Shown here: piece after piece, positions 1-64,000 of the stretch
How positions within the stretch are numbered: the first letter of the stretch is position 1
Layout of the letters: each line of letters begins with the position of its first letter
Virus record (IMG/VR): IMGVR_UViG_3300032053_000039
Location: 1 to 64,000 of that record
Length of the DNA: 64,000 nucleotides
Reading direction: 5' to 3' (one strand)
DNA from: a virus
Translations under genes and position numbers: made by a program
The notes under the pieces: model-generated
Databases searched by the model: none
What the model was told of the DNA's origin: nothing
Seen by the model: the letters and a program-made list of their open reading frames with translations, nothing else

Positions 1-322
1 TACTAAAGATTTCGGCTTCTACATGCATTTGTTTTAGTAATGCCTGTGTTATTCTATCTGGATTACAAGAATCGTGCATATGCGCAAAATCAAAATACAT
101 TCCTTCAGGATCTTCTCGATAATCCCATACACCTGTAATTTCTTCTTTATTAGTTCCTGGTATAAGCATTTTAAATGCTGAAACAATATGATATAGAAAT
201 CCTTCATACCATTTAAATATACTTATCTCTAAAGCAGTCCCAATTGGATGAAAGAATCTTCTATTCACCTCTTGAAGATATCCTTTTTCTCTGAATTCTG
301 AAATAGGTATATACTTTATCAT
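1..322 (-). CDS. phage hypothetical protein, runs off the window edge
   Basis: ATG at 322 overlaps the stop of the upstream ORF; reads MIKYIPISEFREKGYLQEVNRRFFHPIGTALE...GVWDYREDPEGMYF; not in ORF track. Confidence 0.7.
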   Translation of the reverse strand, partial: MIKYIPISEFREKGYLQEVNRRFFHPIGTALEISIFKWYEGFLYHIVSAFKMLIPGTNKEEITGVWDYREDPEGMYFDFAHMHDSCNPDRITQALLKQMHVEAEIFS

Positions 323-1374
323 TACTTATCCTTCTTAGCTAAAAGTTTTTTAAGACTATCTGAAAGTTTGTGTGATAGTTTCTTTGCAACTTTTACTGCT
401 TGTGGATACACACTATTCGCATATTTCTTTGAAAGAACAGATACCTTATCTTCTTCTTCCATGAGCTTTTTATAATTACCTGAATTTGTTTTTTTAAGTC
501 TATCTTGTCGTTCCCTTGATTCTCTTACCATCCTCTGAATGTATTCTTCATCAATAGAATCAAAATGTTCAAGCTCATATTCAGGGTCATCTTTCTTTAG
601 GGTTTGTACAAATTTGTCTAAAGTAAGATCGCAATATTCATCTACCCAATCTGCAATGAAATAAAGTTTGTCTGGTTCATAGTCCAAGGTTCCAAAGAGA
701 ATAGGGTCTTTCTCTTTTATTTTCTGTTTATTGGTTTTTACTTCAGCAACTGACTTTTTTTTATTATCGACATCAATCTTTTCTTTATAATCAAGATAGA
801 GCACCATATAATCATCGAACATCTTGATCTTTTTAAACTTATCTAGACGTTTTTTAACATTAGTTGGTATAGGTCTGTCGTACTCTGCAAGCTTCTTAAA
901 TCTGATATCAACGTCTTTGACTTTATTTTTATACCGATCAACAGAATCTCGATTAATTATGTATTCAATACCACATACTGATAATTCCTGTTCACGAACG
1001 CAGATAGCAATCTTACGGGCAAATTCTTCATAAAGTGCTTTCTGACCCAAGTCTTCTGCTTGTCTTACCAGTACTTGAAGTTTGGCGAGTCGTTCATGCA
1101 TTTCTTTCTGTTCAAGTTTGGTCATTTTAGATTTAACAAATTTAAAATATAATTGAGGATGGATAACTTTTTTATCTAGAACCCAATCCATTTTAATAGC
1201 TGTGCCAACATCGGTTCTATATTGATTATATTGACTAGAAGTATAATAAATATTTGTTGAAGTGGTTATATTTAGTGGAACTGTACTGTCGTAGGTAATC
1301 CAAGATGTAGAATCATATAATGGATTTATCCCAGTAAGTGTTCCTGTTGTTCCGGCAGTGCTTGTCCAAGCCAT
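322..1374 (-). CDS. hypothetical protein
   Basis: 350-aa ORF with GAGG RBS; Thr-rich N-terminus; DPILFG...LYFIADW segment. Confidence 0.8.
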   Translation of the reverse strand: MAWTSTAGTTGTLTGINPLYDSTSWITYDSTVPLNITTSTNIYYTSSQYNQYRTDVGTAIKMDWVLDKKVIHPQLYFKFVKSKMTKLEQKEMHERLAKLQVLVRQAEDLGQKALYEEFARKIAICVREQELSVCGIEYIINRDSVDRYKNKVKDVDIRFKKLAEYDRPIPTNVKKRLDKFKKIKMFDDYMVLYLDYKEKIDVDNKKKSVAEVKTNKQKIKEKDPILFGTLDYEPDKLYFIADWVDEYCDLTLDKFVQTLKKDDPEYELEHFDSIDEEYIQRMVRESRERQDRLKKTNSGNYKKLMEEEDKVSVLSKKYANSVYPQAVKVAKKLSHKLSDSLKKLLAKKDK

Positions 1375-1382
1375 GTGTTACC

Positions 1383-1655
1383 TCACTTTCTTAATATGCA
1401 TGATCTCGTACATATATAATTATTTTCTTCATTAAAGTCATCTATAGAATTTTCAATTGCATCTTCAATGCATTGTTTTAATCCTTCAGGAGCATGTACT
1501 GTGAATGCTTCTTCTTTGATATGCGAACTTCCCTTATAAAAATAATACATAAGTATTTGTACAACACACAGTTTTGACTTTTTGAGATTTTCTAATTCAC
1601 TAGTAAGTTTTTTGTATTCTTTAATAGAAAGTGTTACTGTATCTGGTATGGGCAT
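1383..1655 (-). CDS. hypothetical protein
   Basis: ORF track; tight operon spacing. Confidence 0.65.
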   Translation of the reverse strand: MPIPDTVTLSIKEYKKLTSELENLKKSKLCVVQILMYYFYKGSSHIKEEAFTVHAPEGLKQCIEDAIENSIDDFNEENNYICTRSCILRK

Positions 1656-1662
1656 GTTAACC

Positions 1663-2256
1663 TTACTTTATATTCTCAAGAAAGAAGGATGCTAGAATTG
1701 TATTGAAATTCTTATCCTTATTTTTAAGCATGCACTCTAATAGCTCTTGAATTTCATTTTTTGTAGCGAGTCTAATAGCAGTGAGAGAGTTATTTGGTAA
1801 AGATTTCGCAGAAACTGGTGTATCCTCTGCAATAATACCCTGACCGTCTGATTTGGTTATCAGAATAGGTTCTCCAATAGGATATCCGTGATTATTAGGA
1901 TTACTCAATGCAACGACAACAATTCCTAGATCGAAGGTAATTGCTAGGGTCTTTTCTTTTTTTGAAGGAGGAAACTTCTCACCAATGGCAATTTCAAATG
2001 CTTCTCTTAAAAAAGAATCATGCCCACCCCAACTATGCTCATCAATTATTTTAGCGAGTTGCTTTACTCTTTCTGAATATTTAGTGGTATCTATCTTTTT
2101 ATTTTCTTTCTGGTAAAACCCATATTTATCTCCCCAAGCACGGGTTCTTTCATAGATACTAGATGTAAGAGTTTCGAGAACAGTACCTTTCTTTTTCTTG
2201 TCGAGCCTTTCGACATTTTTTTCTATTATACTTTTTTCTTTATTCGCTTTTGCCAT
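1663..2256 (-). CDS. hypothetical protein
   Basis: 197-aa ORF, co-oriented with neighbours. Confidence 0.75.
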   Translation of the reverse strand: MAKANKEKSIIEKNVERLDKKKKGTVLETLTSSIYERTRAWGDKYGFYQKENKKIDTTKYSERVKQLAKIIDEHSWGGHDSFLREAFEIAIGEKFPPSKKEKTLAITFDLGIVVVALSNPNNHGYPIGEPILITKSDGQGIIAEDTPVSAKSLPNNSLTAIRLATKNEIQELLECMLKNKDKNFNTILASFFLENIK

Positions 2257-2584
2257 TTTTATCTTTCCTTGCTTATTTATCTATATTTTGGTTTTTCAAT
2301 AGATACGTTAAAATTTATTTTATAAATCTGCTTATGAACTTTATCTGATATCCTTGCAAAGGCAGCATCATTAAACATATCGGATAGATCAAGCTCAGAT
2401 ACATACTCTGTAAGATTTGTTTCTAAAATTAAGGAGGAAAGGTCTTATGCCCATATAAAGAGAAATTTGAATAGATAAATCTTCATCTTTTGTTAATTTT
2501 GACATGTTATATCTCCTTTTTTAGGAAAACATATAACTAATTTGTTATACTACGTCAATAATATTTTTAATAATTATTATTTTT

Positions 2585-2677
2585 TTATTTTCTTCCAGAT
2601 ATTTTTATTTTTATGCCCATACTTATTATAAAACCAACAAACAAACCCAAGACGAATGCAACTAGTATCACCTCCAT
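2585..2677 (-). CDS. small membrane peptide (30 aa)
   Basis: GGAGG RBS then MEVILVAFVLGLFVGFIISMGIKIKISGRK; single hydrophobic helix with basic tail; not in ORF track. Confidence 0.55.
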   Translation of the reverse strand: MEVILVAFVLGLFVGFIISMGIKIKISGRK

Positions 2678-2717
2678 ACGAACCTCCAAATAAGAATTTG
2701 TTAAGTATTAAAAAATA

Positions 2718-3290
2718 TTAATTATATTTGCTATTTCCTTGTTTATTACTTAACAGGTCATTTTCTTTATTTTCAAGGAAATACAAAGATCTAAACATAT
2801 TTAAAAGAGTCTCTTGCATATCAATATCATTTTGTTTGAATACATTTGATGTAAATTTTACAAGTTCAGACTTGTCACATATATTTGAAAATCCTATGAT
2901 TGTTAACAATATGGTAAAGATCGTCAACGATGTTTGCTTATTTTCACCAACTGAAGACCTTATTATAAAAAATAATTTAAATAGTATTAAATGTACCTCT
3001 CTGTTACTAATATTAATTAATTCTTTATCTAATCTTTCTTCGATTTCTTTATTTAAATTTGCAGTAAATCGATTTTCAAGAGAAGAGAAACATATAAGAA
3101 GCACAGTTTCAAAAGGTTTACTTAATGGTATCTCCTGTATTAACTTTCCTATATCTCCAAAAGTTTTTGTTGAGGTTTCTGATTCTGCCAGTATCTTAAA
3201 TATACTCTCAAAATCTTTTTTTGGAATATTAAGTTTCTTTATAACATCTTCAAACTCTTCAAAAAAATTAGATATACTTTTATCTTCCAA
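2718..3290 (-). CDS. hypothetical protein
   Basis: 190-aa ORF abutting the stop of the upstream zinc-ribbon gene. Confidence 0.7.
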   Translation of the reverse strand: MEDKSISNFFEEFEDVIKKLNIPKKDFESIFKILAESETSTKTFGDIGKLIQEIPLSKPFETVLLICFSSLENRFTANLNKEIEERLDKELINISNREVHLILFKLFFIIRSSVGENKQTSLTIFTILLTIIGFSNICDKSELVKFTSNVFKQNDIDMQETLLNMFRSLYFLENKENDLLSNKQGNSKYN

Positions 3291-3464
3291 TTAATCCCTC
3301 GCAGCTTTAAATCCATCAGGTATTGTTATATTAATATTAGATAATACTCTTTTTGCGTCACTACCACAATCACACTTAGTGTACTCTGGAAAATTTACTA
3401 TTCCGTACGGTTTTTTATACTCTATTATTTTTTTACATTCTATACATTTATAATCTGACAGCAT
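3291..3464 (-). CDS. FmdB-like zinc-ribbon protein (57 aa)
   Basis: AAGGAG RBS; MLSDYKCIECKK...KCDCGSDAKRVLS matches the YxCxxC...CxCG...R zinc-ribbon pattern; not in ORF track. Confidence 0.75.
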   Translation of the reverse strand: MLSDYKCIECKKIIEYKKPYGIVNFPEYTKCDCGSDAKRVLSNINITIPDGFKAARD

Positions 3465-3484
3465 AAAAACTCCTTTTTATAACA

Positions 3485-3946
3485 TTATTCTATTCTAAGC
3501 AATCCTCTATATTCTTTCTCATTGGTGATCATGTCTCTCTTGTGATCTTCTGCTTGCTGCTGAATACTTTCAAATGCTGCATAAACAGTAGCACTCGTTT
3601 CCATAAGCTTTTTAACTTGATATCCTATCTCTGCAGATATTCTTAAATTTGTCTTCATTCCTCGCATAGATGCCAAATATACTCTTTCCGCATCTTTTAC
3701 ATATTTATTTTTATCATTGATAATGTTTTCAAGATGTCGTATTTCAGCATTCTTTTCTTCCATTTCTAGAAAGTGTTCTTCTTTTAATCTACTTCTATCT
3801 TCTTGAAATTTTATATTAATTTCTTCTGATGTTCTTCTTCTTTCATTCTCTTTTATTCTAACAAGATAGCTTTCCATATTAGAAGTATGAACATATCCTC
3901 TCTTTTCCAAGAATTTAACAAAAACATCTTTACTTGGTTTCTTCAT
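3485..3946 (-). CDS. coiled-coil hypothetical protein
   Basis: 153 aa, heptad-like E/K-rich sequence. Confidence 0.75.
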   Translation of the reverse strand: MKKPSKDVFVKFLEKRGYVHTSNMESYLVRIKENERRRTSEEINIKFQEDRSRLKEEHFLEMEEKNAEIRHLENIINDKNKYVKDAERVYLASMRGMKTNLRISAEIGYQVKKLMETSATVYAAFESIQQQAEDHKRDMITNEKEYRGLLRIE

Positions 3947-3948
3947 AT

Positions 3949-6489
3949 CTAAGCTCCTGTTAATAAGTCTGATTTACTCATATTAATATTATGCTGATAC
4001 TCTGAACTTATTTGCTCAAAGCAGGTAGTATCTGGATTGAATAGAAAATTTACAAGAGTATTATTTTCCCCCATCCGTTGTTTCAAAACAATTATTTCAG
4101 CTATATTTTTATTCATGCCCTCTTGTATTGCCTGGGCATTGTGTTCTTCCTCTTCTCCAAAAAGATTATTTTGATTGGCTATATTTTCTAACATCTTTGT
4201 TTTAAGGGCTAACTCTGGAGAATAGTACGGTCTATGAACTCCTAGAACTATATCAGATACTTCTGTAAGAGCACCTGCGTTTTTTAAATCATTCATATTA
4301 GGTCTATTAAATCTTCTATTGGCAACATCTCTTCGTATTTGAGCCACAAGGATCATATGAATTCCAAGTTCTTTGACCATAGGTTGTATTATATTAACAG
4401 TCTTTTCATAATCCCTGGCAAAGTTATCACTGCTTTGAAGTTCTTTTATTTTACCAAATAAATCTATAACGACAACCATATACCCAGTTTTAAGATGATC
4501 CTGTAAAAGCATTATTTGCTCTCGTATAGATTTTATACTTTGATTTGGTTTATCATTGAGATAAATAAATCTATCTCTTCTTAATCTTTCTAGTTCTGTA
4601 TCATAAAATTGTCTTTCTTCTGTAGATAAGAGATCAGGATCGGATACTATCTTGCTTACAGGTATACCACTTTTGAAAGCGACCAATTTATGAATAAGAG
4701 GCATTGAGTTCATCTCTAAAGCAAACTGAGCTGTTACTACTCTTTTATTGGATAGATTCTTCATGGAAGACAAAACGAATGAAGAATTGTGTGTAACTGT
4801 AAAATCTTTGAGAATATACAGACCATCTCCCTCTAATTCAAAACCATAATAATCATATTTACCATCATGGGAAATTTCTATTTTCGTTTGAGTTGGTAAA
4901 TGTTTTTTATTATGTTTATAAGCTATTTTTCTTTTTATTTTAAGAGGGATCTGGTAATTATTTCCACATATTCTTATTCTCCAGTACATTCCTTTGAAGT
5001 CTATGGATTTTATTCTTTTTTCTTCTAAAGTGGCTGTGCAATAAAATCCCAGGCTTCTAGATAAGAATAATATATCGTCTTTTAATTGTTGATATTTCGT
5101 AGATATTTCATGTATTCCTGAAGTCATGTACCCATCGGTATCTAGAAGTCCTGCTAATAGATTTAACCTAATTTCTTTAGAATTATATAGATATTCCTTT
5201 GGTACGTGCTTATTTTCTATAAGATTGTAATTTCTCAAGGAATTTAAAATGTAATTTTCTTCAGAACTTCCTCTTCCATTACTAATCCTGCAGTTAGGAC
5301 AATTTGGCCTATCTTTAGTAGTATCTTCGTGATATAACATATTTAATTTATTAGCATATTCTTTTAAATAGGTTCTTATTTCTATATCTGGATTTGAAAT
5401 AGTTACTCCCGAAGAATAACCGTCACCAAGCCAAACCCCTAAGAAGTAGGGATCTAAAAGAATTTTCTTTTCCTCAAATTCTAGAGTAGCCTTATATCCT
5501 CGATATTTATTAAAAAAGTTATCTGATTTTTCTAATGCGTCTTTAACAGATACATTAACTATTTCTCCATTTTCTTTCCAGCCTATAGAGACCCGACAAC
5601 CTCTTTCAGCTCCTATTCGTGTTCGAATAGAGCATCCAGCTTTTTGAAGAGAGAGTATATGATCTTTATTTACAAAATAGTCATCTCCTCGTTTTTGATG
5701 AATTTTGTACATATCTCCAAAACCTTTCGTAGTTGATAGAACTTTTCTAGATTTTGAATCAGGCCCCATCAATAAATCATCTACAACAATATCTTCGACT
5801 TTCTTAAAGGAACAATCATACATCATTATTTTTGTTCCTTTCTTCTGACATTTGCCCATAGAGCTAAGTCCCGCAACAGTTGTTATTTGCTTTGGAGCAA
5901 ATCCTTCTGTTAGCAGCGCATCTAATTGAGAAAATCCTGTAGTATACTTTTCTCTTGTTAATTTTTTCTCTTCAATGTAAGCCGGGATTAATTCTTCCAT
6001 TCCTTTAAATTCAAGCCGTGAAGAAGAATATCCTTGTTCTACCATAGATTGAAAATACTTTAAACGATCTTCTATATCTGAAAGCGTTGATGAAGAGTTT
6101 ATACAAACTGAGTATAAGGATGAAGATTTTTCAAGTATGTTTGATTTAATACTGTCAGTTACTAGTTTTTCTAGGTGGGCTTTAAAATTTTCATGAGGTA
6201 TCTTAGGATAGTTAGATACAAGTGAAGATAAAAATTCAAATGTAACAAAAAATCGTATTGGACATGATTTTGATTTTAGGAGTATTGATTCATAATTTAC
6301 ATCTATATTATCATTACCACATTCAAGAACTGCCCAGGAGACGGTCTGATATTCTTTCTGTCTAAATACTTTCCAATTACCTTGACGTAAGAAATAATTT
6401 CTATTTTCAGAATCTTGTATAACATTTGAAATAATAGTAGCTTCATTATCCATATCTATTGGATAATCAAAGAGAACGGTATTACTCAT
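3949..6489 (-). CDS. dnaB: DnaB-like replicative helicase containing an intein
   Basis: TGFSQLD, Walker A AGLSSMGK|S split by the intein, FALEM, VVIDL, LVAQIRR, DLKNAGALTEVSD, KQRMG. Confidence 0.92.
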   Translation of the reverse strand: MSNTVLFDYPIDMDNEATIISNVIQDSENRNYFLRQGNWKVFRQKEYQTVSWAVLECGNDNIDVNYESILLKSKSCPIRFFVTFEFLSSLVSNYPKIPHENFKAHLEKLVTDSIKSNILEKSSSLYSVCINSSSTLSDIEDRLKYFQSMVEQGYSSSRLEFKGMEELIPAYIEEKKLTREKYTTGFSQLDALLTEGFAPKQITTVAGLSSMGKCQKKGTKIMMYDCSFKKVEDIVVDDLLMGPDSKSRKVLSTTKGFGDMYKIHQKRGDDYFVNKDHILSLQKAGCSIRTRIGAERGCRVSIGWKENGEIVNVSVKDALEKSDNFFNKYRGYKATLEFEEKKILLDPYFLGVWLGDGYSSGVTISNPDIEIRTYLKEYANKLNMLYHEDTTKDRPNCPNCRISNGRGSSEENYILNSLRNYNLIENKHVPKEYLYNSKEIRLNLLAGLLDTDGYMTSGIHEISTKYQQLKDDILFLSRSLGFYCTATLEEKRIKSIDFKGMYWRIRICGNNYQIPLKIKRKIAYKHNKKHLPTQTKIEISHDGKYDYYGFELEGDGLYILKDFTVTHNSSFVLSSMKNLSNKRVVTAQFALEMNSMPLIHKLVAFKSGIPVSKIVSDPDLLSTEERQFYDTELERLRRDRFIYLNDKPNQSIKSIREQIMLLQDHLKTGYMVVVIDLFGKIKELQSSDNFARDYEKTVNIIQPMVKELGIHMILVAQIRRDVANRRFNRPNMNDLKNAGALTEVSDIVLGVHRPYYSPELALKTKMLENIANQNNLFGEEEEHNAQAIQEGMNKNIAEIIVLKQRMGENNTLVNFLFNPDTTCFEQISSEYQHNINMSKSDLLTGA
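4786..5850 (-). mobile_element. intein with LAGLIDADG endonuclease in DnaB Walker A (355 aa)
   Basis: starts CQKKGTKIMMYD, ends TVTHN before Ser; internal YFLGVWLGDG and LLAGLLDTDG. Confidence 0.92.
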
Positions 6490-6503
6490 GTAAGATCCTC
6501 TGT

Positions 6504-6674
6504 TTAATCTATGGGCAGATGCAATTCTCTATCAAAGTATCCATCAATGTATTTCTCTATGAGAAAGGCACAGACTTCACTTTCGGAAATATCGTAGAAT
6601 TGACATTTGTTTTTAAACTTGTCGTAAGAATTCCTTGTAAGACGAATCTGTAGTGCTTTTATTCTTTCATCCAT
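6504..6674 (-). CDS. small ribbon-helix-helix-like protein (56 aa)
   Basis: MDERIKALQIRLTRNSYDKFKNKCQFYDISESEVCAFLIEKYIDG: alternating beta-strand followed by two helices; fills the sigma-DnaB gap; not in ORF track. Confidence 0.65.
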   Translation of the reverse strand: MDERIKALQIRLTRNSYDKFKNKCQFYDISESEVCAFLIEKYIDGYFDRELHLPID

Positions 6675-7402
6675 TGTTCGATAATATTTATTCCTGTACT
6701 AGTTATATCGAGGCCACAGAAAGGATTAGTCCTAAAGAATTTTCTTAATTCTTCCTTTTTAGAGCTTATTTTTTGATATACTGCATGATAACTAATATGA
6801 AGTCTTTCAGCGATATCTGAAATAGTGTCTGACCCTAGAAAGTAGTTCAAGCAGATTTCTTCGTTCGTTCTGCTTTTCGATTTTTCTAGAGATGATACAT
6901 TCATAAATGTTATATACTCGTTATGTATAATAAAACTCATTAAAAAGTTTTCAACAGCTTCATTAGAATTCAACATTGTGTCGTAGATAAGATTGGTATT
7001 TGTAGTAAAAGGAGACATCTTTGAGTTGTAGATCATTTCCTTATTAGCCCACTTTACCATATACCGTGGAAGCATTTTTTGGATATAATAAGAAAACTCT
7101 GATTTTTCATTATTATACTTATCAACAAGAAATATAAAATTATAGCAAACTTCTTGTTTTACATCAAAAAACTCGACAGTTCCACTGAGTTTCTTATATA
7201 AGTTAAACGAGACCGAGGAAATAAAGGGAGTGTACAAATCTATAAGAAATTGCATTGCTGTTTGAGATTCTCGATGAGTCTTGTCTTGAGCAACAAACAC
7301 TGCTTTATCTATTATTTTATAAAGTTCATGTGTTTCTTCATAGTTTCTTTTCTTATAGTTTTTGCTTAGCGAAAGTCCTTTTGTAAATATTTCTTGATAC
7401 AT
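6659..7402 (-). CDS. sigma-70-family phage sigma factor
   Basis: region-2-like LIDLYTPFI...FFDVKQEVCYNFIFLVDKYN...FSYY; C-terminal HTH TISDIAERLHISYHAVYQ. Confidence 0.75.
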   Translation of the reverse strand: MYQEIFTKGLSLSKNYKKRNYEETHELYKIIDKAVFVAQDKTHRESQTAMQFLIDLYTPFISSVSFNLYKKLSGTVEFFDVKQEVCYNFIFLVDKYNNEKSEFSYYIQKMLPRYMVKWANKEMIYNSKMSPFTTNTNLIYDTMLNSNEAVENFLMSFIIHNEYITFMNVSSLEKSKSRTNEEICLNYFLGSDTISDIAERLHISYHAVYQKISSKKEELRKFFRTNPFCGLDITSTGINIIEQWMKE

Positions 7403-7432
7403 CTTTTAGGTATATCCTTCCTAAAAGAGCCG

Positions 7433-9718
7433 TTATACAACGGATTCGATTCCCCCGTCTTCATCGTATTCTTTAATAAGTTCTTTATAAAATCTAATTC
7501 TTTTAGCCGTAAGTATCTTTAACAAATACACCGGCAATCCATTACTATCTGGGTAGTGTGCAAGATTATCACATATATCAAATACAATTGGAAGAGGTTT
7601 ACCCTCAACAAATCGTCGTATCCTGCCCAATCGTTGTTTTATCTGTGGTAAATTGGATGATGGACACGTTAAGAACAATGCTGATAATCTTGGGAGATCT
7701 AACGCTTCACTTGCGATCTTTGTATTACCTACGATACACTGAATGCTTGTGTCTTGGCGTATCTCTTCCCATCGGGTAGATTTCCGAGTCTCTCCTATCA
7801 GGAGGACTGTTTTATACCCAAGAGAAACAAGATGCTCATTTATTTTTTTGTTATGATCGATTCTGTCACTTAATACTAAGGGATAGTATCCGGCTTCAAT
7901 GGTTCTTGTGACTTCGGATACTATTAGGTTATTCCTATCCCTATCTTCTGTTAATTGACTAATACATCTAGTTATATCTAAAGTTTGTTCTCTTTTCTGT
8001 CCAGTCCACCGCATTGTGGTGGGTATTTCAAAACGTATATTAGTATTTATAATCCTATAGTCAAAACTAGTTATACGATGTTTAGCATCTTTTGCCTCAA
8101 TGTCAATTAATTTTTCCCCCAGGGTATCATAAATTAATATATGCTTTCCATCTCTCCTTTCTACTGTTCCTGTAACTCCTACACGATATTTGGCAGGTAA
8201 ATTATTGATAACAAGATGAAACATTGGAGCACTACATCTATGCGTCTCGTCAATCACAACCATCCCAAATTTATTAAAATATTCTGGATTTTCTTGAAAC
8301 ATAATATATACTGTATTTATAATACCTAATACAATATCACCGTCTTTTTTCTTTTCTCCATTTAATTCTCCCAAGGAGTATGTGCCAAAAAGCCTTTTTT
8401 CTATTTCCCCGGTCCACTGCTTACTTAATCGATGTTCATGTACCATTATAAGAGTAGGTTGCTTTACTTTGCTAATAAGATCAAGTATCGCTATACTCTT
8501 TCCACTGTTATGAACTACCATTCCGTTTGCCACAAAGTTATGATGTGGTTCTTTACATACTATATCGTAAGTATCTTCTATTCCACAAAAAGATATCTTT
8601 TTTACTTTTGAGTAATGTGGTATTCCTTGATTAAAATTAAATTTATTTTCTATAGAATGTAATAAACAATGATCCTTTTCTAAAAGACATTCTAAATTAG
8701 ATATATCATTATTAAATGGATTCCTATCCTTATGATGTATATGATATTTAAAAGGATCTATAAATTTTAATAATTTACTCCCCTTTTTATCGTTTTTTAT
8801 TGTATTTATAAAATCATTAAAATCTAATTTATTAATATAAGCTTCATATAGTAGTCTGTGAACTTCTGCTCTTTTTGTTATAGAACCTTTTTTTTCTATT
8901 TTAATTCTAGCATACTTATGATATTTTAATCCTGATATTTCTTTAGCTTTTGTTTTTTTTCTAAGAGAAGGTACTTCTTTTTTAGAACTATGAAGCTTAT
9001 CACACATTATTTCAGATTTACCTATTTTTAATTTTTTTAATTCTATCCATCCTGTTTTTGTCATAATTTTATGATCTTTTGTTGCCTTTATAAACAGACC
9101 ATTATCTAGTTCTAATCTATAAACATTCTTTTTCCCGCTATAAACTATATCTTCAATTTCATACAATTGAATAGTATTTCCATTATAGCTTCTTATATAA
9201 GTAGGAAAATTTAAATCCCAATTATGATAAGCATTTCCCAATTGATTAAAATGTTTATATGCTGTCTTTATTTTTAAAGATTTTCCAATTCCAGTTCTAT
9301 GGAGTCTTATTTCAGTGTCTCCTGTGATACAGCCTGGGGCTGCTTCTATAAGCCCACCTTCGTTTTTATAAAGAACATTTACTATTTTGTTTTGATTGCT
9401 ATCTAAAACAGTGTCTACCAAAGAACAATCTATAGAGTTGTGAGAAATTCTTCTATCTATAATAGTAGGAGAAATTCCTAATCTTTCACACAATAATAGC
9501 ACCCGCTTTAATCCCCCTCTTGGGAGTATAAGCATTTGATTTCCCATCATATTATCTATTCTATAATGATAAATAAATTCTGGTGTGTTTTTTACAGAAA
9601 ACTTTTGACGCTTCTTTTCAGCATATTCAGGATTTTTGTAAGTAAACTCCTTACAAAAATCTCCTACGTTATTTCCTAATTCGTTCGTATTTATGTATAT
9701 CTTGTCTTTTACTATCAT
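7433..9718 (-). CDS. superfamily 2 (DExH, UvsW/XPB-like) helicase containing an intein
   Basis: Walker A AAPG|SGKS, DETH, GVTGT, EALDLP, QRLGRIRR. Confidence 0.9.
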   Translation of the reverse strand: MIVKDKIYINTNELGNNVGDFCKEFTYKNPEYAEKKRQKFSVKNTPEFIYHYRIDNMMGNQMLILPRGGLKRVLLLCERLGISPTIIDRRISHNSIDCSLVDTVLDSNQNKIVNVLYKNEGGLIEAAPGCITGDTEIRLHRTGIGKSLKIKTAYKHFNQLGNAYHNWDLNFPTYIRSYNGNTIQLYEIEDIVYSGKKNVYRLELDNGLFIKATKDHKIMTKTGWIELKKLKIGKSEIMCDKLHSSKKEVPSLRKKTKAKEISGLKYHKYARIKIEKKGSITKRAEVHRLLYEAYINKLDFNDFINTIKNDKKGSKLLKFIDPFKYHIHHKDRNPFNNDISNLECLLEKDHCLLHSIENKFNFNQGIPHYSKVKKISFCGIEDTYDIVCKEPHHNFVANGMVVHNSGKSIAILDLISKVKQPTLIMVHEHRLSKQWTGEIEKRLFGTYSLGELNGEKKKDGDIVLGIINTVYIMFQENPEYFNKFGMVVIDETHRCSAPMFHLVINNLPAKYRVGVTGTVERRDGKHILIYDTLGEKLIDIEAKDAKHRITSFDYRIINTNIRFEIPTTMRWTGQKREQTLDITRCISQLTEDRDRNNLIVSEVTRTIEAGYYPLVLSDRIDHNKKINEHLVSLGYKTVLLIGETRKSTRWEEIRQDTSIQCIVGNTKIASEALDLPRLSALFLTCPSSNLPQIKQRLGRIRRFVEGKPLPIVFDICDNLAHYPDSNGLPVYLLKILTAKRIRFYKELIKEYDEDGGIESVV
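8507..9331 (-). mobile_element. intein with HNH endonuclease (275 aa)
   Basis: starts CITGDTEI, block B ATKDH, HNH HIHHKDRNPFNNDISNL, ends VVHN before Ser. Confidence 0.92.
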
Positions 9719-9899
9719 GAGTATCCATTGATTTCGGATCTTTTAGAAAATCCCTAAAGTATACTAAAGCTTTTACAAGAACAGTGCTGAATGGAAGGGC
9801 CTCTCCATATTTTTTATACCACAGTTGTCGTATCTCTTCTTTAGTCTTTTTAAAGGTATTCTCTTCGTTTTCTGGAATATATATTTGTGTTCTTCCCAT
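9669..9899 (-). CDS. small RHH-like DNA-binding protein
   Basis: MGRTQIYIP beta-strand and FSTVLVKAL helix; directly downstream of the tubulin gene. Confidence 0.55.
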   Translation of the reverse strand: MGRTQIYIPENEENTFKKTKEEIRQLWYKKYGEALPFSTVLVKALVYFRDFLKDPKSMDTHDSKRQDIHKYERIRK

Positions 9900-9905
9900 C
9901 TATAT

Positions 9906-10997
9906 CTAAAAATCCTCATCTAATGAAATATCATCAACATCCGAGAAATCAAAACTATCCTCTTTTTCTTTTTTCATATGGTGTCTTACAGAATCTCTTT
10001 TCAAATTATTTATTTTTGATTTTAGTACCCTTGGAAGTTTTAATCCACTATTAACCATAGTAACTCGTATTGCGTTATTTAGTAGGGGATCTACGAACAT
10101 ACCTAGTCGAGAGATTGCGCTACCGCAAGTCTGCTTTGTAATGTCAAAAACTTTAGATGAGAACTTTGTAAATACTCCAGTTGTAGGTAGATCAATGCTC
10201 ACCAAGTATGCAAGAGTATCTTTATAATTAAATCCTTCTATGAAACAGGAATTAAAAAGTTTTGCTTTAAGATCTTCTTCAGAAAGAGAATCAACTTCTT
10301 TAGCGGTGAAGTACATATCTCTAATATCAGTTAAACCATTTCCGTATTGAATTATACGAAGTATCTCAGCTTTATCTATAGAACCTATACCTGTCTGGCT
10401 TATTTTTCCTTCCCTCAAAAGACCAAGAACAGATACAAGACGTATTACAATATATTCGTTTATTTTCTTCCACCAATCTTCACTAAGTCCTACTTTATTT
10501 ATAAGGTATTCATTATCTGCAAGAACAAACATATGAGCTCCACACTCTTTTAATTGCTTGAGTGTTTTCATTGCATTATCCATTGCAAGCATACCAAGCA
10601 TTTTTGGTGGAAGCGTTACAAGTACTCCAACTTTATGTCCTGACTCTCTAGCTATTTCAACAGCAGGTATTATAGAAGATCCACCAGTTCCTCCTCCTAA
10701 CCCTGCAAGAAATATTTGCATTTTCCCTTCTTCCATTTTAGAAAGAAGAAACTTTTTAAATTCAATCATATGATCATTAAGTATCTCTCTTCCTTTTAAG
10801 GGGGATCCTCCAGATCCTGTTCCTGATACTAAAAGAAGATCTTTTTCATTTATTCCAGAACCACGAACATCTACAACATCACTATTATAATAGGTAGTTC
10901 TATACCCGAGTTTTTGAAATTCTAAGGCTATTCTACTTCCACACATTCCTAATCCAGTTAGCTGGACACTATCTTTCAATAAATCGTCAATTTTCAT
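9906..10997 (-). CDS. FtsZ/tubulin-family GTPase (PhuZ/TubZ-like)
   Basis: GLGMCGSRIA, GTGSGG, signature GLGGGTGGS, LADNE, T7-loop-like SIDKAE, acidic C-terminal tail. Confidence 0.92.
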   Translation of the reverse strand: MKIDDLLKDSVQLTGLGMCGSRIALEFQKLGYRTTYYNSDVVDVRGSGINEKDLLLVSGTGSGGSPLKGREILNDHMIEFKKFLLSKMEEGKMQIFLAGLGGGTGGSSIIPAVEIARESGHKVGVLVTLPPKMLGMLAMDNAMKTLKQLKECGAHMFVLADNEYLINKVGLSEDWWKKINEYIVIRLVSVLGLLREGKISQTGIGSIDKAEILRIIQYGNGLTDIRDMYFTAKEVDSLSEEDLKAKLFNSCFIEGFNYKDTLAYLVSIDLPTTGVFTKFSSKVFDITKQTCGSAISRLGMFVDPLLNNAIRVTMVNSGLKLPRVLKSKINNLKRDSVRHHMKKEKEDSFDFSDVDDISLDEDF

Positions 10998-11040
10998 TCG
11001 TAGTCCCCTTTAATTCATATGACTTTTTTATTATTTTATA

Positions 11041-11451
11041 TTATTTTATATTAGTATTTAAAGATAAAAGATAACATGTTGTTATTTTATAGCAAACGTC
11101 TTCAAATGTACAAGATATGCAATTCTTTATATGCTCCACATAATTGTTAACCATTTCTTTTTTTATATGATCAATACTATTAAAACCTTGAAGATCTATA
11201 GCAAATTTTTTACTTCCTTTGTATTCTTCAAGATCAGTTAAATCTTCTAAATTAAAATCTTCTACTTTCTCATCTTCTGGAATATCATATCTCATTTTAA
11301 ATAAAGTATCGACATCCATTTTTACAAAAATCTTTAGTAGAGGAGGACTCATATTTCCGAAACAAGGTGGAATATTTTCTTTTTTAAGTCTTGCTTCCAA
11401 AAGGGATTCTAAAGAGTCACCTATCCCATTGACATTTATGTCAGTAGTCAT
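11041..11451 (-). CDS. Cys-containing hypothetical protein
   Basis: 136 aa with PPCFG and CISCTFEDVC. Confidence 0.7.
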   Translation of the reverse strand: MTTDINVNGIGDSLESLLEARLKKENIPPCFGNMSPPLLKIFVKMDVDTLFKMRYDIPEDEKVEDFNLEDLTDLEEYKGSKKFAIDLQGFNSIDHIKKEMVNNYVEHIKNCISCTFEDVCYKITTCYLLSLNTNIK

Positions 11452-11606
11452 TTTTTACCCAATTGATCTTCATAATGACGGTCAATAATTCTTCTAATCA
11501 ATTCAGATTTTGTTACGTTTGTTTTTTGAGATTCTTTATCAAGAGTAGTATGTTGCCTTTCGGTTAAATATACCTGTGTCCTTCTGTATATTTTCTTTCT
11601 CTCCAT
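11448..11606 (-). CDS. CopG-like ribbon-helix-helix protein (52 aa)
   Basis: MERKKIYRRTQVYLTERQHTTLDKESQKTNVTKSELIRRIIDRHY; RTQVYL...SELIRR pattern; stop overlaps the next ATG; not in ORF track. Confidence 0.85.
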   Translation of the reverse strand: MERKKIYRRTQVYLTERQHTTLDKESQKTNVTKSELIRRIIDRHYEDQLGKK

Positions 11607-11639
11607 ACCTTTCTCCTGTCATACATTTACTGTACATCA

Positions 11640-11668
11640 TGTATAGTAATAAGACATAATCAAGTCAA
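11640..11668 (-). promoter_or_regulatory. sigma70-like promoter upstream of the RHH-tubulin operon
   Basis: TTGACT-17 nt-TATACA in an intergenic gap; ATACAT/ATGTAT inverted repeat at 11621-11644 overlaps the -10. Confidence 0.5.
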
Positions 11669-11682
11669 GAAAAAATTAATAA

Positions 11683-11895
11683 TTATACTATTTTTTTATA
11701 CACGTAACGAGTTCTTATATTTTTGCTAAAGAATTTACCGATAGAAGGTGATTGCATAAGTTCTTGATAGATTTCCTCTGGAATGCTTTGAAATTCATAA
11801 ATAGAACCACTATTAAAAGCTATCAAAAGGATATTGTTATCAGGATCGTAACCTATCTTAGATATCGTTGATGATTTGACCGGAATTAGTTCCAT
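11683..11895 (-). CDS. KTSC domain protein
   Basis: PVKSSTISKIGYD...FNSGSIYEF...SPSIGKFF...NIR. Confidence 0.9.
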   Translation of the reverse strand: MELIPVKSSTISKIGYDPDNNILLIAFNSGSIYEFQSIPEEIYQELMQSPSIGKFFSKNIRTRYVYKKIV

Positions 11896-13972
11896 ACTTT
11901 TTCTCCAAAAAATATTGATTTATAGATACTTCTTTATAAGTAGACTCTACCAATTCTTCAATAGTGCAATCTGCAGCATCTTTTCTATGCTTTGGAAGAA
12001 AGCAGATACTTACTTTTGTTGCATGTATTAACTGATGAGCAGATTGTATTAGCTTTTCCCCCATTAAATCATTGTCTGGAACAATAACAACTTCTTTATA
12101 CAGTCGTAATAGCTTTATTTGGTCTGGGAGAAGTCTATTGGAAAGAGCAGCAACGCATTGATTTCTTGTTCTCATGAAAAATATAGAATCAAATATTCCT
12201 TCTGTAATATATATCTTCTTTGTAGTATCTGAAAATTTATCTATACCAAATAAGAGATCATTTCTTCCATAAGATCCGTACTCTTTACCACTACCAAAAG
12301 TGCTTCTCATAAAATAATTTCTTAATATTCCTTTTTGATAGATTGGTATAAGTATCCATCCAAAATATCTTTTGAATTCTATATTAAAGGCATCATTAAT
12401 AGAACCCATTTTCCATTCTACAATTTCTTTAGGGGTTATGCCTCGTTCTGAAAGATATGGGTGAGTTTCTAATAAACGATGTCCTGGTATAACAATTTCT
12501 TTGTTTTCAGATTCAATTAAAGAAACAGACCTCGAGTTTATAAAATTCTCAAGGAACTTTCTAACTTCCTCATCAGAGTTTCCACCTGTAAGGAATTTTT
12601 TAAGATAATTCTTGGATTCCTCAAAATTTAATCCTTTGCTATTAAGTAGTGTAAATAAGTTACCCTTAAAATGACAATTGTGTACTGCAATCCCATTAAC
12701 AGTATATGAATGATCCCTTTCTACAGTTAGATCAAATACTCTTCTATTTTTACAAGGGAATATCTTTTTATCAACGATTCTATATAGAATTTTATCTTCA
12801 AGTATGATACTATCTAATTTTTTAGATTCTTTAATCCACCAAGATACAATAAAACTTTTTTTATGGTTTACTCCATTTTTATCTATATGCTCTGAATGTA
12901 TCCTCAAAGATGGCGAAAATCCAAGATTGCATAAAATAATTTTTAGTTGATAAGCTAATGTTTTAGATACAGTTGCAGCCGTTTTTAATCCATTCCTTGA
13001 AATATACCCATCTCCCAAGTAATAGCCCTCTATCAAAGATTCTAATATTTCTTTTGGATAAGATAAAAATTCAAACGGAACTTTTTTATTAATAGAGGTA
13101 TGTCCGCAAATATCATCCAACCATCTTCCAATTATAACATTAGGAATTAACACCGATAAACTATGTTTACTATTTTTATGTAAATACTCTTTACATTCAA
13201 TATCGAACAAACTTTTCGATATTTCATATATTTTTCTAACAAGATGCTTTTTAGTGGTATTATTTATATTAAATAAAGCTCCTCTATTAAGAGATCCTTC
13301 TGCAATATATAATCCTATAAGCCATGCTACGTCCTTTGTAACTTTTATATTATTTTTAAAAATTTTAGGAATCTTTCCAAAAGTTTTTTTGTATTTATCT
13401 ACATCTATACTTATAACAGGATCTTTTACAAATTCTTTTATTTTAGGGATATATACCCAATCATCTATATTTATATCCTTCGCCTCAGATTCTTTAAAAT
13501 CTGAAGTTATTAACACTCTTTCTCCTTTTTTTCTTTTATCTATCCCTTTTTTAAATCTTCCATAAAAAACATCTTCATTCTTATATATAAAAAATTTATG
13601 ATCTTCGGTACAAACTATTGGAGATCCTTCTTTGGAAATTGAAAATTCTACCATATTTCCAGAATATTCTTTTTCTAAAATTCCTAAAACCTTATTAAAA
13701 TTACCATTATGAGTTAAAACAGAATCTCCAATTTTAACTGATTCTATAGCTACTATAGAATCTCTTAACACTACAGGAGTACTAGGATCAAAACATCCAA
13801 AACAATGTATTGCACCCGTTTCTTTATGAACATGCATAGACGGGTTTCTTTCAACGTGATTAGGATTAAGACATTTTATTTTTACATTATCAGAACCTGC
13901 TGCTTTATATTCAATACCTAAATCTTTTAAGACATCAAGTACCTTTATTTGTATTAAGGTATTACGAAGCAT
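11858..13972 (-). CDS. dnaG: DnaG-like DNA primase containing an intein
   Basis: CHC2 zinc finger CLNPNH...PS...HCFG|C; TOPRIM TEGIFD and PDND; KDAAD. Confidence 0.9.
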   Translation of the reverse strand: MLRNTLIQIKVLDVLKDLGIEYKAAGSDNVKIKCLNPNHVERNPSMHVHKETGAIHCFGCFDPSTPVVLRDSIVAIESVKIGDSVLTHNGNFNKVLGILEKEYSGNMVEFSISKEGSPIVCTEDHKFFIYKNEDVFYGRFKKGIDKRKKGERVLITSDFKESEAKDINIDDWVYIPKIKEFVKDPVISIDVDKYKKTFGKIPKIFKNNIKVTKDVAWLIGLYIAEGSLNRGALFNINNTTKKHLVRKIYEISKSLFDIECKEYLHKNSKHSLSVLIPNVIIGRWLDDICGHTSINKKVPFEFLSYPKEILESLIEGYYLGDGYISRNGLKTAATVSKTLAYQLKIILCNLGFSPSLRIHSEHIDKNGVNHKKSFIVSWWIKESKKLDSIILEDKILYRIVDKKIFPCKNRRVFDLTVERDHSYTVNGIAVHNCHFKGNLFTLLNSKGLNFEESKNYLKKFLTGGNSDEEVRKFLENFINSRSVSLIESENKEIVIPGHRLLETHPYLSERGITPKEIVEWKMGSINDAFNIEFKRYFGWILIPIYQKGILRNYFMRSTFGSGKEYGSYGRNDLLFGIDKFSDTTKKIYITEGIFDSIFFMRTRNQCVAALSNRLLPDQIKLLRLYKEVVIVPDNDLMGEKLIQSAHQLIHATKVSICFLPKHRKDAADCTIEELVESTYKEVSINQYFLEKKYGTNSGQIINDI
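12677..13795 (-). mobile_element. LAGLIDADG intein in the primase zinc finger (373 aa)
   Basis: starts CFDPSTPV, CTEDH, WLIGLYIAEG and LIEGYYLGDG, ends AVHN before Cys. Confidence 0.92.
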
Positions 13973-14177
13973 ATCTGGCTATCCAACCTTTACTTATTAA
14001 AAAGTCCAATTGTTCCTTTTCCCGAACTTTATCTAAATCATTAGTAATAAGCCAAGTCTCTATTTTAGCCATTCTACTAGGTGTTACATAATATGGATAT
14101 TCATCTCTAATAAGGACTCGTTCACTGTCATGAACATCAAATATTATATCCGCACATTTAAAACTACAAACGTACAT
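13962..14177 (-). CDS. hypothetical protein
   Basis: 71-aa ORF coupled between the loader and primase genes. Confidence 0.65.
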   Translation of the reverse strand: MYVCSFKCADIIFDVHDSERVLIRDEYPYYVTPSRMAKIETWLITNDLDKVREKEQLDFLISKGWIARYAS

Positions 14178-14179
14178 AA

Positions 14180-14905
14180 TTATTTCTTTAGCTCCCCTGA
14201 TGCTAAAGGGCTTGAAAAACTTCCTCGTATTTCAAGTTGTTTATAACTTCTCGAAAGAACAATTCTTGATTGAAGATAATCTTTATCTATTTTTTCTATT
14301 GGTGTATTAGAAGTGCATATAAAAATCTTTCCATTATTAACTGCGTTATTTAACCAATTATAAAGATTTATCTTTGTATAATCTCCTTTGGCAATACATC
14401 GAGTTGTGTCAAACATATCGTCTATAACATATATTTTATGAGTATCAAACTCTTGAAATGATATTTTTTCCTTACTAAAATCTGTGAAGGCGTTAAGAAG
14501 ATCTTGCATAGAAATAAATCTAACAGAAAGTCCTTCTTTAATAAAAGCAGTTCCTAATATAACTGCAAGAGTAGTATGGCATGAGTTTTCTTCAGATCCC
14601 CATATCCAAACTACCTGAATTTTATCATCAAATATTGAATGAGGATTACTTATATACTTTTTTATAGTATCTATATTTAAGTCGTTATGCAACTTAATAG
14701 GGGGCTTAAGAAATTTTTCTGAAAGATTTATGTATTGGTCAAGAGTATATCCCCAGAATATTCTTGGAATATATGCTCCTATAAGTTTAGTCTCAAGATT
14801 TATTCTAGCTTCTTTTTCCTTTCTGCAATCGCAAGGGTATGCTACTGTTTCTCCGTTCTCTTCAATTGAGATAAATGTAGTATTGTGACATTTAGGGCAA
14901 TTCAT
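14180..14905 (-). CDS. DnaC/IstB-like helicase loader with a degenerate P-loop
   Basis: N-terminal CPKC...PCDC; Walker-A position WIWGSEENSCHTT; Walker B VIDDM; CTSN; next to primase. Confidence 0.7.
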   Translation of the reverse strand: MNCPKCHNTTFISIEENGETVAYPCDCRKEKEARINLETKLIGAYIPRIFWGYTLDQYINLSEKFLKPPIKLHNDLNIDTIKKYISNPHSIFDDKIQVVWIWGSEENSCHTTLAVILGTAFIKEGLSVRFISMQDLLNAFTDFSKEKISFQEFDTHKIYVIDDMFDTTRCIAKGDYTKINLYNWLNNAVNNGKIFICTSNTPIEKIDKDYLQSRIVLSRSYKQLEIRGSFSSPLASGELKK

Positions 14906-14917
14906 TTGTAGACCTTC

Positions 14918-15406
14918 CTATTCACATAAATAATTTTTCATACAATCTACAAAATCTTCCCAGCGCATAAGTACATATTCCTTACCTGATTCTGTAAATT
15001 TTATGAGAGCCATCTCGACCTTTTTAGATCGAATATAAATATTTAAAAGCTCCTCATATGTAAATAATATACTTTTACCCTTTGAGTTGAAGTGGAACGG
15101 AGGGTTTATTTCCATAGTAAAATCTTGTTTTCTAACTAGAGCAAAATTCTTTCCTCTAGATTCAAATCCAAACCTAAGAATAGGTATTTTATTAACTTGT
15201 TTAGATTCTTTCTCAACTTTAAGAAGTACTCCCAATTTTATGGAATAATTATCCTTATGTGTAAATTTATCCTCTACTAAAAAAGTATCATTAGATAAAT
15301 CTGATTTTTTATTCCATAACGCACCCGAAGCAACATGTGCTCTTCCCTTTATATTCTCGGCTGCTTTCTTTTCTCTTTTCTGAGATATCTTTTTATTCGT
15401 AATCAT
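14918..15406 (-). CDS. PD-(D/E)XK nuclease, Holliday-junction-resolvase-like
   Basis: REKKAA...SGA...SD...LVEDK motif; adjacent to recA. Confidence 0.65.
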   Translation of the reverse strand: MITNKKISQKREKKAAENIKGRAHVASGALWNKKSDLSNDTFLVEDKFTHKDNYSIKLGVLLKVEKESKQVNKIPILRFGFESRGKNFALVRKQDFTMEINPPFHFNSKGKSILFTYEELLNIYIRSKKVEMALIKFTESGKEYVLMRWEDFVDCMKNYLCE

Positions 15407-15503
15407 ATATCCACTATTATATAATTATTTAAGTTAACTTTAATATTAAAAAATAAGTCTACATAACTAAGAGGAACGGGATACTCTTTAGATTTCCAAG
15501 TCA

Positions 15504-16889
15504 TTACTTTATTTTAATATCCTTATATAACTCTCCTACGAATTGGGGATTTCCTTTAAAGAATTCTACCAGTTTATTCATACCTTGGAATGTCTCCCCT
15601 TTAGTTTTATAATAAGGACCTGCTCGCTCTATAAGATTTTTTATAACTCCGAGAGATACTATCTCAGCAATATGATCTATTCCTATAGGGAAAGAAGTTC
15701 CCGGCCTGAAATAATAATCATAGGTGAACATGTCACCAGGAGCATTAAGTTTGTTTTTATCAGCACGGATTCGTATTTTTTGACCATAGAAGTTGTCTTG
15801 AAATTTAGCTTCTGTTCCATCTTCCTTTAACCAGCATTCTCTTTTCACTTCAATAATAGAAGCGCTATGATGCCCTACTGCATTTCCACCACTAAATGAA
15901 TCAGGACCTGCGTGAAATGCTGTAAGGTTGGATCGTACCTGCGACAATATAAATAATGTTGGCTTGTATGCTTCTAATTCATCTTCCATATCGGTAGGTG
16001 CAAAAGAGGATACAACATACCGCATAAGCTTTCCATTTGCTTTAGCCTCACTTCCCATATCAGCTTGACCTGCTTCTCTTTCTCGTATATAGCGAGGAAC
16101 AGCTCCTTGAAGAGAATCCCAAACAACAATGTCAACACCACGTTCCTTTATAATAGGTCTTAAAAGTTCTACACCTTCTTCAGTATCTTCTGGCTGCGCT
16201 ACCATAAGCCTTTCTGGAATGATACCACAGGCTATTAAATAATCCTGAGTTGCCATTTGTATCACTTCCTGTTCTTGTACAGTAAGCTTCTTGACCCATT
16301 TCTCTTTTTCTTTTACCATCTTTTTTTCATCATCAGAAAGAGTAACTTTCTCTTTAAGATCTTCTATTTCTGCTACAATGGTGTTGTAATCAAGTTCATC
16401 AACTTCTCGTTCTCCATAATCAGTGGTTTGAATTATTCTTTTCACTTTTATTATTCGAGGATCTTCCATTTGTAAATTATCTTCATAATCCACAAACAAT
16501 ACTTTTTTAGGTTCTGGTTTTTTACATTCACATACAGGAATAAGAAGCATATATTTTAATATAGCAGTCCATCGATCTTCTATAGAAGCTTCATAAAACT
16601 CAGGAAGAACACCTCGGCACACTCTACAACATCTTTGAGCAAACGCAGTTGTTTGATTGATCAAAGCGTTCTTACCACTCGAACGCGATCCAAAAATCAT
16701 TATTATTCTTTTGTATGCAAATCCTCCTCCGGTGAGTTCATCTACAGAAAAAGATCCGGAAAAATATCTTTTAAGATATACTGACTTGGCTTTATCCAAA
16801 GTCGTTATCTTATTTGTTTTATACTTTTTATTTATCTCTAAAATACTGGCTGGTAATTCAAACATAAAATCCTCCCTTATTTTGTCCAT
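15504..16889 (-). CDS. recA: RecA/UvsX-like recombinase with insertions
   Basis: SGSFSVDELTGGG, GSRSSGK, VVWDS, ILSQVR, SGGNAVGH, KNK. Confidence 0.88.
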   Translation of the reverse strand: MDKIREDFMFELPASILEINKKYKTNKITTLDKAKSVYLKRYFSGSFSVDELTGGGFAYKRIIMIFGSRSSGKNALINQTTAFAQRCCRVCRGVLPEFYEASIEDRWTAILKYMLLIPVCECKKPEPKKVLFVDYEDNLQMEDPRIIKVKRIIQTTDYGEREVDELDYNTIVAEIEDLKEKVTLSDDEKKMVKEKEKWVKKLTVQEQEVIQMATQDYLIACGIIPERLMVAQPEDTEEGVELLRPIIKERGVDIVVWDSLQGAVPRYIREREAGQADMGSEAKANGKLMRYVVSSFAPTDMEDELEAYKPTLFILSQVRSNLTAFHAGPDSFSGGNAVGHHSASIIEVKRECWLKEDGTEAKFQDNFYGQKIRIRADKNKLNAPGDMFTYDYYFRPGTSFPIGIDHIAEIVSLGVIKNLIERAGPYYKTKGETFQGMNKLVEFFKGNPQFVGELYKDIKIK

Positions 16890-19800
16890 ACTTCTTGAAT
16901 ATCTACATCCACCTTAAGTGGCATGGTTACTTTTGGAATATTCTCGGTCATACATTTTACAAATACAGGAGATAACTCCTCTACATACTTATCAGGGCTT
17001 TCTATTAAGATACTATCATGAATAGTTCCTACAAGCATTGTTCTATACTGAGGATTTTTTTCTATCCACTCCTGACATCTTGAAATTCCCATAGCGGTTA
17101 TATCATTAGCAGAGCTTTGAATTTTTGTGTTTGTTGCCTGCCGCAGAGCTTTTCCTTTTTCTATATCATTACTACTAAGTGCTTTTGAAAGATATCTTTT
17201 TCTTCCATAAAGAGTTTCTACATATCCGTACTGCTGAACGAATATTTCGTTATCATGTATAAATTTTTTAACATTTGGATAGGTACTGAAGAATTTATTC
17301 ATAAAGTTAAGCGCAGCTATCTCTGTTATTCCTAAATCTTCTGCAAGAGATCGAGCCTGTAGACCAAAAATTATTCCAAAATTTATTGCTTTCGCTGAAG
17401 ATCTTAATTTCTCATGTTCTGGTTTTTTCTTATCAAAAGAATCAAAAGGTACTCCAAACATTACACATGCAGTATAAGTATGAAAATCATGTCCGGATGC
17501 AAAAGCTTTTATCATACTAGTATCATCAGACATCATTGCAAGAACACGAAGCTCTATCTGTGAATTATGACTTACAAACCCATTTGCTATGTAGCTGTGT
17601 GTTTCTTCTACTTCTATATCATATGTCTCAGCAGGGCTTATTTTTTTTATATTAGATATTTTACAATATACTTGGTTCCATTCTGATATTTTGTGTAATC
17701 CAAGATCTTTATATATTTCAGGGTAGTCTTTTTTTATGAGATCAGAAGTATACTTGGATACAGATCCTTTCCTATTTCTAGTATTTTTTAATAAATTTAT
17801 ATTAGTATACTTTTTTGATTTATTTGTTAAATTAGGATGATTTCCATAAACAGGACTTGCATCAGAACTTTTAAGTATACTTAATAATTTTAATTTTTTT
17901 CTTTTACTAATAAATCCTATTTTTTCATAGAATACTTTAGTCCAATGAGACTTTATATCAAGTATATATACTGTAAATTTATATCCCCGAATTTCATGGT
18001 TTTGTTTTCTCTTTTTAGCTATAATTCCTAAAGATAATAATAATAAATGAACATCGTCTATTAATGATTCCTCAACAGAGGAACATCGAATTCTATCATC
18101 AACAGATCCATCAGTTTCAAAATATCCACGAAGCCAGGAAGATATTAAATCCTCGTTGGATTGAAAAAGAAAAGAAGGAACCCGTTTTTTAGATATACCC
18201 AAATTATTAAATACTTTTATTAAGGGCTTTGAATTAAAATTCATTGCAACAGCACCACGTCTCTCTTTGCATATACTACAAGATTCTCCAAATTGCTTGT
18301 GTAGTATATTCTCTATGTAATTTATAACATCTTTATCTTTAACACAAATGTGCCATTGTATTGTTGTCTTTCGACAATTGCTTTCAAGAGTTGTACCATT
18401 ACCACTAAGGACTCCAAAAAACTCACATAAAGAATTATTTATAAAATTAGGATATTTTTTTAATATTTTATTACTAGCATGTGTATATTCTATTTTTGGC
18501 AAAGGTATCTTGTTTTTATTGTTTAAATGAAAGGGTTGTAATGCTATAAAATCATTTTCAAAATCTAAATTTTTTAAATTTTTCCAAACATAATTTCCAT
18601 GAATATCTATAACACGAATTCTATGAAGATCTGTCATTTTTATTTTATATCCTAGCTCCGTTGTAACCTCATATACTTCCTTAACACCTTGTTTAAAGAC
18701 ATTTAGTACTTTTTTTAGAGATCCATCCTCTTGAATAACTTTTTCATTTTTTTTTAAATATTGTATTTCCTTAAGTCCTGTTTCTGTAGCAACTAGGGTA
18801 TCTCCAACAAGGCATTGGTCCAAGCAAATAAGTTTATTACCTCTTTCAGCACGAACCATATTTCTTATTTTATTATCTCTAGGTATTGTATGAAGAAAGC
18901 AGCTTGCTCTTCCTGTTGCTGTTAACTGATAATAACTCGGGTGTACCCTATGAGTAAGTTTGTCTGCTTTATTCATAAAGCCCACTAAATATGTAGAGTT
19001 CTGTTTTGACAAAGTTCTGTATTCTAATATACTTTTCAATATCGGTTTTTGATTACTAAAGAATGTTATTGCTTCTTCATCTCCTGCAGGATTTCTACCC
19101 TTTTTAGTAACATAGTTTTTATTAGGCTCAAGACCTAAAACATTGTACATTAGGTTACTTATCTCTTTTGAAGAGTTAAGATTTAACTCGTATCCAACTT
19201 TATTAAATATCTTAATTTTTATCTTTTCGATCTCTTCTTTGTTTTGACGAGCTACCTTATCCATATATTTAAAGTCTAATCGTATTCCATTCAGAGTCAT
19301 GTGTATTAAAGAATAGCAGTATTTCATAATAATATTATAAAACACATCTCGATATTCTGAATCTATCTTAGGCTTCATTATCTTATAAAGTCTATAGGTA
19401 ATATCAGAATCCATCGCTGAGTAATATTGCAAAGGAGTAAGATTTAATTCTTTTAACTTTTCTTTTCTTTTAGTTTCTATTTGGGTTCTTAATCCAAGAA
19501 GATACTTATCATATTCTGTAATAACCCCTTTTTCAGAAGATTCAAAATCATCTGGATTCCATAATTGCCCTTGTACTTCTACAGCATCTTCTTTAGCCTG
19601 ATATTTTCCTATTCCTCCGAAAGATGCGAGGATGTCTTTATATCCTCCTTCGTTGGTCATTATCCAGGATAAAGTTTCCAGCTTATAAAGAGAATTTCCA
19701 ACATCTCCTTCCGAACTCATATTTAAAGTATGGTACGCTAACATTGTATCAAACAAAACTCCATTTACTTTGAATCCTAATTGCATAAGAAAACTCAAAT

Positions 19801-20629
19801 CAAAGGAGATATTATGGCCAACTTTTTCATTATTGGAAGTCATACTCTTTCTAAAAAGATCTTCAAATTCGAGGATATTATTCCATTGTATGTGAACGCC
19901 TTGACCAACAGTATGACAAAAAGATATATCAGTTATTTTATCTTCTCTGTGATTAAATCCCCGGGTTTCTAAGTCAAATGCAAAGGAAGGAACTTCTATA
20001 AGTTCTTCAAGATACTTTTTTATATCTACAGGATCTTCTAAAGTTCGAGCATTTGCTTTCATTTTTCTTTGTGGAGGAAGATCTATAATCTGTTTTGCCA
20101 GAATAAGATCATTTACAAAGTGTTGGTATAGTAACCTATCTTGTGTTCTCATTAGATATGCTGGATGATATGTAGGAATAATTACTGTATCTAACTCAGG
20201 AAAATACATTTTTTTACCACGAGCACTTTCAATAGTTAGTCCTATCTTTATGAGTTGCTGAAGAGCTATCTTTCCGATTGTTATTATAACTTTCGGTTTC
20301 ATTTTATTTATGAGTTCTATGGTAAATGCTCTACAACAATCTATTTCTTTTGGAGTAGGAGTTCGATTATTTCCAGACTCGTCTATGGGATGACACCGAA
20401 TTGCATTGCTGATAAAGCAATTTATACCTATCTGATCTAAATAATGTTGAAGCATTTTTCCAGAAGCACCTACAAAGGGCATTCCCGCATCTGCTTCTGC
20501 CTGTCCTAAAGCTTCTCCAAGAAGAAGGACTCCCGAATTAATATCTCCTCTTCCAACAACATGAACACTCTTGGAAGTTCTCCACATGTTACATTTTTGG
20601 CAGAGATAGTTATTTGTAGTATATTCCAT
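16877..20629 (-). CDS. polA: family A DNA polymerase with N-terminal family-4 uracil-DNA glycosylase domain, 3'-5' exonuclease and intein
   Basis: UDG4 motifs CxxC, GEALGQAE, PFVGASG, CHP...NRTP, TYHPAY; exonuclease FDLET, GHNISFD, YSAMD; polymerase DQ|SQIELR, KAINFG, HDS. Confidence 0.93.
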   Translation of the reverse strand: MEYTTNNYLCQKCNMWRTSKSVHVVGRGDINSGVLLLGEALGQAEADAGMPFVGASGKMLQHYLDQIGINCFISNAIRCHPIDESGNNRTPTPKEIDCCRAFTIELINKMKPKVIITIGKIALQQLIKIGLTIESARGKKMYFPELDTVIIPTYHPAYLMRTQDRLLYQHFVNDLILAKQIIDLPPQRKMKANARTLEDPVDIKKYLEELIEVPSFAFDLETRGFNHREDKITDISFCHTVGQGVHIQWNNILEFEDLFRKSMTSNNEKVGHNISFDLSFLMQLGFKVNGVLFDTMLAYHTLNMSSEGDVGNSLYKLETLSWIMTNEGGYKDILASFGGIGKYQAKEDAVEVQGQLWNPDDFESSEKGVITEYDKYLLGLRTQIETKRKEKLKELNLTPLQYYSAMDSDITYRLYKIMKPKIDSEYRDVFYNIIMKYCYSLIHMTLNGIRLDFKYMDKVARQNKEEIEKIKIKIFNKVGYELNLNSSKEISNLMYNVLGLEPNKNYVTKKGRNPAGDEEAITFFSNQKPILKSILEYRTLSKQNSTYLVGFMNKADKLTHRVHPSYYQLTATGRASCFLHTIPRDNKIRNMVRAERGNKLICLDQCLVGDTLVATETGLKEIQYLKKNEKVIQEDGSLKKVLNVFKQGVKEVYEVTTELGYKIKMTDLHRIRVIDIHGNYVWKNLKNLDFENDFIALQPFHLNNKNKIPLPKIEYTHASNKILKKYPNFINNSLCEFFGVLSGNGTTLESNCRKTTIQWHICVKDKDVINYIENILHKQFGESCSICKERRGAVAMNFNSKPLIKVFNNLGISKKRVPSFLFQSNEDLISSWLRGYFETDGSVDDRIRCSSVEESLIDDVHLLLLSLGIIAKKRKQNHEIRGYKFTVYILDIKSHWTKVFYEKIGFISKRKKLKLLSILKSSDASPVYGNHPNLTNKSKKYTNINLLKNTRNRKGSVSKYTSDLIKKDYPEIYKDLGLHKISEWNQVYCKISNIKKISPAETYDIEVEETHSYIANGFVSHNSQIELRVLAMMSDDTSMIKAFASGHDFHTYTACVMFGVPFDSFDKKKPEHEKLRSSAKAINFGIIFGLQARSLAEDLGITEIAALNFMNKFFSTYPNVKKFIHDNEIFVQQYGYVETLYGRKRYLSKALSSNDIEKGKALRQATNTKIQSSANDITAMGISRCQEWIEKNPQYRTMLVGTIHDSILIESPDKYVEELSPVFVKCMTENIPKVTMPLKVDVDIQEVWTK
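17564..18814 (-). mobile_element. LAGLIDADG intein in PolA motif A (417 aa)
   Basis: starts CLVGDTLV, WLRGYFETDG, ends VSHN before Ser. Confidence 0.92.
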
Positions 20630-21180
20630 TATATAAGATTTTCTTTTTTATTTGTTTTTACTAAGTTGTTCAAGACATCGATCTGGTATTTTTTTAAATC
20701 TATTTTTTTTGGTTTCTTTTCTAAGAAGATATTATAGTAATCATGAGCTATTCGTGCCATAGAGTACGCATCTGCAATATTATCGTCTCTAAGCTCTACT
20801 CCAAAATTTTTAAATAGATCGAGAATCAGAACACCTTTTATTTTCTCTTTTGCTGATCCTGATATAAATTTCTTTGCAGAGAGAGGAGAAATACCTATAG
20901 ATTTTATACCCATTTTAAATAAGTGTAGTTTTAATACACCATTAAGCTCTCCGATATTAAAAAGATGTCCTTCAGCTCGAAAAGCGGGAGTCTCAATTCC
21001 TGCTAACTTTATAGTATTTTTAAACGGTTCAAGGGTTTTTAAAAATATTTCTTCAATGAATAATAATCTTTCAGTATCTTTAGCCTCAACATGAAGGACT
21101 TTCTTTTCTAATATAGTATATTTCTCATCTATAATAACAAGTCCAGTTCCGGTTAATGACATATCAAGGCCAAGATACAT
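20629..21180 (-). CDS. ruvC: RuvC-like Holliday junction resolvase
   Basis: YLGLDMSLTGTG, IE, DDNIADA catalytic motifs. Confidence 0.85.
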   Translation of the reverse strand: MYLGLDMSLTGTGLVIIDEKYTILEKKVLHVEAKDTERLLFIEEIFLKTLEPFKNTIKLAGIETPAFRAEGHLFNIGELNGVLKLHLFKMGIKSIGISPLSAKKFISGSAKEKIKGVLILDLFKNFGVELRDDNIADAYSMARIAHDYYNIFLEKKPKKIDLKKYQIDVLNNLVKTNKKENLI

Positions 21181-21201
21181 AAAGACCTTCCTTAATTTAT
21201 C

Positions 21202-22389
21202 TTAGGACACCGTATACTTAGCTTGGCAAAATGGGCATACCGTGGCTTTAGAAGAAATCAAGTTATTGCAAACAGCGCAAGGTTCCATAAGAACTGTATT
21301 ACAATTTGGACACTTTGTTGTACCTTGCGGTACAAGTGCCTTACAATTAAAGCAAGGAATAGCTTGAGGAGCAACTGCAAGAACTCTTCGTGGAGGTTCT
21401 TGACTTGGAGAAGCCATAGGAATAGCACTATCGTCAAATGGGAGAGGTTGTTGATTATTTGGCTGCATTGCTGCAGGAGGAGGAGTCATAACATTTATGT
21501 ATCCCTGAGGAGGTACTTCTATGTTTGTATTCATAGATTTTTGTTGGCTTTGTCTTTCTTGCCATTGTGCATTTTCTGATGCTGCTTGTTTTTCAAACTC
21601 AGCATAGAAATTAGTTCCCATAGCAATATCCATTCTTTTTATTTTAGTTGGAATGTGCTTCAAACAATAGAATGCTGATGATAGTTTTATAATAGTCTTT
21701 AAATCATTTCTTTTATAAAGTTTTTCTTCCTCTTTAATAAATCCAGCAACAACATGAGGAACATTTACTCCTGCTTTTCGTATATCAGGAGTAGTGTTTT
21801 TTCCAGTACCTTCTTTTGTATAATTTACATCATACTCACTGAAGTCTCCATCATCATCTACACATTTTTTAAGAGAGGACATAGCTCTTTGACCTAAACG
21901 AACTATTTTAGTACTTTTTTCCTTTTGACACCAAACAACAGAAGTATTCTCAATAACTTCAGGATTTCTGTGAATAACATTGTAAATAAACTCAAGTTTA
22001 GGTCTAGCTGTTGCAGGAGCACCGTAGGCAGGATTCCAATACTCTGTCATTATCTTATAAAGATCAGGGTCTTTTACTTGGTATGTAGATACTTTTCCAA
22101 ATTGACCTTTTTTTGTTTCAAAGAATCCACCATCAAAGTATCTGTTACGATCACCAAACATTCTTCCAAGAAGGCTAACTCCTTCAAACTCATTCTCAGC
22201 AATAAATGGTCTGATCTTGTCATCATCACAAAGAACCCAAGATATGTAATACCCTATAAAAGAATCAGGCCCATCTATGAATCGCAAAACAGCAGAATTA
22301 CCTGGAGTAACTCTCACTTCTTTTGCATATTCTTTCTCATAAGTATTGTCATTAGAAAGATTACCAGTAACTTCATCAAATTTTCCCAT
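21202..22389 (-). CDS. putative gp32-like single-stranded DNA-binding protein with C-terminal double zinc ribbon
   Basis: LRF...YNV...GTGKNT pattern and replication-cluster position; P/Q linker then four CxxC. Confidence 0.6.
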   Translation of the reverse strand: MGKFDEVTGNLSNDNTYEKEYAKEVRVTPGNSAVLRFIDGPDSFIGYYISWVLCDDDKIRPFIAENEFEGVSLLGRMFGDRNRYFDGGFFETKKGQFGKVSTYQVKDPDLYKIMTEYWNPAYGAPATARPKLEFIYNVIHRNPEVIENTSVVWCQKEKSTKIVRLGQRAMSSLKKCVDDDGDFSEYDVNYTKEGTGKNTTPDIRKAGVNVPHVVAGFIKEEEKLYKRNDLKTIIKLSSAFYCLKHIPTKIKRMDIAMGTNFYAEFEKQAASENAQWQERQSQQKSMNTNIEVPPQGYINVMTPPPAAMQPNNQQPLPFDDSAIPMASPSQEPPRRVLAVAPQAIPCFNCKALVPQGTTKCPNCNTVLMEPCAVCNNLISSKATVCPFCQAKYTVS

Positions 22390-22444
22390 AGCAGTCTCCT
22401 TAATATAATATTTAAGTTCAATAAATTCTTAGATTTATTGGTAT

Positions 22445-22954
22445 TTACGAAGGTTTTCCAGCTGCAATGTTATAGTCCTTAAGAGCATGCAACTTAAATC
22501 CATAATTTTCTAATCCAGAAACAACTCTTTTTACAAGGCCGAGCTTATATGTCTCTGTTCTTAGAAGATTACTATATTGTTCATATTCTTTTTCAAAATG
22601 AACTTTTATAAAATTCTCTTTCTCTTTTTCTGTTCTTTTTTCAGACTTTCCTAGAGGTGGGAGTATAGCATTAATTTCAAAATATTTTTTAGCTTGCCAC
22701 ATATTGAACTCATCTTCAAGTTGCTGGACAACTTGATTTTGAGATTCATAAATCATTCCATAGACAAACAACTTTCTAGAGATTTCATTTATCTCTAGCA
22801 TAATATCACGAAGATTTGTATAATTTTCTAATTCTAGTTGCTGTGAATCGAAAACAACGGGGTTAATAGGCAGGTCTTTATAAGAAGTATTTTCCTTATA
22901 AAGTTTAAAAGTTTCGTTAATCGTGCCAAAAGACTTATAAATACTTTCGTCCAT
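22445..22954 (-). CDS. helical protein, possible UvsY-like recombination mediator
   Basis: all-helical with KRTEKEKE segment; next to SSB, RuvC, Pol and RecA. Confidence 0.45.
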   Translation of the reverse strand: MDESIYKSFGTINETFKLYKENTSYKDLPINPVVFDSQQLELENYTNLRDIMLEINEISRKLFVYGMIYESQNQVVQQLEDEFNMWQAKKYFEINAILPPLGKSEKRTEKEKENFIKVHFEKEYEQYSNLLRTETYKLGLVKRVVSGLENYGFKLHALKDYNIAAGKPS

Positions 22955-23051
22955 AATAATTCCTCATTCTCATTCTTTTTTTAAAATTCTTAGCTAAAAT
23001 GCTATTTTTATATTCTACAAATAAATATTCAAGGAACATCTAGATCATTTA

Positions 23052-23225
23052 CTATTTTGATTCTTTATACTCTTTCCACTCTTTTTCCAATACTCTTTGT
23101 ATTAGATCAGAGGCTCCAAAATTAAGTTTTCTGCACAAATCATCAAGTATTTTCTTGTGTTTCGGTAAAAGTGATATTGATATATTTTTGGCCTTTTTTT
23201 CATCAGAGAGTTTCAACCGACCCAT
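23052..23225 (-). CDS. small RHH-like protein (57 aa)
   Basis: MGRLKLSDEKKAKNISISLLPKHKKILDDLCRKLNFGASDLIQRVLE; not in ORF track. Confidence 0.7.
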   Translation of the reverse strand: MGRLKLSDEKKAKNISISLLPKHKKILDDLCRKLNFGASDLIQRVLEKEWKEYKESK

Positions 23226-23336
23226 ATAAATTTTTCTCTTTCCATGTATTTTTTTATGTCACTTCTATGTTTTAAAAACATCTAATTATTATTAATAATT
23301 AAGTCAACAAAAAATTAATAAATATTGTTAAAAAGC

Positions 23337-23369
23337 TAATAAGGGGAGAAGAAAAAACTCCCCTTATTA
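23337..23369 (-). terminator. intrinsic terminator
   Basis: perfect 12-bp stem TAATAAGGGGAG/CTCCCCTTATTA followed by GCTTTT on the minus strand, just after a gene end. Confidence 0.7.
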
Positions 23370-23392
23370 AATTGGAGATCAAAGCGAGAAAA

Positions 23393-23554
23393 TTACTTAG
23401 TTTTTTTCTTTCTATTAGTTTGATCGTTTTTGAATTTTTCGTCTTTTTTAGGAAGAGCTGCCTTTCCTGGTTTACTCCCTTTACCGATGTCATATTTTTT
23501 GGGAGTTTCTTTTGAACCAATGGTTTTTTCTTTGTCTGTCTTCATCTTGGGCAT
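23393..23554 (-). CDS. small Lys-rich basic protein (53 aa)
   Basis: AGGAG RBS; MPKMKTDKEKTIGSKETPKKYDIGKGSKPGKAALPKK...; different frame from the track ORF 23299..23520. Confidence 0.65.
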   Translation of the reverse strand: MPKMKTDKEKTIGSKETPKKYDIGKGSKPGKAALPKKDEKFKNDQTNRKKKTK

Positions 23555-23604
23555 ACAAATTCTCCTGATACGTTTATTATTTAAAATCTAAAAGATTTTA
23601 TTTT

Positions 23605-24894
23605 CTAATATCCTGCTATTTCTAATGTGGTAAAATCACCGTCAAGAAAAACAAAGTCTTTAAATGCAGGTATATAACAAAGAGATTTTTCGTACTCTTC
23701 ATATGCTATAATAACAGCTATTTCACCATCAATATCTATAAACATATTAGCATCTGGTTCCATCTTAGATGGTTTAAGTTCAAGGTAATTTATTAGGTTT
23801 TTTGGGAGTTCTATTTCATATCCCAAGTTAGTAAGGAAGACTCTTGACTTATTTTCAGTTTTCTCTAATTGAAACCCAATATATGTTTTTGGTATAGGTT
23901 GCAATATAAAAGGTTCTTGGAAGTAGAGGGAATCATCGACTAATCCAACAGGACGAATATCTTCTACCCAATCACTATCTTGTCCCGCTGTTTTTATCCA
24001 AGGGTTATAGGAAGCATATTCGTGAATATCTCCTTCAAGCTCTTTTAATAGTTCTCTTTCTTGTATTTCTTTTTTATTATCTTTTGTTTTGTAAACAAAA
24101 GGTAGTTTATAACTTCTTACATATTTATCAAGATCTGCTTGAGATAGTGTTGACCATCTATTTATTTTAAGATCTCTTAATTTCAAAAATAACAATCTTT
24201 TGTATTGATCTTTAATTTCATTACTAGCATGCATAGGAATACCAGGAGCATTGTCAGGTATTTCAGATTCTCCTCGAGGAGCATATACTCTTAAGCTACA
24301 GCCACAGTTAGAATGACTAAGGTAGATAATAGGTTTAGGGGGGCTATATCCTTTAACCCCTGCATGCATAATAGCTTCACTAATAAGATTTTCTACAGTG
24401 GTTCTTAGACCAAGGTTAGCGGTACAAATTGGCCATCCATTTACCTTATGACAATTATCATGTTTAAACTCAGGTCCTCGTATCCAACTAACGTCACTAT
24501 ACCCCACGGATTTTAAATATTCTAGTATCATAAAGGATCCATCCATATTTCCCTGCTTTTCTTCGGAAGGGAAATATTGATCGATGGCCAAAGATGGAGC
24601 GAATGTTTGTAGTACATAAAGTTCTCTTTTTTTCTTATCTGGAACTTTTTTAGGATATTCTGGTTTCTCTGGAGTTGGAGGAATAGGAGGTTCTGTTGGT
24701 GTTACTGGAGGAGATGGAGCAGTAACAGGAGCTAGAGGTTCCTCTCTTAACTCTTCGGAAGGGACAGGACGAGTAAGTATATTTGGGGTGAAAGGATTTG
24801 ATTCTACATCAGGGGCAAAAAATCCTTTTGGAAATAATTCTCCATAAGGAAATTGCATATCCTGTGGCTTTATAGGAGCAGCCTTTTTTATCAT
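23605..24894 (-). CDS. hypothetical protein with Pro-rich linker and Cys/His cluster
   Basis: 429 aa; HDNC...IC...SHSNCGC. Confidence 0.8.
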   Translation of the reverse strand: MIKKAAPIKPQDMQFPYGELFPKGFFAPDVESNPFTPNILTRPVPSEELREEPLAPVTAPSPPVTPTEPPIPPTPEKPEYPKKVPDKKKRELYVLQTFAPSLAIDQYFPSEEKQGNMDGSFMILEYLKSVGYSDVSWIRGPEFKHDNCHKVNGWPICTANLGLRTTVENLISEAIMHAGVKGYSPPKPIIYLSHSNCGCSLRVYAPRGESEIPDNAPGIPMHASNEIKDQYKRLLFLKLRDLKINRWSTLSQADLDKYVRSYKLPFVYKTKDNKKEIQERELLKELEGDIHEYASYNPWIKTAGQDSDWVEDIRPVGLVDDSLYFQEPFILQPIPKTYIGFQLEKTENKSRVFLTNLGYEIELPKNLINYLELKPSKMEPDANMFIDIDGEIAVIIAYEEYEKSLCYIPAFKDFVFLDGDFTTLEIAGY

Positions 24895-24897
24895 TTA

Positions 24898-25845
24898 TTA
24901 GTCCTGGCCAGAAAGTATCTTGTATACATTTATAACATCATCAGGGCCTATTCTTATACCTTTGTATAACGCAGCAACTTCAAAGAGTATTCTAAGATAT
25001 CCATATCGTTGGAGTATCTTATAAATAAGATTGCCTTTGGAATAGTTTAAAGATCCCATTAATTTTTCTAGATCACTTTTAAGACCTACCCTTGAAAATT
25101 CCATTTTCCTTAGATTGGATGCTATACCACGATCAGTAATAAGAGAGTCTATATCATCATTTACTCTATCAAGGGCTACTTGAAAATCTGTGCTTAATAG
25201 TTTAAGTTCCTCTTTATCAAGAGTTTTCATGTAGTCTTTTAAAACTAAGAAATCCACACTATCTCTTTTAGCTTTATCAATATCTATAACGATTTTATCA
25301 ATATACTTCTGAGCCAGATTTTTAGCAGAATTTAGTATGTAAGACGAAGAAAGAGTTCCTTCTAGTTTCTTTGGTTCTTTTAGCCATTCATCTGTAATAA
25401 GATTATACAAACTATCATATTTTATGAGAGCAGCTCTCTCTGCTTCCTCTTCTGTAAAAAAATATGTATCTAGAGGATGAAATGTTTCTGGTATAAAAGC
25501 AGTTAAAAAAGAACTTCTTCTTCCTGCTTCTATAAGCTCATCACAAATATCTTCTCCCGTAGAATCTTGATATTTTGGATTATTCTTTTTAAATAAATCT
25601 ATATTTAAAACAACTTTTACATCTAGGTCTGAATCATCTTTATAGAAATATGTCGCTAAGGATGAACCTATGTAAAGATGAGATACAAACTCTTTATATC
25701 CTTTAATACCAAAACTAATAAAAAAACCCTCCATAGATTTATATATAAACTTTTTTATTGAAGGTTTTAATTTATTATCTTCCCATATTTCTGGGGATAA
25801 TGTTTTTCTTTGGTAATCTAAAATAGATGATATCTTTTTCATCAT
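24898..25845 (-). CDS. Pol-beta-superfamily nucleotidyltransferase
   Basis: hGS...DxD motif IGSSLATYFYKDDSDLDV; GNLIYKILQRYGY. Confidence 0.75.
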   Translation of the reverse strand: MMKKISSILDYQRKTLSPEIWEDNKLKPSIKKFIYKSMEGFFISFGIKGYKEFVSHLYIGSSLATYFYKDDSDLDVKVVLNIDLFKKNNPKYQDSTGEDICDELIEAGRRSSFLTAFIPETFHPLDTYFFTEEEAERAALIKYDSLYNLITDEWLKEPKKLEGTLSSSYILNSAKNLAQKYIDKIVIDIDKAKRDSVDFLVLKDYMKTLDKEELKLLSTDFQVALDRVNDDIDSLITDRGIASNLRKMEFSRVGLKSDLEKLMGSLNYSKGNLIYKILQRYGYLRILFEVAALYKGIRIGPDDVINVYKILSGQD

Positions 25846-26135
25846 TTGTGTTCCAGGGAGTCTACAACATCTTCATAAGAATCAATAGCGTTGCTATAAG
25901 ATTGAATAGAGCTTGTAAGTCTTTGTATTCTTTGATTTAGATGGAGGACTCGATCATTTAGAGTATTTACTTGAACGAACCAATCATCACTAGTATACAT
26001 AACTTCTATAACTTTATCCCTTATTTCCTCAATAAAGAATGTTAAGTTTCTATCAGTATTAGTTTGACTTATTTGTTGAATGTGTGATAGGATATAATCA
26101 CATTTTGTTCTTATATCATTTTCGAATAACTGCAT
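25842..26135 (-). CDS. coiled-coil hypothetical protein
   Basis: ORF overlapping both neighbours. Confidence 0.7.
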   Translation of the reverse strand: MQLFENDIRTKCDYILSHIQQISQTNTDRNLTFFIEEIRDKVIEVMYTSDDWFVQVNTLNDRVLHLNQRIQRLTSSIQSYSNAIDSYEDVVDSLEHK

Positions 26136-26542
26136 TAGTTTATATCTCCGTAAGGGTCAAGCTCTGTATGAATCTTTGAAAAATCCTTATTACGAAGTTT
26201 GAACATACCCTCTTTAGAGACTAGTTGGGATCCACCAGTATCCCATTTCACAAGAATGGTATCACCATCATTTTTTATACCTTTAACAATTCCCATTCTT
26301 CCTGTTGATCGAGATCTTATAAGGTCTCCTATCTTAACATCTTCTTCTTTTATGAAGTACTCGATAAGATCTTCTCTCTCTGCTTTCTTGAAGGTTCTCT
26401 TAACAAGCGGACTAGAATAGCGTATTCCGTGAATAGCAAGCCAATCTGCTATTTTTTCTACAGGCATGTTCATCTTAAGCATGCGATACAAAGTTTCAAT
26501 ATGATCTTGATTTCTTTCTGTTCTTACCGGTGTAGCTTTCAT
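26135..26542 (-). CDS. hypothetical protein with SH3/KOW-like C-terminal half
   Basis: KIGDLIR...GIV...ILVKWDTG. Confidence 0.65.
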   Translation of the reverse strand: MKATPVRTERNQDHIETLYRMLKMNMPVEKIADWLAIHGIRYSSPLVKRTFKKAEREDLIEYFIKEEDVKIGDLIRSRSTGRMGIVKGIKNDGDTILVKWDTGGSQLVSKEGMFKLRNKDFSKIHTELDPYGDIN

Positions 26543-26549
26543 AATACCT

Positions 26550-27206
26550 CTATTGTTCTATTAAAATTGGAGAGTCATGATCTCCCTTATTTATTATTAT
26601 CAGCTTAAGAGCACTGCTATTAATATCTCTACCAAGATCATATCCTGCCGATTGTTGGATTTTTCCTGAACCGAAGCCACCAAAACAATATTTTATGAGT
26701 TTTCCTTCAGACAGAAATTCATATTCATACCATGATTTTTTCTCAGGATTTTCAAATTGATAGAATCGACTATCAGAATCGTATTTTCCTATATTGTAAA
26801 ATACATCTAGAGCCTGTTCCTCAAGTTTCTTTCCTGGTTCTACACCGGCATTAACAACATAGATAAAATCATTAATTTTTATAATTAAAGGAAGTTCCTC
26901 TAGGTAGTTTATAAGATAATTACTATCTTTTTCTAGCCAGTTAGGAATGTTATCTTCAGTACAAGCATCAAACTCTCTTTTTCCTTTAACCGAATAAGTA
27001 TTATGACAATTGGCTAAAAAATAGAGACAATCTAAGGATTTATCATTATCAAGATCGATATTATTCCCAGTTGTTACAAGAGTATCATCCTTATTAAATC
27101 CTTGATTATATAACAAATTAACAAGAGATTCATAATCTCCCCTAATATCTCCAACGACAAAATACCTTTTAGTATTTAGAACCGATAGGTCTAAGACAAA
27201 ATCCAT
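26550..27206 (-). CDS. calcineurin-like metallophosphoesterase fold, catalytically degenerate
   Basis: VVGDIRG, TGNNID, KGKRE, VVNAG align with DxH, GDxxD, GNHE and HAG, with most ligands substituted. Confidence 0.7.
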   Translation of the reverse strand: MDFVLDLSVLNTKRYFVVGDIRGDYESLVNLLYNQGFNKDDTLVTTGNNIDLDNDKSLDCLYFLANCHNTYSVKGKREFDACTEDNIPNWLEKDSNYLINYLEELPLIIKINDFIYVVNAGVEPGKKLEEQALDVFYNIGKYDSDSRFYQFENPEKKSWYEYEFLSEGKLIKYCFGGFGSGKIQQSAGYDLGRDINSSALKLIIINKGDHDSPILIEQ

Positions 27207-27280
27207 TATGTACCATTCCTGATAGAAATAGCTTCTTGAAATAATAATGTTAAAAAAATTGGCAGAATTAAGCCCAAATC

Positions 27281-27547
27281 CTAAACTTTTTCATATACAA
27301 TGAAAGAATTATTTCTACCCTCAAAAAAGTTACCAAGGCTCTTTTTTCGTATGGATATTATACCTGGGCCTACAGCACTTTTGAAAAAAACGTAATCCCC
27401 TTGATCATCCCCAACCGAATAATCGTATTTATAATAATTGTCCTTACCACGAAATTTCAAAATATCTCCTTGAGTAAGCTCTTGAGAAGACTTAGAGTAC
27501 TTTTTTGGGGTAAGACCAAAATTGTACGAAGATCTGATTTGGTTCAT
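27281..27547 (-). CDS. hypothetical protein
   Basis: ORF with GAGG RBS. Confidence 0.65.
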   Translation of the reverse strand: MNQIRSSYNFGLTPKKYSKSSQELTQGDILKFRGKDNYYKYDYSVGDDQGDYVFFKSAVGPGIISIRKKSLGNFFEGRNNSFIVYEKV

Positions 27548-27587
27548 AACATACCTCTATTTTTATTTTATAATTACCCTCCGGTAA

Positions 27588-28652
27588 TTATCTTTTTTCG
27601 TAGTTACTTTCAATCCACTTAAGGTATTCTCCTGTTTTTATGTCTTCTATCCATTTTTTGTTATTTAAGTACCATTTTACCGTAAAATCCATTCCAGAAT
27701 AAAAAGATGTACGCTGATTCCACCCCAGAAACTTTTTTAATTTATCACAATTAACAGCATATCGTTTATCATGCCCAGGCCTATCTTTTACATAGGTTAT
27801 AAGATTTTTATAAGTATTTATCGGTACTCCGGTAAGATCTGATACAATCTCACACAAAATTTCTATTATTTCTATGTTCTTTCTTTCGTTATCTCCTCCT
27901 ATATTATAGGACTCTCCTATCTCTCCTTTGGTAGCTATTGTCCAAATAGCCTCACAGTGATCTTTTACAAATAACCAATCTCGGATTTGAGTGCCATCCC
28001 CATAAACAGGAAGAGGTTTCCTTTCTAGCATATTTAATATCATAAGAGGGATAAGTTTTTCTGGAAATTGATAAGGACCATAATTATTACTGCAGTTGGA
28101 TATAAGAATTGGCATATTATAGGTATGATAGTATGCTCGTACTAAATGATCTGCACTTGCTTTACTAGCAGAATAAACACTTCTAGGATCATAAGGACTT
28201 CTTTCATGAAAGTATCCGGATTCAGGTAAAGATCCAAACACCTCATCGGATGAGATATGATAAAATATAATGTCTTTATTTATCATTCTAATAGCTTCTA
28301 AAAGAGAAAATGTTCCTAAAATGTTTGTTTTTATAAAATCACTAGGACCATATATAGATCTGTCCACATGGCTTTCTGCTGAGAAATTTATTATAAGATC
28401 AATATCATAATTTTTAAATGTACTTACAAAGTCTGTATCGAGAATATCACAGATGTCTAATTTAATAAATTTGTACTTTTCTTCAACACCTAAAAGATTA
28501 CTTGGATTTCCAGCATATGTTAATTTATCTATATTTAAAATATTTCCTTTGAAGCCAATATCTTCTATAAGATATCGTATGAAGTTAGATCCTATAAATC
28601 CCATTCCTCCCGTTACTGCTATGTTTTTAATATCTCGTTTAATCTCTTTCAT
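27588..28652 (-). CDS. rfbB: dTDP-glucose 4,6-dehydratase
   Basis: TGGMGFIGSNF, DKLTYAGN, AESHVDRSI, SDEV, YSASK, NNYGPYQFPEKLIP, DRPGHD. Confidence 0.96.
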   Translation of the reverse strand: MKEIKRDIKNIAVTGGMGFIGSNFIRYLIEDIGFKGNILNIDKLTYAGNPSNLLGVEEKYKFIKLDICDILDTDFVSTFKNYDIDLIINFSAESHVDRSIYGPSDFIKTNILGTFSLLEAIRMINKDIIFYHISSDEVFGSLPESGYFHERSPYDPRSVYSASKASADHLVRAYYHTYNMPILISNCSNNYGPYQFPEKLIPLMILNMLERKPLPVYGDGTQIRDWLFVKDHCEAIWTIATKGEIGESYNIGGDNERKNIEIIEILCEIVSDLTGVPINTYKNLITYVKDRPGHDKRYAVNCDKLKKFLGWNQRTSFYSGMDFTVKWYLNNKKWIEDIKTGEYLKWIESNYEKR

Positions 28653-28675
28653 ATAATTTTAATCTCTTAATATTT

Positions 28676-28903
28676 TTAATCTACTAATTCATATTCTATT
28701 TTAAATATAGCTTCATCGCATACGAACATATAACCGTATTGAGTCATAATAATATAATCACCACAATAACCCTTTATACTAATTCCTTCTACAATAAGTT
28801 CAAATTTGGAATCCATTTTCCAGAACATTACAGTAAGAGGCTTTTTAATTGCTTTTCGAGGGCTAATCTTCGACAGGTCTTTGGGTGATGCTATTGACAA
28901 CAT
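28676..28903 (-). CDS. PGDYG-like small phage protein
   Basis: GDYII...YG..FVC...IF...YE pattern. Confidence 0.55.
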   Translation of the reverse strand: MLSIASPKDLSKISPRKAIKKPLTVMFWKMDSKFELIVEGISIKGYCGDYIIMTQYGYMFVCDEAIFKIEYELVD

Positions 28904-28925
28904 TTATATATCTCCATTTTTAATA

Positions 28926-31900
28926 TTATCCGCATTTAGAATACCCACATCCAATATCTGAACATTTGAGACAACCCTCAGAAAATCTTAATTTTGATCC
29001 ACAGGTAGGACAAACTTCTTGAGCATCCAATCCATCCTCTACATATTTTTTGAGTGTTCGAGCGAGGACTTTAGCAAAATGGGTTACATCACCTTCTGCC
29101 TTATTAAGCATTATAAGAACTTCATCCAGAGGAACTCCTGATTGTAAATGCAAAGAGATGGATCGAGCAAAAGCATCATGCTCTTTATTATAAAAGGATT
29201 TCCCTATATTGTTTATAAGAACTTCGTCATCATATTCAAAAGAATAATGTTTTGTTCCTTGCCTTTTAATAAATCCATCTTCTATTTTCTTAGGAATACA
29301 AACATCATCAACTGCTCCAGCAAACATTTCAAATGGTTTACCTTCCATAAGACTTACAAAAACAATCCATTTATGACCTTGATACATAACTCTGTGAATC
29401 TCGCAAGGAAGGGTAGGAGGCCTTTTTGGGATAGCTCTATAGACGATACCCTCTATTTTATCTTTTTTATCAGAATCGTGAATGAGTATTCCTTCTCTAC
29501 ATCCATCCCGATAGACAGTAACTCCAATAATTCCCCTTTTATGAGCATCTAAAAACACACCAGCTACATCTTCCTTAGTAGCATTACTAGGTAAATTAAT
29601 AGTTTTACTTGCTGATAACGAAACATTAACTGCGGTAGCTTCTAAAATGCTTAGGTGTTCCATAGGTGTTAAATCTCCTGCGGTTAAAAATACTTTCTTC
29701 ATATCATCTGGTATATCTTTACATTTCTGGCATGAGCCTTTATTTTCAGAAACCTCCTTAAGTATCTTTTGTTTTATTTTATCATCAAAATTATCAATGA
29801 GATATTTTTCAAATACAGAATCTCCAATACAAACAACATCATATTGTTTTACTCCCTCTTTTATACCAGTTTCTATTTTACGTGAATAAGATAAAGCAAA
29901 GACGGGTTCGATTCCTCCAGATACTTCGGCGATGTATGCAATACTTCCAGTTGGTGCTATAGAAGTGCAGCAACTATTTCTAATTCCGTGTTTTTTAATA
30001 TCACTTCTAAGTTCTTCTATATTAATATTTCTACAGGATTTGTGTTTAAAAAATCTTTCGTTAGCCTTTATAAAAAGATCATAGTCAAACGCTTCATAGG
30101 ATCCTTCTATTTTAGATAATTCTACAGATTCTTGCATAGACCTTAAAGTAAGATAACGAATAACCTCTTCAGTAAATTTAAAAGCTTTATCAGAGTTATA
30201 TGGTATTTCTTTTTTATAGAGAGCATGAGCAAGACCCATAACACCAAGACCAATTGGTCGTGTTTTTAATGTAACTTCTTTTATTTTTTTTATAGGAAAC
30301 TTATTTTTATCAATAGTGCTATTTATAAATCGAGTTGCTTTTACTATTATTTCTTCGAATTCATCCCAATTAAATTTTTTACCTTCAACTAAAGATGATA
30401 AGTTTATAGAACCAAGGGCGCAACTTGTATATGGAATATTGGTAAATTCTGAGCAATTCGAGCATACAACATATTCTATACACTTTTTATTTTTTTTATT
30501 TAAATACTCTCTTCCGCCTATTAAAAAATTGTGTGTTTCCTCAACAGTACCATCGTATACATCTTCTTTACCAATATATTTTATTGATATTATTTTATGA
30601 TTATAAGAATCCCCAATAGCTTTTTTTAATTCAAATTTATGTTTATAATTTTTAATATTTTTTTCTGCTAAATATATTAAATCTTTAGCAAATCTTACTT
30701 TATTTATATTATCTTTCAAATAAGAAAGAGACGGACAAAAAATATTATTATTCCGAATAACAGTTCTTGCTCCTTTATACTCTTTACCGAAATTAAGATA
30801 AGTATTACCAAGTTTTTTATAGGCTCTAAACATCTCTAAAGTTAATTTTAATCTTCTTTTGGTATTTGGATGGTCCAAATACTTTTTTGAAAATTTAGAA
30901 TTTTCAAACATAAAAGGTTTTTGTATTTCTTTAACACAACAATAATGAGAACAAAATGTTATTTGCCTTCTATCATAGTCTACAATGAATTCCTTTCCAC
31001 AATATTCACATTTTTTATATATTATAAAATTTAAAGATTTTTTATCAAATTTAAATATTTGTTCTCCGGACACCAGATTATTATACTGTTTCAAAAGTTT
31101 ATTATATGTTATAGATTCTATATATTTAACTTTAGCAAGATCACAATATTCTTTAGGATTACTATATCTATATTTATTTCCTTTATTATTGGTATTTAAG
31201 AGAGGAAGATTTAAACTCTTCCACATTTGAAGAGTAAAGAAATTGTAAAGAGTATTTTTAGAGTATTTTTTTATTAACCTAACAATTTCTTCATTTGATA
31301 TATTTTTAGAATTACTGTTTTTTAAACCTTGGTTTAATTCTCTTTGTTTTCTAATCCAGGAATCTCTATCTTTAATTTTAAATACTGGATTGTTTTTACC
31401 AAGTTTATCCTTTCCATGTAATTGGTCATGAGTTTTATAATCCATTATTTGTAAATTTTCTGGTCTGTTGTCTAGAGAGTCATAATTAATATGATGAACA
31501 ACTTCTCCCTCAGAAAGTAATTTACCTGAAAAATATGCTGCAATAAGTCTATGTTCTGATTTTGTAATTCCATTGGTGGTAATAGTACAATATTCTTTTT
31601 TCTTAGAAACGGATTTACTATAATTTTTTATTATGGATTTTATACTACTTCCTTTTTTTAAATCTTTTAATGGAACCATAACACCAGAGGTAGTTAAGAA
31701 TTCATGATTATTTGTGCATTTTATAATCAAGCCACTATCAAAAGAAACTTCATAAATATCAGCGTTTTTTTGTGTGAGTCTGGGATTTAAAAATTTCTTA
31801 ATTCTCAAATCTCCTTGTTTATCTAAAGTATATACAGGAACATCTTTTTCTTCATCTACTAGTTGCTTAATAGAAATAGAACCTCTTCCATCTGCGACTG

Positions 31901-34025
31901 CTATGAGAGTATCCCCTGTTATACATGGATTTGAGATTACAGTTTTATTGATATTAGTAACAGTACACTGCCTATAAGCTATATCCATATTAAAAATTCC
32001 TGGTTCTGCGACCGACCAGGCATTTTCTACAATAGCATCCCACAACTGTTTTATTGTTACCATCTCCCCTTCTGAATCTAACAAAGCCATTGTGGCTCCA
32101 TCTGTAACATTTTTTATAGTGTGAGGAATCTCTGGATTTTCTTCCAAGTCTTTATAAAAGCTATCAGGAATCATTACAGAAAAATTAAGTCTATTGAATT
32201 TACTCAAATTCTTTTTTGCTTCTATAAATTCTAGTATAGACGGATGATCTATTGTAAGGAGACCCATCGCAGCACCCCTGCGACTATTGTGAGTAACAAT
32301 CCCATTAGCTATGTAAGAATGAACGTCTTCCACATTTATATCATAGGTTTCATTTTCTCCAGTATCTTCTATTTTTACTACTTTACTAAAAAAGTAATCT
32401 CCAACTTCAGGAATAAGATTAAAAGCAAATTCTTTTTTCTCTTTTAAGTGCTGGTATGAAGATATACTAAAATTTCTTTCATTCCTAAAATATCTTTTTA
32501 TCTCTTTTTTTAGTTTTTTATGACTTTCTGGTTTATAATGATTTTTGTCTATTTCTTCTAAAACTTTAGAAAACCAATACCGAGGAAAGGGAAGAACATA
32601 GCTTTTTTCTCGAGTTAGATCACATTTCCAATTTTTACATTCCATGAAACGTGATTTTTCATCACAGCTTATAATCTTTTTCCAATTTTCTAATCCTACG
32701 TAAGATAGTATTTTTAAACTATGTATAAATTCTTCTTTGCTGAAACAATTTTTCCCATGTTTAGTTAAAAAAATACTATTTGGGCAACCCAGTTCAAATA
32801 AAATAGCAGATACTTCTTTTATGAGAACAAAAGATGATGAGTTTAATTGAGGGTATCCATGACTAACTGAACCATCTGATTCAAAAAGACCTCTTAAATA
32901 CATTCCTTTTATCGAAATAGGACTTTTTCTAATTAATAAAGGAATTGACGCAGTATTACTTTTGCTTTTATTTAATTTATTTAAAATGAGAAATTCCTTT
33001 AATTTTTTATTCGATATAGTGATATTTACACAATCACCTTTCCCTCTTTGAGTATAAAAAGATATATCTCCAAATACTTTTTTCAATTTTTTAGGAAAGT
33101 CTTCTACCAAATAACTTTTGAGGGGAATGGTAAAAACAATTCTATAATCTTTTTCTTTTGATGCTACAGATCCATTTCCTGTAAGATATCCAAGAATAAA
33201 TGCAAAATCTTCTGTTATTTCTTTAGGTAAGCTAATATCATTTTCATTAAAATGATTATATCTAGACTCATCTAATTGTTGTAATTTTTGAATTACTCCA
33301 TTTCCTGATTTTAATTTGATTACAGCAAAGTCTCCTTTTTTAACATCTTGAAGCTCTTTCCAAATGAATCCATTTTCTGAAAATATTTTTATTTTATGAT
33401 TATATGTCCCTTCAAGCTCTATTCCTTCTTCTGTTATAATTTTTAATGTGCTCGCAATACCGTTACAGTAAAATCCTTTAGAGTCTTTAATACCATTTTC
33501 GGTGTCTATTTTTATACTATGATCATGCCAACCATAATCTCTATTGCTTATTATTTCATCTAAATATAATAAGCCTTCTTGAGTAGAGATAAGAGATCTT
33601 CCTATGAGACATCCTGACTGATTAACACCATCAAGCATTTCATTAAATATTGCTATAAAAGGGAGAGGTCCTGAGCTGGTTCTACCATTAAGGGTTTTAA
33701 TTTCTTCTTTTGATCCTCGTAACCTAAAGTATGGAATTCCTATTCCACCTCCCATCTTTGTAACAATAGCACATTCTTTTAATGATTCAAATATTCCCTC
33801 AATACTATCTTCTATATCCATAGGGAAGCACGAACTAAGAGTTCCCACTCTTTCATTAGTCCCTCCGTTCATCAAAGTCGGAGATGAAGGAATAAATTTC
33901 ATTTGTTCTAGGTATGGATAGATATCAGGATATATTTTTGAGATTCGCTTAGCTAATTCCTCCCAGGTATTTTCACTTGATAGAAAATATCTATCTCTAA
34001 GCAATTTTACAATAGATTCATTCAT
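28926..34025 (-). CDS. nrdJ: class II (B12-dependent) ribonucleotide reductase with two inteins
   Basis: PSSPTLMN, LSSCF, QSG|SRRGAAM, NP|CSE, CALGSINL, RPIGLG, IAPTGS, SKTINLP, TVYRDG; C-terminal CPTC...C..C. Confidence 0.93.
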   Translation of the reverse strand: MNESIVKLLRDRYFLSSENTWEELAKRISKIYPDIYPYLEQMKFIPSSPTLMNGGTNERVGTLSSCFPMDIEDSIEGIFESLKECAIVTKMGGGIGIPYFRLRGSKEEIKTLNGRTSSGPLPFIAIFNEMLDGVNQSGCLIGRSLISTQEGLLYLDEIISNRDYGWHDHSIKIDTENGIKDSKGFYCNGIASTLKIITEEGIELEGTYNHKIKIFSENGFIWKELQDVKKGDFAVIKLKSGNGVIQKLQQLDESRYNHFNENDISLPKEITEDFAFILGYLTGNGSVASKEKDYRIVFTIPLKSYLVEDFPKKLKKVFGDISFYTQRGKGDCVNITISNKKLKEFLILNKLNKSKSNTASIPLLIRKSPISIKGMYLRGLFESDGSVSHGYPQLNSSSFVLIKEVSAILFELGCPNSIFLTKHGKNCFSKEEFIHSLKILSYVGLENWKKIISCDEKSRFMECKNWKCDLTREKSYVLPFPRYWFSKVLEEIDKNHYKPESHKKLKKEIKRYFRNERNFSISSYQHLKEKKEFAFNLIPEVGDYFFSKVVKIEDTGENETYDINVEDVHSYIANGIVTHNSRRGAAMGLLTIDHPSILEFIEAKKNLSKFNRLNFSVMIPDSFYKDLEENPEIPHTIKNVTDGATMALLDSEGEMVTIKQLWDAIVENAWSVAEPGIFNMDIAYRQCTVTNINKTVISNPCITGDTLIAVADGRGSISIKQLVDEEKDVPVYTLDKQGDLRIKKFLNPRLTQKNADIYEVSFDSGLIIKCTNNHEFLTTSGVMVPLKDLKKGSSIKSIIKNYSKSVSKKKEYCTITTNGITKSEHRLIAAYFSGKLLSEGEVVHHINYDSLDNRPENLQIMDYKTHDQLHGKDKLGKNNPVFKIKDRDSWIRKQRELNQGLKNSNSKNISNEEIVRLIKKYSKNTLYNFFTLQMWKSLNLPLLNTNNKGNKYRYSNPKEYCDLAKVKYIESITYNKLLKQYNNLVSGEQIFKFDKKSLNFIIYKKCEYCGKEFIVDYDRRQITFCSHYCCVKEIQKPFMFENSKFSKKYLDHPNTKRRLKLTLEMFRAYKKLGNTYLNFGKEYKGARTVIRNNNIFCPSLSYLKDNINKVRFAKDLIYLAEKNIKNYKHKFELKKAIGDSYNHKIISIKYIGKEDVYDGTVEETHNFLIGGREYLNKKNKKCIEYVVCSNCSEFTNIPYTSCALGSINLSSLVEGKKFNWDEFEEIIVKATRFINSTIDKNKFPIKKIKEVTLKTRPIGLGVMGLAHALYKKEIPYNSDKAFKFTEEVIRYLTLRSMQESVELSKIEGSYEAFDYDLFIKANERFFKHKSCRNINIEELRSDIKKHGIRNSCCTSIAPTGSIAYIAEVSGGIEPVFALSYSRKIETGIKEGVKQYDVVCIGDSVFEKYLIDNFDDKIKQKILKEVSENKGSCQKCKDIPDDMKKVFLTAGDLTPMEHLSILEATAVNVSLSASKTINLPSNATKEDVAGVFLDAHKRGIIGVTVYRDGCREGILIHDSDKKDKIEGIVYRAIPKRPPTLPCEIHRVMYQGHKWIVFVSLMEGKPFEMFAGAVDDVCIPKKIEDGFIKRQGTKHYSFEYDDEVLINNIGKSFYNKEHDAFARSISLHLQSGVPLDEVLIMLNKAEGDVTHFAKVLARTLKKYVEDGLDAQEVCPTCGSKLRFSEGCLKCSDIGCGYSKCG
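30456..31925 (-). mobile_element. HNH intein 2 of NrdJ at the catalytic NPCxE (490 aa)
   Basis: starts CITGDTLI, CTNNH, VHHINYDSLDNRPENL, ends VVCSN before Cys. Confidence 0.9.
32286..33611 (-). mobile_element. LAGLIDADG intein 1 of NrdJ (442 aa)
   Basis: starts CLIGRSLI, YLRGLFESDG, ends VTHN before Ser. Confidence 0.92.
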
Positions 34026-34113
34026 ATTATATCTCCCCCGAGGTATTGGTTCTTATTTTTTATTCATATAATCTTTCTATAATAAAATCGAAAGTATACT
34101 AAGGATACTTAAG

Positions 34114-34902
34114 TTACATCTTCTTATTTAAATCTTGCATTAAATCTCCAAGCCATATTGCGAAAGAATGTTCTGCTATTATTGCACTGGAATCTCCCCA
34201 AGTTATTTTCTCAAGCCCCCATTTTTTTGTATAAACATTCATATCACAATATCTTACCAAGCCATTGCAAGTATCATAAACCATAGCAATATGTTGATTA
34301 TTTCCTCCTAAATCAAGCATGATTATATCTCCTGATTTGATTTCCTGGATATTCTTTCTTATCTTAAGCTCTCCTCGTTCGGATAAGTTTTGTACTCTCC
34401 TTTTGAATGTAGAAATACCCTCTAATTCCATATTAGAACCCCATCCTCGAAAATACACGTAAACCGAACCTACACAATCTGCCTGTTTGCTTTTAGGATC
34501 TCCACTTAATGCATAGTTCCAATCTTTAAACATCCAGATCCATTTCATTAACTTTTCTTCAGGAGATGCTTGCACAAATCGATCATAAGATAATTTTAAA
34601 TCTGCAATCCTATTTAATGTATTAAACTTATTTCCAAATATATCCGAATTTGTATTGCTTGAATATTTCCATACAGTAGATATAACCGAAATACAAACAA
34701 TTACGGTTACAATAGCAATAAGAGAAAGCCAGTTTATATTTTTAATAGGATAATGTATGAATTGCCAAATCTTTGAGGGAAAATTCTTAAAAAAGTCTTT
34801 TATTTCTTTTTTAGAATCTTTCTGTTTGAGTTCTTTTAGAAGTACTTTCTTTTCTTCCGTATAAGAAGACTCGAAGCTATTTGATTGTTTCTCTGCTTCC
34901 AC
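34114..34902 (-). CDS. membrane-anchored NlpC/P60 (papain-like) hydrolase
   Basis: TM helix LSLIAIVTVIVCISVI; ADCVGSV; GDII...HIAMV. Confidence 0.6.
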   Translation of the reverse strand: MEAEKQSNSFESSYTEEKKVLLKELKQKDSKKEIKDFFKNFPSKIWQFIHYPIKNINWLSLIAIVTVIVCISVISTVWKYSSNTNSDIFGNKFNTLNRIADLKLSYDRFVQASPEEKLMKWIWMFKDWNYALSGDPKSKQADCVGSVYVYFRGWGSNMELEGISTFKRRVQNLSERGELKIRKNIQEIKSGDIIMLDLGGNNQHIAMVYDTCNGLVRYCDMNVYTKKWGLEKITWGDSSAIIAEHSFAIWLGDLMQDLNKKM

Positions 34903-35012
34903 TGGAATACCCCCGGGGTATGAATATTTAGTAATACTTATTTTATTTTTATTTTAGGGAAAAGTATTACTTAGTAAATGATAGAATCATTTACTAACGA
35001 TATTGAGATGGT

Positions 35013-35300
35013 TCATTTTGTATAGTTTAGTATAAATCGAATATGATCTTTATACACTCGTTGATTGTTAAGATCTTTTCCAAATACAGGGCCGTGAGTT
35101 TCTCTTTTTTTTCTTCCTCCAATCCACTCAGCGTCTACGAATGTGTAATAATCTCCTTCTAGTTTAAATAACTCTATATAACCTTTCTTACTACGGCTAT
35201 TAATATAGGTTTCTGCCTCAGATTTTGTATCACATCCCATAAAAGCATGATATGTCATATCTCTAGCAAGATAAATAGTTTTTGGTAAAGATCCCTTCAT
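35013..35300 (-). CDS. hypothetical protein
   Basis: GGAGG RBS; 95 aa. Confidence 0.65.
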   Translation of the reverse strand: MKGSLPKTIYLARDMTYHAFMGCDTKSEAETYINSRSKKGYIELFKLEGDYYTFVDAEWIGGRKKRETHGPVFGKDLNNQRVYKDHIRFILNYTK

Positions 35301-35311
35301 ATAAACCTCCC

Positions 35312-35587
35312 TTAATCTTTTGCTTCTTCAGTCCTTTCTTCTCCATGATGTTCTTGATGACATTTTCGACACCAGATCTTACATTTAGCAGCCTCTTTCT
35401 TAAATTTTTCTGGAGACCAGGACCAAATTTTGTGACTTATTTTTTCATCTTTATCTTTATGATGCATTTCTAGGTTTTTCTTAGAACCGCACTTCTCGCA
35501 CTTTTTGTCTTTAAAGAAATCTCTTTTTTTCTTTTCAAGCCATTGTCGTTGATATTCTTGTTTATCTTCCAATTTTTTAAATGGCAC
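35312..35587 (-). CDS. small HNH endonuclease
   Basis: CEKCGSKKNLEMHH...CRKCHQEHH. Confidence 0.85.
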   Translation of the reverse strand: MPFKKLEDKQEYQRQWLEKKKRDFFKDKKCEKCGSKKNLEMHHKDKDEKISHKIWSWSPEKFKKEAAKCKIWCRKCHQEHHGEERTEEAKD

Positions 35588-35641
35588 AATTTCCTCCTAA
35601 CAGTATGTTGTTTTAATATCTAAAGAAAAATAATAATTTTA

Positions 35642-35917
35642 TTAATATAGAAAATCTTCAACAAATATGGGAGTTTGATCTCCCATATAGGAACCATCGA
35701 CGTTAAAATCAAAATATTCAATAGCTTCTTCAAGGCTCATATCCTTAGATAATATATCAATACATTTTGATTTGGAATATACTACTCTAAGAGTTTTTGT
35801 GCAAACTCCTATAATAGCAGGATTAAAGTTATCGGCAAATAGGAAAGTATCTTCTGGGAAGGACTCGATGATTAGATCTTGGACAGAGGTAGTATCCTTT
35901 TTATTGTATGTATTCAT
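35642..35917 (-). CDS. phage hypothetical protein
   Basis: AIIG...VVYS..KCI..L...MS.EEA.EYFDFN..GSYMG..TP.F, a pattern I recognise from other phage proteins. Confidence 0.7.
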   Translation of the reverse strand: MNTYNKKDTTSVQDLIIESFPEDTFLFADNFNPAIIGVCTKTLRVVYSKSKCIDILSKDMSLEEAIEYFDFNVDGSYMGDQTPIFVEDFLY

Positions 35918-36113
35918 ATTAATATCTCTTATATCATATTTGGATAAAGCTGGTTCTTAGATCTACCAATTACAACGTGAAACTGTTCAATATCTGGAAC
36001 AAAGGAATGTTCATGAAATTTAAAATCATTAGAATTTTCTACAATAAGAACTCGGCTACAAATATCTGAACAGTATCAGACTTCTTTATAATTAGTAATG
36101 CTAAGAAGTCTAT

Positions 36114-36512
36114 TCATTTTGTGACCGCATTTGCATTTAATTTCTTTTTCTCTTTTAGTTCTGGATAGAATATGATAATATCGTCGCCTAGTATAGATTT
36201 TTTTATTATTTTAGCGTTCCAGGTTTGGAAATTTGTAAGAGACTCAAGAGTTTTCCCGGCATTATCCACAGTTGTTGATAACTGTATCCATTGAATCTGA
36301 TCAGATGAGTAGGGTGTTCCGTTTATAACGACAGTGCTTTGAGATTGGCCTTGAAGATTAAGAGTATTTATACTTTTATCTATTTTCAATCCCCCACCCA
36401 AAATAAAATAAACATTAAGAGATATAGATACAAGTAAAAATAGTGTTATCGCAATAAATGCTGCTTTCGTAAATTTGTCTTTTATGAAATTTAAAAAATT
36501 GGTTCCTGGCAT
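36114..36512 (-). CDS. membrane protein
   Basis: N-terminal TM helix. Confidence 0.65.
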   Translation of the reverse strand: MPGTNFLNFIKDKFTKAAFIAITLFLLVSISLNVYFILGGGLKIDKSINTLNLQGQSQSTVVINGTPYSSDQIQWIQLSTTVDNAGKTLESLTNFQTWNAKIIKKSILGDDIIIFYPELKEKKKLNANAVTK

Positions 36513-36752
36513 TCCTTTTTCCTATTATATAAATAATAATAAATATCCCCAAATAACTTAAGTCTATAAAACACAAATACCGTAATTTTTTGTAAATTTC
36601 TTATTTTTTATAACACAATGAGTCTTCTTCCGAGAAGAAGAGGATTCAAAATTAAAACGAAGACAATAAACTTATTATGTATAAAAATTTTTTAATAATA
36701 ATTAATACTACAATGCTTCATATAAGTTTTTTAATAAATTTCATAATATATA

Positions 36753-37004
36753 TTATTCATACTCAACAACAGCTTGTCTGCAAAAATCTATAAGTTGAAT
36801 ATATGTTTTAGTATCACAATTTTCTTTTCCAGTAAGATTATATTCAACTAATTTTAGATCTAGGCACTTTTTGAAATCTTCATTAATGTCTAAACATTTT
36901 TTCTTTGTAGGTTCTCGACAGATAAAGAATATTACAAACAATAGAAATAAACATAGAGCAATAGCAGCTCCTCTTTTAGCCCCCTTTTTCATATAACACC
37001 TCAT
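36753..37004 (-). CDS. small exported or membrane Cys-containing protein
   Basis: hydrophobic N-terminus; several Cys. Confidence 0.55.
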   Translation of the reverse strand: MRCYMKKGAKRGAAIALCLFLLFVIFFICREPTKKKCLDINEDFKKCLDLKLVEYNLTGKENCDTKTYIQLIDFCRQAVVEYE

Positions 37005-37126
37005 ATAGTTTAAATATAAATTTAGTTTTATATTTTATTTATACACTTTATTTCTATTTTCTTTATGTCTTTATCAATAGGGTATATCCAAGCGTAAAGA
37101 CTGAAGGAATATCCTTTATCTCTAGA

Positions 37127-37468
37127 CTAATCTTCTTCGGCTCTAAGTATTTTCCTATAAATAGATATCCTTGGAATTCTAAATCCATACACTAAGAAAC
37201 TATATGTTTTGCCTTTTTCTATTTTATCATATATTCCAAAATTAAATTTGTCGTTAGTTTTATCTGACTCTACAAAAATTTCTTTATCTGTTACTATTGT
37301 ATATGTTACTTCAAAATTCTTATTTTTTTCAATCGTATCTATTTTTTTATCTAACACTTTAGCAATAACAATATCTATAGCATTATAGTATATAACAGGA
37401 ACAATTGTAAAAAAATTAATAGATCCTACGAGCACAAATAGCAAAAAAGTCATTAATGCTAACTTCAT
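37127..37468 (-). CDS. membrane-anchored phage protein
   Basis: TM helix then IYDKIEKGKTYSFLVYGFRIP..S.YR. Confidence 0.65.
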   Translation of the reverse strand: MKLALMTFLLFVLVGSINFFTIVPVIYYNAIDIVIAKVLDKKIDTIEKNKNFEVTYTIVTDKEIFVESDKTNDKFNFGIYDKIEKGKTYSFLVYGFRIPRISIYRKILRAEED

Positions 37469-37543
37469 TAAAATATGATTCCTATAGTAGAATTTATTTT
37501 GAAAAGATATCTTTATTATAATAATACATAATTTTTATTTTTT

Positions 37544-37804
37544 TTAAGGTGTGTCTATACATTTAATTTTGTTTGCATTATTATCAAGCATGGGTATTCC
37601 TATAAGCTTCTCGGGCCAGGTATGATAATAATATCCCAAGATACATTTTACTTCGAATACCTCTTCAACATTAATTCCCCTTTGCCTAAATTCATTAAAT
37701 CTCCAATCAAGTACAATTGGAGCATCTTTCGTTGTTTTAACAAAGAGTATTAGAATAGTGATTATAGTTATCACTATTAAAAAATTTTTCATATAGACCC
37801 CCAT
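37544..37804 (-). CDS. small membrane protein
   Basis: N-terminal hydrophobic helix. Confidence 0.55.
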   Translation of the reverse strand: MGVYMKNFLIVITIITILILFVKTTKDAPIVLDWRFNEFRQRGINVEEVFEVKCILGYYYHTWPEKLIGIPMLDNNANKIKCIDTP

Positions 37805-37836
37805 TTATGAAAAAATTTTATGTTGTAAGATCTCGC

Positions 37837-38079
37837 TTAGTTCAGTCCAATTCTGTAAGTTCTTTTGTTTTTATTTATTTTTACTTTTCGATTTTGTTCT
37901 TCTTCTTCTATATCAAAAGTGCTATATTTAATATATCCAGCTATAATACCAAGTTCATCTATAGATGAATTTATTCGGCTCATAATATCGTTAATTAAAT
38001 CAAAGTCGTTTCTAGTATCTAATATTTTTATGTTCATTACTAAATTGGCATTGATCCTTTTTTCCATCAAATCCTCCAT
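37837..38079 (-). CDS. hypothetical protein
   Basis: ORF track; co-oriented. Confidence 0.55.
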   Translation of the reverse strand: MEDLMEKRINANLVMNIKILDTRNDFDLINDIMSRINSSIDELGIIAGYIKYSTFDIEEEEQNRKVKINKNKRTYRIGLN

Positions 38080-38517
38080 TTAATTATAAACAGTGTTTTT
38101 ATAGGATTCTATTAGTTCTTGAGATTTTTTTAATAATTCTATATTTGGTTCTTTTTTTTCTATAAAAAAATGCTTATAGACGAGTACAAATAGCTCTTTG
38201 TTTTCTACTATTCCTTTTATAACATATTTATATTTTTCTGTATCCTTTATAAATCGAGAGATATCCCAAATCCAAAATTTAAGAATCATATTGTTGTAAG
38301 GGATAAACATGTTACTAAGAAGATCATTTAATTCATAAGCAGAATCCTCGTCTTTAATACAAGCAATGATACTTCTTACGAATATATTACAATCAAATGA
38401 TATTTTTTCTTTAAAAACCCATTTTGTTCTAAAGGACAAAAACGATAGTGCTAAAGACAATGCTATAATTATCGAGATTATTATAACCATAACTATAGAG
38501 GCAACGTACAAATTCAT
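38080..38517 (-). CDS. membrane protein
   Basis: N-terminal TM helix; SYNNM-like PYNNMILKFW segment. Confidence 0.65.
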   Translation of the reverse strand: MNLYVASIVMVIIISIIIALSLALSFLSFRTKWVFKEKISFDCNIFVRSIIACIKDEDSAYELNDLLSNMFIPYNNMILKFWIWDISRFIKDTEKYKYVIKGIVENKELFVLVYKHFFIEKKEPNIELLKKSQELIESYKNTVYN

Positions 38518-38638
38518 AACTATTCTCCAATAAGTTTAAAATACAATTTAATCCTATCGGATTTACTCCATACATTATAATTACTATCTCTATTTAAAAT
38601 GTCATCAAAAAACCAATATATCCCATTTTTATCCTCTT

Positions 38639-38682
38639 GCGGAAAGAAGACCCCTTGCTTTAGCTGGGGGATGAATTTTCCG
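38639..38682. mobile_element. orphan IS200/IS605-type terminal hairpin (MITE/REP-like remnant)
   Basis: GC-rich GCGGAAA GAAGACCCCTTGCTTTAGCTGGGGGATGAAT TTTCCGC resembles the CCCC..CTTTAG..GGGG ends of IS200/IS605 elements. Confidence 0.55.
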
Positions 38683-38713
38683 CTAATTTCTTTCAATTCC
38701 ATACATTGCATCA

Positions 38714-38932
38714 TCAAAAGCACTTCGATGAAAAAAAATATAATATGATAGCTAAGGTTACTATAATTAAAGTAGATAAACTTATTATCGCTGCAATTGC
38801 TGTAGCTAAGATACCCTTATCCTCTTTCCAGGCCAACCAAACTCCAATATTGGTTAATATAACTGCAGAGACTCCAAGAAATCCTAAGGATATGAGTAAA
38901 ACCCATATAAGTGATTTTATACTATTGCACAT
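38714..38932 (-). CDS. two-TM small membrane protein
   Basis: two hydrophobic helices. Confidence 0.6.
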   Translation of the reverse strand: MCNSIKSLIWVLLISLGFLGVSAVILTNIGVWLAWKEDKGILATAIAAIISLSTLIIVTLAIILYFFSSKCF

Positions 38933-39072
38933 AAGTTTCTATGGAAAGAGGCACAATACCTGTGTATGTACCTTCAATATTCGTAATTCTATATATTTCA
39001 AATTTGACCAATTCTTGTATCCTGATAATAGAATAATAAAAAAGCACATTATTACTATTTTAAGACAAAATT

Positions 39073-39354
39073 TCATTTTAATAGCTCCTTAGTTTTTTTT
39101 AATTTATCTCTGAGCTGTTTAAGATCTTCTTCTGTTTTATTTATATTACAATTTAATATTTCTATTATCTGTTCTCGTGTTAGTATAGAAAAATTCATAT
39201 CATCCCCATAAATTGATATCTTGTCTCCAGAGTCAAATAGCATATTTATGGACTGTTTTGATGAAAACCCGACAGGTTCATTTGAAGTTTCTATAATTTT
39301 TTTACCTTTTAAGAAATTTGCTACATCGTCTGTTTTTATTTTGTTTGTTCTCAT
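39073..39354 (-). CDS. hypothetical protein
   Basis: ORF track; G-rich RBS. Confidence 0.6.
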   Translation of the reverse strand: MRTNKIKTDDVANFLKGKKIIETSNEPVGFSSKQSINMLFDSGDKISIYGDDMNFSILTREQIIEILNCNINKTEEDLKQLRDKLKKTKELLK

Positions 39355-39418
39355 TATTACACCCCCATATAATTTTACTTCATCGAGGGTTCATATTTTT
39401 ATTTTATTTTTTTTTTAT

Positions 39419-39456
39419 ATTCTTCGTCTTTCCTTCTATTCTTCGTCTTTCCTTCT
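39419..39456. repeat. 19-bp tandem duplication
   Basis: ATTCTTCGTCTTTCCTTCT twice. Confidence 0.8.
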
Positions 39457-39654
39457 ATCTATATATGATTCTGCCAAATGAATTATAGTATTCTCTAATT
39501 GCTTATCTGAAAAACTGAGTCCGGATAAAAGTCTATAAAATAACTCAAATAGTTCTTCTGTTGTAGAATCAATATCTAGTGTTGTTTCTACAACCTCACA
39601 ACTATCAATTTCACCACTAACGTTATTAGTCCCATCAATTCTCAGTTTTATCAT
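39436..39654 (-). CDS. hypothetical protein
   Basis: AAGGAG RBS. Confidence 0.6.
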   Translation of the reverse strand: MIKLRIDGTNNVSGEIDSCEVVETTLDIDSTTEELFELFYRLLSGLSFSDKQLENTIIHLAESYIDRRKDEE

Positions 39655-39690
39655 AATAATCTCCTTATTTCTTTTTAAGGTATTTATAAA

Positions 39691-39924
39691 CTAAACAGCA
39701 TATTCTTTTTTTATGATTGTAAGGAATTTGAGGAGGCCGTTTTCAGTTTTAAATTCCTGGAGAGTTCCATCTATATAAAAGTATGTCTCTACTTTTCCAA
39801 TATTACCACAAGGATTCTTATAAACTTTTATTTCCTTTTGAATATCCATAAAGTTATCTCTGTACACAGTAAGCCAATATCTTTTATGAAACAAATACCC
39901 AGTCTTTATCCAATTTGGTTTCAT
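39691..39924 (-). CDS. hypothetical protein
   Basis: G-rich RBS. Confidence 0.6.
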   Translation of the reverse strand: MKPNWIKTGYLFHKRYWLTVYRDNFMDIQKEIKVYKNPCGNIGKVETYFYIDGTLQEFKTENGLLKFLTIIKKEYAV

Positions 39925-40015
39925 GATAACCCCCCGATAATTATTCTGTTAGACTTCCTTTTTTAATTTATATTTATTAGGTAACAAAATCTATTAATAA
40001 CTTACAAAAACTCCT

Positions 40016-40168
40016 TTATTTGGAATATTTTTTAACTAAATCTTTGACTGCTTTTCGAATAAGATCTGCGACAGTAACAGTATATCCATGCTTTTCTTGT
40101 TCATCTTTAGCTAATTTTTCAAGAGAGTCTTTGTCTTTCTTATCTATTCTGAAATTAAGCTGCTCCAT
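40016..40168 (-). CDS. ribbon-helix-helix protein (50 aa)
   Basis: AAGGAG RBS; MEQLNFRIDKKDKDSLEKLAK...TVADLIRKAV; not in ORF track. Confidence 0.8.
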   Translation of the reverse strand: MEQLNFRIDKKDKDSLEKLAKDEQEKHGYTVTVADLIRKAVKDLVKKYSK

Positions 40169-40210
40169 GAGAAACTCCTTTTAAACTATATTATAACAGG
40201 AAATACCTTA

Positions 40211-40238
40211 TGTATAATACGACATAACAATTAGTCAA
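40211..40238 (-). promoter_or_regulatory. sigma70-like promoter upstream of an RHH gene
   Basis: TTGACT-16 nt-TATACA; shares TTATGTC and TATACAT with the promoter at 11640. Confidence 0.5.
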
Positions 40239-40443
40239 TAATATTAGTATAACCTTTTAATTATTTTTTGAAAATTAGGAAATACAAGTGTATATTATTT
40301 TTTCTTTTTATATCTATCTAAAATTCGTTCTTGGTAATTTTGACGAACGATTCTATCCGGATCTTGCTTCCGAAATAAAAAATTCAATAATCCCATAAAG
40401 AATTTTTTCATTGTTATTCACACCAGATTAAATTTTTTTATAC

Positions 40444-40472
40444 ATTATCAGTACATCAGGAAACTTAGTCAA
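40444..40472 (-). promoter_or_regulatory. sigma70-like promoter
   Basis: TTGACT-17 nt-GATAAT, intergenic. Confidence 0.5.
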
Positions 40473-40485
40473 TTTAAGCAACTTG

Positions 40486-40680
40486 TCAAATATTTTTTAA
40501 ATACATTGATTTTCGTGTAAGGGATTGATCTCTATTTTTTAGTTCTAGAGTTTGTTTGCTTTTAATAATGTAAAGGCATCTCTTGCAGGTTACTTTGTCG
40601 ATATTAGATGAATTCTTACTTCCATAACCAGAGTAACCGCAAATAGACAGTCCCCCATCTCTCTTGTAATGAATTGCCAT
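40486..40680 (-). CDS. small zinc-binding protein
   Basis: H...ICG...VTCKRC. Confidence 0.6.
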   Translation of the reverse strand: MAIHYKRDGGLSICGYSGYGSKNSSNIDKVTCKRCLYIIKSKQTLELKNRDQSLTRKSMYLKNI

Positions 40681-40698
40681 AACAACCTCATCTTAATA

Positions 40699-40887
40699 TT
40701 ATCTGTTTTTATCTTTGATTTTTGAAGTCTGCTTGCCTTGCTTTTGTATATATATTTTAAGGCAATTCTTTAGTATCCAGTTTACAGACCTATCAAGTTT
40801 CATGGACATCTTTGCTAATTCTACTATATCTTCCTTAGGAAGTTCTATGCTAACTTCCACTTTATCATCACCTCCATTCATAATCAT
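40699..40887 (-). CDS. RHH-like protein
   Basis: VEVSIELP...LDRSVNWILKNCL. Confidence 0.6.
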   Translation of the reverse strand: MIMNGGDDKVEVSIELPKEDIVELAKMSMKLDRSVNWILKNCLKIYIQKQGKQTSKIKDKNR

Positions 40888-40889
40888 TA

Positions 40890-41210
40890 TTAGTGCATAT
40901 CGGTTTTATCGTTTATTATTCTATCAGAAAGATTTTTAAATAACCATAACTCTGCATCCTCTCGAGAACTAAAACTTTTAGGATGAATATAATAAAGATA
41001 GTTATAAGAATCTTTCATAGCAACAGGACACTTAGAGTTATCACAAGCACATTCTATAGATTCTCTATCATTAATGATATCTGTAATAAATATGAGATTG
41101 TATCCATTGGGAACAAGTCCATACTGTTCATGAACAAGTGGTTCTATTATCTCAATAGACACTATCCTCTCTGTATTAATAAAAACTCCGTTACCTAAAT
41201 TGAGAAGCAC
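40890..41210 (-). CDS. hypothetical protein
   Basis: GAGG RBS; FINTERIVSIE segment. Confidence 0.6.
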   Translation of the reverse strand: MLLNLGNGVFINTERIVSIEIIEPLVHEQYGLVPNGYNLIFITDIINDRESIECACDNSKCPVAMKDSYNYLYYIHPKSFSSREDAELWLFKNLSDRIINDKTDMH

Positions 41211-41408
41211 CTCTATGCCCCTTATTTATAATATTGCTATATACTTCTCTATATTTAATCTAATAAATCTTCAAAATCTAACCAATTTTTCTCAATCATA
41301 AGAAGAATTAAATAACCAATTGGTTTTAAACGTATCTATATTATTACGAATATATTCAATTTCATCTTTTGAAAGTAGTGTGGGTGGTATATATCGCATA
41401 AATATTGT

Positions 41409-41684
41409 TTAATCTACTAAATCCTCATAGGTTGTCCAATCTTGTTGTATACATAAAAGAACCAAGTAGCCCATTAAATCACAAATATCGTTTTTTCTTA
41501 ATTCGGGACTGTTTCTTATTCTAGAAAGTTTCTCATCACATCTATTTAATATATTATCCCCTGCTTCGCTTTTAGAGAATATTCTTATAGGAGCTATAGC
41601 AGAGTCTCCGTATCGTTTATTCTTCTCTTTTAGGAATGTAGCAAAATTACTACAAACTTGATCTATCTTCTCTTGAGTAGTCAT
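41409..41684 (-). CDS. nucleotide-modification-associated domain 1 (DUF1599-like)
   Basis: KNKRYGDS...RCDEKLSRI...DLMGYLVL. Confidence 0.7.
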   Translation of the reverse strand: MTTQEKIDQVCSNFATFLKEKNKRYGDSAIAPIRIFSKSEAGDNILNRCDEKLSRIRNSPELRKNDICDLMGYLVLLCIQQDWTTYEDLVD

Positions 41685-42148
41685 TGTGCTCTCCCATACC
41701 GATCTTTTATTCTTACAATATCTTGTTCATCATTTTCACCAAAGGCTACATCGAGAACAAGACCTTGAGGATCAGGACCCACATAAGTTGCTCTATGAAT
41801 AACAAATCTATGGAAACCAAACATATCTCCTTTCTCTGCTTTTACTGTTATAATATTTTCTTTAAGAAAAAGTTCAAGATCTCCAAATCTTTTATACTCA
41901 TCTTGTTCACTTAGTATTTCTTCTGGAACAGGCTTACTGCTATAATCAATTACAAACCCTTCACTTAGAATAAGATAAAATTGATCACGTTTGAAATGAT
42001 ATTGCATTGAAAGAGACTCATTCTTATTTATGTATAATATCTTAGTTGTGCATTTTTCATTGTCAGAATATAAACCGTAATATCCCCAAGGCCGGTTTTC
42101 TGTAGAGTATTTGAATGGTTCTTCTTGCTTTCCTAGAAACAATTTCAT
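41681..42148 (-). CDS. cupin, type II mannose-6-phosphate isomerase-like
   Basis: RPWGYY, SLSMQYHFKR, HRA, DEQDIVRIKDRYGR. Confidence 0.8.
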   Translation of the reverse strand: MKLFLGKQEEPFKYSTENRPWGYYGLYSDNEKCTTKILYINKNESLSMQYHFKRDQFYLILSEGFVIDYSSKPVPEEILSEQDEYKRFGDLELFLKENIITVKAEKGDMFGFHRFVIHRATYVGPDPQGLVLDVAFGENDEQDIVRIKDRYGRAQ

Positions 42149-42172
42149 AAAGCACCTCTTACTAATATATAC

Positions 42173-43042
42173 CTAATCTTCTTCAGGTTCTGTTGGAGGT
42201 TCTGTAGGTTTAGCTTTTGCTTTTTCCGTACCTTGAATAACTCCACCTGATTTTAAAATACTATCCTCAAGAAAATTAAATTTCTCTGAAAGGGATATTC
42301 TGAGATTTTGAATAAGATTTGCATAAGCAGGATTCTTTTCAAAATCTACAAAAACTATTTGAATATCATCAAGTATCTTACTCAATACACCAAGTTTGTA
42401 GGAAAGAATAGCATTAGATAAATCATCTCGACTTATAGGGAATAATCTTTTATCAATTATCTGCCAGGTTTTTAGAATAGAATTTTCAACTTCTTCAGCT
42501 AATTTATTCATTTGAAAAAATTCTTGAATCTCTATATCCTCAAGTATTCTTGTTTCTTGATGATCAGATAATTCCTTTATTCTATTCTGAATAAAATGAA
42601 GTCTCTGCCCTTTTGCTTCGAGAACTCCCTGAGCTCCTGCAAAAAGATCTATATTTCCTTCTAAGATAGAAGCAACAAGTTCTCGTGACTCCTGGTTGGT
42701 ATCCTCTTTTATATTTATTATTTTTTGAACACTAGAAGATATAATATAATGATTATTAAAATGTGTAGTAAGGTTATCAACGGAAATATTTACATTATAG
42801 GATATATCACTTAAGGGTAAATGTTTTTTTGCTCTCATCATATTTATTTCCATATGATCTCGACGAGTGCAAACAATACAAGCACGACTTTTTTTTATAT
42901 ACTTTCCATAATAATCCATCTTATCAGGTTCAATTGTTGGAACAATAGCAGTATTAGATGTTACTGGCAGGAAGGATTCTTCCTTGGGATCTTCTGAGCA
43001 CATATCTATTATATTTTTTTCATTACTAAAATCATTATCCAT
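42173..43042 (-). CDS. hypothetical protein with CxxC-HTH N-domain
   Basis: ACIVC...EIN...LSDIS...NL..H..NH followed by a helical region. Confidence 0.7.
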   Translation of the reverse strand: MDNDFSNEKNIIDMCSEDPKEESFLPVTSNTAIVPTIEPDKMDYYGKYIKKSRACIVCTRRDHMEINMMRAKKHLPLSDISYNVNISVDNLTTHFNNHYIISSSVQKIINIKEDTNQESRELVASILEGNIDLFAGAQGVLEAKGQRLHFIQNRIKELSDHQETRILEDIEIQEFFQMNKLAEEVENSILKTWQIIDKRLFPISRDDLSNAILSYKLGVLSKILDDIQIVFVDFEKNPAYANLIQNLRISLSEKFNFLEDSILKSGGVIQGTEKAKAKPTEPPTEPEED

Positions 43043-43427
43043 TTCGCAATACCTTCGCTGTAACTATTCTTATTTTATCACCAGTATAAGAAGTATTTTT
43101 ATTTATTGATAATATTATCTTATCTTCTTCTACTAGAGGATAGACATCGATAAAAGAAAATTTCGATTTATCTAGTTCTGATATATGCTTACAAACTTTT
43201 AAAATATCTTTTATTGATATATCTTTCTTATCCATTATTTCAAGAAAGTCAGCTAAGGATATAAACGTCTCATTTTTCTGTTCTAATATAGTTTCATATT
43301 CTATTTCATCTAATTTCTTTGATTTTTTATTTATATCTTGAGATAACTCTGCAGCATCTTTAATATAAGATGTTAGCTTTGATGGGGATTTACCTCTGGA
43401 CTTTAATTTATTGAAAAGTGGAAACAT
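43035..43427 (-). CDS. hypothetical protein
   Basis: overlapping start/stop coupling. Confidence 0.7.
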   Translation of the reverse strand: MFPLFNKLKSRGKSPSKLTSYIKDAAELSQDINKKSKKLDEIEYETILEQKNETFISLADFLEIMDKKDISIKDILKVCKHISELDKSKFSFIDVYPLVEEDKIILSINKNTSYTGDKIRIVTAKVLRNG

Positions 43428-44878
43428 TAGCTCTCTTTAACTATAAGCAATGTATTCTCTATTCTTGGGTTTTCTATAGGAAATACAGAAAAGAAATTAT
43501 TAAAGTATAATCCAAAGTAATCTGTGAGTACCTGACGAGAAGCAAGAGCTTGTATTACATATATATTATTATTTGGAAACTGCTCCATAAGATTTGAAGC
43601 CAGGTTAGTCGTATGATATCCAAAGAAGTATCTTAGATAATTGGCTATAATTGTTACCGGAAGTGGTTGAAGACTAGAAGATAAATGAGTTACGATTGTA
43701 TTATTTTCTATATTGCTTATAGTAGCATCTGCATAAGAGTGAGATTGCTCGAATTTGAGTTGCTTATCTAAATTTTTAGATTTTATACCTTTAAGTTTTG
43801 TCTCATGATTGAGCATTTCTTTAAAAAGAATATCTTGCTCAGCATTAAGTTGATTTATTCTAGTATCAATACTACTAAGATCAGTATCTTTATAGCTATC
43901 TATTCTTTGAATTTCTTTACTAAGAATTTCTATATTAGAACCGGATGTCCTTACAAGAAGAGATATATCTTTGAGAGTTTTTTCTACAGAGGTTCTGTCA
44001 TGATCGAATACTATTTTTTTGTCATGAAGATATCTTAAATCTTCATCATTTCCACCTCTATCTACCATAAAAGAAAGTTCAGCATCAATATCTTTTATTA
44101 TGTTATTAAGTTGAAGCAACCTATCTTCGTATGTTTTTTTCGATTCTGATAGCATTTGATTTTCTATAGCGAATTTTTCTCTTTCTTGCATAAGAGATTC
44201 TCTGTTATTCACCTTCTCAAACATCTCGCTTTTGTTGTTTTGAAGATTCTCTCTTTCCATCTTTATATGTTCTATTCTTGTTAATACCTGAGAAATCTTT
44301 TCTTCGAGAGAATCTATAAGGAGTTTCTCTGTCATAATATTTTTTTGATTTATACCTTGACTCTCTACCTCAAATTTAGAAATCTTTGTTCCAAACTTTT
44401 TCTCCAATGCAGGAAATATTCCTTTCACTGGATTTTTAAATTTATCTATAAAACTAAATATTGAGTCATATTCAAAGAATATATCCCTAACAGGATGAGT
44501 CATAAAAAATAAATGAAAATAGTCTTTTATAAAATTTATTTCATCTGGTATTGTAGTTCCTTCTGAATTACAAATAACCAAATGCTCAGCGTCTTTATAA
44601 GACATTCCTATTGTAACAACTACTGATTTTGGAAGAGTGTAGTAATTTCCAAAAGCGTTCTTTATAAGCTCAACAACATAAAGTGGTATTGTTTCGTCTT
44701 TGGAAAAATTGATCATTGAGGTAGTATCAGCATCTTTATCATTGTATATAAAATACAACCATTTCAAGTCATTTAATTTATAAAGGTTTTCTTCAATTCT
44801 AGAGAATATGGTTTCATACACTGAATCAGAAAGGCCTGTATAGTCACGAAAATCTTTATAGATGTTCTTTTTTATCAT
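43427..44878 (-). CDS. long coiled-coil protein
   Basis: central heptad region of about 230 aa between globular ends; follows SbcC. Confidence 0.75.
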   Translation of the reverse strand: MIKKNIYKDFRDYTGLSDSVYETIFSRIEENLYKLNDLKWLYFIYNDKDADTTSMINFSKDETIPLYVVELIKNAFGNYYTLPKSVVVTIGMSYKDAEHLVICNSEGTTIPDEINFIKDYFHLFFMTHPVRDIFFEYDSIFSFIDKFKNPVKGIFPALEKKFGTKISKFEVESQGINQKNIMTEKLLIDSLEEKISQVLTRIEHIKMERENLQNNKSEMFEKVNNRESLMQEREKFAIENQMLSESKKTYEDRLLQLNNIIKDIDAELSFMVDRGGNDEDLRYLHDKKIVFDHDRTSVEKTLKDISLLVRTSGSNIEILSKEIQRIDSYKDTDLSSIDTRINQLNAEQDILFKEMLNHETKLKGIKSKNLDKQLKFEQSHSYADATISNIENNTIVTHLSSSLQPLPVTIIANYLRYFFGYHTTNLASNLMEQFPNNNIYVIQALASRQVLTDYFGLYFNNFFSVFPIENPRIENTLLIVKES

Positions 44879-44896
44879 ATAATCTCCAATTAATTT

Positions 44897-46987
44897 TTAA
44901 TTGATATAACTAATTTCATTTTGATCCATATGGATAGTTATTAAGTTGGGAAAAGATTCTGCATCTTCCGTATGTGTAATAACTAATATTTGATTAAAGG
45001 ATTCCGATATTAAAGTCAATATTTTTTTAACCAACGTCCGGTTTTCTTCATCAAGAGCCCCAAAAGGTTCATCCATGACTATAAACTGAATGTTAGACAT
45101 TGTTTGCTGAGTTATAACTTTAGAGAACCCCAGTCGTAACCCGATATTAACGATTGTTTTTTGTCCTCCAGAGAGTCTTTTATAGCTTCGATACTTGCCA
45201 TTTTTCTCAAATCCTATTACGATTGGACTGTTCTTTTTAGAGGTATCCTCATATATTTTTACTACAAGATTCGGCATTACATGTTGTATTATTTCATTAG
45301 AAAATTGTTCTATAGAGGCAATAGACTCATTAAATATATTCTTTGGTATTTCTAAGAATATTTTATAAAGTTCATCATTTACAGATTTCTCTTCTTTGTA
45401 GGAATTCAGTAACTTCTTTTCAGAATCTATTTGATTATCTAGATCTTTCTTCGACTTTTCTTTCTCTAGAAGAGAGCCTAATTCTAGGGATAAACTATTT
45501 AAGGACTTATCTATATTGGTAAGTTCTATTGTTTTTTGTTTTAGTTCAGATTCATTAAACTGTATTTTAGAAAGTGTTTCCTCAAGGGATTTTATATCTA
45601 GTTCGAGGACGCTTATCTTTTCTATTTTATTGAGTTTGTTTTCTTCAAAAGAGCTTAACTGAGATTTACAAATATCTAAGTTGTTTTTACAAGAGTTGTA
45701 ATCTATAATATTTCTATTCTTTCTATCTTCCAAGGTCTTTATTTTTAGTTCACTGTTTTCTATAGATAATTTTAATTGCCCTTTTTCAGTTTTTATTATA
45801 TCTAACGATTTCAAAATATCTAGTTTTGATTTATTAAGGGGTTCAAGAGTTTTATTAATAGAATCCAATTGATTAGATACTTTTAAATTTTCTTCTTGAA
45901 GATGATCTTCAGTAACTTCTTGCTTACAAGTAGGGCATACTCCAGATCCTATATTAAGTTTTTGAGATTCTAGATTCTTAATATCTTGATTAATCCGAGC
46001 AATTTCTACAGCTAGATTGTTGTTTTTATCTTTTAATTCTTGCTCCTCACTTTCCTTGAATTCAAGATTGTCTTTAAATTTTAGCAAGTCCTCTGTATAT
46101 CCATTAATTTCAGGTTCTACATCTTCCAAATTAAATGAATTCAATTTTAAAGATAATTCTTCTTCAATCTTTTTTGTAGCATCTATCTTAGTTACTATCC
46201 CTTCTAGATCTCTGCTCTCTGATATAAGAGAGGATTTTTTTAAAGATAGCATATCAAGATCAGATTTATATTTATAAAACTCTTGTATGAATTCATTAGC
46301 TTCTATTTTTCTTTTATATAAATTTTCTATGTTTTTTTCAAGAGGTTCCTTTTTGAATAGGGATTCTCCTATACTTTTTGATTTCTCTTCCCAAATTGTT
46401 ATATTATTTTGAGAGCTTAAAATTGAGTCGGATAATTTTTTTATATCTTTTGATATATCCTTGCTAAGGGTCCTCCATATTTCCATATCGAGAACTTTGT
46501 TTATATAGTTTCTTCTCTCTTCAGGACTTGTCTTATTATTATCTATAAATTTATCCATATTCATCTGTTCAAAGAAGACAGATGCGGTAAACATATCATA
46601 ATCCATTCCTATTATTCTATTTATATGCTCTTGGGTTGTATCTATTTTATCACCAAGTCTTACGTCTTCTTGAAATAGATCCAGGTATGAAGCTCCTTTA
46701 TTTATGCCTCTTTCACAAGTATATGCTTGCCCATCCTTAATAAATTTAACCCTTACGTACATTGAATCAGAAGTATCATTAACAAATTCTAATATTTTAT
46801 CAGCCTCTCCTTCTCCATAAAGAGCGTATATTATAGACATTACTAAAGAGCTTTTACCACAGCCGTTGCTCTTACCAGTAGCATCATCAAAAACTCCAAC
46901 TATTCCAGTAATACCTTCTGGTATTTGAACAAGGGTATAATTTTTATAAGAACTATAACCTTCAAGTTCAATAGTTTCTATCTTCAT
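44897..46987 (-). CDS. sbcC: SbcC/Rad50/gp46-like ATPase
   Basis: SNGCGKSS, Q-loop, CPTC zinc hook, LSGGQ, MDEPFGALD, ITH. Confidence 0.93.
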   Translation of the reverse strand: MKIETIELEGYSSYKNYTLVQIPEGITGIVGVFDDATGKSNGCGKSSLVMSIIYALYGEGEADKILEFVNDTSDSMYVRVKFIKDGQAYTCERGINKGASYLDLFQEDVRLGDKIDTTQEHINRIIGMDYDMFTASVFFEQMNMDKFIDNNKTSPEERRNYINKVLDMEIWRTLSKDISKDIKKLSDSILSSQNNITIWEEKSKSIGESLFKKEPLEKNIENLYKRKIEANEFIQEFYKYKSDLDMLSLKKSSLISESRDLEGIVTKIDATKKIEEELSLKLNSFNLEDVEPEINGYTEDLLKFKDNLEFKESEEQELKDKNNNLAVEIARINQDIKNLESQKLNIGSGVCPTCKQEVTEDHLQEENLKVSNQLDSINKTLEPLNKSKLDILKSLDIIKTEKGQLKLSIENSELKIKTLEDRKNRNIIDYNSCKNNLDICKSQLSSFEENKLNKIEKISVLELDIKSLEETLSKIQFNESELKQKTIELTNIDKSLNSLSLELGSLLEKEKSKKDLDNQIDSEKKLLNSYKEEKSVNDELYKIFLEIPKNIFNESIASIEQFSNEIIQHVMPNLVVKIYEDTSKKNSPIVIGFEKNGKYRSYKRLSGGQKTIVNIGLRLGFSKVITQQTMSNIQFIVMDEPFGALDEENRTLVKKILTLISESFNQILVITHTEDAESFPNLITIHMDQNEISYIN

Positions 46988-46988
46988 A

Positions 46989-48107
46989 TTATTTATCCTT
47001 ATTTATCTCTGCATAAGATTCAATACGTTTAATACCACAGCTTATAATCTTTTCTTTATCTAGATCTGTTTTATAATTATTAACATAATCCCTAAATATA
47101 TCATAACTGCTTTTTCTTGTATTTATAAAAATACTGTCAGAACCTGTATTTTCTTTTTTATCTCTCTTTTTAATACTTCCAATAAGGCATTCTCGATCTT
47201 TAAAGAATTTATATATTTCTGTAATATTTAATTTTTCTTCAAATAAATGATCTATAAAAATAACGGATCCTAGTAATATTCTTGATGATTTAAAAAATTC
47301 TAGAGGATCTATTCCATCTGGTACAGAGTATCTTAAAAACTTTCTTATTCCTGGTATTTCTTCAAAGTAAGAATTTCCATCTTTATCTATAAGGCAAAAT
47401 CCTTTTTTAAGTCCTATGTCTGTAGCATCCATATAGGATGTTGATCCAGGGTAGATAACAGATACATTTCCTTTTACATAATTTTGGGCTGTGTGGATAT
47501 GACCTAGAAGAAATAAAAACTTTCTATCTTTAAATACATCTGCATCAAGAAGATAAACTCCCCGAGACAGCATTCGGCTTTCAGATCCTATACGGCTAGA
47601 ATACTCTTGAATATGTGATACGATCATAGTTCTGTCTCTTGCAGAAGAGATGGCCATCTCAAGTTCTTGATTGACAAAGGCATCCTTATCCTTAAGACTT
47701 TTATTTGGGACATACGGTATAAATTTAACATTCCAATCGTACCAATTAAAATTGTGGTTTTCTTCGTAGATAAACTTTATATTTTTAAGTTTCAGTTTAC
47801 TTCCAAAAATCATTCCATGATGGTACATAGAAGTATCATGATTTCCTGTAATAATATATACGGGTTTATTCAAAGAATCCATATTAAAAAGCCATTCTGC
47901 CAAAAATTGAACATTCGGTGGGGTAGGATGGTTTGTATGAGTCATATCTCCACCAAAGATTATAGTATTAATATCATCCTTTTTACCTCTTTCAAATATA
48001 TAATCAAGAGCCTTCATAGCATCAAGTTCTGCTGAATATATTCCGTTAGAGTCCTGAATTGAATGAGATCTTAATCCTAGATGAATATCACTGAAAAAAA
48101 GTATCAT
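46989..48107 (-). CDS. sbcD: SbcD/Mre11/gp47-like nuclease
   Basis: SDIH, GGD, GNHD, GHIH, YPGS. Confidence 0.92.
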   Translation of the reverse strand: MILFFSDIHLGLRSHSIQDSNGIYSAELDAMKALDYIFERGKKDDINTIIFGGDMTHTNHPTPPNVQFLAEWLFNMDSLNKPVYIITGNHDTSMYHHGMIFGSKLKLKNIKFIYEENHNFNWYDWNVKFIPYVPNKSLKDKDAFVNQELEMAISSARDRTMIVSHIQEYSSRIGSESRMLSRGVYLLDADVFKDRKFLFLLGHIHTAQNYVKGNVSVIYPGSTSYMDATDIGLKKGFCLIDKDGNSYFEEIPGIRKFLRYSVPDGIDPLEFFKSSRILLGSVIFIDHLFEEKLNITEIYKFFKDRECLIGSIKKRDKKENTGSDSIFINTRKSSYDIFRDYVNNYKTDLDKEKIISCGIKRIESYAEINKDK

Positions 48108-49132
48108 TTAATTTTCTCCCTTATTTCAAGTTTCTCCAGTATTTCAAGGTTAATTATATCTAATCCCTTAAGTATCCCTGATTTTGAAGAATTAAGAACG
48201 TATCTATGTGATACTTTAATCAAAGATAAGAGGAGCATAGCATAGTAACTAAATAATTTAGAGGTATAATAATCATTTTCTGTGTGAGGATCAAAGTACT
48301 TAAGTTCTTTTTTTACTTCATATTTTATAACTTCTTTTTTAGAAATTCCTAAGGCACGAGCTCTTCTTTCAAGATAGTCCTTACAATAATATTTTTTATG
48401 AGTATATGCTAGATCGTATCCTGATAAAATAATACAACTAGGATCAAGAAGAACCGATATTATAAACATTGCATTTCCGACCCATCCGTTATTTTGGACA
48501 TAAGGGTACTTTCTTGTCTTCCATGTCATTTTCTTTAGTACTAAATTTTTATATCGAATAGTATCTGATTGATTAAAAAATAATATTTTTCCTTTCCAGG
48601 CTTTTAGTGCTTCGGGGTTTAGTGTCGAAGATGCAACTAGTATTAAATCAGAAGTATCTAGATCATGCCAAAAGAATTTAATTAGTATTGATGGATCTAA
48701 AGATACTACAAGATTTGGTTTTATTTTATTTTTTAGACAATTATAAAGAACGGCATCTTGACAGATTATATAAAAATTGTGGGTCATTTTTTTAATAACC
48801 TTTATATCTTTATCAAGAGAAGGTCCATCTGCAAGAAGAATAACTGGTATGTTTCTTGATAATCTTTTCTTTAAGATTTCCAAAGAATCAACCCTTGTTG
48901 TTATTTTAAATATTCCTAATTTTAAATTTTCTGTGTAATTATCTCTCCATGTTTTTATAAAAGGATCTTTCTTTACCAATTCTATTTCTTTGGGTATTGA
49001 TCTTATTTCTTTTATACAGGAATAAATTAATTTTATACATTTTAATAAATAAAAAATAAAATTTATTCCAAACAGCTTAAGATACTTTATAGTTTTTTTG
49101 AAATATCTTTCCAATCTATTAAAGAACCACAT
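48104..49132 (-). CDS. DUF115/Maf (MptE-like) putative glycosyltransferase
   Basis: LADGPSLDKDI, ICQDAV, KPNLVVSLDP, SGYDLAY. Confidence 0.75.
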   Translation of the reverse strand: MWFFNRLERYFKKTIKYLKLFGINFIFYLLKCIKLIYSCIKEIRSIPKEIELVKKDPFIKTWRDNYTENLKLGIFKITTRVDSLEILKKRLSRNIPVILLADGPSLDKDIKVIKKMTHNFYIICQDAVLYNCLKNKIKPNLVVSLDPSILIKFFWHDLDTSDLILVASSTLNPEALKAWKGKILFFNQSDTIRYKNLVLKKMTWKTRKYPYVQNNGWVGNAMFIISVLLDPSCIILSGYDLAYTHKKYYCKDYLERRARALGISKKEVIKYEVKKELKYFDPHTENDYYTSKLFSYYAMLLLSLIKVSHRYVLNSSKSGILKGLDIINLEILEKLEIREKIK

Positions 49133-49593
49133 TTAGAACACTCCATAGTCCAAGCATCAATGATATTACTGCAGCTACATGTATAATCCCAATTTAGATA
49201 TTCTGTACCCATACCCTCTCTAACTTTCTTATATTTCGTAGGTGTAGCTAATTTAATTTCTTTTTTATCGGAAGAAAGACCTGGCTTTTTTATTTGTTTT
49301 AAATTTTCTACAACAGCATTAAAATATTTTAACGAATGCGTTTTAACTAATCCTTTTTCCCAATCTTCTTTAAAATATTTTACACATTCTACAAGTCTAT
49401 CTTTACCTACTTTTTCTACCAACATTGATATATTTGTTATCTTGTCCTGTTTCGTTATTTTTTTCTCTGCACCTTCTCTTTTAAATTTAGTATAATCGAA
49501 AAATGAATTATAAAATCTACAAACAATATCTCCATCTTCCCTTCCAAATGTTTTATGACAAAACTCTCTAAATCCTTCGAATACCTCTCTCAT
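49087..49593 (-). CDS. protein paralogous to the initiator C-terminus (helical domain plus zinc ribbon)
   Basis: SLKYFNAV and YTCSC...CSKCGSLIDW parallel TPKYFLEA and YVCKC...CSVCGTEVDY of the upstream gene. Confidence 0.65.
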   Translation of the reverse strand: MREVFEGFREFCHKTFGREDGDIVCRFYNSFFDYTKFKREGAEKKITKQDKITNISMLVEKVGKDRLVECVKYFKEDWEKGLVKTHSLKYFNAVVENLKQIKKPGLSSDKKEIKLATPTKYKKVREGMGTEYLNWDYTCSCSNIIDAWTMECSKCGSLIDWKDISKKL

Positions 49594-50777
49594 GAATAAA
49601 TCCTCTCACCTTCTTGTGTTACTAAATAGTCTACCTCCGTTCCACACACAGAACAGAATCTTAAATCATCATGAAGTTGTGTTTTATGACCACATTTACA
49701 AACATATACATAATTATCTTCAACAGGTTCTAAATGAGATGTGTCTTCAGGTACATTTCTTAGCAGGGCCTCTAGAAAATACTTAGGGGTTATCTTTCTT
49801 GAACAGATTCCAAGTGCAATGCTTCCTTCGATGGTTTCTATAGCTTCAAGTACTTTACTCAAAGTGAATCTATTTATCCAAGTTTCTAAAGATTCTAATC
49901 GAATAATATTTTTTTCAATTTTAGATTGTTTCCCGTACACCTCTATCCGTTGTAAAATATTAATTATCCTGTTGCTATTCTTAATTAAATCATTATAATA
50001 TATAGGTATACATCCATTGTTTTTATCTATTAAAAATTGAATAAGTCCCGCCGAGGTCAATTCTTTTAAACTTTCCTGAGTCCTTTCTTCTCTTAACTCT
50101 TCTAAGGAGTTCTCTTTCTCCCCCTCTTCTCTTTTAGGAATTCCTAAAGAGTTATCTTCCTGATGTTTTTTTTCTTCCCCAAAAAAAAGATCTGTAGTAA
50201 TCTCTGTAGTATTCTCTGTAGTAATCTTTGTATATGTATTACAGATTTCCGTAGGAGGGTCATACGGATTTCCGTATGAGGGTGGTACAGATTCTCGTAG
50301 GGGGGTGGTACGGATTTTTGTATGACCCCCCTTTTCGATATGATTATAAGTTATTTCAGTTATTCTTTCAACATTAGGTTCTACAAACATTACATTATAG
50401 AGCATTGTGTTTTTTACAAGTACTTGTCTAAATTCTACAGAAATAAGATTTAAACGTACTAATGTCTCAAATGAATCACGGACTTGCCTTTTGCTAGATC
50501 CAGTTAATTCAGCGTAATCACTATAGCTTTTCTGAAGTTTATCAGAATTGAATTTTTTTGATATTGATGCGATATCATCGGTTTGAGGATCTCTTGTGGT
50601 TGTAGGAGTATACCAATATCTAATATTGGCTAGTATATACGCAGCTAAGAAATCAGTAACTTTTTTTCCTTTAGTTGTTGTATATGTAATTGCTTTTAAC
50701 CAAGAAGGAGGTAGAATATCACCGGATATATTTAATTTTCCAATAGCATCTACAGTAGGTGTTGTATTTTTTATCAT
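49590..50777 (-). CDS. phage replication initiator (lambda-O/DnaD-like, winged-HTH N-domain)
   Basis: ILANIRYWY...LQKSYSDYAELTGSSKRQVRDSF HTH; internal iterons; ITTENTT linker; C-terminal zinc ribbon. Confidence 0.75.
   Translation of the reverse strand: MIKNTTPTVDAIGKLNISGDILPPSWLKAITYTTTKGKKVTDFLAAYILANIRYWYTPTTTRDPQTDDIASISKKFNSDKLQKSYSDYAELTGSSKRQVRDSFETLVRLNLISVEFRQVLVKNTMLYNVMFVEPNVERITEITYNHIEKGGHTKIRTTPLRESVPPSYGNPYDPPTEICNTYTKITTENTTEITTDLFFGEEKKHQEDNSLGIPKREEGEKENSLEELREERTQESLKELTSAGLIQFLIDKNNGCIPIYYNDLIKNSNRIINILQRIEVYGKQSKIEKNIIRLESLETWINRFTLSKVLEAIETIEGSIALGICSRKITPKYFLEALLRNVPEDTSHLEPVEDNYVYVCKCGHKTQLHDDLRFCSVCGTEVDYLVTQEGERIYS
50240..50331. repeat. four 23-bp iterons with dyad symmetry, candidate replication origin
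   Basis: units start at 50240, 50263, 50286, 50309; consensus TACRGATTYYYGTAKGR; unit 2 contains the perfect dyad TACGGA-TT-TCCGTA. Confidence 0.8.
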
Positions 50778-50965
50778 GAGTTCCTCTCGAGTTCATATGT
50801 TATATTTTTTATTTTTTCAGGGTTTGGTTTAACAAACATCACATTATAGAGTACTCCTCCTTTAATTTTTATATTTTTAAATTCTAATTTTACAATATCT
50901 AGAGATTCTAACGTATTAAATGATTCTCGAATTTGCTTTTTACTGAAATTTAATAATGAGGACAG
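50774..50965 (-). pseudogene. start-less fragment paralogous to the initiator wHTH
   Basis: LSSLLNFSKKQIRESFNTL...VLYNVMFVKPNPEKIKNITY vs Rep YAELTGSSKRQVRDSFETL...MLYNVMFVEPNVERITEITY; its TGA overlaps the Rep ATG. Confidence 0.7.
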
Positions 50966-50967
50966 GA

Positions 50968-51070
50968 TAAAATAAAAAACCTCCAGAAAGTACCACCTGT
51001 TTCCAGGTTCTGCTCGGTATTTCTGAAGGTTGAGGGCTATTACACCCTTAGATATGAGCAGAAAAACCTA
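50968..51070 (-). ncRNA. structured leader/attenuator RNA upstream of the initiator
   Basis: long stem with G-U pair, ACCUG-GAAA-CAGGU hairpin, AGGGU/GCCCU hairpin, UUCUGCUC/GAGCAGAA complement and U-tract. Confidence 0.6.
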
Positions 51071-51420
51071 AGAGTACAATAACGATATTACAAATTGTGA
51101 AATTTTATGTTTCTTATTCTTAAATACTAAAATAAGAGCTGTTTCGTCGGAATATTATAGATAGAGCGGTTTTAATTTTGGGTTCGATTCTGTTTTAGTC
51201 ATTATTTAATCTAATATGGTTCATCTATCTATGTTTTATATAGCAGGACGCTATTTTATAATAAATATCTGTCAATAGAATTTTTTTAAGTCCCCTGAAA
51301 AATATTCAGGAATGAACTTAAACTTACCTTTTCAGGTTAAAATTTTAATCAAATTTCATATAATTATATTAAACGCAATTATACATTTAATCAACATTTA
51401 ATAAATACGAGGTTCTTATC

Positions 51421-52389
51421 ATGGCAGAAGTAGTGAAAATAAATTCTAAAAAGGGTCTGGTTTCACTTACCCAGAAAGATATAGCCGAAAACGACTTGGC
51501 TTCCTGGTTGAGAACAAACTCTAAAGGTTTCGGTCATTATTCTTTTATTAATCAACAACCCTTTGAAAGGGTAGCAGCAAAACTTTTTGTGGATAAATAT
51601 CCTTCTACACATGTGAAGATAGCAGAAAGTATTGTATGTACAAAAGAAGGAGGTGTTGATGTATTTCTTAAAATCACAGATGATCAATCTCGAGGATTTT
51701 ATAACACTCATCCCACAAAGCTTGTATTCAATAAAGGAAAACAAACCGTTATTGATGATATCACAAAACATGGATCAGAAGAAGGAGTTTTGGATGTTAT
51801 AGAGGATGATGACTTGAAAGAAGACTTCGAAGATAATTCTTCTGATTATGAAGAATCTGCGGATGAGGAATTCTATGGTGAGATTGAAAATTTTCTTAGT
51901 GAAATAAAAAGTCTTTCTGAAGAAGATCTTATTAAAAAAGTATCTCCAGAAGAACTTGAAGAGATAAGTAAAATGTTAGATCTTGATAATAAATCAGAAT
52001 ACGAAGAAGACGAAGATTCTGAAAAGGAAGATTTGAAGGATGAAGATTTGGATGATATAGATATTGATTTAGAAGAAGAGGGAGACGAGAAAGAAGATGA
52101 AGAGGAAGAAGACGATTATGAGTATGAGGACGAAGAGGAGATTGGTGAGGATGAAAACGAGAAGGAAGATGATGATAATGACAACAATGATATCGAATTT
52201 GAGGAAGGCTTTATCGAATCTAAAGGGGATGATGGGATTCTTAAAGAAGTTAATCTCGAGGATTTCTCTGAAGATAAAGGGCCTGAAATAATTGAGATAG
52301 AAGGAAAGATTCCAGAAGAAAAAGGATCAATCGAAAAAGTTCCCTCTGATAAAATTCTCAGAGATTTAATAAAAGAAATTTTGGGGTAA
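51421..52389 (+). CDS. highly acidic protein
   Basis: C-terminal two-thirds dominated by D/E. Confidence 0.8.
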   Translation: MAEVVKINSKKGLVSLTQKDIAENDLASWLRTNSKGFGHYSFINQQPFERVAAKLFVDKYPSTHVKIAESIVCTKEGGVDVFLKITDDQSRGFYNTHPTKLVFNKGKQTVIDDITKHGSEEGVLDVIEDDDLKEDFEDNSSDYEESADEEFYGEIENFLSEIKSLSEEDLIKKVSPEELEEISKMLDLDNKSEYEEDEDSEKEDLKDEDLDDIDIDLEEEGDEKEDEEEEDDYEYEDEEEIGEDENEKEDDDNDNNDIEFEEGFIESKGDDGILKEVNLEDFSEDKGPEIIEIEGKIPEEKGSIEKVPSDKILRDLIKEILG

Positions 52390-52393
52390 TATT

Positions 52394-53815
52394 ATGAATT
52401 CTAGGAATGTATTTTCTGAAGTGCAGAATTATTTTAATGATAATGGATTTTTATCGTATTTTCTTGATTTTGTTGAAGGTTCCTTTCCTAAAGCTTTGAG
52501 TTCTTTTAATACAGCTTTTCCTGATATGGGTTCTGAATCAAATATAAAAGCAGGGTTAACTTTATTCTACTATCTTTATTTTAAATCCCCTGAAGTTTTA
52601 AATAAATTACTGGATTTGGATCCAGCCGAGTTTGAAAAAAGAAAAGAATATTACAATAAGCACTATGGAAGATATTTTAATTATTTTAATAGAGAGTATG
52701 GTTCTACTTTAAATCACTCAATATTTTCTAAAATAAAAAAGATTTTAGCAACATTGAGAAATCATTGGGAAAAAAAAGTTAAAGGAGCTAGTTCTAAATA
52801 TACAGACACATCTTCCCTTGAAGAAAAAGAAAATAGATTAAATATGGAACAAGAACTCGGAGCTAATGCCTACAGAGAGTTTTTTTCTAGTTCATTACTT
52901 CCTGTAAATAAAAAAGAAGAGACTGATGAATACTTTGAAGATCAATTGGGAAATAGTCTTAATATAGGGGATGCTTTTTATATTCCTAAAATAAAATATG
53001 CTAACTTAGAGTATATAAAGAAGACTGCGATATTTGATAAATTCTTTAAACAAGATGATCCTAAAAAAACAGTAGAAGAATTATCAGAAGATGCTGCTGA
53101 GCGAGGTCGTCAGGTTTGGGAAGGATATGAATTTCCAAATCAAGAACAAAAAAGTCAGAAAGAAACCCCTAAGGCTGTGGAACCTACAAAGGATTTAAAA
53201 ATTCCTTATCCTTCTCCTTCCTCTAAAAAAGAAGAACCTGAGGATGCAGAAAAGAAAAAATACTTAGAAACTCAGAGTAAAGAACAAGATTATTTAAAAC
53301 ACAATGTTTTTAAAATAATTAAAAAATTTATGAGAAGAGATCCTTTTGGGGATGAGATTGTCTCTTGGGTAGAAGGTATTAATTTTGATCCAGAAACAGG
53401 AAAGGAAAACTACTCTTATAAAATGAAAATTCCTACTTATCTTGTTTCTTCCTACAAAGCAGAATTTCCAACAGAGAAAAAAGATAATAAAAAAATGGAA
53501 GAAAAACCAAGATACCTTATTCCTCCGAGATCTGCTTCTGAAGACATTGACGAAGAAATTTTTATTCATGAAGCTATCTATGCAGCTCTTCTTAATATTA
53601 AAGAGGCTGCAGAAGGAGAATTAACACCATCACAAGCTGTTAGTGAAGGTAAGAAAGAATTTTACGATACTAAGAAAGATAAAAAAGTAATTGTTACTCC
53701 TCAAAGTGGTGTTATTACAGTAACTCCTGAAGGGAGTGGACCGGAAGAGGAAGATGTTTATAAGTCGGATAGTATTGACGCAATAGAAAAAGAAGGGATA
53801 AAACCAATTATTTGA
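52394..53815 (+). CDS. hypothetical protein, probably virion-associated
   Basis: 473 aa in the plus-strand block with the portal gene. Confidence 0.75.
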   Translation: MNSRNVFSEVQNYFNDNGFLSYFLDFVEGSFPKALSSFNTAFPDMGSESNIKAGLTLFYYLYFKSPEVLNKLLDLDPAEFEKRKEYYNKHYGRYFNYFNREYGSTLNHSIFSKIKKILATLRNHWEKKVKGASSKYTDTSSLEEKENRLNMEQELGANAYREFFSSSLLPVNKKEETDEYFEDQLGNSLNIGDAFYIPKIKYANLEYIKKTAIFDKFFKQDDPKKTVEELSEDAAERGRQVWEGYEFPNQEQKSQKETPKAVEPTKDLKIPYPSPSSKKEEPEDAEKKKYLETQSKEQDYLKHNVFKIIKKFMRRDPFGDEIVSWVEGINFDPETGKENYSYKMKIPTYLVSSYKAEFPTEKKDNKKMEEKPRYLIPPRSASEDIDEEIFIHEAIYAALLNIKEAAEGELTPSQAVSEGKKEFYDTKKDKKVIVTPQSGVITVTPEGSGPEEEDVYKSDSIDAIEKEGIKPII

Positions 53816-53831
53816 TAGTAGGAGATTAGAA

Positions 53832-56800
53832 ATGTCTCAAATAGATCTTTCCATGTTTGATAGAGAAGAAGATTTGTCTCTTCTTTTAGATGTTCTTAAA
53901 GAAGAATATTTTTTTTATAAGATAAGAAATGCTTCTAATAAAATAGGAAAAATTCCTCAAGAGGAATTTGATTCTATAGTTAATGTTATTGCTGAAGAAT
54001 TTATAAAATTCGCTGCTGAAGAAGACGAAGGCACAGATAAAAAAGGTGAATACTCTTTTTCTTTGTCAGGTTATGATATAAATACCTGGATGGATTATTG
54101 GTTTGGAATTTCTGAAAAAGGAACATCTCTTAAAGATAATGGTGTTTTCTTTTCTACAAGTGAAGAGAGAATAAATAATCTTAGAAACCGGATAGATACT
54201 CTTTCAAAAAGATTTGGATATGAAGTTTCTTCTACAAAAGAACAAAAACCCGTACGGGTTTATGGGAAACAATCTAGAAAGACACCTCCAGATATACAAG
54301 TAGACTCTCCTAAATTTGAAATAAGTGGGGATCCTTTTGAAGGCATTAATGATTTTGCAAGGGATGTTAATACTCTTGCATCCAGTTCTGATAAAAAATA
54401 TTTATCTGAGTTTGTAAAGAAATACAAGGATATTGTTTATAAACAATTTAAAGCAGAGCCTTCTAAACTATTTGGGAAAATTCCTGCTGAAGGAAGAAAA
54501 TCTTATAAAACAGAATTAGTAGGATTACTAAAAGATAATATTGAAAAACTACAAAGTGAATTATATTCTCCGGAAGGAGTTTCTGGAAAGAATGTAGGTT
54601 TTATGTCTTTAACGACAGAGCCTGCAGAAGGCCAAGGTGTTTCAGGACGTTCTGTTGAGAAAGAAACTAAGATTGATCTTAATAAAGCAGAAGTAGAAAG
54701 ATTAGATAGGAACATAGAAATTCTTTATAACGGATTGAATGCGTTGATAGAAGATCAAAAATCTCTTATTCAAGAAAATCAAACATTAAACGAAGCTATA
54801 AAGAATAATGAAATCGATCCTAAATATGACGTTCAGACAAAACTTCAAAGTATTCAATCAAATCTAGATAATACCTCTAAACAAATTAATAGCAAGAAAG
54901 AGGAAATCAGCAAAGCTCAAAGTAATAAAGAAAAAATAATTAGTTATAGAACTAAGAACTTGGAGCATGCTACAGGAGATATTTTATCAACAGAAGAACT
55001 TATAGAAAGATACGAAAGCATTCTTAAAAAATTAATATCGACTGGAAATGATATAACTAAAGAAGATCTTAATGATCCTGAGGTATACAGTTATATTCTT
55101 AGAAGATTAGGTCAAATGGATAAGGATGTTTTTGAAGAATCTCTATTCCCTAAAGAAATGGATAATACTTTTAGTAAATACATTGATGATCTTTCTAGGG
55201 GAAATATTGAGAGTATTCCTGATGATTATTTTGAAAACTTAAAAAATAAAATAGAAGATATTGCTAAAAAAAGGGTGGAGTTTAAGGTAGCAGAGAGAGA
55301 ATCGTCGAAAGCGATTATAGATAGAGTAATAACTGTTACTGAAGGGTTAATCTCTCACTATTTAGCATCAAAACAATATATTGAGGCAAAGAAAGAAGGT
55401 TTTATAAAAGAGTTAACTGAATTCAATTCAGCTGAGTCCGTAAAGAATAAGGCATTTAGTGATATGCATAATTCTTTTCAGGGAATAGATAAACTCATAA
55501 GATCGAGAGAAAGTGGATATACATCCATATATGACAAATTTTATAAAGATGCAGAAAGAAATTTAAATGGGCTTTCTTCTGAGTATAACAGACTAGTAAG
55601 AGCTATACCTAAAGATTTCCCTCAAGAGATTGTTAAGCCGTTTAAGGATAATAATAAAAAGATTACTTTAGCTGTAGAAGATGTTATGAATTTTTATAAC
55701 AGTTATACTCCTGCTGGTGAGGATGAACAAGGAGATATATCTGACAAAGATTTGGACTTCTACAGACGTTTAAATTATAAGAACAGACAAGCAGTAAATA
55801 TTATTGAAGAATCAAAGAATTTGCTAGATGTAATGGAAAAGACTTCAGAAGGGTTAACTAAGGATTATAGAAATGTTTTAAATATTGTTTTAAGATATAT
55901 AAAAACTGCTCCTACTGAGGCATTTACTGTTAAAAATAAAAATGATCTTTCTACAAAGAAAGAAGGAGTAGAAATGATGATGACTGCCCTTAAAAATATG
56001 AAGGGCAATAAACAATTTACAGTAAACTCTTTTATTTCTATGCTCAATTTATTTGATAGTATTGGAGAGTATAAAGGGATAATAAATACTCAAAGTCTTA
56101 TAGACATAGCAAATGCTAAGAGAAAAAGAATAGATGATATTTCGGGAGATATAGAAAAATCAATAAATCCCTTAAGTCAAATAATGAATATTTTCTTTAA
56201 GAAAGACACTCTTGTAAATATGAATAATACTTTAAATACCTCTGTTCAAGATGATGTAAAAAATCTTATAGGGGATAAATCAAATTTTTCTTATTCACAA
56301 GAGAGCATACAGAATTTTATTTTATCAGAGTTTTCTAGTAAGTATAAACTTACTCCAAAAATTATTGAAGATATTCATAATGTTCTACATTTTGATCCTG
56401 TATATTCAGAGTCTATTCAGAATATGTCTGGTGTTGGATTTGATACTTATACCAAAGTACCTCGAAGTCAGATTCCTTCTTCTGAGTGGAATTCTTTATA
56501 TATACTTAATGATTGGAAATCTTTAGTGAATCAATGTATGAGATCTTTAAAGTCTTGTAAGTCTACGGCTGCGGGAACATTTAATCCTGCTCATGCAGAA
56601 TATGCTCCTCAAATAGATTATTCTAAAAAGATGGAAGAATCTAAAAAAACAGATTACATTGCACATCCAGGAAAAAGTACTGAAAAATCAGAGGATATTT
56701 CCAAACTGAGAAGATTTGGAGGAGTAACAGGGACAAGTTCTCTTGCTTTAACATTTTCTGAAAAAACAAGAGATCATCAAAGGCAGCAACTGGTTGATAA

Positions 56801-57542
56801 CTTTGTATTTCTTATGGATGAGTTTGAGAACTATCTTCGTAAAGAGAAGACAGATTTTCCTAAAACAGAGAAATATAAAGATAACCTTTATGTAAACTTA
56901 TTAAACAATGCAGAGGAAGTATTTAGGAGTCTTAAATCTTCTAAAGATCTTAACTTAGGAACTATTGTTGGAAATAAAAATAAATTATTCGATGCAATAG
57001 AAAAAGCAAACACTGCTATCTTAGAAAGAAAAGGTAAAGATTATAAGATAATATCGATGGACGATGTTTCTGAATTGTATAAAGCTGCGGAACTTGTAAA
57101 TTTTGCAGATAAGACTCGTCCCGATAATAAAATAGTTTTTAAATATTTGTATTCTCCGGAAAGTCTTACAGAGGATGAAAGAAAGAAATCTAAAGAGATT
57201 ATTTCTTTTATGACGAATTATTTAGATACTGCACAAAAATCAACTTATAAGCCTTCAAAGCCTGCTAAACTTGAGACGGAAGAGAGATACTTTTCAAATA
57301 ATCCTAATATACCTGTAGAACTTACGGCTCCAGATGCATATGGATGGCCAGGAATATCTATTGTTCGTATTCCTCAGGATTCTAAGTTACGAGAGAAAAA
57401 ACGTATTCCTGGAAGTGTTAATTTCATAGTTACAAAACCAACATCTATGACTGACACAGAGGTAAAGTCTCTTCCTAGAGAGATTCAAGAGAAGTATAAG
57501 CAAATGGTAGATATACTAGGTCATACATATGTTCCTAAGTAA
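53832..57542 (+). CDS. large helical/coiled-coil hypothetical protein
   Basis: 1236 aa; AGGAG RBS; directly upstream of portal. Confidence 0.8.
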   Translation: MSQIDLSMFDREEDLSLLLDVLKEEYFFYKIRNASNKIGKIPQEEFDSIVNVIAEEFIKFAAEEDEGTDKKGEYSFSLSGYDINTWMDYWFGISEKGTSLKDNGVFFSTSEERINNLRNRIDTLSKRFGYEVSSTKEQKPVRVYGKQSRKTPPDIQVDSPKFEISGDPFEGINDFARDVNTLASSSDKKYLSEFVKKYKDIVYKQFKAEPSKLFGKIPAEGRKSYKTELVGLLKDNIEKLQSELYSPEGVSGKNVGFMSLTTEPAEGQGVSGRSVEKETKIDLNKAEVERLDRNIEILYNGLNALIEDQKSLIQENQTLNEAIKNNEIDPKYDVQTKLQSIQSNLDNTSKQINSKKEEISKAQSNKEKIISYRTKNLEHATGDILSTEELIERYESILKKLISTGNDITKEDLNDPEVYSYILRRLGQMDKDVFEESLFPKEMDNTFSKYIDDLSRGNIESIPDDYFENLKNKIEDIAKKRVEFKVAERESSKAIIDRVITVTEGLISHYLASKQYIEAKKEGFIKELTEFNSAESVKNKAFSDMHNSFQGIDKLIRSRESGYTSIYDKFYKDAERNLNGLSSEYNRLVRAIPKDFPQEIVKPFKDNNKKITLAVEDVMNFYNSYTPAGEDEQGDISDKDLDFYRRLNYKNRQAVNIIEESKNLLDVMEKTSEGLTKDYRNVLNIVLRYIKTAPTEAFTVKNKNDLSTKKEGVEMMMTALKNMKGNKQFTVNSFISMLNLFDSIGEYKGIINTQSLIDIANAKRKRIDDISGDIEKSINPLSQIMNIFFKKDTLVNMNNTLNTSVQDDVKNLIGDKSNFSYSQESIQNFILSEFSSKYKLTPKIIEDIHNVLHFDPVYSESIQNMSGVGFDTYTKVPRSQIPSSEWNSLYILNDWKSLVNQCMRSLKSCKSTAAGTFNPAHAEYAPQIDYSKKMEESKKTDYIAHPGKSTEKSEDISKLRRFGGVTGTSSLALTFSEKTRDHQRQQLVDNFVFLMDEFENYLRKEKTDFPKTEKYKDNLYVNLLNNAEEVFRSLKSSKDLNLGTIVGNKNKLFDAIEKANTAILERKGKDYKIISMDDVSELYKAAELVNFADKTRPDNKIVFKYLYSPESLTEDERKKSKEIISFMTNYLDTAQKSTYKPSKPAKLETEERYFSNNPNIPVELTAPDAYGWPGISIVRIPQDSKLREKKRIPGSVNFIVTKPTSMTDTEVKSLPREIQEKYKQMVDILGHTYVPK

Positions 57543-57656
57543 TCTAAAAAATAAATAGTGAGTATAAAATCCCGCTCGGCTGTGAAAAGTAGTATCAATA
57601 TATAGAAAGGGTAAATAATAATATTATTTATCTTAACATAATGGGGAGGATAACCC

Positions 57657-60600
57657 GTGGCAGATGAACTAAAAAATGAAAATAGTCCTATTTCAGGTTA
57701 TCGAGATAATTTTGATATAATTCTACCAAGAGATGTTCATTCTGCAGCAGTACAAGATGATCGTGGAGATAAGCAGAGTACTTCTTCTTATACAGGAACA
57801 GTAAACACTTCTTCTTTTATGGGAATGCAGTCATCTGCTAATATACTGAGAAATCCTACTCGTAGATTTTATGATCCTGAAATTACTACTACAGCTATCT
57901 ATCTTCCCAAAGATATAAAAAGGAATAATAGATGGTGTCGATGGTTTTATGACCATGATGAAATGATTGGAGCTATTTTGGATGTTCATGCAGAACTTCC
58001 TTATTCTAGAGCAAAGTTACGAGTAGATGATCCTGTTATTCAAAGAGCTATTGATGAGTGCCTTGATAAAACAAATTTCTTTTCAATGCTTCCTTTGATT
58101 GATCTTGAATATATGAAAGTTGGAGAAGTCTTTATTTATACAAACTGGAGTGATTCTCTAGGAATGTGGGATAGTATTGTAATTCACAATCCTGACTTTA
58201 TTGAAGTTAAATATTCACCTTTTGCTGATAGAGATCCCGTATTAGAATTAACTCCAGACGAAGAACTTAGATCTTTGGTTCATTCAAGAAGACCTGAAGA
58301 CCAACAACTTAAAAAACGTCTTCCTCAGGATATTGTGAAAAGAGTACTTACGGGTAGAAATATCATGCTCAGCCCCAGTTGTACCACGCACATAGCTCGG
58401 AGAAGTAACCCTTATGATCTACGAGGTACTTCTATACTGCGCAGATTGTTCAGATTGCTCCAATATGAGGACAAACTTAGGGAAGCGCAGATTACGATTG
58501 CTGATAACTTTATTTACCCGCTGAAGATATTTAAACTTGGTGATGAAAATAAAGGATGGATACCGAATGCAAACCATCAGAAGGCTTTGGCTCAGATGCT
58601 TCAGCAGGCAAACTTTGACCCAAATTTTAGTTTGATATATCATTATGGTCTCAAAGTTGATATAATAACTGTAGCTGATAAGCTTATGAAAATGGATACT
58701 GAGTGGACCGAGATAAATAAAAAGAAATGCATGGCTCTTGGAATCAGTGAAGATTTTTTGATGAAAGGTGAGAATTACGCTTGTTTTACTGAAGGAACAC
58801 AAGTAACAACACCGGATGGTAAAAATAATATAGAGAACATTTCTAAAGATACTTTCGTTATTGATAAAAATGGAACTTCACAGAAGGTACTTGATAATTG
58901 GTGTGAAGGAGTACCTGAAACTTTAGTTAATATTAAATTATGGGGTGGAAAAGAATTTCAATGCACTTCTAATCACAAATGGCCGATATGGGCATGGCCT
59001 AGGAACTGTGCTTGTGGTTGCGGGAAAGAAATTAAGACTGGAAAGATGTATGCTCACTCTGGAGCTCGTATTGGAGGAAGAACTGAAAATAAAGTTATTT
59101 TTAATAAAGTATCTTTTGTAAAATGTTTTGGCCACACGACAGTAGCAGGACTTCCTGAAGGATATGATCCTAATATTACTCTTCAAGCATCTGAAATTAA
59201 AAAATATGATTATTTGATGATTCCCCGAAAGTTTTCTGAAATTAAGACAAACACATCCAGGGAGCAAGCACGATTGTTAGGATACTTCTTGGCTGAGGGT
59301 AACTATTCAAAACATCATACGACAAAGGAATTAACTGGGATTAATTTAACTTTTAATGTTAAAGAAAAAGATACCTTAGTGAAAGATGCTTTAGACCTTT
59401 GTAAAAAGATTGGATTGCCTATTGTTCAAATTGAAGAAAACAATAAAAAGAATACAATACGTTTACGTTCTGCAAATAGATTAGAATTCAAAGATCTTAT
59501 TATATGGTTTAAGAAAAGTGCTGGGGAATACTCTTATGGTAAGAAATTATCTGAAGATATTATGAGATGGCCCCTTTTCTTAAAGGAAGAATTAATTAAG
59601 GGAATATTTAGAGGGGATGGTAGTCAGACATCCAAAGTAGTTATGTATACTACAACATCTGAAGTTTTGGCGTATCAAGTGGAACTTATACTAGCACAGT
59701 TAGGATTTATTGCTAATTGGACAATACAGAATAACAGGATAAGAAATTTAACTAGTGTTTATAAAAGGAGAACAACCTATCGATTAGATTTTCATGGTAA
59801 ATTTGCACTTGATCTGGCTAACTTGGTTTGGGGAGAAGATTCAAAAGTGCTAGATGAAACAGAGAAAAAGTTTCAATGTCAAAAAGCGTGGGTTGATGAT
59901 AATTATGTATACGTTATGGTTAAATCGGTTGAAGTAGTAAAAAATACCAAGAAAGTCTATAATCTTACTGTAGAGAATTCTCATAGTTACTTAGTACATA
60001 ATATAGGAACATTTAATTCTGCCAATGTTGGATTACAAATGGCACTGGCACGATATAAAGCAAAAAGGGATCTTTTTGAAATAAAATTTTTACGAGATAA
60101 ATTTTTAAGAGTAATGGCTGAGAAGAATGGATGGTATCAGAGGGATGCCAGGGAAATAGTAGGTCAGTATCGAGTAACAAGAAAAGGAGAAGAACTTAAC
60201 AAAAGACTTATTCTACCTCAGATAATATGGGATAAGAAATTAGTTCTACGAGATGATCAGCAATATCTTACCTTTTTAAATAATGTTTATTCTAATGGAA
60301 AAGGTCCCGTATCTGTATTAACAATGTTGACAGCAATGGGACTTACTTTAGAGGAAGAATTATCGAATAAAGAAAAGCAGAGAGAGCTGGAAGAAAAATT
60401 TGGAGTAAAATCGATTGCGCCTTTACCTGGAGGGCAAGGAGCTCCATTAGGAGCAATGGCTTCAAAAATAATGGATAGATTAAAGTTCGGTAAGAAGAAA
60501 GAAGCTCGTATGGATGAACCGCCCACATTAAAACCAGATGGAGATTTTGTTACACTGGATAATATAAAAGAATACGGAACTTATACTCAGGAAGATGAAA

Positions 60601-61925
60601 ATAATTATGCAGTAGAAATATCAAAAGATTTAATACTAATAGATGATCAGGACTGGAAGAAAAGTTTACAATCTAAAAATGTACCTCAAGAAGTCATAAC
60701 GATACTTTCAAACTACAATGATAAACTGGAAGTAACCTATAAAAGATCAAATGGAAAATTTGCTTCAGAGATACAAGCAACAGGAAAAGAAATTTCAGAT
60801 GTATTGGGTAGAATATATCTTCAGGGAAAACTTTGGGCATATGGATCCACCAACTTTTTGCAGGTATCAAGAAATGTCTATGCCAGGGAAATAAAAGATT
60901 TCTCAGATATATTGATGGTAGAAGAATTCAGGAGCTGGGTAGATCTTATAGCCTCAGCTGACATGGATAAGTCAGCCATATTGAAAAATCTTAGAACACT
61001 GGGGAATACCTGCTTTTCTTATGGTCAATTGAAGGGGTATCAAGAGCAAGGGATAGAAACAGCAAAATTAAGTAATGTTATAGAGAATGACGGTATAAGA
61101 TATGAGATACTAGATTTGCTTACTAAACGGCACAATCTTGCTTCGTTGATATCTCCTCGGGGGGATATTATACTCTTTTCTGGATGTATTGAAGGAAATG
61201 AAACAGTAGATCCTCATATAGAACGATACAAAGATTTTATATCTAACGGAATACGAGTATCTTCTTGCCCTGTTGAGTTTATTAGGCCTACAAAACAATA
61301 CTTAGATAAAGTAGGAAGAGTTCTTAAAAAGAAATACGATACAATCTATTTCGTGCCGGATGTTATAGATTTACCTGAATGGGAAGAACATACTAAAAAG
61401 GCAATAGAAAAGGATCTTATAGATCTTGATAAGAATGCCCGATCTTTATCAATTTCTTCTTCTTTAATGTATGAAAAGCTTAAAAAAAGAGGAAATCTCG
61501 CCATATTTAATAATGGTAGGCATCTTTATGTATCTAATTGGATAGGTACTCAAGATAAATCTATTATTGATAATCTTATAAAGCATGTTGATATTTACCA
61601 GGAAATCGAGAAATCTATAGATAAAGCTTTTGAGAAAAAAGCATATGATCTTACCAGAAACGAACTAGAAACGTATCGGGTTTTTGGATACATAGAACCT
61701 ATAATGCGAAATTCAGAAGTTATTGGATGGAGAGCTGTAGATTCTGGAGAAGAAAGATCTAATGAAAAGATAAAGTTTGGAAAAGCTTGGGATTCTGAAG
61801 GTATTTGTATTAATGAAACAGATCAAGATTCAAAATCATTCTTCTTTGATAATTTAAAATTATGGATAGAATACCCTCATAAACTAGAGGAGTCAACAGT
61901 ACAGAGCTTTAACAAAATATTCTAA
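57657..61925 (+). CDS. portal protein with intein and long C-terminal extension
   Basis: FYDHDEMIGAILDVHAELP, YMKVGEVF, HIARRSNPYDLRGTSIL, KCMALGISEDFL; upstream of the prohead protease. Confidence 0.75.
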   Translation: MADELKNENSPISGYRDNFDIILPRDVHSAAVQDDRGDKQSTSSYTGTVNTSSFMGMQSSANILRNPTRRFYDPEITTTAIYLPKDIKRNNRWCRWFYDHDEMIGAILDVHAELPYSRAKLRVDDPVIQRAIDECLDKTNFFSMLPLIDLEYMKVGEVFIYTNWSDSLGMWDSIVIHNPDFIEVKYSPFADRDPVLELTPDEELRSLVHSRRPEDQQLKKRLPQDIVKRVLTGRNIMLSPSCTTHIARRSNPYDLRGTSILRRLFRLLQYEDKLREAQITIADNFIYPLKIFKLGDENKGWIPNANHQKALAQMLQQANFDPNFSLIYHYGLKVDIITVADKLMKMDTEWTEINKKKCMALGISEDFLMKGENYACFTEGTQVTTPDGKNNIENISKDTFVIDKNGTSQKVLDNWCEGVPETLVNIKLWGGKEFQCTSNHKWPIWAWPRNCACGCGKEIKTGKMYAHSGARIGGRTENKVIFNKVSFVKCFGHTTVAGLPEGYDPNITLQASEIKKYDYLMIPRKFSEIKTNTSREQARLLGYFLAEGNYSKHHTTKELTGINLTFNVKEKDTLVKDALDLCKKIGLPIVQIEENNKKNTIRLRSANRLEFKDLIIWFKKSAGEYSYGKKLSEDIMRWPLFLKEELIKGIFRGDGSQTSKVVMYTTTSEVLAYQVELILAQLGFIANWTIQNNRIRNLTSVYKRRTTYRLDFHGKFALDLANLVWGEDSKVLDETEKKFQCQKAWVDDNYVYVMVKSVEVVKNTKKVYNLTVENSHSYLVHNIGTFNSANVGLQMALARYKAKRDLFEIKFLRDKFLRVMAEKNGWYQRDAREIVGQYRVTRKGEELNKRLILPQIIWDKKLVLRDDQQYLTFLNNVYSNGKGPVSVLTMLTAMGLTLEEELSNKEKQRELEEKFGVKSIAPLPGGQGAPLGAMASKIMDRLKFGKKKEARMDEPPTLKPDGDFVTLDNIKEYGTYTQEDENNYAVEISKDLILIDDQDWKKSLQSKNVPQEVITILSNYNDKLEVTYKRSNGKFASEIQATGKEISDVLGRIYLQGKLWAYGSTNFLQVSRNVYAREIKDFSDILMVEEFRSWVDLIASADMDKSAILKNLRTLGNTCFSYGQLKGYQEQGIETAKLSNVIENDGIRYEILDLLTKRHNLASLISPRGDIILFSGCIEGNETVDPHIERYKDFISNGIRVSSCPVEFIRPTKQYLDKVGRVLKKKYDTIYFVPDVIDLPEWEEHTKKAIEKDLIDLDKNARSLSISSSLMYEKLKKRGNLAIFNNGRHLYVSNWIGTQDKSIIDNLIKHVDIYQEIEKSIDKAFEKKAYDLTRNELETYRVFGYIEPIMRNSEVIGWRAVDSGEERSNEKIKFGKAWDSEGICINETDQDSKSFFFDNLKLWIEYPHKLEESTVQSFNKIF
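58782..60017 (+). mobile_element. LAGLIDADG intein in portal (412 aa)
   Basis: starts CFTEGTQV, CTSNH, LLGYFLAEG and LIKGIFRGDG, VYNLTVENSHSY, ends GTFN before Ser. Confidence 0.88.
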
Positions 61926-61926
61926 T

Positions 61927-62379
61927 ATGAACTACAAAAATTACATACAAAGAAAAATAGGATCTCTTGTTAATAAGAGAAACAACAACATCTTAAAAGA
62001 AAGACGTGCCTATACCTACAAGGGACTTTCAAGTAATAAAGAGAAAGAGATCATAGTATATATTAGAATACAAAAGGATATGGATAAGCAGCAGCTTGTT
62101 GATTTCATTATGAAAAGATTTAATGTAAATGAACAAGATGCCGAAAGACTTTTCTATTTAGCATACCCAGATGGATTAGATTTTCAGGAAAATAAATCTT
62201 TAGATGCCTTGAATAATATACTCTCAACTCTTGATTGTCTACCTAAAGAATTTATAGATAAAATATTTGAAGCTATACTTGAAAAAAGAAATATTGATAT
62301 AAGGGAAATAGATCCTATAATTATTGATACTACAAAAATTGTAGTATCTTCTCTTCTTCGCAGAAGAAATTTAATTTAG
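61927..62379 (+). CDS. hypothetical protein
   Basis: 150 aa between portal and protease. Confidence 0.7.
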   Translation: MNYKNYIQRKIGSLVNKRNNNILKERRAYTYKGLSSNKEKEIIVYIRIQKDMDKQQLVDFIMKRFNVNEQDAERLFYLAYPDGLDFQENKSLDALNNILSTLDCLPKEFIDKIFEAILEKRNIDIREIDPIIIDTTKIVVSSLLRRRNLI

Positions 62380-62389
62380 AGGTTTCACC

Positions 62390-63265
62390 ATGAATGAGAG
62401 AACAGCAGTATCAACTCCTATTAAATACCAGCTTTTTACTGAATTCAATAAAAAGGAAAAAGATAAAATAGCTGAGATAGTAGAAGTTAATCATAAAGAA
62501 TTTTATATTGCTCCTACTGTTGAAAACTATGTTTATGCAACAACAAGGGCTTTAGACTTTGGTGACTTTCATGGAACTCTTAATAAAAAAGCATTATGGG
62601 AACATGCTGTGAACAAGAACGCAGATTTATTTAACTATGATGAAATTATGGCAGAACATCCTGTAAGGAAAATCGCTCGATATCTTACTTTTAGAACTGC
62701 TGGTATATTTCTTAATCATCAAAGTAATAATCCTGAAGCAGCAATAGGACTTGCTTTTGATGCTACCCTTGTAATGGAGCCTTATGAAGATATGCATGCG
62801 GTTCTTCTTTTTGGTATCGATAAAATGAAAAGTCCTGGAGTGGCCCGAACACTTCAGACATATCCTACAAGGGTAGGAACTTCAATGGGTTGCTCTATAA
62901 AGAGCAGTTCTTGCACTATATGTGGAAAGGAAATATTTAAGGATTCAGATATATGTGCTTGTTTAAAACACAACAGGGGATCTCGACTCAAAGGGAAAAA
63001 AGTAGCAGAACTTCTTAAAGATATGGAATTTTATGAGCAAAGTGTTGTGACTTCTCCTGCTTGTGATACAGCATATGTCATAGATGCCATATCAGAAATA
63101 ATACCTGGTAGGTTACTGAAAGTAGCTACTGATGATTTACAGCCAATACTTTCTATAATGGGTACTATTTATAATAGTATTAAGGAAGCGAAAACAATTC
63201 AAGATAAAAAAAGATTAAGCAATCAGCTCGATTCTCTTATTTATAAACTGGAAAAAATGATATAA
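62390..63265 (+). CDS. prohead (capsid maturation) protease with Cys-rich insert
   Basis: IFLNH, AIG, GTSMGC, CTICG...C.CL, FYEQSVVTSPA; His/Ser pattern of HK97/herpes-fold head proteases. Confidence 0.75.
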   Translation: MNERTAVSTPIKYQLFTEFNKKEKDKIAEIVEVNHKEFYIAPTVENYVYATTRALDFGDFHGTLNKKALWEHAVNKNADLFNYDEIMAEHPVRKIARYLTFRTAGIFLNHQSNNPEAAIGLAFDATLVMEPYEDMHAVLLFGIDKMKSPGVARTLQTYPTRVGTSMGCSIKSSSCTICGKEIFKDSDICACLKHNRGSRLKGKKVAELLKDMEFYEQSVVTSPACDTAYVIDAISEIIPGRLLKVATDDLQPILSIMGTIYNSIKEAKTIQDKKRLSNQLDSLIYKLEKMI

Positions 63266-63281
63266 CTGGAGAAGTTTTGTA

Positions 63282-64000
63282 ATGACACCACACGAACCTA
63301 GAATGTTTCAGAGAGCAGGCGTATTTATAACTAATATCCCTTTTGGGAGTTTTGGAAATAATAAGGATGAAGTTATAAATAATTTAATAGATTCTTTATA
63401 CTCTATAAATAATATAGAATCTGGTAGTATTGCTATAGTTCCTAATGTTAATAATACAATAAGACTGATTGTGAGTTCTTATAATCCCTCTATAAAAAAA
63501 GAAATAAAAGATAATATAACTTCTGTAATAGAAAAATATCTTCCAAAGAAGAAAAAGGTAGATCCTAAAACAGGGGAAGAAACTACTATTGTTTCTTATA
63601 CACCAGAGTTCTTATTTGATGCAGAACTTGATAAAGATTACTATGGAACTCTTGGAAAGACTGGAGAAGGTACTGAAAAGGGTTGGTTCATGTTTACTTC
63701 ATTTGCTGGAAACCAAATGAAGATAAATGCAATGATGAATCATATAAATAAGATGACAACTCCTGTAACAAAAGATGGGAAGCCTAATAAGACATACGAT
63801 CCTTTTTTAGGAATATACTCAGCAATACCTCTTTTTGGGAATCTTTTTATATATGCTGATCGTACAGAAGAAGTCTACAAGAAGATATTATCTACTCCTT
63901 TTGTTTACTTTGAACCTCATGCGAAGACAGGTCAATTTCTTGTTCCTATGGATACAAAAAGTGATATAACTAGGTATCTTGGGGATCAAGTTAATGCTTC
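63282..64000 (+). CDS. hypothetical protein, truncated by the window end
   Basis: GGAG RBS; MTPHEPRMFQRAGVF...; appears open to the window end. Confidence 0.7.
   Translation, partial: MTPHEPRMFQRAGVFITNIPFGSFGNNKDEVINNLIDSLYSINNIESGSIAIVPNVNNTIRLIVSSYNPSIKKEIKDNITSVIEKYLPKKKKVDPKTGEETTIVSYTPEFLFDAELDKDYYGTLGKTGEGTEKGWFMFTSFAGNQMKINAMMNHINKMTTPVTKDGKPNKTYDPFLGIYSAIPLFGNLFIYADRTEEVYKKILSTPFVYFEPHAKTGQFLVPMDTKSDITRYLGDQVNA

Follow-up and report, generated by a model that had tools for sequence, protein, structure and literature searches.

The stretch of DNA analyzed here, a window of 64,000 nucleotides, belongs to the record of a phage of at least 77 kb for which CheckV estimates a completeness of ∼32%. 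Its 49.1–51.3-kb segment forms the head of a long leftward replication operon, in which the genes beyond the rep module encode SbcCD, a DNA polymerase, a primase, and helicases. Below position 50777 every long open reading frame is on the minus strand, and from 51421 onward every one is on the plus strand, which places the module at a divergent strand switch. The cumulative GC-skew minimum of the whole 77-kb record falls at 50–51 kb, where it is confounded with gene orientation at the switch. All five features named in the original prediction were found to be present, i.e. a structured RNA ending in a U-tract, a start-less paralog of the Rep winged helix, an initiator with internal iterons, an overlapping gene repeating the C-terminal architecture of Rep, and the position at the strand switch. 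The interpretation placed on them holds only in part: the initiator and its internal repeats stand, but the proposed RNA-gated, plasmid-like copy control is not supported. The features are as follows, from the upstream end of the operon.

51270–51290, minus strand: promoter-like block of the leftward rep operon, comprising an A-tract and TTGACA (51270–51275), with putative −10 box and transcription start.
51036–51083, minus strand: leader hairpin H1, with an 18-bp stem that includes five G-U pairs and a loop of 12 nt.
50967–51031, minus strand: leader hairpin H2 (50978–51031) and U-tract (50967–50979), from a terminator scan.
50774–50968, minus strand: Rep-N prime remnant, the last ∼64 codons, from similarity to Rep and comparison with relatives.
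49590–50777, minus strand: rep, encoding a predicted replication initiator of 395 aa, from PHROG profiles, homologs, and AlphaFold2.
50334–50777, minus strand: winged-helix N-domain of Rep (aa 1–148).
50091–50329, minus strand: disordered linker of Rep (aa ∼150–229).
50240–50322, minus strand: four predicted origin iterons, dyads TAC(A/G)-N6-(C/T)GTA, also detected by TRF.
50190–50225, minus strand: three 12-mers A(A/T)TACTACAGA(G/T), directly after the iterons, from TRF.
50166–50188, minus strand: T8-GGGGAAG-A8 tract flanking the 12-mers, read from the sequence.
Within rep, minus strand: helical C-domain of Rep (aa ∼225–340).
49623–49715, minus strand: CxC...CxxC zinc ribbon of Rep (aa 355–385).
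49087–49593, minus strand: ORF168, paralogous to the C-terminal module of Rep (helical domain and zinc ribbon) but encoded on its own, from hhalign.

Two relatives were informative throughout: L008 and L009, the latter with a Rep 51% identical to that of the window. Both keep the rep-ORF168 synteny, and in an alignment of the window with L009 the promoter-like block falls inside a well conserved intergenic stretch.

Profile searches matched the N-terminal domain of Rep to phrog_270 (E 2.3e-10, aa 5–198) and Rep to the O-like phrog_678 (E 4.8e-6). Rep is 35% identical to products of phage genes annotated “replication initiation protein” or “DnaD domain,” and its profile aligned with those of Bacillus prophage initiators, linker included, at an hhalign probability of 100%. 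Homologs in IME-AB2, Athena, L006, and L007 adjoin genes for a DnaB helicase or an IstB-like loader. AlphaFold2 modeled residues 1–145 with pLDDT above 90, residues 151–229 below 50, and residues 260–340 at ∼83, and structure matches of the model were winged-helix folds with Z up to 7.8. The RepA_N-type initiator 4pta aligned over 98 residues at Z 7.2, a score shared by generic winged-helix regulators. A search of Pfam-A at E ≤ 0.1 returned no match to Phage_rep_O (PF04492); nor did Rep match the Pfam families Rep_3 or RepA_N, and the model shows a single winged-helix domain. Taken together, profiles and model show Rep to be a predicted lambda-O-like initiator, with a single winged-helix N-domain for origin binding, then a disordered linker and an effector module at the C terminus. 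The alternative assignment of Rep as a DnaD-like replisome organizer with a PF07261 C-domain was rejected: neither Rep nor ORF168 matched PF07261 (DnaB_2) in Pfam, the ORF168 family reached an hhalign probability of only 0.6% with the DnaD-type C-domains of Bacillus homologs, and structural comparison with the DnaD domains 2i5u and 2zc2 gave Z values of only 4.1–4.3, within noise.

The disordered linker sits exactly over the DNA repeats, which lie inside rep as those of lambda do inside gene O, the parallel on which the original prediction had drawn. Dyads of the form TAC-N8-GTA start at 50322, 50299, 50276, and 50253, an exact 23-bp period, and TRF reported a 23-bp period (3.4 copies, 50240–50317) followed by a 12-bp period (3.5 copies, 50191–50232). 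The iterons are separated by CCACCC-type spacers and constitute the region's GC-richest island. The reading frame changes from one unit to the next; 23 bp is no multiple of three, and across the array three frames are used, which rules out selection on the peptide. Neither motif occurs elsewhere in the 77-kb record outside rep. Relatives carry arrays of 3–7 iterons in which the half-site letters vary by lineage. By contrast, the 12-mers are nearly identical in initiator genes of Acinetobacter, Bacillus, Clostridiales, Staphylococcus, Klebsiella, and Stx phages, and their codons are frozen on ACT-ACA-GAG (ACA in 13 of 13; GAG in 9, GAA in 0), compared with 23% ACA and 54% GAA in the remainder of the same reading frames. 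A/T tracts resembling T8-GGGGAAG-A8 also follow the 12-mers in L008, L009, and IME-AB2. A 40-bp duplex-stability profile showed no marked minimum beside the repeats that would mark a clear unwinding element, the dip there being shallow (−42 to −44 kcal/mol, with the mean at −46 kcal/mol).

The corresponding array of Acinetobacter phage IME-AB2, likewise inside rep, is ∼80% identical at the nucleotide level, with identical spacers but different dyad interiors, whereas the proteins are only 35% identical. This disparity argues for selection on the DNA itself and thus for the array being the origin. The combination of 23-bp iterons and 12-mers was found mid-gene at 104 distinct IMG/VR loci, and these comparisons show the putative origin array to be conserved as DNA in distant phages. 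Because of their conservation, and by analogy with plasmid 13-mers that are bound by Rep as single strands (PMC4081077), the 12-mers are a candidate unwinding, single-stranded DNA-binding, or helicase-entry element. As a separate observation, hundreds of phages, spread over different phyla, were found to carry the design of 23-bp iterons with TACTACAGAG 12-mers in their initiator genes.

The start of ORF168 overlaps the rep stop codon as ATGA. Its profile aligned with Rep residues 285–385 at an hhalign probability of 95.7% (E 9.7e-9), and a plain HMM of the family also matched Rep (E 1.3e-4), supporting the view that ORF168 is a true paralog of the Rep C terminus and part of the replication module. 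Pfam returned no family for ORF168. The family comprises 73 members, ∼20 of which form the C-terminal domain of proteins of 430–630 aa; among ten such fused forms tested, nine carry phage initiator N-domains, and one protein, P0005, is a Rep-ORF168 fusion. Judged from these homologs, ORF168 represents an unnamed family that occurs alone or fused to the C terminus of phage initiators, and its recurrence as the C-terminal domain of many such proteins places it in replication initiation.

Upstream of rep, the minus-strand segment 50762–50968 is 43% identical to Rep residues 87–156 (E 1.4e-14). Its frame is open from 51067, and its TGA shares bases with the rep ATG in the sequence ATGA; in-frame starts are limited to a GTG and an ATG 22–23 codons before the stop. 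At the same position L008 has an intact ORF of 137 aa, relative to which the window is missing ∼244 bp, including the Shine-Dalgarno sequence, the ATG, and ∼80 codons. Two further proteins, P0153 and P0154, are intact 143-aa Rep-N forms with the same ...ELER end and match the remnant nearly residue for residue. The truncated junction was recovered without gaps in contigs of other sediment runs, and the frame is absent altogether from L009. By comparison with these relatives, the fragment is a 5′-truncated pseudogene of a stand-alone Rep N-domain paralog of 137–143 aa.

The leader, minus-strand positions 51083–50967, consists of hairpin H1, the long hairpin H2, and the run UUUUUUAUUUU. As a whole it folds to a minimum free energy of −42.9 kcal/mol (z = −5.16), a value reached by none of 200 shuffles, compared with z = −1.28 for the opposite strand. 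H1 shows the same strand specificity, with z = −5.63 in the rep sense (minus strand) and −1.08 on the plus strand, and a similar hairpin occurs in L009 at 5816–5862 (z = −6.04). When the two were aligned by sequence only with MAFFT, 18 of 18 pairs were kept, four through two-sided and six through one-sided changes; this covariation, which comes from two independent lineages only, was equaled in 4 of 500 shuffles, and slid controls paired 36–50% of cells. That every pair survives ten pair changes between lineages with 51% Rep identity argues for selection on structure, and on these comparative grounds H1 is a conserved RNA structure. H2 (z = −5.48) has the form of a predicted intrinsic terminator, with a G+C-rich stem directly before the U-run. 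The same arrangement is present in L008, and L009 keeps the base of the H2 stem without the U-tract, so termination may not be the conserved function. An internal loop of H2, GAGCAGAA (51008–51015), is complementary to the H1 loop UUCUGCUC (51056–51063); 174 of 20,000 shuffled loops reached this 8-nt complement, of which L008 keeps 7 nt plus a U-G pair and which was not seen in L009. No Rfam family matched either strand of 48000–53000 at E ≤ 1, and a covariance model found no second copy. A consensus scan returned 11 promoter-like sites, against 13.4 expected from shuffles.

The 49.1–51.3-kb segment is therefore best read, from its sequence, as the likely origin-plus-initiator module of a large sediment phage, and as a mostly ordinary one. 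Rep dimers would bind the dyad iterons to form an O-some-like complex, and the adjacent 12-mers and A/T tracts are the proposed site of duplex opening and helicase entry. Recruitment of the phage's own DnaB-like helicase and primase would fall to the Rep C-domain together with ORF168, its free paralog, which in this scheme is translationally coupled to rep; replication would then proceed bidirectionally, co-directional with the two diverging gene arms. The leader hairpins would form part of the 5′-untranslated region of the operon, where H2 and its U-tract probably lower or gate read-through into rep in the window lineage. In the relatives, the intact N-domain paralog probably acts at the iterons as a competitor or an autoregulator; the window phage has lost it without harm. 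As a whole, this explanation (lambda-O-like initiator, internal origin, decayed paralog, ORF168, and leader hairpins) is considered probable.

The original prediction had a leader RNA or attenuator, along with a coupled upstream frame, set Rep synthesis in an episomal phage-plasmid. The leader is indeed strongly structured and strand-specific, with a terminator-like terminal hairpin and a covarying H1, and the loop complement could serve as a switch or pseudoknot. Moreover, the upstream paralog of the relatives ends at or just before the rep ATG (P0153 and P0154 ends, L008 DNA), which suggests that coupling to rep is ancestral, and the 22–23-codon frame with its GTG and ATG starts still ends on the rep ATG. 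A coupled leader peptide of the R1 tap/repA or ColIb-P9 repY/repZ type was nevertheless rejected, because the frame is a start-less remnant with no counterpart in L009 and, by homology, encodes a DNA-binding protein in the relatives rather than a leader peptide. Promoter-like matches no commoner than in shuffles give no sign of a countertranscript promoter, no further iterons that could serve handcuffing lie beyond rep in the 77-kb record, L009 is without the U-tract, and the same type of initiator and origin serves ordinary lytic and temperate phages. Copy control of this kind is accordingly regarded as unlikely. A second alternative leaves the rest of the module to work as proposed above and takes the hairpins for an ordinary 5′-untranslated feature, such as an mRNA-stabilizing hairpin, or for the tail of a small independent RNA that the divergent promoter region would produce. 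The lack of an Rfam match and of a second copy fits this, as does the fact that L009 shares just H1 and the base of H2; the pseudoknot complement, not conserved there, is also only moderately unlikely by chance. On the other hand, the preservation of all H1 pairs speaks for selection on the structure, and a strong hairpin with a U-run between promoter and first gene should influence the expression of what lies downstream. This alternative is judged somewhat unlikely.

It might further be argued that the repeats amount to nothing more than low-complexity coding sequence of the linker, or to a recombination “boundary” for module shuffling, and that the real origin lies in the unsampled two thirds of a genome of which the record covers only ∼32%. 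In related initiators the N- and C-halves do find their matches in different phages, switching at the linker, so that the conserved 12-mers could promote module exchange. Against this, the three reading frames of the 23-bp units exclude peptide selection, the dyad symmetry and two-turn period suit dimer binding sites, and the 12-mer codons are frozen. In addition, experimentally mapped origins occupy the same place in initiator genes: that of lambda is found midway through gene O (PMC7466680), and the oriL repeats bound by SPP1 gp38 are located within gene 38 (PMC6316719). Such an explanation is thus judged very improbable.

With the origin-plus-initiator reading, a large uncultured phage with its own replisome genes appears to use a lambda-O-like initiator of small-phage type rather than a T4- or T7-style start. 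ORF168, a family without a Pfam entry, gains a replication-initiation context, and mid-gene 23-bp iterons with TACTACAGAG 12-mers offer a DNA signature by which origins might be located in many phage genomes. The fragment upstream of rep illustrates that an apparent regulatory element can be a decaying gene, revealed solely by comparison with relatives. With its 12-mers invariant and its iterons variable by lineage, the array also raises the question of what binds the former. A broader reading, offered tentatively, is that the 12-mer array is a pan-phage origin element, the ORF168/Rep C-terminal module a new recruiting domain, and the leader hairpin a new cis-regulatory RNA. If so, A(A/T)TACTACA(G/A)AG would be a common unwinding or helicase-entry signal across phyla, perhaps undescribed before, and used by several diverged winged-helix initiator families with differing iteron specificities and C-domains. 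ORF168/Rep-C would recruit helicase or primase, alone or fused to an initiator, and the conserved hairpin would act in cis on initiator synthesis.

Among known systems, lambda O and its origin, together with Stx O, share with the window initiator the order of a domain for origin binding at the N terminus, a flexible linker, and, as proposed for Rep, a recruitment domain at the C terminus. The lambda origin, several dyad iterons and then an A/T-rich stretch, is located, like the predicted one of the window, in the middle of the initiator gene (PMC7466680). Iteron number varies in both groups, from 4 to 6 in lambda and Stx phages and from 3 to 7 among relatives of the window. The window differs from lambda in that Rep does not match Phage_rep_O, the iteron sequence is different, and a conserved triplet of 12-mers follows the iterons. 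Its C-domain is an unnamed helical and zinc-ribbon module with a free paralog encoded downstream, rep has no adjoining P-like loader gene, and the phage has its own polymerase, primase, and helicases.

The resemblance to SPP1 gp38 and oriL is one of arrangement: direct-repeat binding sites in the protein's own gene, which in SPP1 are followed by an unwinding element (PMC6316719), and a replisome-organizer gene heading the replication genes. SPP1 differs in possessing oriR as a further origin and gp39 as its dedicated loader, and in relying on host polymerases. The PHROG 270/678 initiators (Obolenskvirus IME-AB2 gp51, the “DnaD domain” proteins of Bacillus cereus-group prophages, and Athena gp14) have N-domains 35–40% identical to that of Rep, and their genes carry the same origin array, including CCACCC spacers and 12-mers. 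Their C-domains, by contrast, are DnaD-like (PF07261) or of other types, and are unrelated to that of the window (probability 0.6%), and they belong to phages of 37–45 kb that rely on host replisomes. No N- or C-domain paralog genes lie beside rep at the IME-AB2, Athena, L006, and L007 loci.

Iteron plasmids such as RK2 and F also place a short array of 12–13-mers after their iterons; RK2 TrfA and F RepE bind the 13-mers of the unwinding element as single strands, and every one of these repeats is required for the plasmid origin to function (PMC4081077), which offers a model by analogy for the window 12-mers. Those initiators have two winged-helix domains and an origin outside rep, whereas the window has one winged helix and an origin inside the gene. 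Finally, plasmid pIGRK encodes two in-frame Rep proteins with antagonistic functions (PMC6854812). The short form in the window is, unlike that of pIGRK, a separate, diverged gene upstream of rep and a pseudogene, but a shorter Rep-derived protein that counteracts the full initiator is the very role proposed for the intact N-domain paralog of the relatives.

The ORF at 49590-50777 on the minus strand (rep) encodes a product of 395 residues (Rep). Two PHROG families are matched over its first ~190 residues: PHROG 270, 'replication initiation protein', with E 2.3e-10, and PHROG 678, 'replication initiation O-like', with E 4.8e-6. Comparison with Pfam yielded no family, save for sub-threshold zinc-ribbon matches at the C-terminus. 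In tblastn, residues 1-176 share 35-36% identity with initiators from Acinetobacter Obolenskvirus phages and Bacillus phage Athena, in whose genomes the initiator gene adjoins that of a DnaB-like helicase or IstB-like loader, and profile comparison matched residues 6-197 to 'DnaD domain' proteins of Bacillus cereus-group prophages with a probability of 100%. Searches for related loci, using Rep alone or an alignment, found no relative among the viral contigs, and the search of genome contigs found only two distant Clostridiales matches, at 35% identity.

An AlphaFold2 model of Rep, for which 78 aligned homologs were used, revealed an alpha/beta winged-helix domain at residues 1-145 (pLDDT above 90), a disordered stretch at 151-229 (pLDDT below 50), a helical domain at ~225-340 (pLDDT ~83) and a less confident beta-ribbon carrying CxC...CxxC. 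Structural searches with this model returned generic winged-helix proteins only (top Z 7.8), among which the RepA_N-type plasmid initiator 4pta (Z 7.2) and the DnaD N-domain 8ojj (Z 6.4) were tied with transcription regulators. Foldseek gave nothing beyond weak generic winged-helix rows, and a sequence search of the PDB gave no match. The fold class is therefore clear, but no specific structural relative stands out.

A repeat array was found within rep, where Tandem Repeats Finder detected two periods, one of 23 bp at 50240-50317 (3.4 copies) and one of 12 bp at 50191-50232 (3.5 copies). The original prediction of a full initiator with internal iterons is thus borne out. The dyads of the 23-bp repeats start at exact 23-bp intervals, with CCACCC-type spacers between them.

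Dyads of the probable origin array, by start position
50322, rep strand, dyad TACAAAAATCCGTA
50299, rep strand, dyad TACGAGAATCTGTA
50276, rep strand, dyad TACGGAAATCCGTA
50253, rep strand, dyad TACGGAAATCTGTA

The dyads are followed by the 12-mers ATTACTACAGAG, AATACTACAGAG and ATTACTACAGAT and then by a T8-GGGGAAG-A8 tract. As 23 is not divisible by three, every iteron unit is translated in a different frame, and the entire array overlies the disordered linker of Rep. When 5 kb of the region was used as a blastn query, the rep gene of Acinetobacter phage IME-AB2 was matched at ~80% nucleotide identity exactly over the array; in the alignment the spacers, dyad ends and 12-mers are identical and the dyad interiors differ, and Tandem Repeats Finder returned the same two periods from IME-AB2 as from the window. 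That the array DNA is ~80% identical but the Rep proteins only 35% implies that selection acts on the DNA, which makes the array the likely replication origin. The relatives share this plan, with half-sites that are specific to each lineage.

Iteron units in relatives of the window
L008, a metagenome contig with Rep at 85% identity: TACAAAAwTCTGTA
L009, a relative with Rep at 51% identity: seven units of TACrGAATTCrGTA
Bacillus-type phages: TACGTTnnAACGTA
Clostridiales genomes: TAGGAAAAATCCGA-like units

Within the 77-kb record the array motifs are confined to rep, and the duplex-stability profile displayed no clear A/T-rich unwinding element. In a further IMG/VR contig (L007, 2187-2669, minus strand), the frame of the Rep homolog ends after 160 residues, within the iteron array, and the 12-mers lie downstream of the early stop, which may reflect a frameshift, a split gene or a sequencing error.

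The distribution of the array was explored with a 75-nt query comprising the 12-mers and the last iteron of the window, which matched 42 plasmid records and, in GenBank, 115 phage records. Nearly all of the matches fall in genes annotated as replication protein O, DnaD-like or primosomal. Acinetobacter, Bacillus, Klebsiella, Staphylococcus, Geobacillus and Stx-converting phages were represented, and the 12-mer array with 23-bp iterons spans Proteobacteria and Firmicutes hosts. All three records inspected contain lineage-specific iterons followed by the same 12-mers in mid-gene. The array consensus is A(A/T)TACTACA(G/A)AG (window 50190-50225; loci L013-L015 and L016-L135), and the exact double-12-mer pattern was present in more than 120 IMG/VR contigs among the matches listed. 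Among these listed matches, the motif is located at 0.49-0.52 of the ORF in 104 distinct IMG/VR loci (median ORF 309 residues), 88 of 100 loci show 23-bp periodicity in the 120 nt upstream (self-match 0.56, against 0.32 for a control stretch), and the HMM of the window N-domain matches only 13 of 120 motif-bearing ORFs. In ~8.4-kb plasmids of Bacillus velezensis and B. amyloliquefaciens (H85-H92), the 12-mer array occurs twice, with no PLSDB gene there. Full-text searches for the 12-mer strings and the TTE peptide turned up nothing relevant, which is no proof that the motif is new.

Codon use was counted only in repeat units not fixed by the search pattern. Among the matches listed, the second Thr of the unit is encoded by ACA in 13 of 13 cases and Glu by GAG in nine and GAA in none; elsewhere in the motif-bearing ORFs listed, ACA accounts for 23% of Thr codons and GAA for 54% of Glu codons. 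This frozen codon choice points to a DNA-level element, and the 12-mers are thus kept as DNA in several initiator families that have diverged from one another. On the model of plasmid 13-mers, which are bound by Rep proteins as single strands (PMC4081077), the 12-mers are read as a putative opening or helicase-entry site. A possible alternative is that they constitute a recombination boundary for module shuffling. In the O gene of the Stx2a-converting phage Stx2_14040 (L013, 742-1635), the N-terminal and C-terminal halves match different phage sets, and the break in the O protein, at residues ~150-185, falls on the linker that holds the iterons and 12-mers, so that shuffling of initiator modules seems to occur at the origin itself.

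Immediately downstream of rep is ORF168 (49087-49593, minus strand), the start of which overlaps the rep stop as ATGA. The gene is conserved at this position in both L008 and L009. With Rep, ORF168 was connected over the zinc ribbon only when pairwise BLAST or a shallow profile was used. The deeper alignment derived from an exhaustive profile search comprises 73 family members, of which ~45 are stand-alone proteins of 160-200 residues and ~20 form the C-terminal domain of proteins of 430-630 residues; nine of the 10 fused proteins tested have N-terminal phage initiator domains, from several PHROG families. One fusion, P0005, is a relative of Rep whose C-terminus aligns with the whole of ORF168. 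With the deeper alignment, hhalign matched ORF168 43-164 to Rep 285-385 (probability 95.7%, E 9.7e-9), and a plain HMM of the ORF168 family matched Rep with E 1.3e-4. Taken together, the hhalign, HMM and fusion evidence establishes that ORF168 was correctly predicted to be a paralog of the Rep C-terminus.

ORF168 has no Pfam family, its PHROG matches are weak and of unknown function only, and the ESM Atlas places it in unnamed viral clusters only. It showed no relationship to the DnaD-type C-domains of Bacillus homologs (probability 0.6%). Structure prediction, which agreed with the original prediction in giving Rep a winged-helix N-domain, provided no such anchor for ORF168: its model (pLDDT 78) found unrelated helical proteins at best (Z 5.7) and no convincing neighbor. 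A complex prediction of Rep 225-395 with ORF168 scored 0.00, which counts neither for nor against pairing. From its position in initiators, the ORF168 module may recruit the phage helicase or primase.

A search of the window's own genome with Rep produced a second match, upstream of rep, at 50762-50968 on the minus strand (Rep 87-156, 43% identity, E 1.4e-14). As had been described in the original prediction, this Rep-like fragment lacks a proper start, its frame being open from 51067 with in-frame starts only 22-23 codons before the stop, and its TGA overlaps the rep ATG. In L008 the same place is occupied by an intact ORF of 137 residues with its own Shine-Dalgarno sequence and ATG, encoding a full-length paralog of the Rep N-domain; alignment with the window shows that ~244 bp, containing the start and the first ~76 codons, are missing from the latter. 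Two further intact versions of 143 residues, P0153 and P0154, share 74% identity with the L008 protein, and their C-terminal extension (...KNITYELER) is that of the window remnant, in a near residue-for-residue match. The stop abutting rep is thus ancestral, and only the 5' part was lost. Origin of the TGA/ATG overlap through a TAA-to-GAA mutation in a pseudogene is ruled out, since the extended end is intact in P0153 and P0154.

Other sediment runs yielded contigs with the same truncated junction, free of gaps, which rules out an artefact of assembly. Given the intact gene in L008, P0153 and P0154 and the 5' loss in the window, the fragment is, on its sequence, a pseudogene, the decayed form of an N-domain paralog. 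The paralog retains the helix and wing (LYNVMFxEPN) and is without the YWYxPTxxRD stretch that is nearly invariant in the family; L009 contains no gene for it. Where intact, the paralog may act at the iterons as a competitor or an autoregulator. Plasmid pIGRK, whose Rep forms are antagonistic, provides a precedent (PMC6854812).

The rep strand upstream, 51083-50967, folds into two hairpins, H1 and H2, followed by a U-run (z = -5.16), as anticipated by the original prediction of a structured RNA ahead of rep; the complementary strand showed no significant folding, and Rfam gave no match to the leader at E <= 1. H1 comprises 18 bp with a 12-nt loop and five G-U pairs, and H2 is a long stem with an inner hairpin. 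The element is near-identical in L008, where it directly precedes the intact paralog gene; two of the four substitutions change G-U to A-U pairs. In the equivalent place L009 has an 18-bp hairpin (z = -6.04) and then a longer one that matches H2 at its base and has no U-run after it. In a sequence-only alignment of H1 with L009, 18 of 18 pairs are kept, four through two-sided and six through one-sided changes. These pairing values were equalled by four of 500 shuffles, and slid controls pair only 36-50% of cells; with only two independent lineages in the test, the covariation is supportive but not conclusive. A covariance model built from the window and L008 (R1) was run on the window and seven loci, where it detected no additional copy of the RNA, and it did not match L009. 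The loop of H1 and the internal loop of H2 are complementary over 8 nt; as much was reached by 0.9% of shuffled loops, and the complement was not seen in L009.

Upstream of the leader, an A-tract and TTGACA block is conserved at 51270-51290, suggesting a candidate promoter and a leader of ~460 nt. The block TTTAACCT...AAAAAAATTnTATTGACA at 51270-51371 in the divergent intergenic region aligns well with 5580-5700 of L009, whose Rep is only 51% identical, and probably represents shared control sites of both early promoters. We conclude that the leader RNA is real and that H1 is probably functional; as a hypothesis, the leader could be an attenuator of rep. The first gene of the rightward arm (51421-52389, plus strand; L009 4640-5533) has a well-conserved N-terminal ~125 residues and a long acidic D/E-rich tail, and is without a family match; its low-complexity DNA gives spurious blastn matches to Erwinia and Xanthomonas jumbo phages.

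The full record measures 77,435 bp (CheckV completeness 32%, G+C of the DNA ~30%), the window being its first 64 kb. Near-identical DNA was present in at least 10 sediment metagenome runs, and Rep is identical to a recorded protein whose contig measures 127,857 bp; no RNA sequencing runs are listed among the runs matching the region. Below 50.8 kb, the minus-strand arm encodes an MptE-like protein, SbcD, SbcC, an intein-bearing ribonucleotide reductase, DNA polymerase, primase, a helicase and a DnaB-like helicase, and from 51.4 kb the plus-strand arm leads into the portal gene. The predicted location at a divergent strand switch is therefore correct, with the probable origin and initiator module sitting between the two arms. 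The cumulative GC skew of the whole record agrees in having its minimum at the module, yet this signal is inseparable from gene orientation. The MptE-like/DUF115 protein (PF01973, E 1.4e-29; 48104-49132, minus strand) is encoded directly 3' of ORF168 with a 46-nt overlap, and the order rep, ORF168, MptE-like is also kept in L009 (MptE-like at 7829-8776). Several inteins in the replication genes are suggested by the following.

Oversized genes with internal HNH endonuclease or 'terminase' PHROG matches
3949-6489, minus strand, DnaB-like helicase
7433-9718, minus strand, second helicase
11858-13972, minus strand, primase
16877-20629, minus strand, DNA polymerase
28926-34025, minus strand, ribonucleotide reductase

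All five parts of the original observation are confirmed. The further proposal of RNA-gated, plasmid-like copy control and an episomal lifestyle drew no support from anything tested here. At its core the module is an unremarkable example of an initiator-and-origin design that is very common in phages; what sets it apart is the duplication of an unnamed C-terminal module as a free gene, the decay of an N-domain paralog and the conservation of a leader hairpin. Plasmid pABTJ2 was rejected as a parallel, as the corresponding paper (PMC4411360) deals with an unrelated Rep_3 plasmid origin. The placement of the array in the middle of the initiator gene is the layout of lambda, where the middle of gene O harbors the origin (PMC7466680), and likewise that of SPP1, in which gp38 binds the oriL repeats inside gene 38 (PMC6316719).

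Follow-up and report, generated by a model that had tools for sequence, protein, structure and literature searches.

A predicted terminator hairpin and a complementary neighbouring hairpin in the leader of a phage replication operon

The locus and its replication genes

What is the role of a strongly structured stretch of the minus strand that lies between a divergent promoter region and the first replication gene of a phage? The question is raised by an uncultivated phage from sediment, represented by a 77.4-kb IMG/VR virus record whose completeness is approximately 32% according to CheckV. The DNA analysed here, referred to as the window, corresponds to the first 64 kb of this record and has a G+C content of approximately 30%. 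Near 51 kb, both the coding strand and the GC skew flip. Profile matches identified the minus-strand genes to the left of this switch as the replication arm of the genome, which encodes a ribonucleotide reductase, a family A DNA polymerase, a DnaB-type helicase, a primase, SbcC, SbcD and an MptE-like protein. A phage RNA polymerase was not seen within the 64-kb window. Several of the replication-arm genes bear inteins, and the genome as a whole is intein-rich at 3949-34025 and 57657-61925, where Intein/Hint domains are accompanied by homing-endonuclease domains. The intein hosts are the ribonucleotide reductase, DNA polymerase A, the DnaB helicase, the primase, a ResIII helicase and a 1422-aa plus-strand protein.

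The structured element is situated in a 640-nt intergenic region that separates the initiator gene from a divergent plus-strand gene starting at 51421. It lies at the head of the replication arm, where the GC skew reaches its minimum and the coding strand switches; the initiator ATG is approximately 190-200 nt downstream, and a set of iterons 650-750 bp away. An earlier reading of the sequence at 50968-51070 had proposed an RNA that gates the initiator. The position of the element agrees with this proposal, as a minus-strand RNA structure ending in a predicted intrinsic terminator is found between the divergent promoter region and the initiator gene.

The first gene of the arm (49590-50777, minus strand) encodes a DnaD/O-like replication initiator of 395 aa. 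The protein matched PHROG 270 (2.3e-10) and the O-like PHROG 678 (4.8e-06) and has DnaD-named homologues, and a Pfam search of the initiator gave no match. Along with these profile matches, the gene was found to contain iterons. A tandem-repeat search revealed 3.4-4 copies of a 23-bp iteron (50240-50317) and 3.5 copies of a 12-bp repeat (50191-50232), all inside the initiator gene. Both arrays are located within 50191-50331, which is the likely origin, and the period of 23 bp is not divisible by 3. The best sigma-70-like site in a 20-kb scan (50343-50371, minus strand; TTGAAA-17-TATAAT, 11 of 12 positions) was also present inside the initiator ORF, directly upstream of the iterons and pointing across them. 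This site could drive transcription through the origin, or could be a chance occurrence in AT-rich DNA. A 168-aa ORF (49087-49593, minus strand) overlaps the end of the initiator gene. Any paralogy between this ORF and the initiator would be weak, because only a short CxC...CxxC zinc-ribbon-like stretch is shared with the initiator C-terminus (E = 0.029 for the pair).

Structure of the element

The minimum-energy and centroid folds of 116-, 131- and 301-nt stretches of the minus strand agreed in giving two neighbouring hairpins, which we designate HP1 and HP2. HP1 (51036-51083) has an 18-bp stem, with its 5' arm at 51083-51066 and its 3' arm at 51053-51036, and a 12-nt loop, UUUUCUGCUCAU (51065-51054). 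A 4-nt linker, CCUC (51032-51035), identical in the relative locus L002 described below, leads to HP2 (50978-51031), which was present in every fold. The lower stem of HP2 consists of 16 bp with one bulged C, formed by AACCUUCAGAAAUACC (51031-51016) and GGUAC-UUUCUGGAGGUU (50994-50978). Above this stem, the 5' side carries a 7-nt internal loop, GAGCAGA (51015-51009), and an upper stem of 5 bp (ACCUG/CAGGU, 51008-51004 with 50999-50995) is closed by a GAAA tetraloop of the GNRA type (51003-51000). Directly after HP2 comes a U-rich tract, UUUUAUUUUAU (50967-50977), which is also kept in L002 and which reads UUUUUUAUUUU when the two U from the A-U pairs at the base of HP2 are counted in. The 16-bp stem enclosing GAGCAGA and the GNRA hairpin, as well as the U-rich run behind it, are located on the minus strand exactly where the original prediction had placed them. 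The sequence also bears out a further point of that prediction, namely that the octamer UUCUGCUC (51063-51056), present in the HP1 loop, is exactly complementary to GAGCAGAA (51015-51008) in HP2. Concerning an AGGGU/GCCCU hairpin that had been drawn upstream of the terminator stem, neither the minimum-energy nor the centroid fold contains such a structure. The 5' half of the proposed hairpin forms part of the 3' arm of HP1, and HP1, with a stability of -16.4 kcal/mol and with covariation to back it, takes its place, extending beyond the stretch originally delimited (50968-51070).

The stability of HP2 was calculated at -25.1 kcal/mol and that of the whole 131 nt at -42.9 kcal/mol, with pair probabilities of 0.96-0.99 in HP1. 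HP2 displays the two hallmarks of an intrinsic terminator, a stable G+C-containing hairpin and a U-tract directly behind it, and we predict that HP2 and its U-tract constitute a strong intrinsic terminator.

The fold is specific to the minus strand. The 116-nt stretch folded at -34.9 kcal/mol on the minus strand (z = -3.07 against shuffles) and at -27.3 kcal/mol on the plus strand (z = -1.43). HP1 is weak on the plus strand (-3.8 kcal/mol) because its five G-U pairs become A-C mismatches there, and the mirrored hairpin on the plus strand has no U-tract behind it. A strand asymmetry due to G-U pairs had been anticipated. The minus-strand specificity itself was borne out, but the terminator stem contains one G-U pair and not the two that had been counted, and the asymmetry derives mainly from the five pairs in HP1.

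Conservation in related loci

Two relative loci, L002 and L003, were found in JGI metagenomes. Together with the window they make up the three lineages in which the element is present, two of which differ very little. Among IMG/VR viral contigs, there was no match with the initiator protein, its alignment, three DNA patterns covering the element and promoter, or the divergent 322-aa protein. A blastn search of the phage collection gave short coding matches only, and a pattern scan of genome contigs gave no match.

The initiator of L002 is 85% identical to that of the window, and its element differs at four positions in 106 nt, all of which are compatible with the structure. Two changes convert a G-U pair to an A-U pair, one in HP1 (51067) and one in HP2 (50983). 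A third, at 51002, converts the GAAA loop to GCAA, which is still a GNRA loop. The fourth, an A to G change at 51008, turns GAGCAGAA into GAGCAGAG, with a U-G pair to the HP1 loop retained. Identity to L002 is 96% in the element, 89% in the remainder of the leader and 83% in the downstream remnant of a gene described below. In terms of numbers, there are four changes in the 106 nt of the element, as opposed to 49 changes over 353 nt of flanking sequence (Fisher p = 0.003). Loops and linker are conserved between the window and L002 as well as the stems are. At 51002, 51008 and 51067, contigs of three additional runs, which belong to other studies (freshwater sediment, soil), show the same alleles as L002.

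In L003, the initiator is 51% identical to that of the window and the divergent promoter block is almost unchanged. At the same relative place as HP1, this locus harbours an 18-bp hairpin with an 11-nt loop and a different sequence. When the three HP1 sequences were aligned, 54 of 54 cells were paired, with four compensatory and six one-sided changes and no broken pair, the covariation being contributed by one divergent sequence (L003); slid controls gave 35-50%. The seven pairs at the base of HP2 (AAUCUUC/GAAGGUU) are retained in L003 by a second and longer hairpin, whose interior is unrelated, and the tract that follows this hairpin, AACAUUUUAU, is a poor U-tract. Covariation across homologous leaders had been named as a check on the original prediction. 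It was found in HP1, but did not extend to the loop complement, which is absent in L003, the best match to the HP1 loop there being 5 bp (-5.1 kcal/mol). As L003 has neither a loop complement nor a clean U-tract, neither a kissing contact between the hairpins nor termination is conserved group-wide. When a covariance model of the window and L002 sequences was applied to L003, the score in the right orientation was 13.7 bits, which is not significant (E = 0.16); the model detected no second copy of the element in the window.

The pattern of changes in HP1 bears on the possibility that the element acts at the level of DNA, its inverted repeats serving an origin as single-strand hairpins, cruciforms or protein-binding palindromes. 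The location at the GC-skew minimum and strand switch, within 650-750 bp of the iterons, would suit such a role, and in L003, HP1 is almost a perfect palindrome and gives a score on either strand. We nevertheless consider a DNA element highly improbable. The sequence of HP1 varies with its pairing kept, whereas in a protein-binding palindrome one would expect the sequence itself to be preserved, and the tetraloop is kept as GAAA or GCAA. The G-U pairs, five in HP1 and one in HP2, are A-C mismatches on the other strand, and a U-tract follows the hairpin on one strand only. Finally, the iterons marking the likely origin lie elsewhere.

Between the element and the initiator gene, the minus strand of the window holds a start-less gene remnant (50774-50965), whose translation identifies it as a paralog of the N-terminal winged-helix domain of the initiator. 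Of a gene of 137 aa, it lacks the ribosome-binding site and the start, along with approximately the first 80 codons. A contig from run X11 has 271 extra letters at 50957-50967 relative to the window. In L002 the counterpart (430-843) is an intact gene, whose 137-aa product is 40% identical to the initiator N-terminal domain (E = 1e-29) and which starts approximately 20 nt past the U-tract. This distance leaves no room for a promoter between the U-tract and the gene, and read-through of HP2 must therefore occur in L002. Among the runs that contain the stretch, none is on record as RNA. One run guessed to be RNA (X24) contained a 178-nt contig with a depth of 3.2, covering 50967-51070 and 74 nt of the L002-type gene; this contig may be DNA and is neutral with respect to expression and read-through.

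Distant relatives of the initiator, identified by a search with the initiator alignment, occur in two Clostridiales MAGs (L004 and L005). Their genes display a repressor-promoter-small-gene layout without the leader described here. At L004:2560-2680 and L005:2570-2690, a repressor-like gene is oriented divergently, and a TTGACA...TATACT promoter is flanked by repeated AAGTTATAACTT-like operators, an arrangement that looks like a temperate-phage switch. A 2592-nt contig of run X11, aligned on 50523-50639 and 51317-51491, keeps the initiator N-terminus and the divergent promoter block, with 502 different letters replacing the 677-nt leader.

The upstream leader

The leader upstream of HP1, with a candidate promoter, occupies 51084-51290 (minus strand). 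In the three-lineage alignment, an A-tract, a TTGACA box (51275-51270) and a TAAAAT box (51258-51253) are conserved throughout, and TTGACA/TAAAAT may represent the promoter. A sigma-70 scan did not flag a minus-strand promoter in the leader, and the TTGACA contexts across the genome shared no motif. The divergent promoter block next to the leader contains, on the minus strand, an 8-bp inverted repeat composed of CCTGAAAA (51336-51329) and TTTTCAGG (51301-51294). The block, with this repeat at 51294-51336, is 96% identical to that of L002 and largely kept in L003, the relative with 51% identity, and is more conserved than the initiator protein.

Several short signals were considered within the leader. 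The heptamer GCUCUUA (51139-51133, minus strand) occurs seven times in the 77-kb record, counting both strands, and is kept in L002. It is absent at the aligned place in L003. We take GCUCUUA to resemble the core of lambda boxA, and its combination with the 5-bp GNRA hairpin provides a weak lead towards a nut-like site. A leader peptide was rejected, as the short frame beginning ATGAACCA... is not conserved, its length being 9 codons in the window as against 33 in L002 and approximately 70 in L003. Sequestration of a GGAGG Shine-Dalgarno motif in the 3' arm of HP2 was also rejected; the motif is GAAGG in both L002 and L003, and there is no start codon at a usable distance. Iteron-like words in the leader amounted to two 8-mers, which is chance level.

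The loop complement

The complementarity between UUCUGCUC and GAGCAGAA had been interpreted as a switch, with the two octamers forming an alternative helix. When this nested helix was forced, the energy of the fold was -25.7 kcal/mol versus -42.9 kcal/mol, a cost of about +17 kcal/mol, and the pair probability was zero. In stepwise folds of the growing transcript, HP1 was stable throughout and the 5' arm of HP2 stayed unpaired until its partner emerged. No nested antiterminator was observed in any of these folds. A classical attenuator contains a mutually exclusive helix that sequesters a terminator arm, and the element was found to have none. The switch-like nested helix was accordingly given up.

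The two-hairpin fold suggests another role for the 8-nt complement, that of a kissing or pseudoknot contact from the HP1 loop to the HP2 internal loop. The potential contact comprises 7 bp, or 8 bp with the A-U pair that closes the upper stem opened. With 18 bp in HP1 and 16 bp plus the bulge in HP2, the two hairpins would be of near-equal height, and with their bases joined by 4 nt the geometry is probably favourable. We estimated how readily such a complement arises by chance. In a random sequence of 123 nt with the same composition, an exact 8-nt self-complement is common (P ~0.68). The figure for a 7-nt internal loop that is fully complementary to a neighbouring 12-nt loop is P ~0.0013-0.0017, and is a post hoc one. 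Among duplex partners of the HP1 loop within 470-700 nt, the GAGCAGA(A) site was the best in both lineages, with -13.2 kcal/mol in the window and -12.9 kcal/mol in L002. The octamers are present elsewhere in the 77-kb record at chance frequency.

These figures cut both ways with respect to the simplest explanation of the element, in which HP2 is a plain constitutive terminator, HP1 protects or insulates the RNA, the complement is incidental, and the genes are expressed through unregulated leak or a phage-induced general antitermination. A plain terminator would account for the lack of a nested antiterminator and for L003, which has neither the loop complement nor a clean U-tract. In AT-rich sequence, exact self-complements of 8 nt arise often (P ~0.68), and strong terminators are hardly affected by simple hairpins (preprint 10.64898/2026.06.17.733018). 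What makes this explanation unlikely in our view is that not just any octamer but the entire 7-nt internal loop is complementary to the loop of the adjacent hairpin (P ~0.001-0.002), and that the sole change of the complement in L002 keeps the pairing as U-G. Moreover, loops and linker are conserved like the stems, which a mere terminator would not need.

Searches for known RNA families

No Rfam family matched the window at gathering scores. In a permissive search of 50500-51500 (E <= 10), only Phe_leader, PVT1_7, FTX_2 and S15 were returned, all far below their thresholds. The likeness to Phe_leader (23.6 bits) is to the terminator part of that family, and fits the reading of HP2 as a terminator. 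No aptamer was recognised in the element by the Rfam searches. The resemblance to P1 C4 and P4 CI RNAs that had been noted at the outset gained nothing from these searches, as the gathering scores yielded no match and C4 did not appear even at E <= 10.

These results concern a third possibility, a trans-acting small RNA of the P4 CI/P1 C4 kind. Here the accumulated leader would pair, via the HP1 loop or GAGCAGA, with nascent leaders or with the initiator ribosome-binding region, and would thereby enforce termination or block translation as negative feedback on replication. Both complementary sites do lie in single-stranded loops of a stable RNA that brings its own terminator, and the genes to be controlled are replication genes, as in P4. 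In both lineages, furthermore, the second-best partner of the HP1 loop was the initiator Shine-Dalgarno region, GAGAGGAA, with -6.7 and -8.3 kcal/mol. This pairing with the ribosome-binding region is weak, however, and falls in the chance range for a search of 470-700 nt. Taking into account that the C4 model of Rfam remained without a match even at E <= 10, and that there are no other copies of the target in the 77-kb record and no second copy of the element in the window, we regard a trans-acting RNA as decidedly doubtful.

Discussion

The reading that we favour, with moderate confidence, is that the element is a cis-acting, lineage-specific terminator or attenuator in the 5' leader of the replication operon. 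It is preferred because of the stability of the structure, its strand specificity and position, its conservation beyond that of the flanks, the covariation in HP1 and the read-through required in L002. Most transcripts from the upstream promoter would stop at approximately 50970 by default, leaving a short structured RNA. Only the read-through fraction would reach the winged-helix paralog, where intact, the initiator and the genes behind it. In this manner the element would set, and perhaps regulate, the dose of the initiator.

Within the leader-terminator reading, we tentatively propose that the HP1 loop pairs with the HP2 internal loop (7-8 bp) once the latter has been transcribed, and that this pairing tunes termination. 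The contact between the loops, or the close upstream hairpin alone, would hinder closure of the terminator stem and set the level of read-through, and termination would return if some factor masked one of the loops. A protein, a second RNA or a ligand could serve as the signal, or there may be none. The proposal is weakened by L003, in which the complement is missing. Given the high stability of HP2, HP1 by itself may be without effect, because plain hairpins had little effect on stable terminators in the preprint on tug-of-war switches (preprint 10.64898/2026.06.17.733018).

A more far-reaching version, which we think rather unlikely, is a self-contained kissing attenuator. The HP1 loop would capture the HP2 internal loop co-transcriptionally and trap the 5' arm, allowing read-through into the replication arm of approximately 50 kb, and a factor or the accumulated short RNA would compete for the contact and bring about shut-down. 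If true, this way of controlling a terminator would form a class of its own, akin in principle to the guanidine-IV riboswitch and the tug-of-war mechanism but acting as a controller of replication dose. More generally, if the loop contact controls termination, the element would be a natural case of terminator control without a competing helix, located at the entry to the replication genes of a large phage, and would provide a compact RNA part of approximately 120 nt. The only switches for which such control has been proposed to date are guanidine-IV riboswitches and tug-of-war switches. If the contact is inert, the element would be an ordinary leader terminator in a rare lineage of uncultivated phages, with a value for local annotation.

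Several known systems can be compared with the element. In phage lambda, the nut sites, consisting of boxA and a boxB hairpin with a GNRA-like loop, lie ahead of tR1 and the O and P genes. The present leader likewise combines a 5-bp GNRA-type hairpin and the boxA-like GCUCUUA in an early leader, before a terminator and replication genes. Unlike in lambda, the GNRA hairpin is nested inside the terminator, approximately 120 nt from the boxA-like heptamer, and no N-like protein was identified. In the plasmids pT181, pIP501 and pAMbeta1, a leader terminator of the replication initiator gene sets the dose of the initiator by attenuation driven by antisense RNA. A terminator in the leader of an initiator gene is common to these plasmids and the phage studied here. 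Their mechanism, however, requires a countertranscript and a pre-emptor helix, whereas in the phage HP1 is unstable on the plus strand (-3.8 kcal/mol), and there is neither a plus-strand terminator nor a nested alternative helix.

In phage P4, CI is linked to premature termination ahead of the replication genes. Like P4 CI and the C4 RNA of P1/P7, the element would be a short structured phage RNA in the leader of its own operon, with segments that are predicted to be exposed and that may pair within the same transcript. It differs in having one complementary pair where C4 and CI have two, in holding both partners inside one compact structure, and in showing neither a covariance-model match nor a convincing complement of a ribosome-binding site.

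The closest mechanistic parallels involve terminators that are hindered without a competing helix. In the tug-of-war mechanism, structures located 0-4 nt upstream of intrinsic terminators reduce termination; a plain hairpin placed upstream hardly affects terminators that are stable, and termination gains from longer spacers (preprint 10.64898/2026.06.17.733018). The stable HP1, with a spacer of 4 nt and no sequence overlap with the terminator, falls within this range of distances. On the other hand, the natural cases described there are ZTP aptamers and HP1 is a plain hairpin, and the terminators on which simple hairpins acted in that work were weaker than HP2 (-25 kcal/mol). In the guanidine-IV (mepA) riboswitch, the terminator hairpin is itself part of the aptamer, and it has been proposed that a kissing complex keeps the outer terminator pairs from forming and so leads to read-through (PMC7736828). 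The partner in that riboswitch is a terminal loop, whereas here it is the internal loop of the terminator, with 7-8 bp; the present element also differs in being without an Rfam family match and in preceding genes for phage replication. In their architecture, the two RNAs are alike. Each consists of a hairpin and, behind it, a terminator hairpin; unpaired nucleotides of one are complementary to those of the other, and a classical antiterminator helix is absent.
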